Source of the DNA: Oculina patagonica
Taxonomy: Eukaryota
Direction: 5' to 3'
Assembly (NCBI RefSeq): GCF_052425735.1
Contig: NC_135762.1
Span: forward strand, 10,478,001 to 10,542,000
DNA length: 64,000 nt
Translations under genes and position numbers: made by a program
Shown here: in pieces, positions 1-64,000 of the stretch
Layout: each line of letters begins with the position of its first letter
Numbering within the stretch: position 1 is the stretch's first letter
The notes under the pieces: model-generated
The model's database searches: none
Seen by the model: only the letters and a program-made list of their open reading frames with translations
Told to the model about the DNA's origin: nothing

Positions 1-10993: not shown

Positions 10994-11440
10994 CATTAGA
11001 ACCCCGTTAACTCGAATTCGGATAACTCGAAAAGCCAGCTGACTCAAACTAACCTCCATTTCCCTTGGATTTGACCCCACTTTTCAGTCACTTTTTCTCG
11101 GTTTACTCGTTTTCCTTGATCAAAATGTGGGTCAAGTTTACTCCGATTACTCGAATTCCGGTTGTTGTAACTCGCCATGGATGCCCATTGATTAGAGCAA
11201 CGAACAGATCACGTACTGTATTCGACAGCCATTTTCTACTCTTATCCTAAAATATAATGATCGTGCTAAAGTTTTTGACGAGATTAGTTTAATTTGCACT
11301 GTACTGTATACTGAAGTGCTCAGTATAATCAGTAACCTACCAATTATTAACTTGGAATATTAAACATTCAATCGACCTCGATAACTGCAAACCCACTTTT
11401 TTTGTTTCCCTTTAGAGTTCGAGTGACTGGGTTTCTACAG
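10994..11440. mobile_element. Tc1/mariner (pogo-like) MITE, degenerate
   Basis: TA-CATTAGAACCCCGTTAACTCGAA ... TTCGAGTGACTGGGTTTCTACAG-TA, with repeated ACTCGAA subterminal motifs. Confidence 0.65.
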
Positions 11441-13880
11441 TATTTGTTAAAATTTAGATATAACAAGAATTAAACCGTTACGCACTTTTTCGGTTGTGAT
11501 TTTATTTTAATCTTTTACAATTGTATTCAATCGCAGTGCAACGACGGTCACACAACGCCGCTTTCCAAGAAAAAAAAACGCTGTTAAATATAAAACAATA
11601 CTGACGGGCACCATTTCCTATGTATATGGAGAATAGAGCCGGACTGGCGATATACCTTTCCAGAGAAAAAATGAATAAAACCATTGAGAATTTTTTTTCT
11701 TCTTCTTCCACAAGAGAATCGTGTTGGAAACGCAGACGAATTTTGAACAAAATTGTGATCTCACAAGAAGAAGGTTAATTTAACAGTCATTACACGTAAA
11801 TCTGCACTTAAAAATGCAATTATCTTTATCGTGGTGTTCCCGATAGCTTTCGATTATTATAAGAAAGCCTTTGAATGCTTTGTATGTTCCGAAAAAAGTT
11901 CTGGCTTTCCTTTCCTTTTAACGTTCCTGCAAAACAATCTCTGAGAGCGGAATTTGGTAAACGAACAAAACGTGTAATCGTGTTTTCAAAACACAAACTG
12001 CCATCAAGAGCAGTTTTCCCAACCTTGTTTGATGCTGATTGGTTACATTTTTGTGTTTTACATGTGAAAAAAGATATATGTGAAGCTTATTGTACGCTTC
12101 GCTTTTTTCACATGTGAATCCGTGTGAACCTTTTAGATATATGTACGCCAACCTTATCAGACGTGTAACCAGTTACTGTCAATTACAAACATAAAAAGGG
12201 GTTTATCTCAGGTGAATTCAAACAATGAAAAAGTGTTCTCTTACCTTTTTATACGATAACGAGTTTTTCTAAATAAAGCCTACTTCAAATCTTTGAATTG
12301 GAACCATTAACGTCTTTCGCATAAAATTTAAGAAAACTTATTTTCATCTGAAAGGAAAACGCAGCTAAAACATCTGGAAAAGTTTTTTTACCATAACAAG
12401 TTCCACTAAAAAAAAAATCAGTGGAACTTTTTGCGATTTGGTACGAAGAAAATAAGCATTCAGATTAAATAAGCGTTTATTTTAATATCAATTACAATTG
12501 CTACCTCCAGTCTTTCCACCATTTGTTGGTAATAATTCACCGCGATACACCAGTGATCTCGAAAGTCAAATTCAGCCAATCACACAAACAAGGTAAGGAA
12601 GAGCCTTTTTTACCTAATCAAAGTAAAAGAAATGAAGATAACTTAACTCATATTTTAGTTTTTCACAAACAAATTTTAACTAGCCTTAGAATTGTGCTCC
12701 TATACTTTGTTTTTAAAAATTTTCCACCCAAACTGTCCAAAAACTTAAAGCGATAAGCCTCAACCGCAAAAAATGACCTCCTTGTATACGAAAGGAAAAT
12801 ATCTAACTTATACCTTTCTTGTCATTTACAACGTGCTTTATCTAAAATAGAAAAAAGTCTAAGATTTATTTTAAGAAAATTGCGACCAGTTTATTAGTAA
12901 CGACTAAGTCAAACGTTTCTTTTTAGAGTAAAAATATATATTATTTTAAAAAATCATTGTCCCTGCATTTACGAAAACGCGTAAAAGACACATCCGTCTG
13001 TAACAGACTAACTTAAACCCGACCTGCGTAAATTTAGACCCCCCTGAAAATTGTGAAATTAAAAAAAAAAACTTGATTTATTATATTCCTGCCTGGCGAA
13101 ATGCGCTGAACGCGTAAAAATTATTTGTGTAAGTAAAATTCGCAATACGTTAGCTTATATGCTTATATGCTGTCGTTCTCGATCAATACGAAAAAAGCCT
13201 ATCAATCAGTACAAGCATCTTGCAACACATGAGAATCTGCAAAGGCTCCGCTAGACTGGATCGCCTAATACATTTTTTTTCTGCACAATAATTTTAAGCC
13301 AAACCAGAAAATTAGAAAATTGACTTCTACTTCTTCTTCACTGTTGACGTAAGAAATAAATAATTTTGGGTTAATACTGTTCTGATCACTTTTATTTATT
13401 ATTCTTTGAAAACTAGCTAGACTGCTGTGGATCAGCTGTGATATATGATCATCAACTGACAATCAATGTAAGAAACAGTTCTTTTTCTACATTTTCTACA
13501 TTTGGATGAACATATAACTTGTTTCAGAAAAGCATTTAGTTTTGAGAATTTTGTTATACTTTAAATTATTAATAAAATCTTACACTTCAAGCCAAAAAAA
13601 GATTGCCAATAATAAACAGTAAAAAATTCAATTCTACAAAGCTTGTGGGTCAGTGTACAAATTAAAATATAAAAAATACGTGTTTAATGATATTCTAAAA
13701 CTGTTAAAAATTTCGAAATTTACTACAAACAATTTAAAAATTCAATAAAATTTGTGACTGTTAGCGCAGATAACGCCTCGAAGCTGATGTATTTGAGAAT
13801 GATCTTGCCTTTCACTATATTAAAATAAAAACGATTTAAATGCTGTTTTTAAATCCATATTTTTTTTTCAGACGACGAAT

Positions 13881-14963
13881 ATGGAAGGGTCGCAAGTGTT
13901 GTCCAACCTCTCAACCAATAATCAGTCTGCTCTCCTTAACACCACAGAGACAAGAAGTCTAATTTACGTTTTCACACCAGCAGATTTCACCACTAAACTC
14001 GTAATAATCTCACTTTGTGCAGTTGTTGGAATTGTCGGATTTGTTGGCAATTCTTTCATGTATTACTTTATCTCTTCGAAGAAAGAAAGTGTCTCATATA
14101 TGAAGTACAATCCATTTTTACGAAATTTAAACGTTTACGTTAAGAGTTTAGCTCTTTCAGATATCTTTTCTAATATAATTTCGCTTCCTTTGATTTGTAT
14201 TCAGATTATGTTTGATGTATTCCAACATGCCTGAGCATGCAAAATTGTTCGATACCTAAATATATTGTTTACTTCTATTACAATGAATAATTTAATAGTA
14301 ATAAGCATTGAAAGGTTCTTCGCAACTCGTGCCGTTCCCCGCTCGTTTAGTGTCTCCACTGTTCGTAAACTAGTGTTTAGCGCATGGATTGCAGGTTTTA
14401 TTATCGTCTTACTTCCAGCATCAACAATCAATGGGATAAGATACGATCTTAACGACACCCATTATACAGTAATTTGTAAATATGATAGCAGTTATTTTGT
14501 GTTTAGTGTACTTTTTGCAAGTTATACAGTACTACAGCACCTTATACCTAGTGTTATTTTAAGTTATCTAAATATTTCAGTTGCAAAAACCATGTGGACA
14601 AAACAAAAAAGAAGAGTAGATATTCAGAGGGACAACGCGATCAGGGCCAGTGCGAGGGCGGCTACACTCCGAGGGACATATCTCCTTGTTGCTGTAACGC
14701 TTTCTTTCATCATTCCATATTCATCGATACTTTATGATGGAGTCTATGAAATGTTGGCGAAACCCTCCATTGATTTTCAAGCAGACTTTATAACAAGGTA
14801 TCTTAGCGCTGTTCTGGTTTTTTCAAACAGCGTCATTAACGTCATCATGTATACAGTACAGATGAAAGATTTCCGCGCATTTCTTAAGAAGAAGTTTTGT
14901 GTCAAAGGGAATGCTATAAATCCTAACCCACCCGGGAAAGGGATTCAACTGCAGGCTTTATAA
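13881..14963 (+). pseudogene. Class A GPCR group A copy 2 with a single nonsense change (TGG>TGA at 14232-14234)
   Basis: ORFs 13881-14234 and 14265-14963 are in the same frame. The paralog at 22240 has CAT GCC TGG GCA TGC where this copy has CAT GCC TGA GCA TGC. Span is otherwise the same 360 codons. Confidence 0.88.
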
Positions 14964-17900
14964 TTCAAGGCAATCCCTGACTCCGTTGGGCCTATAAGAA
15001 CATCCCCAATTACCGGGAGACCTCCTTTGAAAATATGACGGGGTGGTCGTCGCGCATTTTTCAAAGAAACATCTAAATATAATGCTACCAGTGTCTCGTT
15101 TTGTGGGCGTGGTTTCAATTTCGTCATTGACTGACAGTTTTACCATTCGTTGCAGCGATAGTCGTGATAGTTCCCTGTCATTTTATCCAGCTTAATACAT
15201 TGAACGTGTCGAGATTACCTTAAGGAATCTTGTTTTTGCTTTGAATACCCTCAATGGTATCATCTAGAAATATTAATTCCGTTAAACATACGTACAACGA
15301 TCACCCAGTCACATTTTATGGTTGTCTCCCTAGGAACGATCTCGAAAGTTAATTTTTAAGTTAAGTCAACAACTATCGCCTGGAGAAGGGCAAAATTAAA
15401 AAAAAAAATCAACAACTTTTAAACCTGGCCAGAATGTGGGTCTATGAAGCTAGTACTAAAAAGTATTATAAGTTCAGTTTATTTTTCAGCTCAATTCAAT
15501 TTTTTCAGATTTTTCGTCTCAAACGACGACGATGACGGTTTGAGAGTTCTTACATCTGTTTTCAAGTGGTTTTTACAAAACATGACTTAAAGGGCACCAA
15601 CAATTTACATAAATAATTATACAATAAATTTGAAAAAAAAAACGAAACAAACTAAAAGAAGGCTTTCTTTGATTTGAAGTAAGAGGAAACTAACCCAATC
15701 TAAGGTTTATCGAACTGCCCTCTTCTTTTGCTCGTTCGTATTAACCCGCTGCCAAGACATTTTCAAAGTGCAAATGAGAGTTTGTTGGAGAACGTAACAA
15801 TTGCGTCGCGATCTGAAGTGGTTCTTTGCAACGCGCAAACAATAGGTAGAATTTACACATTTTACTGCCTATTTAAAGGGCAAGTTTCTGATTATAATTT
15901 TCACACAGAGGCTTTTTTCTCAAATGTTATATCGATGCACGAGCTCCTGATTTTAGGTGTATCTTTTTCTACAAATGGCGCGCTCTGGTTTACAAAGATC
16001 ATGATATATGGGAAGTAACTTTTACAATAAAATCAACATACAAACAAATACCCCTCGAAAAATTCCCCGAGTAAAAATGGTGCATTTTCAAAACAATGCT
16101 ACGTCTTTTTGATATCATCTGTCCACCTTCACACGATCCACCCATTTTGAATATTGGAAATTATGGGACCACAATGAAAAAAAGGAACCAGAGCTTTTAA
16201 ATTTCATATTAGCCGAGTATTTTGAACAAACTGTCTTTTTTAACACAAAATCCACATTCACAATTTTTGTCTTTCAGGGCAGAGAATTTCGTGCAGGAAT
16301 TTAACTTTTATATCAATGAATTCCAGTGCAGAGAATTGCGTGTAGAATTGGACTTTTATGAATTGAAGGCATGACCAAACACCTCTTTAACCGGTAAAGA
16401 AATTGTGTGCCTTGATTCAAAGAGATCTTTTCATAATGGATTTTGAAGCAAGCTTGATTTCGATTTCATTAGCAAGCGTGAGAGAAATAATGAATATTGT
16501 GAATACTGATTTTAAATCGTAGAGGAACGTTGAATGTTGTGCAAACTTTCTTACTTACGAAAGAAGATACTTTTTCAAAGGGAAATTAAATAAAAATAAT
16601 AATTAAATAAAATAAATATTAATAAATATATCGACTCTAAAAAAATCTATTCATACTTGTGCGTTCTCGGTTTAGGATTAATGAGCAGTGCGTCAACCAC
16701 TTCAGCCCTATGGCCACTTATGAAACGGACATACGATAGTGTCAGGTGAATTCAAACAATGATAAAGTATCCACCCAACCATTTGTGTCATTTCCGAGGT
16801 TTTCAAAACAGAGCCTGCTGCAAATCTTTCCTTTGAAAACGAACGTGATTCGCATGAAAATAAGATAACTAATTTTCATCTGAAAGCAAAATGCAACTAA
16901 AACGTCTGGAAAAGCTTCCACGAACTCGCATCACATTTCATTTTGTAGCGTGAAGATCAGTGCTACATGGAAGAAAAATATCAACTTGATACGAAGGGTA
17001 TTTTACGAACGGTAAGTAAGCAAATGTGCACGATTTTGTTTAAATAAGCTTTCTGATTTGGCAAGCGTCAATTAAATACAGCTTTTCACGGTTAATCGGC
17101 CACAATTTACCGCGCTTCAGTGATCGAAAAAGGTAGTCGATCATAAACAAGGTAAGAAAGCCATATTTTACTAGGCCAAGCAAAAGGCCGGAGTATTAAG
17201 TTATTTTAACTCATATTTTACTTTTTCACGAGGCGAGCACGATTTAACTTGCCTTGCAACTTAAATTTGATCTTAACTTCTTTTTTAAAATTCTCAACTC
17301 AAATCGTCTGAAAACTAAAATCTTTTAGAAAAAGAAAATATCTAACTTGTAACATCAAAAGTTCTTGTAATTTATAACGTGCTTTATCTAAAATACAAAC
17401 AAATTACTTAGATTAATTTCCTGAACATTGCGACCAGTGAATTAACAGCGACTAAGTCAAACATTTCTCTTTTTCAGTAAAATATATATTTTAAAAAAAT
17501 CACTGTCCCGGCATTTACGAAAAACACGTAAAAGATACATTCGTCTGTAACAGACCAGGTTAAACCAGACCTGCTGAAATTCAGACCTCCCTGGGCCTTG
17601 TGGATAATTGCCTGCAGCCTGGCCATGGCGAGATACGCTGAACTCGTTGGCATTATTTGTATACATTGTCATTCACATCCCTGTTCTGGTAAAAAACGGG
17701 TAACGTAGTTTTTACGGTCATTTTGGCCAAGCTCGAGAAGGTGGGAGGGAGGGGTATGTCTTTTCCTCGATTTCGAAAGATTTGACTTTGATTTTCCTTT
17801 TACACATGTACTCTAAACTGTGATCTGCCTGAGATACAAGCAGTAACGAAAACGTTATTACGCGGGAACACGGAGAAGTAAAAAATAAATACAATAAATA

Positions 17901-18088
17901 CAAAATGGATAAAATTTTGTAAAATAGTAAAATAGTAAAAAATAAATACAATGGATAAACACAATGATAGAGATCCACCAAATGTAACTTAAATTTACTC
18001 TCATCTCTTCGCCGTTTTTTAGTTCTTTTTTTTTTTTGTCAAAATAAAATTCTTAACACGACAGCTTATATGTTGTCGTTAAGTTCTC

Positions 18089-18441
18089 ATACATACATAC
18101 ATACATACTTTATTTAACGTGGAAAAAAGTACACACTTAGCTGTTAGCTAGTTTACAGGTGCTCCACGATTAAAAGTTTAGTATTTACAAAAGTATTTAC
18201 ATCAAAACAAAGGGTATAAAAGTATTACATCAGACTATTTTAAAATGGTTAAAAAAAAAAAAAAAGAAACAAACAAACAAACAAACAACAACACCATCTA
18301 GCTAAATTAAGATTCCTAAAAAATATATATATATAAATATAAAAATCCTATCTAAAAGCGATAAAATATAATTATTAAACATTGAAATCAGTTTGTCTAA
18401 TCTTTTTCAAAAAGTCCTTTGAGCCTGCCATGGAACGAATA
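18089..18441 (-). mobile_element. 5'-truncated L2/CR1-group LINE 3' end
   Basis: (GTAT)n tail after AATAAA; terminal ORF fragment DIRSMAGSKDFLKKIRQTDFNV*; absent at the paralogous site ~13180 (ttctc|gatcaa); TCTC present at both ends. Confidence 0.75.
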
Positions 18442-19004
18442 TCTCGATCAAAACGTAGCCTATCAATCAGTGCACGCATTCTGTAACACATGAAAATGTG
18501 GATAGGATCTGCTAATCTGGATCGGGTTATAGATTTTTTCGCCACAATAACTTCAAGCTAAACCAGTTGCTTATTGCTATAAATTCTCCTGTAAGTAAAC
18601 ATTTTTTTCTTTTTTTTAACTTAGATATCGCTTTACGTAGCTGAATTCGATGAAACTGCTGACGCTGGTAATACTATGTACAGTGTAAAACTGCTGGAAT
18701 ATTAATATTGCCTTCTCTCTTACTGTTAAGGTATGAGTAAATATCTTCGGTTAATGCTATAAAGTAAAATAAATTGCAATCGATTGCCACCATGAAACCA
18801 AGCAAGAACAAGTATCACAATTAGACAATTTATTTCAAAACATTTTGTGGGATATATTTTTAGACCACGAACCATAGTGTGGTAATATTTGTCTGTAATA
18901 AAAGAGTATAAAAGAGTACATGTTCTGATGATTTTTCTTTCTCCCTCCAAATCTAGCCGCCATTAGACTGCTGTGGATACCAGCTGTGATATATGATAAT
19001 CAAT

Positions 19005-21358
19005 CAGGGGGGGCCGAAGACTCGCGGATTTTTCGTATCACAATCATCGCCGGTAATTTGACGTCACATCCGGTCAAAAATGGGCAAAAATGTCGAGCAC
19101 ATCGTCTCCGCGAATCGCCGAAAATAATTTTCAAGTGGACGTGTTTGTTTCGTTTTTTTGAAGTGGACAGCCTCGATTAATTTGTCCATGCAGTCGAGGG
19201 AGGTGTGGGGACATCCGACTATTGTGGACAGAGTCGATAAAAGATAGCTTTACTGCAAATTGATGGCAAATAACGACGGCGTACTTTTGTGTCATGGCGG
19301 AAAATTTCGCTTACTCCAAATAATTGACCTGCCGACTTTTGGATCTAGCAATCACGGATGTAGCAAAAGTGATGATTAATAGCCTATTCGTGACAACACC
19401 AGGATCAAACATGTGGTTAGTTGCAGTGGCTATAGCGGGAATATCAACACAAGCCTGAAGTTAAATTGAGCGAGTAATCCGCAAGACGTCGAAAAGAATT
19501 TTAGCAGATGTTTTCGAATAACAGTTTTATTTGTATTGAACGGAGAGAGGTTGCAGAAAGAAGAGAAGACAGAAAGTTAGGAAAAGGAGAGAGACGCGGA
19601 GAGCAACGGACCCCGAGTCAAAACGGAGATTTTCCCGCGAAGGGATAGTCAAACCCCAACCGTCCAGAACGACTTGCAGGCAGGGGGAGGAAATAAAAAG
19701 GACAAAAAATAGGAGAAAAAAAAAAAAAAGCTTTGCCTGGCTAAAAAAATCCAGTTAGAAAAAAAAAGGAAAAGTGGGGGAGAGACAGGTTGCCTACTCA
19801 ACCTCCTAACTAGCTGTTCTTATTTTGCATTTATAAATCTCAAACTGACCATTTTGCTAATATAAAATCTCAAAATTAATTCATTTTATTTATTAATTTA
19901 TTGTGTGATTTTTTTTTATGGGTTGATAGAACAACATAAGACTTACAAACCATAAACCACAACCTAAAGAACAAATGCTGCTCCATATTTCATTATTATT
20001 TATTTTTCTGATGTATAGTGAATGATATTTTTAGGTAGCTCGATCAGTAATAGAGTTAAACATTGGCTGCCACAAGATAAGTGAATTTTTTTATTTTAAC
20101 AAACAGAAGTCCCCTTTTTGTTTAAGCTGTTTATGTTTTATTGAACAGCCCACTTCAATGGTATTGGAAAGCTGAAAGGAGAGTAAGCAGAGATGAAACC
20201 ATGTTTAAGGAGACAATGCAGGCAGAACAAAAGTTTAAAAATATTGAAGGCATGCAGTCAAGGAAAAGGAGGATATTGGATCTACCTTGATGGAAAGGTG
20301 TGGAAATACCATTTCCATGCATAAAGAACAAAAGATGACTGTTTTAAGAAAAACAAAATTGCTCACAAGTTTATAATAGAAATTAAAATAACAGAAAAGT
20401 TACACAAGATTCAAGTAGTTCCAGAAAATAGCTATCCCCCTACATTTTGACTCCCCCCCCCCCCCCCCCCGCATACCCTGGAATTTTTAATTAATTTATG
20501 ATAATCCCCAAACCACCACCTCTTTTGGAATCAATCTTGTGGGGACAAATAAATTCATAAAAGTAATGATAAAACGGAAAAAAAATAAAAATGGGAGTAA
20601 AATGCCCAAATAAGGTTGAAAAGTGAGAAACACCAAAATATAGATGAGAACGAGAAAATACAGATTAAAGGTAGTAAAAAATGAAAAGTAATATCAAAGT
20701 ATATGGTAAAAATAATTAATAAAATTATTTTTTTTTACCAGAGAAACTGCCCCTAAGTTTAGTGAACCCAGAAAGCAAAATGGAAGGCACCACAGAACAG
20801 AAAAACAACTCAAAAAAAAGAAAACGAGGGAGAAAAAACAATTGGAAAAACTAAATAGTCAAAAAAAAAAAAAAAACAAAAAAAGTACAAAAAAAAAGAA
20901 ATAAAAAAAAAAAAATTTTAAAAAAATGACCTAGAATAATAATAATAAGTGCCAGGCGTAATTAAAGCGGTGGCTCCCAGGGGATGCAAGGAGGTGGGGT
21001 GGAAAGAGAAAGCGATAGGTCGTCGGCGCGTGTTGTAGTTGGAAGAAGTTCGGAGTCGCCGAGGAGTATAGTACTAAGTAAAGTGCCCAGAAACAAATCG
21101 ACGAGAGACGCATTAAGGGCCGTATAGCCACTGAAACAGTGTATGTGTAGGTTCATGTCGTGAGAGAAAAGCGGAGGATTGGAGAGGAAGAAGTGCGGTA
21201 AGAGAAGGAAAAAGGAAGAGTCCCCACAACCCCCGACGGAGAGGCGCACTTCAAAAAAGATTCGGCGAGAGGCGAATTGCATGACCGGATGTGACGTCAA
21301 AACCGGATGAGGTGATACAAAAAAAGTGCCAGGCGTCGAGAAGTCTTCGACCCCCCTG
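19005..21358. mobile_element. 2.35-kb non-autonomous DNA transposon with 8-bp TSD (hAT or P superfamily)
   Basis: TIR CAGGGGGGGCCGAAGACT / AGTCTTCGACCCCCCTG; subterminal inverted TGACGTCACATCCGGTCA; perfect TSD TAATCAAT; empty site at paralogous ~13450; no transposase ORF. Confidence 0.9.
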
Positions 21359-21557
21359 TAATCAATTGACACCCAATGTAAGAGACAGGTCTTTGTATTT
21401 TGTAAAGGTTGTTTTCTATATGATCAGTGGAGATCGCTTGACTTTCAAGATCTGGGTCTCTTGTTATGCCATAAGCAAGTTATCAAGAAGGGCACACAGG
21501 ATTATTTTTAAAAAACCATCCACTCCAAAATTTTTGATTTTTATAGAGTTTTAATTA

Positions 21558-22146
21558 TTAGCACTTGGATGTACCGGGGGGGAGGGGTGTAGACATTGGG
21601 GAGAAAAGTTAGATGCTTAGATGCCATCCACTACGAGGTTTTTCCGTTACTTTTAGAAGATTCACTATATGATGCTTAAATTCAGTAGCTGTTCATTCAT
21701 CTCTTGCGAAAATTTTGATGTCAACTATGTGACCATGATTGTAGGGGGTTGCAATGACGTTAATTACAAGCAGGTTTGGCCAAAAATCTTGTTGTTGTTT
21801 TTAAACAAAATTTTGCAATTTGTGTAATTTCACTTCCCATTACCTTCTTTCTTGCTTGTGCATCAATTTCCACCTGGTTATTTTATTTTATTTCCGTTAT
21901 TTCCTAATAAAAGTGTGAAACCCAGGATGGCGGATCCAAAATGACGGAGTTAATGTGGTCATATCACATCATATGACGTCACAGCCAACCTGTAGAGTAG
22001 GGGGGGGGGGGGGAGGGGGGGAAGGTAGGAGCTTTCTACTCAGTCCACGCCGCGCATTACAACCACACCCCACACTAACCCCTCCCCCTTCCTTGTACCA
22101 CGATGTGGGGGGGGGGGGTGAATTTGCATGTACGTCCGAGGGTTAA
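21558..22146. mobile_element. piggyBac-like MITE, degenerate left end
   Basis: Right end GTACGTCCGAGGG-TTAA; left end TTAG-CACTTGGATGTAC is a decayed inverted copy; not seen in the paralogous 13.5-13.87 kb region. Confidence 0.55.
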
Positions 22147-22239
22147 CAATATTTGACACTTCAAGCAAAACATTGACATTTAATTCATAGCTTAGTAGAA
22201 GAAAGCTGATGTTCTTTTTGTTTTTTTCAGACGACGAAC

Positions 22240-23322
22240 ATGGAAGGGTCGCCGGTGTTGCCCAACCTCTCAACCAATAATCAGTCTGCCCTCCTCAACA
22301 CCACAGAGACAAGAAGTCCAATTTACGTTTTCACGCCAGCAGGTTTCACCACTAAACTCGTAATGGTCACACTTTTGGCAACTGTTGGAATTGTAGGATT
22401 TCTCGGCAATATTTTCATTTATTACTTTATCTCTTCGAGGAAACAAAACGTTTCATATATGAAGTACAATCCATTTGTACGAAATGTAAACGTCTACGTT
22501 AAGAGTTTAGCTTTTTCAGATATATTTTCTAATATAATTTCGCTTCCTTTGATTTGTACTCAGATTGTGTTTGATGTATTCCAACATGCCTGGGCATGCA
22601 GAATTGTTCGGTACCTTAATGTATTGTTTCCTTCCATAACGATGAATAATTTAATAGTAATTAGTATTGAGAGGTTCTTAGCAACTCGTGCCATTCCCCG
22701 CTCGTTTAGTGTCTCTACAGTTCGTAAATTAGTGTTTAGCGCATGGATTACAGGTTTTATTATCGCTTTACTTCCGGCATCAGCAATCAATGGCATAAGA
22801 TACAATCTTAACGAAACACATTTTACAGTAGTTTGCAAAATTGATAACAGCTATTTTATGTTCAGAGTAATATTTGCAAGTTACACAGTACTACAATACA
22901 TTATACCAAGTGTGGTCTTAAGTTATCTTAATATTTGCGTTGCAAAAACCATGTGGGCAAAACAAAAAAGAAGAGTAGATATTCAGAGGGACAACGCCAT
23001 TAGGGCCAGTGTGAGGGCGGCTAAGCTCCGAGGAACATATCTCCTTGTTGCTGTAACGTTGGCTTTCATCATTCCATATTCAGCGATGCTTTATTATGGA
23101 ATCTATGTAATGGTGGCGAAACCCTCCATTGATTTTCAAGCAGACTTTATAACAAGGTATCTTAGCGCTGTTCTGGTTTTTTCAAACAGCGTCATTAACT
23201 TCATCATATATACAGTACAGATGAAAGATTTCCGCACATTTCTTAAGAAGAAGTTTTGTGTCAAAGACAATGTTATAAATCCTAACCCACCCGGGGAAGG
23301 AATACAACTACAGGCTTTGTAA
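22240..23322 (+). CDS. Class A GPCR group A copy 3, intact (360 aa)
   Basis: Seven hydrophobic segments; N-glycosylation sequons (NLS, NQS, NTT); TM1 GN, TM2 LAxSD, TM3 C...ERF, TM4 W, ECL2 Cys, TM7 NSVINFIIY; splice acceptor ttttcag 9 nt before the ATG. Confidence 0.93.
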   Translation: MEGSPVLPNLSTNNQSALLNTTETRSPIYVFTPAGFTTKLVMVTLLATVGIVGFLGNIFIYYFISSRKQNVSYMKYNPFVRNVNVYVKSLAFSDIFSNIISLPLICTQIVFDVFQHAWACRIVRYLNVLFPSITMNNLIVISIERFLATRAIPRSFSVSTVRKLVFSAWITGFIIALLPASAINGIRYNLNETHFTVVCKIDNSYFMFRVIFASYTVLQYIIPSVVLSYLNICVAKTMWAKQKRRVDIQRDNAIRASVRAAKLRGTYLLVAVTLAFIIPYSAMLYYGIYVMVAKPSIDFQADFITRYLSAVLVFSNSVINFIIYTVQMKDFRTFLKKKFCVKDNVINPNPPGEGIQLQAL

Positions 23323-23730
23323 TTAAAGACAATCCCTGACACTGTTGGTCCTAAGAGCTCATTCTCTCAATTACCCGGAGACCTCCTTTGAAAATATGAC
23401 GGGGTAGTCGTCGCACATTTTTCAAAGAAGTATCTAAAAATAATGCTACCAGTGTCTCGTTTCGTGAGCGTGGTTCCAATTTCGTCATTGACTGACAGTT
23501 TTACCATTCGTTGCAGCGATAGTCATGATAGTTCCCTGTCATTTTACCCAGCATAATACATTGAACGTATCGACATTACCTTAAGGGTACTTGTTTTTGC
23601 TTTGAATACCCTAAATGGTATCATCTAGAAATATTAATTCCGTTAAACAGACGTGCAACGATCACCCAGTCACACTTTTGATGGTTGTCTCCCTAGGAAC
23701 GATCTCCTGCCTTTTCTCAGACAGGAAGTA

Positions 23731-23920
23731 CCGTAAAATCCCGATAAACAGCCAACCAATATTTCATGCAACCCCCGCCTGTCCAAAAACAGAAACGTCT
23801 CAGACGGGAAAACCCTTTGGATAATACGCCCTTCCGAATACAACTCCCGTACGATTAGATTTAGTTCGTAACGGTCGCACATTTACCAATCAACGGTAGT
23901 ACGTTAATGAAGTTTTACGG
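23731..23920. mobile_element. Tc1/mariner-type MITE remnant (paralogous remnant at ~3574)
   Basis: TA-CCGTAAAA ... TTTTACGG-TA. Confidence 0.55.
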
Positions 23921-23987
23921 TATCTTCTGTTCTCCTTTCAGAACAAACGATTTAATAACTATTGATAAAAAAAAGAAAAAAAAAAGC

Positions 23988-24045
23988 AAGTAAGTAAGTA
24001 AGTAAGTGAGTGAGTACGTACGTACGTACGTACGTTAGGTAAGTA
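23988..24045. repeat. Compound tetranucleotide microsatellite (AAGT)n/(GAGT)n/(ACGT)n
   Basis: Seen directly. Confidence 0.9.
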
Positions 24046-24282
24046 ACTTTAAGAAAACCAGAACGGTACCCGGTATTCAACCAATCGCATAAACTTAATA
24101 ACTGCGAACAAGGCAATGATCCAATTAATACTCGGCACTGGGTTGCTTACAGTAGGGGTATCAAATGGTCTTTGCGACCATTTGCGAGCATGCGAGCACA
24201 GCGACATTTTGAGGGACCATTCATGACCCCTTACAGTTTAAAATAAAATTCCGTCAAACCGTTTGAGATGTAAATGGAGCAT

Positions 24283-24624
24283 GGGTGTTTACCGTTTAAC
24301 CAAAAATCCCGGAAATTCCCTGGAAATCAAATGGAGGAGTAACTTTCAGGGGGATCCGTTCGGAAATTGTTGATTACATTTTATTGTGGTCCTTTTATTC
24401 CGGTTGGCAGGAATCGTCGGAAAATTCTGTACCAGAATTTCTCCTGCTTCCATTCTCCCGGCAAGCGAAACCAATAACCGGATACTCAATTATAGCTGAA
24501 TGGTAAGCACAATCTGTCTCACACTTCTTTCTGTCGATCGGTTTGCTCATTTTGGAAAAACATTTACTATAGCATTATTTGATGGGCATTCCAACCGGTT
24601 TATTTTGGCAAATGGTTAACACCT
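24283..24624. mobile_element. MITE, possibly PIF/Harbinger-like
   Basis: Imperfect TIR GGGTGTTTACCGTTT / AAATGGTTAACACCT. Confidence 0.5.
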
Positions 24625-25449
24625 AACGACAATTTGGTTCGTTCTACTTGAAAAGGTGCGGAAGGAACGAAACTTCTGAGAAGGTAGTTCCTTTTCTCGG
24701 TTGGGACTTTCCCAAGGGAAATTTGTGTTCTGCATACTGTTTGCATCTTTTGCACCATTACCAGTCCTTTAGGCTCTCAAGGTCGTGCCAAAATTCCGAC
24801 ATTGGAAGAAACCTTAATGTCGGGTTGTTTGAGTAATCTTCAAGTGCAGCACATTCTTTCCGAACAGAAATTCCCAACCGAAATCTACGGGGCGATTCCT
24901 TCTTGACTTGACTGGATTAAAGGTTAGTTAAGCAATTTGAATTTTACCGTGTATTTCTGGCCGTATTCTTACTTAACCTTTCATTTACGACCCGGGGTTT
25001 ACGAGCCTGTGATTCTCCCTATTACAGCGATGAAATTCAGATTATGCGGCGGTGCGGCAATCGCATCTTCCATATTTTGAATTTTGCAATTCAGTTTGAA
25101 AATTAGTTTGGACCATTTTGTTATCGTAAAAAAACAAATTGACAACAGTTTTTTATGCGTCTGTCCTTGTATTGATGATAAATTTCGACCTAACATTGTC
25201 AAAGTTTGTTGTAGAAGGCGTGTCACACAACTACAGTGAAAAACCTAATTAATTAAATGAAAGGTGCTCCCTAACGACCAGGACCCCTCAGCCAGCACCA
25301 GATTAGAAAATCGTTGAATAACTTCTTTCGTTATTTCGCCACCATCCCATTTTCAGCCCCGTGTCACTTGGTACCAGTTTACCGTCTTTATAGCTGATAT
25401 TGTTAAAAAGTTAGAATTTTTTCCCAACATTGATAAAGATGAAATGTTT

Positions 25450-25625
25450 CACGAGCGTGGGACAAAGAAAAATTTAAGTCGACGACGGGAATCGAACCCA
25501 TGGCCTCCCAGATAGCGGTTGGGCGCTCTAACCAACTGAGCTACGAGAGACTCGTGATGAGCTCGGCCATTTACTAGGTTCATATGTGACACGCGTCCTG
25601 CAACTGCAAGCTCGGCGATGTCGAA
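25450..25625 (-). mobile_element. Repeat with an internal tRNA-like Pol III module (SINE-like; not a functional tRNA)
   Basis: Minus strand GTAGCTCAGTTGGTTAGAGCG (A box/D arm) and GGGTTCGATTCCC (B box/T arm) within 25478-25551; acceptor and anticodon stems are poorly paired. Confidence 0.7.
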
Positions 25626-25755
25626 ATAAAAAAACTGAAAAACGTTTTGCCGAAAAAAGACTCTGGGCGGGCAACATTGCAAAGTCTAAGTCGTCAGAGG
25701 GTAACCGTTACCAAAAAACTGTTACCAAAAAAATTAATTGTGCTATATAACAAAT

Positions 25756-25869
25756 CACTTAATGACTGGTCCCTCCGGAAACCAGTAAAGTTTGTTTTCT
25801 TCGAATCTCAATGTTTGTGATTCTTGGGAAACAAAATTAACTGTTTCCGTCGGGACCAGTCATTAAGTG
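25756..25869. mobile_element. Short palindromic MITE
   Basis: 18-bp perfect TIR CACTTAATGACTGGTCCC / GGGACCAGTCATTAAGTG. Confidence 0.8.
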
Positions 25870-25960
25870 CTAATTATTCACTGGTTCTTTCACGTGACAC
25901 GTGGAGCAAACGATCTTCATCGATACGATCTAAGAGTTAAACATGATAACTGAACAAATA

Positions 25961-26350
25961 CAGTAATTTCCGCGAGTAAGAACCTATTGTTTTTCAGATT
26001 AGCCTAAACAGGTTCTTACAAAAATGGCTATTAACACAAACTTAGGCTAATTAGGTTCTTAAAAGGTTCTTAATTTCTGAGGAAAAACTTTCAATGTCGT
26101 TTAATAGAGATTTTAGTGGTATTCGGCCTTTTTCTTAATAAGGCTTCAAGGTTACGTATCTCCAAAGATGATCCATAATGGTGACTTATTATATTTTTCC
26201 CAAAAGTAAACATATTTAATCAATTTTAGAAAATAAGAACCTGTTTTCAAATTTTAGGCTAAAAAGGTTCTTATAAGAATGGTATCTAATTTGCAAATTT
26301 TAGCCTAACAGGTTCTTAAATGTTAGGTTCTTTCTCGCGGGTTTTATCTG
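25961..26350. mobile_element. Tc1/mariner-type MITE
   Basis: TA-CAGTAATTTCCGCGAGTAAGAACCT ... AGGTTCTTTCTCGCGGGTTTTATCTG-TA; many internal AGGTTCTT motifs. Confidence 0.75.
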
Positions 26351-26848
26351 TAGTTTATCTGATTATCCGAGAGGGCTCAAAATTCAAGTCTCGAAAACTG
26401 TACTTGACAGCGTAAAATTTTAACCGATAACTTAAAAGGGAAGTAAAAGTATGACATGTACTCCTTTATTTAATTATTTATTCACGTTTTTCAATATGTA
26501 CTTGTACATTTAATATCATATAAAGTATTTATAATACTAAGTTTACTAGCATTCTTTGCCTTTTCCTAAATACTTATGAATTACTGAACCTTTATGTCTT
26601 TATTAAGGTAAATATCTGAGCCTGGGTTTTCCTTGCAGTTGCCCCCGCCAGGAAAACTAAATTTCCAACAAAGTGTTTAATTTTGCTGGGCCATTTCTTG
26701 TAGCTATATTGGAGTTTGCCCCGCAGCAGAGTTTAGCAGAGTTTGCCCCCGCAGACAAAAAATCCTAGGTACAGCCCTGGTATGTCCTTGTTCTAGAAAA
26801 AAGCGTTGTTTTTACAGGCAGCAAAAACGTATTTTAAAGTTTTACGGA

Positions 26849-27576
26849 CGGTCAGTGTAAAATGAAAACTGCGCACTAGGGGTAAAATGCAGACTAAGGG
26901 TAAAATGCAGACCGCAGACTGCAGACTAGGGGTACAATGCAGACCTAAAGTAAAGTAAATGAAATTTGAGTCACAGTGCCATTTTACATCGCCGGCTCCA
27001 AAGTTCGAAGGAATGTTCGTCAGTCAAGGTTTCACATGAGTGATCACGAAAATAAACTGGCGATAAATAAATTTTTTGCCCATACAAATTTTATCAAATT
27101 TAACTTTTTGATACTGCTAAGGCATTTTCAAGATTTTTGTGACACTTTAACTTAAGTCTCAAGTCTTCTGAGTTTATAAACTGAATTAAAATGAACGGCT
27201 TACAGATCTTTTAGGAATATTCACTTTTAGCTGGGCCAGTTGCAATCGAAGCCGACACAGCCAGATCATGTTAACGGCTCGCTTACGATTTGTACTTTTT
27301 AAATAAATGTATTTATCACTACTTCAACTTAGGCAAATTTTATGATGGCTCGTGCGAAACTTCGTCTGACGTGCATTTTGTCAAAGTTTTGATAACCATT
27401 TTTAATACGCAATGTCAGATTATGTTCTTTGCATCACGTGTTGTTCACTCTTAGGTGGAGCAGGCAGGAAAAATGGCTTTGTGAATCATATTTCGTTACT
27501 AAACCCGAGGTCTGCATTTTACCCTTGGTCCGCAGTCTGCAGTCTGCAGTCCGCAGTCTGCGTTTTACACTGACCG
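26849..27576. mobile_element. Non-autonomous DNA transposon with subterminal TGCAGAC arrays
   Basis: TIR CGGTCAGTGTAAAA / TTTTACACTGACCG; tandem TGCAGAC repeats on the left and GTCTGCA on the right; TSD unclear. Confidence 0.8.
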
Positions 27577-27732
27577 GTTTGAAAAACTCGTTGTATGAGG
27601 AAGCTAATGTAAACAATTCCCTGTTTCTTCTTTCCTCGAGATGCACTTGCCACAATAAGCAAAAGGGAAGGCTTGAGCCAGACAGTTACGATCAAAATCT
27701 CATTATAATAGATGTATATCTCTCTTTAAAAT

Positions 27733-28776
27733 CTAGCGAAGCTCTATCACGTCAACATTGTCTGTTTGAAAAGATGCAATCCTATTTCCAGACAAATGCA
27801 ATGAACGACATTTAAAAATGTCACAGAGATGAAGACTCAAGGTTTTCAAAGCGTGACGATAATTTGAACTGAACGTGAACAGAATAACTGGGTTAATAGC
27901 TGTACTGAAAGATGGAAAAACATAGAAAAACAAACCTGTGAGTATAGTGCATCTATCTTTAACAAACAATGTAGGATGAAACATTTTCAAAGACAGATAA
28001 ATGCAAAGTGGAGTCCAGCAGATAAAAAACGCCGCAACGATAGATATCAATATTTTTGTTATCTTCTGGTGCTGTTTTTGTCTTCGGTTGTTCCTTCGAA
28101 CTTCGTTATTTCTCGGCCTTTTTCTTAGTGCCTTTACAATGCGAGTGTAAAGGATAACCATTGCAATGAATGGAGCGCAGTAAAATATAACAAAACCAAC
28201 AGCGTTGAAAATTGTGTGTGCTGATTTATCCCAAACTACTCTGCAGAATGTTTGATTTTTCACTTGCACAACCTTAGCGTAAAGAAAATAAGGGAAACAA
28301 CAAAAAAGTGGTATGATCCATGTAAACAGTGATAAAATAACACGAGGTGTTCCTTGATCTAAAATCGTCATCTTCAAAGGAAACACAATGGCGACATATC
28401 TGTCCACAGCGATGAGGACCAAGCTCAAGAGGGACACAACTTGTGATATTACTCTAAAGCACAGTCCTAGTTTGCATACAACTGAAGCCGCAGGTTCGGT
28501 GATGAATACTTTACTTGACAGCATCCCTTCAGTTGCATAAAGCGGCCAGTTAAAACAGGCGCAAAAGAGATCGGACACCGCCATGTTGACTATGTAATAG
28601 TTGGTACTCGTTCTCAGGCTTTGGGTCTTTACAAAGGATACTATGACAAGGATGTTGCCAATAAAAGCAGCTAGGCTTACTGTAGATAGAAGAACTGTAA
28701 ACAGCGTGGAAACCACGTCAGGGCAAGGACGTTCATGATTGTAGATATCCGTAGGTTGAAGTGAAGAATTGTTCAT
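27733..28776 (-). CDS. Class A GPCR group B, peptide-receptor-like, intact (347 aa)
   Basis: GN, NMAVSD, C...DRY, W4.50, FC in ECL2, CWTP, NPVILF; seven TM segments. Confidence 0.95.
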   Translation of the reverse strand: MNNSSLQPTDIYNHERPCPDVVSTLFTVLLSTVSLAAFIGNILVIVSFVKTQSLRTSTNYYIVNMAVSDLFCACFNWPLYATEGMLSSKVFITEPAASVVCKLGLCFRVISQVVSLLSLVLIAVDRYVAIVFPLKMTILDQGTPRVILSLFTWIIPLFCCFPYFLYAKVVQVKNQTFCRVVWDKSAHTIFNAVGFVIFYCAPFIAMVILYTRIVKALRKRPRNNEVRRNNRRQKQHQKITKILISIVAAFFICWTPLCIYLSLKMFHPTLFVKDRCTILTGLFFYVFPSFSTAINPVILFTFSSNYRHALKTLSLHLCDIFKCRSLHLSGNRIASFQTDNVDVIELR

Positions 28777-29879
28777 GGTATTTCAGTGCTGCCAAAATCA
28801 TAAATGATACTTGTTTAGCTTAAGACAACTGAGATGAGAATTGATATCAGAGTCGGTATGATTAGACACGCCGTGTACTATATGGCAATTGTGGTAATAT
28901 GTCTGAGAGACGTAAATACTGTGCCACAAGGGTCTAGCTCGGACATCACATTTCTCAGTGCCTTCTCTGTCTAACTGTCCTAACTTTGAAAGCGGTTAAC
29001 CATACAAGACAGCTACTTCTCTCCCGGACAGGGAATGCTTTTCTCTGTGGTTCAAATAACATTAAAAAAAATTCTAGTTTGCATATTTGTCTTTAGTCGT
29101 TTAAATATAAGTTGCTTTACAATTAAACCTTATACATGTATATAGATGGAATTTTTAATTAAGTTTTTTGAAACGTATTTGATCCAACTGTGAGATAAAA
29201 CACAAACAACGGAAAGAATTATTTAACTTTTAATCAAGATGCATTAAAGTTATTTTGAACCGGACAAAAAGAATTCTGAATATATTCATTTACCGATTGC
29301 GAACGTCATAATTCAACGACAAAATTGACTTGTTCGTCATGTATTTACATATACATATCTTAATAAAAAAAACTGTAATTCATCTTTATACCAAAAAGTA
29401 TTATCACCTTATTTAAACATAATCAATAATCTTCCAAGTATTAAGTAATATTCAGTGTAATACATTGAGAAATAAAGATAATGCTAAAAAAGAAAGACAT
29501 TTTTTCTGATGATAAAAAAACGCAGTTCAAGCTACATTCTATTTACCTATTAAAATAAGATCTGTCACCGACAAAAAGTGTATTAAGCTAAGCGGCATAG
29601 TTCTTATAATTTCTTTTATATAATGACTGACATTTGACGAGTAGCGACCGGTCAGGCTAATTTTGGTAATTGTTTTCCATGTGTTGTATAAATAAAGACC
29701 TCTCTCAACTTTAATATAAAAATGAAAATTCAAGGTCTAAAGAGTCAATGAAAAACAAGCGAAACTGCGCCGATCAATATTCAGGCTCAGTTAGCTGAAA
29801 CAACAATACGATCTAAGTGACAACTATATGAACACAATTTCAACGAGGTTAATTGTTAAATATTCGAAGCTTACGGTCC

Positions 29880-30470
29880 AAAATTGCCCGGCACAACGCG
29901 GTTCCGAAGCATGAAGCGATTACAATACTGTTGAAGTATTTCTAACCCTCCATGCATGGGATGCTAGTCCATCGCAGGCTACTCCAGCATTTTTGTTTTT
30001 CAGGTTGCCCTAACTGAATGTGGACCACTAAGCTCCTGGGTGGATATCCACCGCAGTCAAACGACAGAAATATGCAAAAAATAAGAAAAGTACTGCAAAG
30101 ATAAGGTTTTAATTTTCACAGTTCAAAGTTCGATACATAACGGTTCCTAGGGTTTATTAATTTTTTTTTGTTTTATAAAAAATTTTTTTTTTTTAAAAAT
30201 ATATTGGTGGGCGCTTTTAAAATTTTTTGGGGAGAAAAAAATTTAAAAAAAAAAAAAATTTTTGGGGAAGGATTTGTCACTTTTTTTTTCTCCCTTCTCG
30301 TAATTACACTTCAATTTAAAAAAAAAAAGGGGAAAAAAAAAAAAAATAAAGGGGGGGGGGGAGGGGAAAAAAAAAAAAAAGAAAACAAAAAAAAAAAACA
30401 AAAGACGCTTGAATCAGATAGAGGACAGCAGGATCCAAAGTCAAGCGCGCTAATTATTGGGCAACCACTA
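29880..30470 (-). mobile_element. Decayed, interrupted copy of the SINE family seen at 10686
   Basis: atgggatgctagtccatcgcagg (~29957) and gtcaagcgcgctaa (~30440) match the 10686-10986 element; the middle is replaced by unrelated or low-quality sequence. Confidence 0.6.
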
Positions 30471-31850
30471 TTTCTTATATCTTGGCATGTATATGATAAT
30501 GTTTAGTAAGTACAGAAGGATAAGGATCCAGAACTAGGCAATAAGGATTCAGAACTATCTAGAACTGTAAACTTACAGTGCAAGGAAGTTAGAAATTCCC
30601 GATCTGGACCATCTTCTGGTTTCTTTCGTTTCGCCGTGAAGGCGAACAAGGGAGAAGAAAACAGGAAGTTTTAGACGTGGAGTTCTTTTAAATTGCAAAC
30701 TTAAAATTAAAATAATAAGCAACTCTCGTTGTTGATGACAAATAGCCTTTATTATTTTTACGTATATTTTTCCCTTGCTCTTGATTGGTTGAGAGACCAC
30801 TGTCTGCAAGTACTTTGTTTTAGGTATCAGGAAGTACTATAGTTGATTGCTCCGGTCTGACAAACCTTGTCCAATACGTTTTTATGCCGTTATCTAGTTA
30901 ACAGCACGGTTCTCCCGGCTGAGATAACCAAAAAAAAACAGGAAGTTTGAGAAATTAAGATGTTTTCTGTAAACAAAAACAAGCAAAATTAGCATACTAA
31001 TTACTGAGCATTACTCGATAATTATTGTATTCTTTACTCCGTTATCTGGAAATGGAAAGCATATTTTACTTTCAAAGTATGCTCTATTATTTTGTTTTAA
31101 GCAAATCCTAAAACAAAAAGAAGAAAACAAAACACAGGTCCTCCGAATGGACTGAATAACGTGCCCGAGTTTTTGTGAGGGAGTAATCGACGATGCGCAG
31201 CTGCTCATAGAAAACAAAGGCGAGTCGTTTTCGCACAAACTATTATATAGGATGGCAGTCAAAATTCTACAATGTCAGGATTTACCTGATTACTTTTTAT
31301 AATGAAAAAAGGTTAAAGCATTTTTTTTTTTACACGTTTTTTTTTTAAATTTAGTTGGGGGGCCGGTATATAAAAAAAAACAATTATTTACCCCCACCCA
31401 AGGGTAACTTGAGTGTGGGTCGTAATCTATCAGCGAGTGGTAAAAGATGAGAGAACCTATCAAATTCGCAGATCTACAACAGAACACGATGAGTGTTTAT
31501 TGATATTAATGTACCCTTACATTAATCGATTCAAATAAATTATCTTAAATTGATTTTGTCAGTGAGGTACTGTTTCAAATCAAGGCGGATCGAAGTTATA
31601 GGCGACAAAATCTCCCCCCCCCCCCCCCCGCCACCCTTCAATGATTTTTCTGCATGCCTTGTCGCAAAGATATTTCGCTTTACAAATTACATTGCTTCGA
31701 ATTCATTTTTACACCAGCTTTGCGCGAAATTTAGTTGTTCGAAATGACGAAGGCATAGGGGTGGAGTCTGTGAGGATTTATGTAATTTAAAGAATGAAAC
31801 AGTTACTTCAATAATCTTTAAAATTACGAAACAAATAGGAGTCAGGGATA

Positions 31851-32111
31851 CCGTATTTTCTCAATTAAACGCCCCCGGCGTCTATTTCAAACTTGGCTCC
31901 GTGGATCCGGCGTTTATTTGAATGGCGCAGTTTATGGAAGCAAAATTTTTATTAAACAAGGGTTTTAAATCATTATTTGCGACATGAACGTAATTTGCCA
32001 TCATACCTAAACCATATTACACCTCAAATAAATGCCTGGAAGGCTTACTTACAAATCTGCTCGGAGACCCGGCGTTTATTGGGGGCCCGGCGTTTAATCG
32101 AGAAAATACGG
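31851..32111. mobile_element. Tc1/mariner (pogo-like) MITE
   Basis: TA-CCGTATTTTCTCAATTAAACGCC ... GGCGTTTAATCGAGAAAATACGG-TA. Confidence 0.88.
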
Positions 32112-32309
32112 TATATAAAATAAGATTGAATTGATTTTGAGTTAGCCTGAGTTTCATCTAGATCAAGCTCAAGATATTAATTTTGACATTCGTTTACTTT
32201 TAATGGTGGTGCATCAAGGAAGTGTTTCTTACTTGATCACGTTCTGTATTCTTTTTAGCCAAGCCTAAAAGCGGTCGTCCCCAGTTAGTTTTTCTATTTA
32301 AATGAGCGA

Positions 32310-32342
<33 letters not shown>

Positions 32343-33390
32343 ATCATAGAAAAAGAGGGCGAGTAGTCTATTTGTTTTAGTAGACACTCTAAAGGATTGC
32401 AGACCAAAAGCTACATTTGTATGTAATTTTATGTCAACATTTGTCCCTATAAAGAGCAACGGGCTCACGATCGTGTTCTATCAGCGAGTGGAAAACAATG
32501 AACAAACCAATTATATTCGCGTACTTCCATAACAAGATGGCTTAGATTCCCTGACTATTGAGAGCCGTAACCAGACCTTTGCCATAGGCGACACTAGATC
32601 TTGCTAGGGGTTCTGGCGGCAGGACCTCCCGGAAAAAATTTTGAAATCTAGAAGCTCCGAAACTCTTTTAGATACATTTTTAATGACGTATTTCTTGGGA
32701 AAACTCAATCTTGTTTCACTTGGGATTTTTTTCCCATTAAACATATTTTGTTTTTAATTTTGGGTAAAAACTCTAGACGAGGCAAGTGCCTCGTCTTGCC
32801 TCTTGGTAGTTACCCCCCTGCTATAAGCTTTATTTAATTCTGCATTTACGCCATGATATCATTTAAAGTTTGATTAATAACTGAGAGAGATGTCAATAAA
32901 CGCGAGATTGCAGTGCATTTTTATTCTGTTTATTGGCTAAGAATTTGTAATTAAAAATTTACTTGTTTTATTTAAATATTTACATTAATTTAACCAAAGC
33001 AATCATTAAACGTAACAAAAACAAAAAACAAAACAACGCCTGCTGTCTAATTAATACTTCAATGCAGATAATTCATTTCAGGCATTTGCCCATAAACTCT
33101 CCACCGAAAAAAGTTGTTTTCTTTTATTCTTCATAGTTTTGAGTCTATTCTTAAATGTTCTTCTGAGATTGTTTTGATGATGAAAACGGTTTAAACTGCC
33201 ACTAAGCGCATCTTATAAAGTACCAATGCGTGCGGGTCTAGGACCCCTCTAAATATAACGTCAGGTCACAAAGTAGCCGTTGAAAAAATTATTGGGGTAT
33301 AATAGAGAGAGCAAAGAAGCGAGTCCCCTGACTCGACCATGCATTTATACTGCTTGCTAAAAAAAAATAATATAAGGAAAAAAACTTAAA

Positions 33391-34476
33391 TTACTTCGAA
33401 GGCCTTCCTTGTGTCCCTTCTGTAATCTGGCGTAGCTCAATTGTGTCATGGTTGCCGATATGCGATGTTGCAGTCATATTTCTTTCCGTGTTAAGTAAAT
33501 GATCATGGTTACATAGATGAAGGCACCAACTCTTTAACGCCTGACGATAATTTGTACTGAACAGAAAGAGAATGAAAGGATTAATTGCGGTGCTAAAAGA
33601 TGGAAAAACATAGAAAAACAATGCTAGAAATAGCCTGCATTTATCTTTAGCAATGAGCGCTGGATGAAACATTTTTAAAGCCAGATAAACGCAAAGTGGA
33701 GTCCAGCAAATAAAAAACGCTGCAACAATCGAAATCAATATCTTCACAATCCTCTGGTTGTTCCTTTGCCTCTTATTACTTAGATGATTTTGCAATTTTA
33801 GTGTAGCATTGTTTGGTCGCTTCCCTAACGCTTTTACAGTCCGAGTGTAAAGGATCACCATTGTAATAAACGGAGCGCAGTAAAATATGACGAATCCAAC
33901 ACCGTTGTAAATAGTGTTCATTGATTTGCTCCACGTAGTTCTGCAAAATGTCTGATCGCCTTCTTTGACAATTTCGGTGTAATGAAAGAAAGGAAATCCC
34001 GAGGTAATTGGTATGATCCATGTTAACAATGCCAAGGCTAGTCGAGCTCTTTTTCGGCGTAACATGGTCATCTTCATAGGGAAAACAATGGCGACGTATC
34101 TGTCCACGGCGATCAGGACCAAGCTTAAGACGGAAACAACTTGTGATATTCCTCTAAAGTACATTCCTAGTTTGCATACAACCGTCGCCATAGGCTCTGT
34201 GATGAATACTCGACTTGTCAACATCCCTTCAGTTGCATATAGCGGCCAGTTGAAACAGGCGCAAAAGAGATCGGAGATCGCCATGTTTACCATGTAGTAG
34301 TTGGTGCTGGTTCGAAGGCTTGGGGTTTTCAGAAAGGATACTATTACAAGAATGTTGCCAATGAACGCTGCTAAAGTTATAATGGATAAAGCCACTATAA
34401 ACAGCGTAGAAACCGTTTGAGAACAAGGTGGTTCCTGATTGAAGTTATCCGGTGTTGGCGCCGTAGAATTATTCAT
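33391..34476 (-). CDS. Class A GPCR group B, intact (361 aa), paralog of 27733-28776
   Basis: Same motifs (DRY, CWTP, NPFILF); shares long identical peptides such as DLFCACFNWPLYATEGML. Confidence 0.95.
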   Translation of the reverse strand: MNNSTAPTPDNFNQEPPCSQTVSTLFIVALSIITLAAFIGNILVIVSFLKTPSLRTSTNYYMVNMAISDLFCACFNWPLYATEGMLTSRVFITEPMATVVCKLGMYFRGISQVVSVLSLVLIAVDRYVAIVFPMKMTMLRRKRARLALALLTWIIPITSGFPFFHYTEIVKEGDQTFCRTTWSKSMNTIYNGVGFVIFYCAPFITMVILYTRTVKALGKRPNNATLKLQNHLSNKRQRNNQRIVKILISIVAAFFICWTPLCVYLALKMFHPALIAKDKCRLFLALFFYVFPSFSTAINPFILFLFSTNYRQALKSWCLHLCNHDHLLNTERNMTATSHIGNHDTIELRQITEGTQGRPSK

Positions 34477-35416
34477 GATTTCCTTTCCAGAGTTGTAGTA
34501 TTTGGTATAAGACGCGGTGCAATTTCAAGTTGTACACCTGTTAAGAAATTTAACGAGAATCATTCCTTGTCAGAACAAACTGAGCTTTAATTACGTAACG
34601 TAAGCACAGGACTTAATGAAATAAGTGCAATTTCTGTACTGATAACCACATCTTTAATGACACTGGAAAGAGTTTTTCTTTCCTTTTTTTGGGGGGGGGG
34701 GCGGGGTTGGTGGGGGGATTGGTGTTTATTGGATTGCCCCAATCGGTGGAGAACTTACGTCTCAACAATTAACCACAAGTCTAAAAGGTAATTAGAATAA
34801 AAAACAAATACATGGACACGAACCAAATTAGCCACCTATACAAAATTTTACTCCTCGTCCCTTTGATGAAAAAATTCAGGCTTTTAATTTCAACTGGATA
34901 CGTATACGGTTTAAAAAAAATTTAAAAATATATAACAAAGTAAATGCTACCATTTTAACATGCTTGCAAACAGGACTTTGAGAGCGATGCTCAACGAGTT
35001 TGCCAAAAAGCAGAGAGGTCTATGAAGAGTCCATTGGCAGGGACGAAACGCTGCAACAAAGTACGTAGAGAAACTAGCGTGTCATTCAAAAGCAGCAAAA
35101 CAAAGATGTTTTCAGAACAATTCATTTAGATTCATGAAATGTTTTGTCTTTAATGCCCAAAAATGGCGTCAGGATAAGTCCCGTGCAAACCGTGAGTAGA
35201 ATGGGTTTGGGTGTTAGCCACAGCGTCAGGTTAAAAATTTTGGAGAATGTTGACATTTTTTTTTTCTCATTTTTCTAATGCTTATTAATTATTTACTTGG
35301 TAATAAACGTTTTTTAGGTGGTCTTTTGTATCAAGTGCCTTATTTAATAACCCCATGCAGTAATATTCTCTCAGCTGTGTTTGAACAAAATCTTTCGATC
35401 CTCTGACTTGGGTTAA

Positions 35417-36373
35417 GGTCGCGGGGGATACCAACAGCATGAATAAATTCATGAAGGGAAATTTTGCTTGACCTGCACCTTTTAAAACGCTTATTTCTCG
35501 GCTGTTATGGGTGCGATTAAGCTCAAAATTTACAGAGACATACAGAAATGATGAAAGACTATGAATGTGATCTTTTATTTGGTAGATTGCATTTTACGGT
35601 GATGTTATAGCCTCGTTAGTGCCAAATTGGGAAAAACATGATTTTGTGGCAGAGTTTGCGGAACGAGTAGAAGACAGCACACTGCGATTTTGACAAAAAC
35701 TAATCAGTCAATACCTCTAGAGTGTCATAACAGAAGCGGATTTTTTAATTTAAAGTTTGCCAGCAAGTTATGGCGGTTTAAGTGCGCAAATTTGAATTTA
35801 ATGTCTTCTACCTCTTTCTAAAAGCGCTCTTTTAAAATTCCGCTTCTGTTATGACACACTACAGTATTCATAGTTTACCTATCTGCAGTGGCAAGTCATG
35901 AAGTTCTGTATCCGCGCTGTATTCTCTGCCACAAAATTGTCGGAAAAGTCCAAACTTTGATATTTCCGAAGGTGTCCCGACCTAAATACGATCATTTTGC
36001 CAAGGAGAGATGTAATTATGGTAATTATATTCCACGCTTTTATGGTGAGAACAATGCGTTTTCAAAAAGGACACGATTGTTTATGCCGAATATTTTTGTG
36101 ATTACTCTGAGTACACTAGTTACAGAAATAGTCAAATATAAATCAAAATAAGCTCAAAGACTTCCTACAATCTATATGAACGTATATCGCTAAGTGTTGT
36201 TTTAAATTGGTTAAAATATCAAAGAAACAGGGATTTTTTACAAATCACGCGCACGCGCCCATATTTTTCTCCAGTCATAAATATCTCGTAAAGTTGTCGA
36301 TGTGAGTCGTTGTACTTCGTGCATACGCTTTAAATAAATGCATAATGATGAGCCTAAGGTGTCCCCCGCGACC
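35417..36373. mobile_element. Kolobok-like non-autonomous DNA transposon (TTAA TSD)
   Basis: TTAA-GGTCGCGGGGGATACC ... GGTGTCCCCCGCGACC-TTAA; internal inverted repeat GTGTCATAACAGAAGCGGA (~35722) / TCCGCTTCTGTTATGACAC (~35839). Confidence 0.85.
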
Positions 36374-38879
36374 TTAAGTTTCGTTACGTAAATAACTTTG
36401 AATCCAGCCACAACAGCAGAGACTATAAATTCTCGATAGTATTCTTTTTAAACTAGCTGGCAAGAAATGACAATGATCTGATGAGTATGGCGTTCTTCTC
36501 CAGCAACTGTGATGCTTTTATTTGGCTTTAGAAGAGCAGACTTAATTAAACAATACTCTTTTTGGTATGCATAATTTTTTTTAATTGAGTTGAGGTAAAA
36601 AACGGCCCAACTAATTACAGTCTAATTACACAAAACCTTTTTAAAGAGTTAAAGAATTAAAATTGGCCATATCATTACTTGTTTCGTATATTTTTTCGTT
36701 TTAATTTTATCGCACTCTATGGGTGGTTTCAAAATCATTGCGAAAATTTCAAATGCTAAGGCATTTTAAAAGTTCACGAGTATTGCAAAACACCCAAAGA
36801 AAACAATGACAAGTATATGATTGAAACATCATTTCAAAGAAACGAGTAAACACCTGCTTCTTTCAAGGAGTATTTGAGTTTTGCATTTGATAAACTTAAA
36901 TTAGCATTAAAAAACAAAATTTATTTTTCATGCTTTTGGTTTACAAATAGCAGGAATTTGTTTTTAATGACTATCTAACGCTAATACGCACAGGCCTATT
37001 TGACCTAATTGTGACTTTCTTGACTAAACGCATATTAATTTGTTCGTGGAGTTTCTGTAAAACATACTTCCACATTTTTAGTTCAAGTTGAACGTGAGAT
37101 AACGGTTAGAAAAGCGAAAAAAATCTAACAACAAATGAAGAACAGTTTGACAACAACGGTACGTTGGAGCAGAGAAGGACAAGGGACTGAGTTTATTTAA
37201 ACCCAAGTAGGGAAATAATAACAATTATGACTAAAGACAATCATGGCAGTTCTTGTTCGAATTTTAAGCAACTGGAAAGGATCGTTAATCAAAAGATAGC
37301 GGGAGACAATCTTTGCAATGTTTTAATTGTAAACAAACTTGTCAGTGATGCTGTCGATTATTTCAAGTGTCATTTACGGTTCGCTTTTTTAAGTCTTTTG
37401 AATCATGCAAGTTTTTGTTATTTTTCGTTCAGTTGTTGCTATTCTGACACAGTCCGGAAAGGTAAAAAACGATATACTACAACAGTACCGAGTATCGTTC
37501 AGAAACTGCGCGATATGATTGTTTTATTAAATAATTTCATTTTGTCCGTGTGGATGAAAAACGTATCCATTTAACAACCCATTTTGGTTACTGCAGTTGA
37601 TAAGTAAATTAAATTAAAAGTACAGTTACTTACTTGTTTTAGCTCAGTCGTTAGGTCTTGGTCTCTGTAGAAGTCCGTAAGCGGTTAACAAGACGAAACA
37701 CGTTCTTTAGAAGACAGCGCGTACACGTCTGTACTTCGATTGAACAAATTATTTAAGGGTTGATTTTGCCTCGAGAGATTTGCATATCAGATTGCTTTTT
37801 AATGAAGGTGTTAAAACTGATGTGATAAAAATTTCTTGTCATGTTTCCAACTAAGAGAATGGAGTTCAAACAAAGATAATTATTGGGTTTTTCATAAAAT
37901 TCACGATGAAGATTTTTATCTAATTTCTTTCGGAAGTAACATGGCACCATTGTTGAAATTATTCAAACAAAACAAAAAGTCTATTTTTTCCCGTTGTAGA
38001 TTTTATTCTATGTTGCTTTGCGTTGACCAAAAGTTTTACTGAAATAGCAATATTAAGTATAAAAAGTACGATAAGTTCTCTTTGTTATTCAAATTTTCTC
38101 CCAGTTTAAAAAAATGACTTGCTATTTTTACAGCTGATTGCTCTGTGGTTGGCAAATCAACACATCGACAGGCAAGATTGTCAAACCCATTGAAAAGCAA
38201 ATTATCCCTGTACTTGGAAAACATTTATGTTATCCCAGAAAGCTTTATTAAACTCTTATTAAGCAACACCATTAACGTAATTGAACTACTTACCTCAGTT
38301 ATCGTGAAAGTCTTTCTATCATTTTTTTGCTTTTATGAGACATTCTCAAATACATTGTTGTGTGTAAAAACGATACACATGTATTTCATTTTCACGTTGA
38401 GAAACAATAGGCCCAACCGAGAGCATTTTGCAACTGTTTCATTTGATTCCGGTACAAATTCTACATCCAGCATGAGATCAGGCTCTAAGTTTAGTCGCTT
38501 TTAATTAACAACTAGGGGTGGCTATTTTATATATCATCGCTTAATTCGTTATGTAAATAGAACGCAAGAGTAACTTTCATAAATCATCACAATTTTGCTG
38601 AAAACTCCAGTATCCGCTCGATAAAAAGATGTGGGCTATTTGACGTCCCCTTTTAAAATAAGTGTTTGTTTTCAAATGAAGTTCTCAAAAGGGTTGGACT
38701 TCAAGCAAACGGTGAAAATTTTAAACTGTCAAAAATACCAATAAGTTCTTTTCACTGTCAACAACAGACAACAACAGTCAACTTAGTGCAAAGTGTCATA
38801 AAACCTTTAAGCTGGTATGTGTGGTGTGTGCAGCTTTTACTGTCAACCGTCAAAAAACGTTCAGATGGACTTAATTTCT

Positions 38880-39190
38880 CGGGGGGGGGGGACTCCCACA
38901 TGAAACGGACGGGGATGCTCGTCGGAAATTTTGAAAAGAACCCCGAAAAGAGACCAATCTGGGTGTGGCTCAAGCTTTTCTTGACCCCTAAACGATACCA
39001 AAAAACTAAGAATGGAGTTTATATTTGTATATTTCCTGGTGTGTAACCCTAAACGAGACCATTATGGCTAAAAATATTGGCGTTTTGGGCGTTTTGCCCG
39101 GAACACCCTAAGCGAGACCGAAATAAATCCGAAAGCGAGACGACGAGCATCCCCGTCACTTCATGTGCGAGTCCCCCCCCCCCCCCCCGG
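38880..39190. mobile_element. MITE with poly-G/poly-C termini
   Basis: CGGGGG..GACTC.CACATGAA..ACGGGGATGCTCGTCG / CGACGAGCATCCCCGT..TTCATGTG.GAGTCCCC..CG. Confidence 0.8.
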
Positions 39191-39558
39191 GCTTAATTTG
39201 GTGATGGCTCCGACTATAAGCTGACAAATTTATTATTGTCAACAGTCGAAGGATTCCGGCTTAGGTGTAGAAATATTTGGGTTTACCTCGGTGTAAAAAA
39301 AACATGACAATATTTGCTTTGTTTTAGAACTATTGTTTTCCTGCTTTTATTCTTTTTTTTACGTTATTTGTAAGTCTGACAGCATTTTACTACGAGGATG
39401 TAATATATCAAACACGAGACAGCGTTTTTCGCTTATGTTTTGAAAGAAGGGTCTGGCTTAATGCTAATTTAGTTGCCCTTGGCCACTGACTAGGCCATCT
39501 TTACACACTCAGAAAGAAGCATAAAATTACTCGAATTACGTTACGCTTGCAAACTTAC

Positions 39559-39679
39559 ATTGATTAGGAGTGCAGAGTTTGTTTAACGGTCCACTTTGCA
39601 TTCCTCCTGTTGCAAAAGAATCCATCGATGGAACGAGGATCAGGGCGAAAAGGAACACAGCAACCCAGAACAGCTTCAT
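39559..39679 (-). pseudogene. Orphan inverted copy of pentraxin exon 1 (signal peptide)
   Basis: Reverse complement of 41687-41807, followed by the same GTAAGT donor; no downstream pentraxin exons seen on the - strand. Confidence 0.8.
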
Positions 39680-39803
39680 GCGTTTAAATTCCAGTAACTT
39701 CAAAATCAAAAACAAAATGTTTATGATGAAAATGAAAGACTGCATGAAGGCATATTTAAGTAGAGCGCTGAAAACTCATTGCAAATTCTGAAGAAATATT
39801 TAA

Positions 39804-40196
39804 AGGGACTGTGTCAGGAATTTTAGTGGAATTAAGGCATGGGAAAATGACCATCAAGCTCAGTGAAATATAAAAATAACCTCTTAAAACAGTGAAGGAG
39901 CATTTCAATATCACAGCAAATACAAAAGAAGGAACGGATGGCCAAAAGTGACGAAGATTGAAACGGATTGCGATATGAGTTTTTGAAATGTTGTTGGGCT
40001 GAACAGTTTCCAAAGTTACTCTCGTTTGCTTGTAACTTTAAAATTTTAACGCCCGGGAGACAAATTCGGTTTCAATGAAGCTACGGTTTTCTCATTTAGA
40101 TCGATAAAAGTAATTACCTTGCAAACATTAGGATTCATAGCGAGTATTTGGCAAAACTAAATAAAATAAACTTCACTCACCCGTGACACAGTCCCT
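39804..40196. mobile_element. Kolobok-like MITE inside the left arm
   Basis: TTAA-AGGGACTGTGTCA ... TGACACAGTCCCT-TTAA. Confidence 0.85.
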
Positions 40197-41169
40197 TTAA
40201 CTCAATATGGCGTGAGCAAGAACTGGGAAAACATTTTTTTTTAAGTTGAAACTGATGTCTACTTACAATTTTGCTGGCAATTGTTCTACTAGTAAAGGAG
40301 CAGTTCGCTGATTAAAATTTCAGCTGCTGTCAAACCTCGCGGATGGAACTATATCAAATCTTCAAACGACCAAACGGTGAGCTAAAAGCCGAAAAAACTC
40401 AAATTTATAGCTGCCAAAATTACTGACACGCCTTTGAAGGCGTCACAGAATATTTTCATACATTCTCCAATTTCCCCCCGAGAGATGATCTTGTTAGCAC
40501 TTCTGTTTAAGTCACTACAATAGTAAGATCCAATTTAATATAATGTGTCAGAGTGTTACAGTTCATAAATTATATGATGATGTAACTTTTCAAAAGCTAT
40601 TACGAGTGCTTTGAAAGGGTTGATGCGCAAAAAGCATAATAACAGGTGAAAGCACAAACACATACTACTTATTAACCGAGAGTGAGGTCATTACAGGGGA
40701 ATCTCAGACCTCGGCCTTGATGTATTGACCGAGCGATAGCGAGGTCAATACATCAAGCACTCGTAATAGCTTTTGAAAAGTTACATCATCATATAATTTA
40801 TGAACTGTAACACTCTGACACATTATATTAAATTGGATCTTACTATTGTAGTGACTTAAACAGAAGTGCTAACAAGATCATCTCTCGGGGGGAAATTGGA
40901 GAATGTATGAAAATATTCTGTGACGCCTTCAAAGGCGTGTCAGTAATTTTGGCAGCTATAAATTTGAGTTTTTTCGGCTTTTAGCTCACCGTTTGGTCGT
41001 TTGAAGATTTGATATAGTTCCATCCGCGAGGTTTGACAGCAGCTGAAATTTTAATCAGCGAACTGCTCCTTTACTAGTAGAACAATTGCCAGCAAAATTG
41101 TAAGTAGACATCAGTTTCAACTTAAAAAAAAATGTTTTCCCAGTTCTTGCTCACGCCATATTGAGTTAA

Positions 41170-41562
41170 AGGGACTGTGTCACGGGTGAGTGAAGTTTAT
41201 TTTATTTAGTTTTGCCAAATACTCGCTATGAATCCTAATGTTTGCAAGGTAATTACTTCTATCGATCTAAATGAGAAAACCGTAGCTTCATTGAAACCGA
41301 ATTTGTCTCCCGGGCGTTAAAATTTTAAAGTTACAAGCAAACGAGAGTAACTTTGGAAACTGTTCAGCCCAACAACATTTCAAAAACTCATATCGCAATC
41401 CGTTTCAATCTTCGTCACTTTTGGCCATCCGTTCCTTCTTTTGTATTTGCTGTGATATTGAAATGCTCCTTCACTGTTTTAAGAGGTTATTTTTATATTT
41501 CACTGAGCTTGATGGTCATTTTCCCATGCCTTAATTCCACTAAAATTCCTGACACAGTCCCT
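41170..41562. mobile_element. Kolobok-like MITE, right-arm copy, ending ~125 bp upstream of the pentraxin ATG
   Basis: Mirror of 39804-40196. Confidence 0.85.
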
Positions 41563-41686
41563 TTAAATATTTCTTCAGAATTTGCAATGAGTTTTCAGCG
41601 CTCTACTTAAATATGCCTTCATGCAGTCTTTCATTTTCATCATAAACATTTTGTTTTTGATTTTGAAGTTACTGGAATTTAAACGC

Positions 41687-43316
41687 ATGAAGCTGTTCTG
41701 GGTTGCTGTGTTCCTTTTCGCCCTGATCCTCGTTCCATCGATGGATTCTTTTGCAACAGGAGGAATGCAAAGTGGACCGTTAAACAAACTCTGCACTCCT
41801 AATCAATGTAAGTTTGCAAGCGTAACGTAATTCGAGTAATTTTATGCTTCTTTCTGAGTGTGTAAAGATGGCCTAGTCAGTGGCCAAGGGCAACTAAATT
41901 AGCATTAAGCCAGACCCTTCTTTCAAAACATAAGCGAAATTAAACACCGTTTTATTTTTAACAGTCTTCAGATTAACAATGTTTTCAAGGCAACCATGCG
42001 AAGAAGCCAGAAGATCTTAAAAAAAGGAGGGAGTTGTTTAGTAGATATGAGTGGTTTAATTTGAATTAGGGTTTCAAGGGAAACATAGCAACGCCTGGTA
42101 AACTAATTAATTGCGATTTGTTCTTCTAGTGATGAATTTCATTTCCTAATTATTTTCGAGAATTTATAATCTCGGGTAAAGTTATCGATGAAATTTGGCT
42201 AGTTAATGTAAACAGTTACTCTTAGGAATAGAAATCATAGTAAATGTAGAGTAAGGGGGCATTTAATGGCCTTCTGTATCAGTAGATGTTATATAATAAC
42301 ATTAAACAATGCTGTCAGTTTCAGAATACCGAATGGTGTTTCCAGAACGCACTAACAAAAATTACGCGTTGAAAGAAAACGCCTTTGGGAATGGTCTCAA
42401 GGCAGTTACGTTGTGTTTCTTTGCAAAGGACAATCCAAACGACTCCAGTAAGAAGTTTCAGTGCCCTTTCAGTTACGGAGTTTCCGTATCACACAACGAG
42501 TTGACTTTGTGCACCTCCCCTACGCTACGAGTGATGGTCAATGGAGAAATAAGGTTTGTATAAGCTTTATTTACGGTATTCAGCAATAATAAGTACCAGA
42601 AGCTTATGTAAGTACGGATAAAATCCATTCTCGGAGACCTAGGAGCAGTTAGTGGGGGTGAGGGAAACGCGAAACTGCGGGGAAAAAATAATACAAAGGG
42701 AATACAAAGAACTTTTCTGCTCAATCAGGACATGCAGGAGGCAGTATTCAGATAGCTGTTTGGAACTGGCCTGGTAAGACTCTTTCCCCAGGGGCACCTT
42801 TCACTCACTCCAACTTTTCTTTGCCGATTTTTTTCTCGAAGTTTACCGTTTCTGTACATGCATTCTGTATGTGCTTCCAAATTTCATTGCCAAAATACCA
42901 TAAAATACAATTAATATTTTTCTCTTTATAGGGATACCGACGTCAACATGGAAGATGGTAACTTTCATCACATTTGTTTCATCTGGAAAAACTCCGGTGG
43001 AGAATACCAGCTTTTCATGGATGGTAAGATGGTGGCCAATGGCATGGGCCTCAAAGCGGGGTACACGATTCAACAAGGAGGTTCCGTGGTTCTCGGACAA
43101 GATCAAATCAAGCTTGCTGGAGACTTCGATCCAGATGAAGCTTTCGTTGGCGAGCTGACAGAAGTCAATGTGTGGGACACAGTTCTTTCGCGTGGTGCTG
43201 TTGTAGCCCAGCACAACTCCTGTCGCGTCAGAAAAGGATCAGTCACCAGGTGGTCTCAGTTCAAAACTGCTGTTCACGGCGGAGTGCAAGTGGTTGACTC
43301 CACCTCAATCCCCTGA
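41687..43316 (+). CDS. Secreted short pentraxin-domain protein; exons 41687-41807, ~42319-42553, 42932-43316
   Basis: Exon 1 MKLFWVAVFLFALILVPSMDS (signal peptide) then GTAAGT. Exon 2 FPERTNKNYA..LKAVTLCF..PFSYGV..NEL. A phase-2 GT..AG intron joins ..EIR|DTDVNMEDG. Exon 3 has a pentraxin-signature-like HHICFIWKNS and GGSVVLGQDQ..AFVGELTEVNVWD. AATAAA at 43339. The exon 2 acceptor is uncertain. Confidence 0.85.
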
Positions 43317-43657
43317 GTGTTTATAGCAAGCAAATGGAAATAAATGATGATTAAAGTGAGAGCATCTTGAGAAGTTTTCTAAGTTTTTGTGTTCACTATG
43401 CTAGAATTATGAGGGTGTACTCACTGATCAACAAAAAAACTTTAAACAAACATAAAGGCATAAATTAATTCTCTAAGATGTGAATAAACTGTGATTAATG
43501 GTTTGTAAAAAAAAAATTTCTTCAAAGTTTAACTGTCAAACTTGAAAACGTCGGCCCGACTTTTTCATTTTAGGCCAATTGTTTTCCTACCAGTCCGTAG
43601 CCACACCACTTTCAAACAATTTTTCGACAATTACAACTTACATTTTATAAAGGCAAG

Positions 43658-43894
43658 GGCCTGGTTGTTCAAGATATTAAGCTAATCCAGGATTAGCGTG
43701 AATTTTGATTTCAATTTTATATAATTTCGTTGAGGTTTTCTGTTAATATTTTCTGTCCAACAGTTTTGACATGGACCAATCTCAAACTTAACAAAATATT
43801 AGCTTTGGGAAACCCTTTAAAACAAGAGAAATTAAAATCTTGATCATCTTTTAATCCTGAGTTAGCGTTAATCGTCTTTCGAACAACCCAGCCC
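43658..43894. mobile_element. MITE
   Basis: GGGCCTGGTTGTTC ... GAACAACCCAGCCC, plus internal inverted GCTAATCCAGGATT / AATCCTGAGTTAGC. Confidence 0.7.
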
Positions 43895-46019
43895 AGGCCA
43901 CTGTACTGTAAGTGGATTTCCAATTTATACCAACACCTTTATTGGATTTCAAGTAGCATTTAATGTTGATGATACTTCCCCTTTAAACAAATGATAACTT
44001 TGATCGACTTACAATTTAAAATAATACACGCAAACAATAAGTTGACCCAGCATCCACGATCTTGTAGATCTTTGTAGCCGGGTTCTTTAGTCCAGTTCTT
44101 TCGCCGTTCTCACCGCGCGCTCATCGATCGAAAAAACACGAGAAAAATAGAGGGCTGTAGACAGTCTATTTAGTCACCGATGGATTCATCATTCAAAAAC
44201 TCCCTTCCCTTCTTGATCCCTTTGCTAAACTTAACGTTTTTTTCACACCTGATTAGCTGATTAACTACGAACCAATCCCAAGAAATTCAAATAACGACTA
44301 GCCGGCGAAATCGCAAGAACAAATCAGACAAGCCAATTAGAGATTTTTTGTGCCTGCCAACACAATTAGGACGTCACTTGCAATGCAAGAATAAGGTTTA
44401 AAATTTAAAATTTCTTCCATTCAAAGTCGTAAAGTTTGGTTTTGGATTTTCGTGTTGTGCAAATGGAACTGAAAGTCAACAATCGTATAACAGAAGGGCC
44501 AATTTAAAAAAAAAAAAAGACATTTTTTTATACTGCATCAAAACAGAAGAAGAACTTCGTACGTTGAAAAAAATTTATAAACCCAGGAGGGCTATCAACC
44601 GCTTATATTACATAAGTAAAAGTCCTGTTGTAGAGTTTTGTTGCCTTAGAAGCGTACTTAGAGTGAGAAAAAGATTGAATTTCGGTAAAGCTAAAAATAT
44701 GATTATCTGAATTTAATTTGTTCAAGAAAAACTTCTTATCCAAAACGAAAATATATGTTGACCGTGTGGATTGCAAATAAAAATTGCTAGGGGAGATTTT
44801 TAGCATCTATTTTTAGCCATCATCGAGTGGCATCTTAAAACACACTCTTTGAAATGCAACGACTTGGGTTCTTCAACCGAAAAATTCTGTCGAGAAAAGC
44901 ACTAGTGCAATTTATTTAGCGATAACTATTTCTGTGAATACAAACCGTTTTTTGCCAGAAGCACTAACGAAATCCATTCTGAAACACTAACACGAGACAT
45001 TCAATATGAAGAGTTTATTGAGGATGCGTCAGCCAGTCATCTGAGCTGATGTAAAATGTATCCTAATACAGTGCATCTGAATGTACCCTGATTACCATCT
45101 TGCAAAAAACAACAGTTGGTTCTAAAAGTATTAAGGTGTGTGCTACGCCAGATACGAAAAACTAGAAAAAAAACATCCTTTAGATGTGGCCAAAAATATG
45201 TGGAAACGTATCCCTCATCTAATGCAGCAGCACGAGATCCCGAGAAAAGGGAACAATTAAATAAGCTAGAACATTTTACAATAGACTATTTACAAAAGCT
45301 GTACAAACAAAACTTTAAAGAAAAAAGAAAAGCAAGCGAAGACGAGGACTGACGACCTAGAATGACCTAAATCAACCGCCAAAAACCTATTTATACCTAC
45401 ACATGCATCCCATAACATCCCGCGAACCAGTCTCAATAGTGCCGTCAAGATATTACTTTCTGACTAATTTATTCATTTAAACGTCAGAAATTACATTTCC
45501 TGCATGTCAAATAATTACAGACTACAGGTGGTCAAACTCAACGTTAAACAAATAAACGCCATCAAGCTTTTACTAAAGCAAGATGGCATATGGTCATTTT
45601 TTTAAGCGTCAGTCCTTCTTAAAGATCTCTTTGAAAGGATTTGACATCCAATTTACTCCCTTATATCCCGATAAATGTGACTGACAATGTGGGTATTGTC
45701 AAACTGCGACGCATAAGAAATAAAAGTGCCTTGTACCTATTTATTCTCCAAACAATATCGAAATATTGTCCAGCAGACAGGTAATAAGAACACAGAAAAT
45801 CATCAGCAGGCGAATTTCTTCTGTATTTACCGCAAAATTATCAGATCTAACGTCAAAAAAAAAACGAACGGACTTAATTGATACTGTGTGTTTACCTTAC
45901 GCAGAAAACATAGAGCAGATTTTTAGCCATCTTTATAGCTTGCAGTTTCAATAATCAAAGAAAAAAAAAGCTAAAATAGGTTGGATCAAACCCAGATGGA
46001 ACGTTAACAAACCTTCACA

Positions 46020-47068
46020 ATGAACAACTCCACTCACATCCGCGATCCCACTGAAATCCGTCCTGCCCGTACGCCGTCTCTGTTTCATTCACAACGGCCA
46101 TGGCTTTTATCAGCACAGCAGCCTTTATTGGTAACATTTTGGTGATTGTCGCAGTGTACAAAACTCCAAACCTTAGAACGAGCACCAACTACTATTACGT
46201 CAACATGGCGGTTTCTGATTTTCTTGCCAGTCTCGCCACCTGGCCGTTGTACCTTACTGGCGAGGTCATTACAAGCAGTGGAAGTCTACTCCAAGGTTCT
46301 CTGGCAACTTTTAGTTGCAAACTAGGAACGTATTTAAGAATTGTCTCTTTTGCAGTATCGATTTTAAGCCTGGTGTTGATTGCTGTCGACAGATTCGTCG
46401 CTATTGTATTTCCTTTGAAAGCGACGCTGATAACACCAAAAGTAAGAGCAGCTTTGTTGTTTGCAACGTGGTTGATACCAATAGCGCATTGTATTCCTAC
46501 GTTCTATTATTCCAGGCTTGAAGAAATCGGTCTACAAACATTCTGCAGATCTGGACTGAATACTTTGTTAGTGATCTACTACATAACTTCTGTGGCCATA
46601 TATAACGTTACACCGTTGATTGCAATTATCATTATTTATTCTCGTATTATGCGCGCTTTAAAAAGAAGACAGCAACCAGATTTAACCGATGCGAACGATA
46701 CTAACTCTCAGCAAAGAAGAAGCAAGCAGATCAGAAACGTACTGAAAATATTTAAATCAGTTGTTGTAGCGTATTTTGTATGCATTTGTTTGTTTGGGAT
46801 ATATTCAGTTCTAGACATGACATTACCTGAACTTCATAACACAGACAAGTGCAACCTTATTCGAGGTCTTTTTGATTTTCTCCTCCCATTACTTAGCACA
46901 GCTATTAATCCAGTCATTTTATTTTCACTTAGTACTAATTTTCACCACGCTCTGCAGACGCTGTTTCCTTTTTCACTCGGTAATTATAAATGCCGTTCAT
47001 GTTGTCATGTTTCTCTGCACCGAGAAGATATTTCCCTACCAGAACTAGTGACATATAGGCACACCTGA
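46020..47068 (+). pseudogene. Class A GPCR group C copy 1, -1 frameshift in the N-terminus (ORF from Met 46100 is open)
   Basis: The ancestral start ATGAACAACTCC at 46020 is out of frame; GAAATCCG here vs GAATATCCG in paralogs (~46056). Could be a sequencing error. Confidence 0.75.
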
Positions 47069-47247
47069 TCAAGAGCCGTGAAATGTAAAGATAAGGACGA
47101 AGGAACAAAAAATGGTGAAAACGTAAAGCGCAATAAATACCAAAAGCAGAAAATCTTGCGAAAACATGTTGCCTTGGAAAAATTACGTCACGAAGGCAAA
47201 ATGTATAATTATAATCATTGTCTCACAAGTCATATATTATACAGTTT

Positions 47248-47428
47248 NNNNNNNNNNNNNNNNNNNNNNNNNNNNNNNNNNNNNNNNNNNNNNNNNNNNN
47301 NNNNNNNNNNNNNNNNNNNNNNNNNNNNNNNNNNNNNNNNNNNNNNNNNNNNNNNNNNNNNNNNNNNNNNNNNNNNNNNNNNNNNNNNNNNNNNNNNNNN
47401 NNNNNNNNNNNNNNNNNNNNNNNNNNNN
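47248..47428. other. Assembly gap (N run) followed by low-quality T-rich sequence
   Basis: Seen directly. Confidence 1.
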
Positions 47429-48729
47429 TTTTTTTTACCCCTTTTTTTTTTTTTTTTTTTTTCTCTTAATTTTTTTTTTATTTCTTTTTTTTCTTTTTTT
47501 TTATATAAAAATAAAAACAATTTTCTATTTAAGATCTTTATACTTCCATATGGTAGTTGTATCCTTTAAACCCTTTTTCGGGTTTTTACATCAATAACTC
47601 TGGCAAAATTTGAACAGCTTTTAAACGCAATCGTGTAAGAGGTAAATTAAAAGTTTCGGCCTAACAACACATGCACCGTTTGTTCAAGAAAACCTTCATA
47701 TCGAAAATGAAAACAAATATCTGATAAATGAAAACTGGATTACTGCGCTGGGGGATTTTCATCATAATGTTTCATTTTTGAAAACAATGCCATTAATTTG
47801 ACGCCTCCTGTCCTGAAACCTTTAATCAGAAAATACGGTTGAGGAGAAGACTATGTCCATTTTTAATAAATGGTTTTGCAATGTTCATTTTACATAAAAA
47901 AAGGCCACAATTACAATCTTATAGATGCATGCTAGCGGTAGTTTCATTTAATTTCTTTGTATATAAGCCATCATAGTGTGGCAATGTAACGCCTTCAATG
48001 AAGCCTTTAACAGAAAAATGCCGTTGTGGAGAGCACTAGAGCATTGATTTGTTTGGCAAAAGCTATTTTCTGTGAAAACTAGCACAAAATATTTTTATTC
48101 CAGAAGCTCCAGAAAGAAATCCCTTTCATCTTGCTATATGTCAAACGGGACTGCAGGTGGTCACACTTAAGATAAAACAAAAAACAAATAAACGCCATCA
48201 GGCCTTTTTAGAAGCAGGATGGTGTGATCATTTTAAGTGTCAGTCTTCTTAAGAGGTCGTTTTAAAATGTTCGAAATCTTTTTTATTCCCTTGCACCATA
48301 AGTGCCAATGACAAAGTGGCGTATGGAGCTATTATGACTATTATTATCAAACTACGACACCATTTAACCTGTGAATAACAAAGAGTCGTTCTTATTAATT
48401 ATCCTAACAATAGCGAAACCTTATCCAGCAAAAAGGTAATAGGAAATCATCGACAAACGAAGGAACATTTTTTTTTTGATTTACCGCCAAATTCTCACAA
48501 CTAAAGTCAATTAAAAAAAGCGAGCACACTTAATGGATGCTCTGTGTTTACATTTACAGACAACGCATAACACATTTTAAGCCATCTTTGTAGCTTGTAG
48601 CTAACAATGATAAAAGAGCCTTTACAAAATAGTGAAAGGACATTTTTCCGACGAAAAATAACATTGTTCATTGAGACACTGCTAAAGTAGCTTGGATCCA
48701 AAGACGGAACGTTAACAAGAACCGTCAAA

Positions 48730-49785
48730 ATGAACAACTCTACTCTCATCGATCGCATTGAATATCCATCCTGCCCGTACGCCGTTTTTATTTCCATCAC
48801 AACGGCCATGGCTATTATAAGCTCAGCAGCTTTTATTGGTAACATTCTGGTGATTTCCACAGTGTACAAAACGCCAAGCCTTAGAAGAAGCACCAACTTC
48901 TTCTATGTCAATATGGCTGTTTCTGATTTTCTCTCCAGTCTCACCACTTGGCCGTTATACTTCATTGAAGAGATGAGAAAAGGCAGTGAAAGTTTACTCC
49001 TAGGTCCTCTGCCAACTGTTAGTTGCAAAGTAGGACTGTATTTTAGAATTATGTCTTACACAGTTTCGATATTAAGCCTGGTGTTGATCGCTGTCGAAAG
49101 ATTCATCGCTATTGTATTTCCCTTCAAAGCGACGCTGATAACACCAAAAGTAAGAGCAGCTTTGTTGTTTGCAACGTGGTTGATACCGATAGCGCATTGT
49201 ATCCCCCTCCTCTTTTGTTCCACGCTTGAAGAAGTCGGTCCCGAAACATTCTGCAGAGCCGTTGACTGCAATAGTTTGGCGATGTTTATCTACTACACAA
49301 CTTCTGCGGCCATATATACCGTTGTTCCACTGACTGCAATAATCATTTTTTATTCTCGTATTATGCACGCTTTAAAAACAAGACAGCAACCAGAATCAAA
49401 CGATACGAACGATGCTAACTCTCAAGCAAAGAGAAGAACGCAGACTAAAAACGTAATGAAGATATTTAAATCAGTTGTTGTAGCGTACTTCGTTTGTATT
49501 TCTCTTTTTGGCATATATTTGGTTCTCGAAATGACATTACTTAAACTTCATAGCATAGACAAGTGCAAGTTCATTCGAGGTCTTTTTAATTTTCTTCTTC
49601 CATTGCTTAGCACAGCTATTAATCCAGTCATTTTATTTTCACTTAGTACTAATTTTCGAAACGCTTTACAGACGCTTTGTCCTTTTTCACTCGGTAAATG
49701 CTGTTCGTGTTGTCATGTTTCACTGCATCAAGAAAACATTTCCCTACCAGAACTGATAAAATATAGGCAGACCTTATCAAGATAA
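48730..49785 (+). CDS. Class A GPCR group C copy 2, intact (351 aa)
   Basis: MNNST start, GN, NMAVSD, C...ERF, W4.50, FC, NPVILF. Confidence 0.95.
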   Translation: MNNSTLIDRIEYPSCPYAVFISITTAMAIISSAAFIGNILVISTVYKTPSLRRSTNFFYVNMAVSDFLSSLTTWPLYFIEEMRKGSESLLLGPLPTVSCKVGLYFRIMSYTVSILSLVLIAVERFIAIVFPFKATLITPKVRAALLFATWLIPIAHCIPLLFCSTLEEVGPETFCRAVDCNSLAMFIYYTTSAAIYTVVPLTAIIIFYSRIMHALKTRQQPESNDTNDANSQAKRRTQTKNVMKIFKSVVVAYFVCISLFGIYLVLEMTLLKLHSIDKCKFIRGLFNFLLPLLSTAINPVILFSLSTNFRNALQTLCPFSLGKCCSCCHVSLHQENISLPELIKYRQTLSR

Positions 49786-50045
49786 ATGTAAGATTAAGGA
49801 CAAAAAAGAAGGTAAATCGCAAAAACTGAAAGCCCATTAAATGACACTTGAATAACAGAAAAGCTTTTGAAACATTTCACGTGAGTTTCTTCAAAGTATA
49901 ATTATTATAGAAAACGTCTGATCATTGTTATATCCAAATCTCTTGAATTTCGGAATAAAATGTTCCCCAGCACTAATTAAGATGGTCGAATCATAAAAAA
50001 TCGATTTTTAAAGTTTCAAAGGATATAGCTATATATTGTTCATAC

Positions 50046-50354
50046 TAGTTATACAACGCTTTCGAGTGGTATACTATGGAATATCGCACGAGTCACTTGT
50101 ATTTTCTCGGTATACACACGAGCCTTTAGGCGAGTGTGTATACGAAGAAAATACAAGTGACAAGTGGGATATTCCATAGTTTACCACGAGAAAGTGTTGT
50201 GTAACTATTTTATACCATGCCATAGAAAATACGTTTACTTAATTTCATCGAGAATAAGATCGCAGCGCACGATGGGAAGGTTGGGTTGAATACCGTCGAA
50301 TATACAATGGCTTTCCTGTATTCTGATTGGCTGTATTTTCTTTGGCATGGTATA
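50046..50354. mobile_element. Double-hairpin interspersed repeat
   Basis: Hairpin 1: TAGTTATACAAC..GTCACTTGTATTTTCT.GTATACAC / GTGTATAC.AGAAAATACAAGTGAC..GTTGTGTAACTA. Hairpin 2: TTTATACCATGCCA.AGAAAATAC / GTATTTTCT.TGGCATGGTATAAA. Absent from paralogous flanks (~52970, ~60250). Confidence 0.8.
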
Positions 50355-51678
50355 AAGGGTGTTATGAACGTTAAAAACATTATAGCGAAACCATCTGTGT
50401 CCATTAACTTAACACTCTTATTTTTTTGTTTAAACTTCTTTGAGACCAAATAAGCAGTAATTCACCTGAAACAAATAAAAGTTATCTCAGCAAGAGTTTT
50501 TGTCAAATTAGACCACCATTGTAGATGAATTTTACACAAAGAAAGGACTAAAAACAAATAAAAACAACTCCTTTGTCTCTAAATAAGTACATGGACGTTT
50601 CGTTTCCCTTCTGCCATATGATAGTTGCAATCTTTTAACCCCTGCTATTTTTGTCACTAACTCATTTATTTCATTTTCTTTTTTTTCCAAAAATATTTAT
50701 TAGCATACTGGTCTCTTCCTTATTAACTATGTCCTTTAATGTCAACGAATGGCTAATAATACAGCTTGCATTTCTTCTCCGCTTTATTCGTGAACGTTTT
50801 TGAAAAGTTTAATGGGAAAACCATTTGAAAGAACTGTGAATGAAAATCAGAATAACATGTGGATTACAAAGTGGTATGGGATTTTACTTCAGTTATACCA
50901 ATGTGCCACCACAGTGCTGCTTTTATTAAATACAACGCGACTAATTTAACTTCTGCTTCAACACCTTTTACCGGAAAATACGATTGCCCAGAAGGCTTTT
51001 AGGATTTATTCGGCAATATCCATTTTCTATTTAAATTCTCAACCTGGCCAATGTCAAATAGTTAATGCAGGTCAGGGATCGGTGTCAACGTTAAACCAAT
51101 AAATGCCATCGAGCCTTAAAAGCAAGGTGGCACATTATTTGTTCATGGCATGATAAATGTTTCATTTGCAGTGTCCTGCCCGTGAAGTTGCATTAAATTG
51201 GGGCGAGAGCTTTGAATTTCATTGCCTCATGTGCCAATGACAATGTGACGTATATATATGAGCTATTATTGTCAAACTGCGACACGTCCATTAACAGAGG
51301 GTTAAAGAAGAGTCATGAACATATTAATTCTCAAAACAATATCAAAACATTATCCAGCAGACGGGTAATAAGAACAGAAAATCATCAACAAGCGAATATA
51401 TCTTATTAATTTACCGCCAAATACTCAGGTCTAACCTAAATATAAAAAGCGAACAGACTTAATTGATGCCTTTTGTTCAGTTTATTACACGGGAAATGCA
51501 GAACACATTTTAGCCAGCTTTACAGTGATGTCTAGAATTTATTTTGAGTGATCAAAGAAACAACATAGGAATCAGCCAAAATGCATTTTTGTGACGTAAA
51601 ATACCATTGTTCATTGAGATATAGCTGAAGTAGGTTTGATCAAATCCTGAAAACGGAACGTTAACAAGAACCATCACT

Positions 51679-52707
51679 ATGAACAATTCCACTCACACTG
51701 ATCATAATGAATATCCGTTCTGCCCGTACGCCGTCTCTGTTTCTCTCACAACGGCCATGGCTATTCTCAACTCAGCAGCTTTCATTGGCAACATTCTGGT
51801 GATTGCATCAGTGTGCAAAACGCCAAACCTTAGAACAAGCACCAACTTTTACTATGTCAACATGGCGGTTTCTGATTTTCTTGCTAGTTTAACCAGCGGG
51901 CCATTCTACTTTATCGGAGAGAGCAGTAGAAGACTACTCCAAGGCTCTCTAGCAAATCTTGGTTGCAAAGTGGGAGCGTATGTTAGAATGGTGTCTTTTA
52001 CAGTATCCATTCTTAGCATGGTATTGATTGCTGTCGACAGATTAATCGCTACTGTATTTCCCTTGAAAGCGACGCTGATAACGCGTAAAGTAAGAGCGGC
52101 TTTCTTGTTTGCAACGTGGTTGATACCACTGGCACATTCTATCCCTGTTTTCTATCATACCAGGCTTAAAGAAGTCGGCTCCGAAACATTCTGCAGATCA
52201 GTGGGAAATAGTCTTGCGATGGTGATCTACTACATAACCTCTTTAGGTTTATATAACTTTGCACCACTCATTGCAATTATCATCATTTATTCTCGTATTA
52301 TGTATGCTTTAAAAACAAGACAGCAACCAGAAATAAACGATGTGAACGATACTAACTCACGACGAAAAAGAAACAAGCAGACCCAAAACGTTATGAAGAT
52401 CTTTAAGTCAGTTGTCGTAGCGTATTTTGTTTGCCTTAGTCTTTTTGGTGTATATGCCGTATTATTAATGACATTACCTGAATTTCGTAGAATAGACAAG
52501 TGCAAGTTTATTCGAGGTCTTTTTAATTTTCTCCTTCCATTGCTTAGCACAGCTCTTAATCCAGTCATTTTATTTTCATTCAGTACTAATTTTCGTCAAG
52601 CTCTGCAGAAGTTATGTCCTTGTCCACTCGGTAAATGCCGTTCGTGTTGTCATGTCTCTCTGCACCAAAAAAATATTTCCCTACCAGAATTAGTGGCATA
52701 TAAGTAG
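51679..52707 (+). CDS. Class A GPCR group C copy 3, intact (342 aa)
   Basis: Same motifs; DRL in TM3; 3-codon deletion in ECL1. Confidence 0.95.
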   Translation: MNNSTHTDHNEYPFCPYAVSVSLTTAMAILNSAAFIGNILVIASVCKTPNLRTSTNFYYVNMAVSDFLASLTSGPFYFIGESSRRLLQGSLANLGCKVGAYVRMVSFTVSILSMVLIAVDRLIATVFPLKATLITRKVRAAFLFATWLIPLAHSIPVFYHTRLKEVGSETFCRSVGNSLAMVIYYITSLGLYNFAPLIAIIIIYSRIMYALKTRQQPEINDVNDTNSRRKRNKQTQNVMKIFKSVVVAYFVCLSLFGVYAVLLMTLPEFRRIDKCKFIRGLFNFLLPLLSTALNPVILFSFSTNFRQALQKLCPCPLGKCRSCCHVSLHQKNISLPELVAYK

Positions 52708-54387
52708 ACCGTATCTAGATAAATGTAAAGGACGAAATAACGCCGACATAAATGTAAATAACAAAATCAAGAAAAATGTACAGGACGAAAAAACGTTAAG
52801 GACGAAAAACCTCTTAATGGTTAAAACTAAAAATCCATAAAAAAGCAAGAGAAAACAGTTTCATTATTTAAACAAATACAAATTGTGATTTTGATTTTTA
52901 TTCCTCATAAAAAAATAACCTTTTGATCAAACTCTCTTGAATCTCGACAGTTTCAAAAGACAGAGCTACTGTAGGGGACCCGGATTTTAAAAATAAAAAA
53001 TAATAATCAAAGAACGATGAAAACATTATAGCTTAACCATCAGTGTCCATTAACTTCACATTCTTGTTTGGTTGCCTCTCTTGGTTAAAACGTGTTTGAG
53101 AACAAATAAACTGTAAAAACTATCTGAGCAAGTGTTTTTGTCATATTAGAAAACTATTTTAGAAAGATGTGGCAATAAGCATGGTCTTCATGATGAAAGC
53201 TTGTCGAAAGAAATTTTAGGAACCAAAAATCGAGTGTGGATAAATAGGTTATTTTAGGCTAAATTTTACACCGATTGGAATTTTTGCAGCAACCCTCACG
53301 GGGTTTTCACCGTAATATTGCAGAATTTGTTTGACTATCCTTGTAAAGATATTTCCTTTTTTTCATCACGTGGAAGTCATCGAAACGCTTCCAACGCTTA
53401 GAAGCTTATAGTTTTTTTTATCTTTCTTCCCGGAACCTTCTTAACCAAACCAAATATAATTATCGTGAAAACTTCCATTTAAAAGTGATGGGACAAAGAC
53501 CGTTTTTTTTACAAACCTCTTATTGAAACGGTCCCCGAGAAGCATTGGAATACGATTTCTTCCACGTTGTTGAAATTGAGTCTGTTAATGCAGGAGTTCT
53601 ATACGTCAATTGTGCAAAAAAAGCGAGATTGCATTGGAGGCCAGAGTCTTAATTGTTTCGTAATCACTATTCTGCGTGTGCGGTCGCTTCAATACTGAAA
53701 GCAATATTTTTTTTTCCAATCCATTGTCTCATAAATTGCAAGGACAATATCGCATGCAAAGTTTTCATGGGTAGGAGTTCTTTCATTATCCCTATGGGTG
53801 TCACGACACCTGCAACGCTTAGGAGTCAGAAGGCAAATTACACTTTGTTAAAGAAACCCCTCTTGTTAAAAAGGAAAACAGATATTTGCCGTATTCAGTA
53901 TGGATTGCAAATTCAGAGTGCTGGTGGAGTTTCATTATAGTGATTCATTTTTGTATATACTGTTAGTAATTTGACACCACCTGTTCTGAAACCCTTGGAA
54001 AATGCCTTTGTGAATAAGACTATATCATATGGTTTGGCAATTTTCTTTTCCACCAAAACGGTTACTATTGCAATCTTCTAGATACACAAAAAAATAACTT
54101 TTTTCCACCTCAGTACACGTCAAACAGTTAAAAATGTCAACATAAAGAAAAAAGGAGGTCACCACACTAGGAGCAAGAGGGCGCATGATTTTGTTTCAAG
54201 TGTGCTTCGTGTGAGAATACAGAGAATCCTCAAAGGCGAACTTCGCTTGATTCAACACCACATGTTTAGAAATATCTTTAATATAAATGTTTGGCAATCA
54301 GGCAAGGGAAAAAGAAACAAAAAAACAGTAATTGTTATAATTCTTCATTTTGTTATAGTTAAAGGAAGATGGACAGGAACCTTTATC

Positions 54388-54414
54388 ATGAACAACTCCA
54401 CTCACATCGATCCG
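54388..54414 (+). pseudogene. Stub of a deleted group C GPCR (first ~9 codons, MNNSTHIDP)
   Basis: aggaacctttatcATGAACAACTCCACTCACATCGATC matches paralog starts (46020, 48730), then jumps into the upstream module of the next copy. Confidence 0.7.
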
Positions 54415-54596
54415 AGTTAAAATCTTTTGCTTTGAATAGGTGCCACATCTTTTAATTCCCTTGCTTCAAAAGTGCCATTGACAATGTGGCGTATATAGCA
54501 GAAATTATTGTCAAACGGAGACACATCCATTAACCAGGGAGTAACGAAAAGGCATGAACATATTAATTTTCCAAACAATACCAAACTATTTTAATA

Positions 54597-54818
54597 GGGG
54601 AGCAGGGATGGCGCAGTGGTGAGAGCGCTCGCCTCCCACCAATGTGGGTTGAGTTTGTTGTTGGTTCTCTCCTTGCTCCGAGGGTTTTTCTCCGGGTTCT
54701 CCGGTTTTCCTCCCTCCTGAAAAACCAACATTTCCAAATTCCAATTCGACCGGACAGAGGACCCGCATGAGCGCTGATGTGGCTTCCTCTCTAAATGTAG
54801 TAGTTTATTTTTTTATTT
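54597..54818 (+). mobile_element. tRNA-derived SINE with V-domain-like body; B box apparently deleted
   Basis: GGATGGCGCAGTGGTGAGAGCGCTCGCCTCCCACCAATGT head; GGGTTTTTCTCCGGGTTCTCCGGTTTTCCTCCC body; T-rich tail; absent from paralogous upstream modules. Confidence 0.8.
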
Positions 54819-55130
54819 TCCAGCAGACTGGTAAGGAGAACATAGAAAATCGTCACAAGCGAATAGCTTCTTGATTTACTGCCATATTCTCCGATCCTAA
54901 GTCAATAAAAGAGCGAACAGAGTTAATTGACACTTTGTGTTTACATTACACCGAAAACACCCAACACATTTTTAGCCATCTTTACAGCTTGGAGTTATCA
55001 ATTATCATAAAACCTAGACAGAAGAAACAACGAAAAGAAACTTTTTCGACACAAAATATCATTGTTCGTCGAGGGAATGTTGAAGGAGATTGCATCAAAC
55101 CCAAACGGAACGTTTACAAGAACTTTCTCA

Positions 55131-56185
55131 ATGAACAATTCTACTCACATCAATCTTAATGAATATCCGTCCTGCCCGTACGCCGTCTCTATATTCTTCA
55201 CAACTACCATGGCTGTTATCAGCTTAGCAGCTTTCATTGGTAACTTTCTGGTGATTGTCACAGTGTACAAAACTCCAAACCTTAGAACAAGCACCAACTA
55301 CTACTACGTCAACATGGCGGTTTCTGATTTTCTTGCCAGTCTCACCACCTGGCCGCTGTACGTTACTAAAGAGGTCACAACAAGCAGTGGAAGTCTACTC
55401 CAAGGTCCTCTGGCAACTGTTAGTTGCAAAGTAGGAATGTATTTCAGACATGTGTATTTTACAGTATCGGTTTTAAGCTTGGTATTGATTGCTGTCGACA
55501 GATTCATTGCTACTGTATTTCCCTTCAGAGCGACGCTTATAACGGCAAAAGTAAGGGCAGCCTTGCTGTTTGCAACCTGGATGATACCATTAGCGCATTG
55601 CATCCCGCTTTTATATTATTCCAGGCTTGAAGACGTCGGTCCCGGAACATTCTGCAGATTTGGTTGGAATAGTTTGGCGTTGGCGATCTATCACATAACT
55701 TCTGCGGCTATATATAACTTTGCAACACTTGTTGCAATTATTATTATTTATTTTCGTATTATACACGCTTTAAAAACAAGACAACAACAAGAAGTAAACG
55801 ATGCAAACGATAAAAACTCACAGCAAAGAAGAAGCAAGCAGACCCAAAACGTAATGAAGATATTTAAATCAGTTGTGATAACGTATTTTGTTTGCCTTTT
55901 TCTTTCTGGTATATACTTAGTTCTAAAAATGACATTACCTAAACTTCATAGCATAGACAAATGCAACTTAATTCAAGGTTTTCTTCATTTTTTTCTTCCA
56001 TTACTTAGCACAGCTATTAATCCAGTCATTTTGTGTTCATTTAGTACAAATTTTCCGGTCAAGCTCTGCAGAAGCTATGTCCTTTTTCACTCGGTAAATG
56101 CCGTTCGTGTTGTCGTGTTTCACGGCACCAAGAAAATATTTCCCTACCAGAACTAGTGACATATAGGCACACCTTCTCGAGATAA
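55131..56185 (+). pseudogene. Class A GPCR group C copy 4, +2 frameshift just after TM7
   Basis: Start by paralogy is MNNSTH at 55131; AATTTTCCGGTCAAG vs paralog AATTTTCGTCAAG at ~56055; the ancestral tail and stop (56183-56185) are out of frame. All seven TMs are intact, so it may be functional or a sequencing error. Confidence 0.7.
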
Positions 56186-57274
56186 ATAAAACATTAAGGA
56201 CGAGGGCGGAATTATAAACGGTAAAAACTAAAAGCAGATTAGAAAGATAAAAGCACAAAATCTTGTAAAAATGTGTTGCCTTAGAAGCACACGCTCAAGT
56301 TGTTTGAATGTATAAAAAAACTTTAGTTATATCCAAACTAGAATCTTCTCATGGAAGTTTTTTCAAGCACTAGGACTGTAAAAACGTTGAAAATCGATTG
56401 AAGTTATAATTAAACAAATTCGTCGTGTGGGTTCTGTTCAAAGCTTATTACAAACGCCAAAAGAAGCATCCCTTGGCCTTTCGGTGACAATTGCCATAAT
56501 GTGATAGCGACCAAAATTGAACCTTTTGAAACCCTTTCATATAAACACAGCAAAACAGTCTTTGAGAAAAACTTCAGAAAACGGTCGCTTGAACAGTTAA
56601 GTCAGTTTGTGCATCCGCTTTTGGGAAATATAAGGCAAACCAAGCTAACTTTCCATTAATAGACCAGAAAAGGCTCGTTACGAGAGTTGCTTTCAAACAC
56701 AGATGGTCAAAAGCTGACTATACTTTCATTGTAAAAATGATAGTTTTTTTGTCTTCTCTTGAAAATCTTTCCTGTATCTTCTATTATCGCTATGTACCGA
56801 CAGTCATTGCAAACAACTCGCGGCAGTTTCGTTTCTCCGTTATCCTCAAGCACATAGTAAGTTTGTCTCACTTGTTTTTCTTTTCTTCCAGTCTCTGTCA
56901 CGGTTTACGCCTTGGTGTGTTTTCCGTTACGACTACACTAATATGTAATACAACATTACCAATTTGCCATTCTCGGCTCTAGATTATGTTGCTACTTTTT
57001 CTGTATATGCCGCACCCCAACGCTTTTTCATTTTGGACTTTCATTGTCTCCATACAAATACAAACTCTAAATGTTCTAAGATCGTCTTCAAAGATTTCAT
57101 CTTTGTCTCTATTATCGGCAGATTTGTTGCAATGCCAGATTTAATGTTAAAACTTATCTAGCGGTTTTCAACTTTGTTTTCTTTACTGTCAGGCCCAAAA
57201 TTTGTTGAACCAATCACTTTAGGAAAGCGTTTCACGAGCCTTTTGTTTGCAGAAGGTAGACACCACCAGTCGCT

Positions 57275-58111
57275 ATGAACAATTCCACAAACATCAATAA
57301 CGATGATCTCGCTTCTTGTCGGTACGCCGTTTCTATTTTCCTCTCAACGGCCATGGCTATTATCAGCTCAGCAGCTTTCATTGGAAACATTTTGGTGCTT
57401 GTCGCAGTGTACAGAACTCCAAAGCTTAGAAATAGCACAAACCACTACTATGTCAACATGGCGGTTTCTGACTCTCTTGCCAGTCTCGCCACCTGGTTGT
57501 TGTACTTCACTGAAGAGATGATAACGAGAAATGGAAGTCTACCCCAAGGTCCTCTGCCAAATGTTAGCTGCAAAATGGGATTATATTTTAGATTGGGGTC
57601 TTATATAGTATCAAGTTTAAGCCTGGTGTTGATCGCTGTCGACAGATTCATCGCTACTGTATTTCCCTTGAAAGCGGCTCTGATAACGCCAAAAGTAAGA
57701 GCAGCTTTGTTGTTTGCAACGTGGTTGATACCATTAGCACATCTCTTATATTATTCCAGGTTTAAAGAGGACGGTCCCGAAACATTCTGTAATTCTGGGT
57801 GGAATTATAGTTTGGCGATGGTGATCTACTACATAACTTCTGTGGCCATATATAACTTTGCACCACTAATTGTAATTATCGTTATATATTCTCGTATTAT
57901 GCACGCTTTAAAAACAAGACAACAAACAGAATTAAACGATGCAAACGTTACTAACTCTCAACAAAGAAAGAGCAAGCAGACTCAAAGCGTAATGCAGATA
58001 TTTAAATCAGTTGTTATTGCGTATTTTGTTTGCATTTTTCTTGTTGGCATATATTTGGTGCTAGTAATGACATTACAAAATCAACATACTGGAGCAATAA
58101 AACGTAGCTAA
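57275..58111 (+). pseudogene. Class A GPCR group C copy 5, 3'-truncated after TM6
   Basis: Homology ends at ATGACATTAC (~58077); ECL3, TM7 and tail are missing; 4-codon deletion after TM4. Confidence 0.88.
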
Positions 58112-58369
58112 TTATAAACGAATAATCTTCGTTTCATTCGCTTTTATAAAGTTTAAACCACTGTTATTCAAAATGTGATAGTTACATTTGACTACAATAG
58201 TGGGTCGTTAAAACTACCATTTGAATGGGTAAATGTGTAAGTGTGAAAAATGAAGACCACATTAAACGACTTCCTCCCTACGGTTCCCAGGTGATAAACT
58301 TCTTCACATGAAAGAATAGCGACCTTATTCTAGTTAGGTAAACGTTCAAACTGTAAATTGACTCTTCAA

Positions 58370-59130
58370 GTCCGTCGTGTGGGTTCTGTTCAAAGCTAAT
58401 TGCAAACGTCAAACGGAGCATCCCTTTGTGACAATTACTGTGGCACTTGATAGCGACCAAAATAAACCTTTTGAAGTCGATATTAAAAATTTCCATGTAA
58501 ACACACCAAAACATCCTTTGAGAATAACTTCAGAAAACGGTCGCTTGAACATTTAAGTCAGTTTGTGCATCCGTTTTTGGGAAATACAAGGTAAACCAAG
58601 CTAACAATTCATTAAAAGACGAGAGAAGGTTCGTTACGAGAGTTGCTTTCAAACACAGATGGTCAAAAGCTGACTATACCTTCATTGTAATAATATTTTT
58701 TTTTTTGTCTTCTCTTAAAAATCTTTCCTGTATCTTTTAATTTGTTAACGCTATGTACTAACAATCGTTGCAAACAACTCGCGGCTGTTTCGTTTCTCCG
58801 TTATCCTCAAGTACATAGTAAGTTTGTCTAACTTGTTTTTCTTTTCTTCCATTTTCTGTCACGGTTTACGCCTTGGTGTTTTTTCCGTTATGATTACACT
58901 AATATGTAATACAACAATACAATAGCCGCACCCCAACGCTTTGTCATTTTGGACTTTCATTATCTCCATACAAATACAAACTCGAAATCTTCTTACGTCT
59001 TATCTGGTGGTTTCATCGAAGTACAACTTTGTTTTTCTTTACTGTCAGGCCCAAAATTTGTTGAAGCAATCACTTCAGGAAAGCGTTTCGCGAGACTTTT
59101 CTTTGCAGAAGGCAAACACCGCCAGTCGCC
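58370..59130 (+). repeat. Upstream block duplicated from ~56420-57274
   Basis: Long near-identical runs, e.g. cttcagaaaacggtcgcttgaac and cgttacgagagttgctttcaaacacagatggtcaaaagctgactatac. Confidence 0.9.
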
Positions 59131-60183
59131 ATGAACAATTCCACAAACATCAATAACGATGATCTCGCTTCTTGTCCGTACGCAGTTTCTATATTCTTCA
59201 CAACGGCCATGGCTGTTACCAGCTCAGCAGCTTTTATTGGTAACTTTCTGGTGATTGTCACAGTGTACAAAACTCCAAACCTTAGAACAAGCACCAACTA
59301 CTACTACGTCAACATGGCGGTTTCTGATTTTCTTGCCAGTCTCACTACCTGGCCGCTGTACGTTACTAAAGAGGTCACAACAAGCAGTGGAAGTCTACTT
59401 CAAGGTCCTCTGGCAACTATCAGTTGTAAAGGAGGAATGTATTTTAGAATGGTGTCTTATACAGTATCGGTTTTTAGCCTGGTGTTGATCGCTGTTGAGA
59501 GGTTCATCGCTACTGTATTTCCCTTGAAAGTGACGCGGATAACGCGAAAAGTTAAAGCATCTTTGTTGTTTGCAACGTGGATGATACCATTGGCGCATTT
59601 TACGCCTGTCTTCTATTATTCCAGGCTTGAAGAAGTCGGTCCAAAAACATTGTGTAGAACTGGGTGGAAAAGTTTGGCGTTGGTGATCTACTACATAACT
59701 TCTGCAGCCATATATATCTTTGCACCACTGATTGCAATTATCATTATTTATTCTCGTATTATGCACGCTTTAAAAACAAGACAGCAACCAGAATTAAACA
59801 ATGCAAACAGTACTAACTCTCAACAAAAAAGAAGCAAACAGATCCGAAACGTAATGAAAATATTTAAATCAGTTGTTATTGTGTATTTCGTTTGTATTTG
59901 TTCTTCTGGTGTTTATTTCGTTCTTCAAATTACATTACATGACTTCCAAAGACTAGACAAGTGCAGGTTCATTCGAGATGTTTCTACATTTCTTCTACCA
60001 TTGCTTAGCACAGCTATTAATCCAGTCATTTTATTTTCATTAAGTACAAATTTTCGTCAAGCTCTGCAGAAGCTATGCCCTTTTTCACTTGGTAAATGCC
60101 GTTCGTGTTGTCATGTTTCACTACAGCAAGAAAATATTTCCCTGCCAGAATTAGTGACATATAGGCAGACCTCATCGAGATAA
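59131..60183 (+). CDS. Class A GPCR group C copy 6, intact (350 aa)
   Basis: Full 7TM ORF; ERF and NPVILF motifs. Confidence 0.95.
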   Translation: MNNSTNINNDDLASCPYAVSIFFTTAMAVTSSAAFIGNFLVIVTVYKTPNLRTSTNYYYVNMAVSDFLASLTTWPLYVTKEVTTSSGSLLQGPLATISCKGGMYFRMVSYTVSVFSLVLIAVERFIATVFPLKVTRITRKVKASLLFATWMIPLAHFTPVFYYSRLEEVGPKTLCRTGWKSLALVIYYITSAAIYIFAPLIAIIIIYSRIMHALKTRQQPELNNANSTNSQQKRSKQIRNVMKIFKSVVIVYFVCICSSGVYFVLQITLHDFQRLDKCRFIRDVSTFLLPLLSTAINPVILFSLSTNFRQALQKLCPFSLGKCRSCCHVSLQQENISLPELVTYRQTSSR

Positions 60184-60535
60184 ATGAAACATTAAGGACA
60201 TTAATTCAAGCATGGAATATCGATTGAAGTTTCACAGGATACAGCTTTTGTAGGGGATTTCTTCAATAAAAAATCATTATCAAAGAACGATGTAAACATT
60301 ATAGCTTAACCATCAGTGTGCCTTTACTTCACGTTCTTAATCTTCTCTTTGTTCAAACGTCTTCAAGAAGAATGAAGTAAGTTGTAGTTCACCTGAAAGA
60401 ACGAAAACTTATCTCGACAAGTGTTTTGACATATAGACCACTATGTTACATAGATCTCGCAAAAAAAGAAGGACTAAATTGGACTTAAAAGAACTTGTCC
60501 TTTGATTACGATTTTTGCCTTCCCTAAATTAAGTA

Positions 60536-61097
60536 CCTTATTCTCACTTAATTTCGCGAGTACTAAATTTCGCGATTTTCGCGATTTTGAAAAAAACGCG
60601 AAATTTAATACTCGCGAAATATAAGACACGCGAAGTTTAAAATCGCGAAATTTAATATCGTGCTGATAATATAAAAAAATAATGAAACTCGATGTGTTTT
60701 ATCATAGTTATTCTAACATGTCTGAGCTTTATGTTTAGGAGTTTTTTGTTTGATTTTGTCCATTAGTTATCTCCCACTCGATCAGTGGCACTGTTCGAAC
60801 TGTTCTCTGTCGCCAAGTTCCTCAAAATCTCGCTCTTGCAGTCGTAGATGAACCTATTAGGGATTTAGACTGTTAAATACGTTATGTTTTGTTTGCTGTT
60901 TTTACGATGACTTTCATATTAATTATGTTGTTACAGTTTCGAGGTCAAAGCTTCATATTGAAGAATAGGTAAAAATCGCGAAATTTAATACACTCCAATT
61001 GTACCTTCCTCTCAAAATCGCGAAATTAAGTACTCGCGAAATATGGCTCTTGATTTTTCGCGAAATTAAGTACTCGCGAAATTTAGTGAGAATAAGG
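60536..61097. mobile_element. TA-targeting MITE with TTTCGCGA subterminal arrays
   Basis: TA-CCTTATTCTCACTTAATTTCGCGAGTACT ... AGTACTCGCGAAATTTAGTGAGAATAAGG-TA; empty site aagtacat at paralogous ~50585. Confidence 0.9.
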
Positions 61098-61945
61098 TAC
61101 ATACACGATTTTTTAAGCTTCTGCCACATGGTAGTTGTATCCTTGTAACCCTATTTCGGCCACTAGCCGATTTATTCCATTTTCCTTTCTTAAAAAATGC
61201 TCTTAAGCACCCTGTTTATATGTTATATTCTTAACATGATTCCATGAATGGCTAATAAATTATACAGCTTGTATTTCTTCTCCACTTTATTCGTGGATGG
61301 ATTGGAGAACAAAGTTTTAAGAAAAAACGTTTAAAAAACTGTTAATGAAAATTTATCGATATAGCTGTCAAAACTGTAAATGAGGTAATCTTGGTGTGGG
61401 TCTGGTGTAGACCTAATTTGATGCCCTCAGTGACAACCAATACCTTTCGATGTATATAAACCAAACAGTTTTCACGAAACACGATGACTTTCATTTTAGT
61501 CAATTTGTTCTTCACCTTTTAGCAAAGTTGATCAAAACCACACTGGCGCATGTAATACAACCAGATCGCATTCATTTCATAAATGGACCGTAAATATTGA
61601 CCATATTGTTATCGAAATAATAGCCTTTTCTCGCTGATCACCATCACAAAATCTTAGGCTTTGCTTTTTTGTATCTTTCGTTGTCTTGAAGTGTATAAAC
61701 AAAGTTAGTTTCTAAGCACAAAATCTCTATTACATAAACAAAAATGACACTCTTATCTCCACATTATGAAACTGATGTTGTCTCTCAACTCACCGCTTAC
61801 GCAGAAAGTCCCAGAAGTTCTCTGCAGTTTTAATTTGGACGTTCATCAACTACATTTAAATATAAACTTGGAATATTCTTAAAGTTTGTTTCATCTTTTC
61901 GCTATATATAGACAGTTTTCCTTTCTTTCTGATTTCCTACAATCG

Positions 61946-64000
61946 TTTTTTTTTTTTTTTTTTTTTTTTCCACATATTTATTGCCATTGTTTTGCAAACA
62001 GAAATTTTACAATTTTACAGACTTATATACAAGTTTTCGGTGCATATATACCAATGACACCGTTACAATACACCTATGTACTATCTTATCTATTTACCAT
62101 TATCTTACTCGTAAGAACTTATGATTTAGCTATTATTACTTATATATAAATGCCATCTAGTCTGAAATTTGCTCTGCATATTATTTTTTACTGCTATATA
62201 CTTCTCAGTTCTATATTTTACATTAACTAGTTCTTTAAATACATCAATATTTGGGATTTTTGAATGTTTCCGACTCAACCAGATATGCAATTTTGCTAGA
62301 ATTAAAAAATAATTCAACAAATCACTTTTTTCTATTTTCCCAATGAACACGTCTTTTAGCGTAAGTTCCTCCTGTTGGCCTGTTAATACAAACCAGAAAT
62401 TTTTAAAGTGTTCCCAAAAGAGATGTGTCAAAGAGCAGTGGTAGAATAAATGATAAACTGTTTCTGACTCATTTTTACAAAATGTACAAGTATCATTTGG
62501 AACATAACCGATTTTTGCTAACCGCGTATTAGTGAATGTAATATCATTTAACAGTTTAAATTGAAAACTTCTAACAAAGGTTTCCGATAAAATAGACTTT
62601 AAATTAAGAAAAGCCTTTGACACAGTTGTATCATCTAATCCAAAATCTTCTTTAAGTTTATTAAAACCCCTCGATACCGTTGCCCTTTTTGAGAGTAGCA
62701 GTTCATAGAATTGCTTACTTTTACAAGTTACTGGGTCAAGTAGCTTTTCATTAAAATGAAATGTTAGTGAATCTATTTCACTTTCATTTCCATCTAAGGC
62801 TTTTAAGTGGGTGGGAATTGCACATCGAATCCCTGACCACGTTAAAAAATTTGTGTGTCTCAACCCTTCATTTTTTGCCCTATTATATGATTCCACGTTA
62901 TCCTTATTAAATTGCATCTGATTGGTTAGAATGATTCCAGCTTTAACGTAATTGTCAAAATATATACTCTTACCATCTATTTTAATTAGCTTATTGTTCC
63001 AGATTATACGTTCAGATATAAGAGGCCTGGTAGAGGAATCATTTCTAAAGTCAGCCCACCATTGGAGAAACTCGCTATAGAAAGGGCATTGAAAGTTGTA
63101 ATCGTTAACATCATAATTACATCTCAATAGAAAAGTGCCACCGTAACTGTCAAGCATTTGATTAATATAAGCTTTCCATGGTGCAGAGCCCTCAGAAAAT
63201 ATTCTACCAAGCCAGGCTAATCTTAAAGATTTAATTGAAGTTTCTACATCTATCAGCCTTAGCCCTCCAAATTTAATGTCATTAATTGTTGCTGCTCGTG
63301 CTATTTTGTCAGGCCCATTCCATAGGAAGTTATATATAATAGTGTTAATCTGCTTGATGAAATCTTGTGGAGTTGGGAGAACTGAGAATACATATATCAT
63401 CTTCGAAAGCAAAAAGGATTTAATTATTGTAACTTTTCCAAGCAGTGAGAGACCTCTGCAACGCCACAACCGCGTGTGCAACTTAATATCTTTTAGCTTT
63501 TCATAAAAGTTTTTCTGCAATTGTTCAGTTTCGTTATATGTAAAAACTATTCCAAGTGCCTTCACTGTATTTACCCATTTAAGTCCCAAAGGTGCCGCTG
63601 TATTATTTCGACAAGAGCCAATCCACATAGCTTCAGTTTTGGTATAATTGACCTTTAAACCCGAACAAGTTTCAAATTGATCTAGCAAATGAAAGGTACG
63701 TTGTACACAATCAAGATTTGGCACAAACACAGTGAGGTCGTCAGCATATTGTACAAATTTAAATTCCTCTTGCCCTATTTTAAGTCCTTGAATTTCTGTT
63801 TTACTTCGAATCGCAGTAGCTAAAATTTCAGCTGCAATAATAAAGAGATATCGTGATAATGGGTCGCCCTGCCTGACTCCTCTCTGTACATCGAAGTAAG
63901 ATGTGCACATCCCATTATTTATCACACAGCTAGATATATTTTTATAAAATGTTTCTACCCATCCTTTAAAACTAGGTCCAAAACCAAACACGTCTAAGCA
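61946..64000 (-). mobile_element. L1/Tx1-clade non-LTR retrotransposon, 3' portion (continues beyond the window)
   Basis: 24-nt poly(A) at 61946-61969 preceded by AATAAA; short 3' UTR; open ORF2. Confidence 0.93.
62126..63991 (-). CDS. LINE ORF2 reverse transcriptase with C-terminal zinc knuckle (partial; 5' end outside the window)
   Basis: RGVRQGDPLS, QYADD, GLKVNYTKT, LSLLGKVTIIKS, GGL, CTFC-x4-ETVYHLFYHC. Confidence 0.95.
   Translation of the reverse strand: MFGFGPSFKGWVETFYKNISSCVINNGMCTSYFDVQRGVRQGDPLSRYLFIIAAEILATAIRSKTEIQGLKIGQEEFKFVQYADDLTVFVPNLDCVQRTFHLLDQFETCSGLKVNYTKTEAMWIGSCRNNTAAPLGLKWVNTVKALGIVFTYNETEQLQKNFYEKLKDIKLHTRLWRCRGLSLLGKVTIIKSFLLSKMIYVFSVLPTPQDFIKQINTIIYNFLWNGPDKIARAATINDIKFGGLRLIDVETSIKSLRLAWLGRIFSEGSAPWKAYINQMLDSYGGTFLLRCNYDVNDYNFQCPFYSEFLQWWADFRNDSSTRPLISERIIWNNKLIKIDGKSIYFDNYVKAGIILTNQMQFNKDNVESYNRAKNEGLRHTNFLTWSGIRCAIPTHLKALDGNESEIDSLTFHFNEKLLDPVTCKSKQFYELLLSKRATVSRGFNKLKEDFGLDDTTVSKAFLNLKSILSETFVRSFQFKLLNDITFTNTRLAKIGYVPNDTCTFCKNESETVYHLFYHCSLTHLFWEHFKNFWFVLTGQQEELTLKDVFIGKIEKSDLLNYFLILAKLHIWLSRKHSKIPNIDVFKELVNVKYRTEKYIAVKNNMQSKFQTRWHLYISNNS

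Follow-up and report, generated by a model that had tools for sequence, protein, structure and literature searches.

Rearrangements of the FoSTeS/MMBIR type and human fold-back inverted duplications are characterized by near-identical inverted arms separated by a short single-copy spacer. A structure of this kind lies upstream of a pentraxin gene in the coral Oculina patagonica. It shares with the FoSTeS/MMBIR type minimal microhomology at the junctions (0 and 3 nt), a break within a hairpin-forming palindromic repeat, and the loss of DNA at the insertion point. It differs in being very small (1.2-kb arms), interstitial, and limited to the 5' end of a gene. In addition, the mechanism in the coral is deduced from sequence alone, and one of the junctions is known from the assembly, not from independent reads.

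Two other systems invite comparison. In the staggered-break model of Drosophila inversions, the breakpoints carry inverted duplications. The coral locus can be described similarly, as an inverted block composed of a repeat fragment (R), a native segment (S1), and one arm, with the arm duplicated in reversed orientation at the other end and the native contexts divided between the two copies. However, the staggered-break model requires that the left flank previously abutted the truncated R, whereas other haplotypes carry about 320 nt of different DNA there. The palindromes of primate Y chromosomes also consist of near-identical inverted arms and a spacer, but they range from 10 kb to Mb and contain whole genes, and the arm-to-arm conversion known for them is only a possibility in the coral. 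The coral locus is an ordinary kind of structural variant; it opens no new question and is no new kind of system.

Results

An inverted repeat with two arms of 1185 nt each was identified by repeat search and direct comparison in the 64-kb window, that is, the whole stretch of DNA analyzed (Table 1). It is the sole inverted repeat of at least 150 nt in the window, and it is located 10.5 Mb into a 34-Mb chromosome-scale contig, away from the contig ends. The arms are complementary at 1184 of 1185 positions, and the match ends abruptly on the inner and outer sides alike. The only mismatch (40107 A versus 41259 C) lies inside a MITE. A previous reading of this DNA, made from the sequence only, had described 1185-bp arms with about one mismatch and a 143-bp spacer, each arm carrying about 930 bp of upstream DNA, a MITE, exon 1 and its donor, with only the plus-strand copy becoming a full gene. 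Our analysis agrees with this description: 932 nt precede the ATG at 41687, and exons 2 and 3 are found beyond the right arm only.

In a genome-wide search, the non-MITE sequence of the arms occurred at only two places in the whole 529-Mb assembly, and no further copy (paralogue or haplotig) of the arm, the left flank, or intron 1 was found in the assembly. The arms have the opposite orientation and a high identity that excludes chance, as in an inverted segmental duplication, and the pentraxin 5' end has been duplicated, as the previous reading had proposed. Microhomology at the new junctions is absent (J1) or short (J3, the 3 nt AAG).

Table 1. Features of the inverted repeat and the pentraxin gene, with positions in the window.
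Feature	Position	Strand	Description
J1 (outer new junction)	39426-39427		Left flank to left arm; no microhomology
Left arm	39427-40611	-	Inverted pentraxin upstream region, MITE, exon 1, splice donor, and 132 nt of intron 1
Exon 1, left copy	39559-39745	-	Signal-peptide coding 39679-39559; upstream in-frame ATG (RefSeq) 39745; donor GT 39558-39557, facing the left flank
MITE, left arm	39800-40200		TTAA-flanked; terminal inverted repeats TTAAAGGGACTGTGTCA; carries arm mismatch 40107
Spacer	40612-40754		143 nt, separates the arms
S1	40612-40661	+	50 nt; native continuation of the upstream region; adjoins the left arm only
R	40662-40757	+	First 96 nt of a high-copy element of >300 nt, cut inside a palindromic stem
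R hairpin	40716-40757		Stem 40716-40730, loop 40731-40742, stem 40743-40757
J3 (inner new junction)	40754-40757		Truncated R to right arm; AAG 40755-40757 common to both sides
Right arm	40755-41939	+	Upstream region, MITE, exon 1, and start of intron 1 (132 nt past the donor) of the working pentraxin gene
MITE, right arm	41166-41566		About 400 bp; TTAA-flanked
Exon 1 coding part, right copy	41621-41807	+	RefSeq ATG 41621; signal-peptide ATG 41687; donor GTAAGT 41808
J4	41939-41940		Outer end of right arm, continuing into intron 1
Pentraxin exon 2	42319-42553	+	Single copy
Pentraxin exon 3	42932-43316	+	Single copy

The MITE has terminal inverted repeats of 17 nt and a short, non-coding body. 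More than 3500 first-look candidate copies with 88-90% identity were present in the assembly, and homology stopped at the TTAA in ten aligned copies. The terminal inverted repeats, the non-coding body, the copy number, and the TTAA ends are all those of a MITE with a TTAA target site.

The spacer is composed of native DNA and a repeat fragment. S1 is unique in the genome, and it represents the native upstream context, because the inner end of the arm runs across 40611 into 40612-40661 in all four short-read runs described below. R has 372 core matches, and the intact copies of the element go on as GCCGAGGTCTGAGATT. An Rfam search of R returned no family, so R is not a hammerhead element. The hairpin left over in R has a DNA fold of -24 kcal/mol (z -6.1). 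The hairpin that had been noticed earlier at the inner junction is thus present, but it is a remnant of the longer palindromic stem of the intact element copies. We also considered, and rejected, a final structure folded back symmetrically at the hairpin of R, since the right side has no mirror of S1 and R 1-51. Exact look-ups of two small ORFs spanning J3 and the S1/R boundary were blank, and the arm-end and S1 patterns had no match among JGI metagenome contigs.

The right arm continues into a pentraxin gene of the immune type. Exon 1, which is identical in the two arms, codes for a hydrophobic N-terminus read off the sequence (MKLFWVAVFLFALILVPS), and a putative signal peptide, MKLFWVAVFLFALILV, begins at 41687. 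The same exon is present in the RefSeq model XP_078371803.1 (268 aa), in which the first exon and the exon 1/exon 2 splice are identical to those of our inferred model. Exons 2 and 3 showed a 100% match to NCBI proteins, and no other genomic copy of them was found in the assembly. They matched Pfam Pentaxin PF00354 (E 3.4e-22); exon 3 passed the cut-off of 25 bits with a score of 79.5, and exon 2 was weak (19.9 bits). Compared with protein representatives, exon 3 matched only distant pentraxins with at most 63% identity, and no orthologous locus was found. Exact look-ups of the exon-3 ORF and of the RefSeq protein were blank or returned short exon-3 contigs that stop before the arms.

Independent data were obtained from the short-read contigs of four runs (X1, X2, X4, and X8) from four studies, among which X1 was the best match. 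At J1, 39426 is the exact last position of the flank contig in X1 and X4, and 39427 is the exact first position of the arm contig in X2. At J4, arm contigs stop at 41939 and flank contigs begin at 41911 in all four runs; therefore, a branch point at 41939/41940 exists in the independent reads. None of the listed contigs bridges J1 or J3 with at least 31 nt on each side. R is absent from the site in X2, X4, and X8, whose contigs leave the reference exactly at 40662 and continue past 40661 with about 320 nt foreign to the reference. As an account of the contig end at 39426, a left flank ending at a transposon terminus was rejected, because the repeat in the flank spans 39261-39400 only.

The flank contigs begin at 41911 and not at 41910, which points to an additional variant allele from 41941. 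An inversion with a 29-nt staggered duplication was also considered for this start and dropped, since the variant allele is simpler. Variation nearby is also indicated by contig ends that share 15 nt (41805-41819) and by an alternative allele that spans 41941 to about 42035. More than one arrangement is apparently present in each of the four runs, a degree of heterozygosity above that expected of a rare recent variant. The boundary signature is also present in runs labelled as other species.

Depth over the arms had been proposed by the sequence-only reading as a check, with about half depth expected of an artifact. Here depths are contig means rather than raw reads, and the contigs of X4 and X8 are too fragmentary for copy counts. 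In X1, depths were 25.7-30.6 in five arm contigs and 17.7-19.6 in three flank contigs, so the arms were about 1.5 times as deep as the flanks (about 3 copies to 2). The contig covering the arm and S1 had a depth of 27.9 versus about 24 expected. The arms of X2 had depths of 15.6 and 10.4, and the flanks 10.5-12.1.

In a k=31 graph simulation, the flank unitig stopped at 39426 only if the repeat haplotype was mixed with a single-copy haplotype. It extended to 39456 when the repeat was homozygous, and there was no break at 41939 when the repeat was absent. A contig break at 40611, predicted by both simulated models, was absent in the four runs. Under the clean-up rules of the assembler, the 60-nt path through J3 may have been pruned because it adjoins the very-high-depth repeat.

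Discussion

Our results indicate that the structural variant is probably real and present on only some chromosomes, and it looks polymorphic or heterozygous rather than fixed. We hold with moderate confidence that the repeat is a real structural haplotype, in which a 1.33-kb block was copied in reverse before the pentraxin gene, replacing the DNA there. This haplotype would coexist with single-copy haplotypes and therefore be heterozygous in the sample that matches best. Neither of the two copies is the original in intact form, as the left one has the native far-upstream continuation and the right one has the native gene body. The rearrangement also deleted at least about 290 nt carried by other haplotypes.

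The copied block would start in intron 1, take in exon 1, the promoter region, and 50 nt of DNA from far upstream, and end in the newly inserted R. We infer two steps, in which R was inserted beside 40661 and a single rearrangement then created J1 and J3. At J1, the intron end of the block would have been attached to the left flank with zero microhomology. At J3, the common AAG would have connected R, at a point 15 nt beyond the loop of its hairpin, with the inner end of the upstream region. This arrangement would result from two template switches at a stalled replication fork, as it would from end-joining of an inverted fragment. The right copy is still the functional gene. The left one is most probably an inert stub of promoter plus exon 1, and at most it might yield a short read-through transcript with an unspliced frame of 47 aa from the signal-peptide ATG.

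The duplication had been described earlier as very recent. Its inverted nature is confirmed here, but the recency is not established, because the boundary signature occurs in runs labelled as other species and gene conversion can keep the arms of a palindrome identical. Arm-to-arm conversion is relevant because the signature spans several species labels, and an old duplication could look young.

A less likely explanation, which still deserves weight, is that real breakpoints were assembled into a layout that is not one true haplotype, with two arrangements merged or shortened to yield the 143-nt center and J3. Examples would be an inversion between 39426 and 41939 or a palindrome with longer arms that include S1 and R. 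The assembled layout predicts a branch at 40611, although the contigs cross this position unbranched in all four runs. Merging is also consistent with the arm-plus-S1 contig being as deep as the arms, with J3 never being seen among the listed contigs, and with the clustering of the other variant signatures at the locus (41805-41819; 41941 to about 42035). Moreover, each flank, like the arm end, acts as a shared segment that continues in two ways, the pattern of an inversion heterozygote. However, a plain inversion would give an arm depth equal to that of the flanks and not 1.5 times as high, and a junction with a 3-nt overlap is not something that assemblers invent. J3 resembles a junction formed in vivo, with microhomology and a break within a palindromic repeat. 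The arm difference of 1/1185 is also below the expectation for two haplotypes of a heterozygous coral.

A function of the left copy, which the sequence-only reading had suggested as part of a symmetric, back-to-back promoter, appears improbable, and the analysis showed no sign of one. In this scenario it might be an active leftward promoter for a new secreted peptide or for a chimeric or antisense transcript toward the GPCR, or a cruciform-prone fragile site. Everything upstream of the donor in the right arm is also present in the left, and this covers the transcribed first exon of a gene that RefSeq supports. The donor is followed by 5.1 kb until the next minus-strand gene, a GPCR ORF at 33391-34476, and minus-strand AATAAA motifs lie downstream at 39351 and 39234. 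However, the left copy is stripped of all downstream exons, and none of the runs on record that contain the stretch is RNA. The 69-aa and 47-aa reading frames of exon 1 had no exact match, and among the called and annotated proteins searched in the ranges of 147-469 aa and 38-121 aa, none besides the pentraxin itself carried the exon-1 peptide. In the organism's own genome, the peptide occurs in the two arm copies and nowhere else. Cruciform or hairpin instability is much lower with a 143-nt spacer than with spacers of less than about 20 nt, so the spacer here is expected to reduce it greatly. The neighboring GPCRs match the rhodopsin type (7tm_1), and 'group B' can only be a label that the sequence-only reading coined.

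A fold-back or amplification chimera, which the sequence-only reading regarded as the main alternative, is very unlikely. It would mean that a palindromic long read, or a phi29/PCR template-switch product, was taken into the contig of a genome that is single-copy at this site. The near-perfect arms would fit, as would the location of the lone mismatch in a MITE, where polishing can err, the short-read contigs without a trace of J3, and an assembly that holds no alternative haplotig for comparison. Against it, exact breaks at both sides of the outer boundary are found in the short-read contigs of four independent studies, and in the simulation the stop at 39426 requires a single-copy haplotype beside the repeat haplotype, which makes a fold-back in the library or the assembly unlikely. 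The breakpoint is thus traceable in short reads, and the arms of X1 are over-deep (about 1.5 times), whereas a long-read artifact cannot enter Illumina-type data. The site has two junctions 1.3 kb apart and an asymmetric spacer of native DNA and a repeat fragment without adapter sequence, and it is interior to a chromosome-scale contig rather than terminal, whereas a chimera would show a single junction with a symmetric or adapter center, usually at a contig end. In the literature, no description was found of how the nuclear assembly was made. Another very unlikely proposal is that the palindrome is an old polymorphism across Oculina species with arms maintained by conversion and an outward promoter transcribed toward the GPCR array, giving a new secreted peptide or regulation of those receptors.

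The real structural haplotype that we favor, if confirmed, would be a small coral inverted duplication that is cleanly readable, with its junctions, native contexts, and pre-event repeat insertion all legible. It would provide a natural example of palindromic repeats seeding rearrangements, and it would show a promoter and signal-peptide exon released to face new DNA. The locus is a structurally heterozygous spot in the O. patagonica reference, and care is needed there with gene models and read mapping.

The pentraxin gene resembles the classical short pentraxins (CRP/SAP type), in which a small signal-peptide exon 1 precedes the pentraxin domain. Unlike these, it belongs to a set of at least 150 pentraxin-domain exons in the coral, and its nearest paralogue is only 51% identical. 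The RefSeq name of the gene, 'neuronal pentraxin-1-like', was assigned automatically. The GenBank gene model omits exon 1.

Structure of the inverted repeat

A repeat search followed by a base-by-base check showed that the pentraxin locus contains an inverted repeat with arms of 1185 nt apiece and a 143-nt spacer, as the sequence-only reading had described. The arms differ at a single position (40107 A versus 41259 C), and their match stops sharply at both ends. There was no second inverted repeat of at least 150 nt in the 64-kb window, and the arm without its embedded MITE had no further occurrence in the 529-Mb genome. Inverted duplication is a known kind of rearrangement.

Features at the pentraxin locus and in its surroundings (window positions)
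Feature	Position	Strand	Description
Left GPCR ORFs	27733-28776, 33391-34476	-	rhodopsin-type; array 27733-34476
Left arm	39427-40611	-	
Exon 1, left copy	39679-39559	-	donor at 39558
S1	40612-40661		unique DNA
Element R	40662-40757		truncated to its first 96 nt; the full element is high-copy and longer than 300 nt
Right arm	40755-41939	+	
MITE, right arm	41166-41566		about 400 bp, TTAA-flanked, 17-nt terminal repeats
Exon 1, right copy	41687-41807	+	GTAAGT donor at 41808, then 132 nt of intron in the arm
Right GPCR ORFs	from 46100 on	+	rhodopsin-type; array 46100-56156

The expected content of upstream DNA, MITE, exon 1 and splice donor was recovered in both arms, and the claim that only the + copy forms a full gene also held, the left exon 1 being followed by no further exons. 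In the right arm, 932 nt of upstream DNA precede the ATG at 41687, and a first look at the family of the MITE gave over 3500 candidate copies with 88-90% identity. The join of 41687-41807, 42319-42553 and 42932-43316 gave an open spliced model of 246 aa with a hydrophobic N-terminus, of which exons 2 and 3 matched Pfam Pentaxin. RefSeq XP_078371803.1 (268 aa) carries the same model, lengthened to an in-frame ATG upstream at 41621, and therefore exon 1 and its splice have been annotated independently. The GenBank protein ACROYT_G018587 (201 aa) begins in exon 2 and lacks exon 1 and the signal peptide, so that the NCBI gene models for 41621-43316 conflict over exon 1.

The spacer consists of S1 and most of a truncated copy of element R. 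The hairpin core of R had 372 matches at no more than 3 mismatches, and the family, seen in the window copy and at loci L019-L038, has a conserved 15-bp hairpin within a longer palindromic stem; it matched no Rfam family. In every intact copy CATCAAG is followed by GCCGAGGTCTGAGATT, while here the element ends and the arm starts, with AAG at 40755-40757 common to both. The leftover hairpin has stems at 40716-40730 and 40743-40757 (fold -24 kcal/mol, z -6.1). Pairing extends further in intact copies, so the location of the arm start at the base of this hairpin partly reflects where the element was cut.

Independent short-read contigs and haplotype models

Logan contigs from four sequencing runs, each of a different study, were aligned to 39000-42400 (X1, labelled as one species; X2, a coral metagenome; X4 and X8, labelled as two other species). 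Arm contigs ended precisely at 41939 in X1, X4 and X8 and started precisely at 39427 in X2, and a left-flank contig terminated precisely at 39426 in X1 and X4. Contigs of all four runs crossed from the arm into S1 at 40611; this is therefore the native context of the arm, and the native sequence is split, the far-upstream DNA staying with the left copy and the gene body with the right. The X1 contig entered R as in the reference, while those of X2, X4 and X8 departed precisely at 40662 into about 320 nt of other sequence, so at least one haplotype in each of the latter samples lacks R at this site. The R insertion is thus polymorphic, present in X1 and the reference and absent in X2, X4 and X8.

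These breaks were compared with k=31 de Bruijn graphs of the assembled sequence, by itself and mixed with a single-copy haplotype. If the repeat were homozygous, the left-flank unitig would extend to 39456; in the mixed model it ends at 39426, matching the observation. Both models end the arm unitig at 41939, where a model without the repeat has nothing to cause a break. The contigs of X1 matched the reference without a difference; in this run, depth was 25.7-30.6 in five arm contigs versus 17.7-19.6 in three flank contigs, and this 1.5-fold ratio, three arm copies per two flank copies, fits the mixed-haplotype model.

Taken together, these results make it somewhat probable that the inverted duplication is a real, polymorphic haplotype. 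A smaller but appreciable chance remains that the structural polymorphism is real but misrepresented by the assembly, two arrangements having been merged or shortened. More than one arrangement seems to be present in each of the four runs, and several observations fit the models poorly. A branch at 40611, expected under both models, was not seen in the contigs, and no contig among those listed for the four runs bridged 39426/39427 or 40754/40755. The path across the latter junction is only 60 nt long and adjoins a repeat with a depth in the tens of thousands; the contig builder may prune such paths. The arm-plus-S1 contig had a depth of 27.9 versus about 24 expected, and right-flank contigs began at 41911 instead of 41910. 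These contigs spanned 41911-42065 in X1, X2 and X4 and reached 42039 in X8, with a branch point at either end, and the next X2 contig started at 42036. Such limits are the mark of another allele, with an indel or a replaced segment, from 41941, two bases past the arm end, to about 42035. In X1, two arm contigs share 15 nt at their ends (41805-41819), across the splice donor of exon 1, and X4 and X8 show contig breaks at 41793-41819 with a T>C change at 41823. The pattern suggests that some copy of the arm carries an insertion flanked by a 15-bp target duplication, or else a further breakpoint. All this marks the locus as structurally variable. A pure artefact is unlikely, because a long-read or library fold-back cannot create exact breaks and extra arm depth in the short reads of other samples.

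Proposed origin and possible function of the left copy

For a real duplication, the simplest history would have three steps. The arm/S1 and arm/intron junctions would be natural, and those at 39426/39427 (no microhomology) and 40754/40755 (AAG) new. Element R may have inserted next to S1, after which a rightward-copying strand would have left its template at 39426 and resumed on the opposite strand at 41939, running backward along the arm and S1 until it lay within R, 15 nt beyond the hairpin loop. It would then have switched back at the inner arm end and copied onward through the gene. The DNA originally between 39426 and the arm would have been lost, including the S1 mirror, the remainder of R and at least 290 nt of sequence that other samples carry. 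The same product would arise if an inverted fragment were end-joined, or through an inversion whose staggered break spanned 1.2 kb.

Nothing supports activity of the left copy, and its roles as a putative promoter or fragile site are hypothetical. Without splicing, its open frame would be no longer than the 47-aa (or 69-aa) one that the right copy also has. As weak negatives, none of the runs containing the stretch was recorded as RNA, a search for exact matches to the reading frames of exon 1 gave none, and no protein of 147-469 aa or 38-121 aa in a 5.8-billion-protein collection shared the exon-1 peptide.

Genomic surroundings

The genome has a greatly enlarged pentraxin family: exon-3-like pentraxin-domain exons gave at least 150 matches, many arranged in tandem on C2, C4 and C5 (the last containing the window). 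Of the paralogues, the two most similar (49-51% identity) are encoded on the minus strand at G000:C5:10469590-10476639, 1.4-8.4 kb beyond the left end of the window. The two GPCR arrays flank the pentraxin locus and point outward from it, and receptor identity is 66% inside the left array versus 46% between left and right. A 181-N run at 47248-47428 follows the GPCR ORF 46100-47068, within overlapping ORFs at 47078-47597. In addition, a MITE-like element at 38874-39200 has long terminal inverted repeats with G/C homopolymer runs (ttaatttctcgggggggggggactcccacatgaa...) and a short-read depth of tens to hundreds of thousands.
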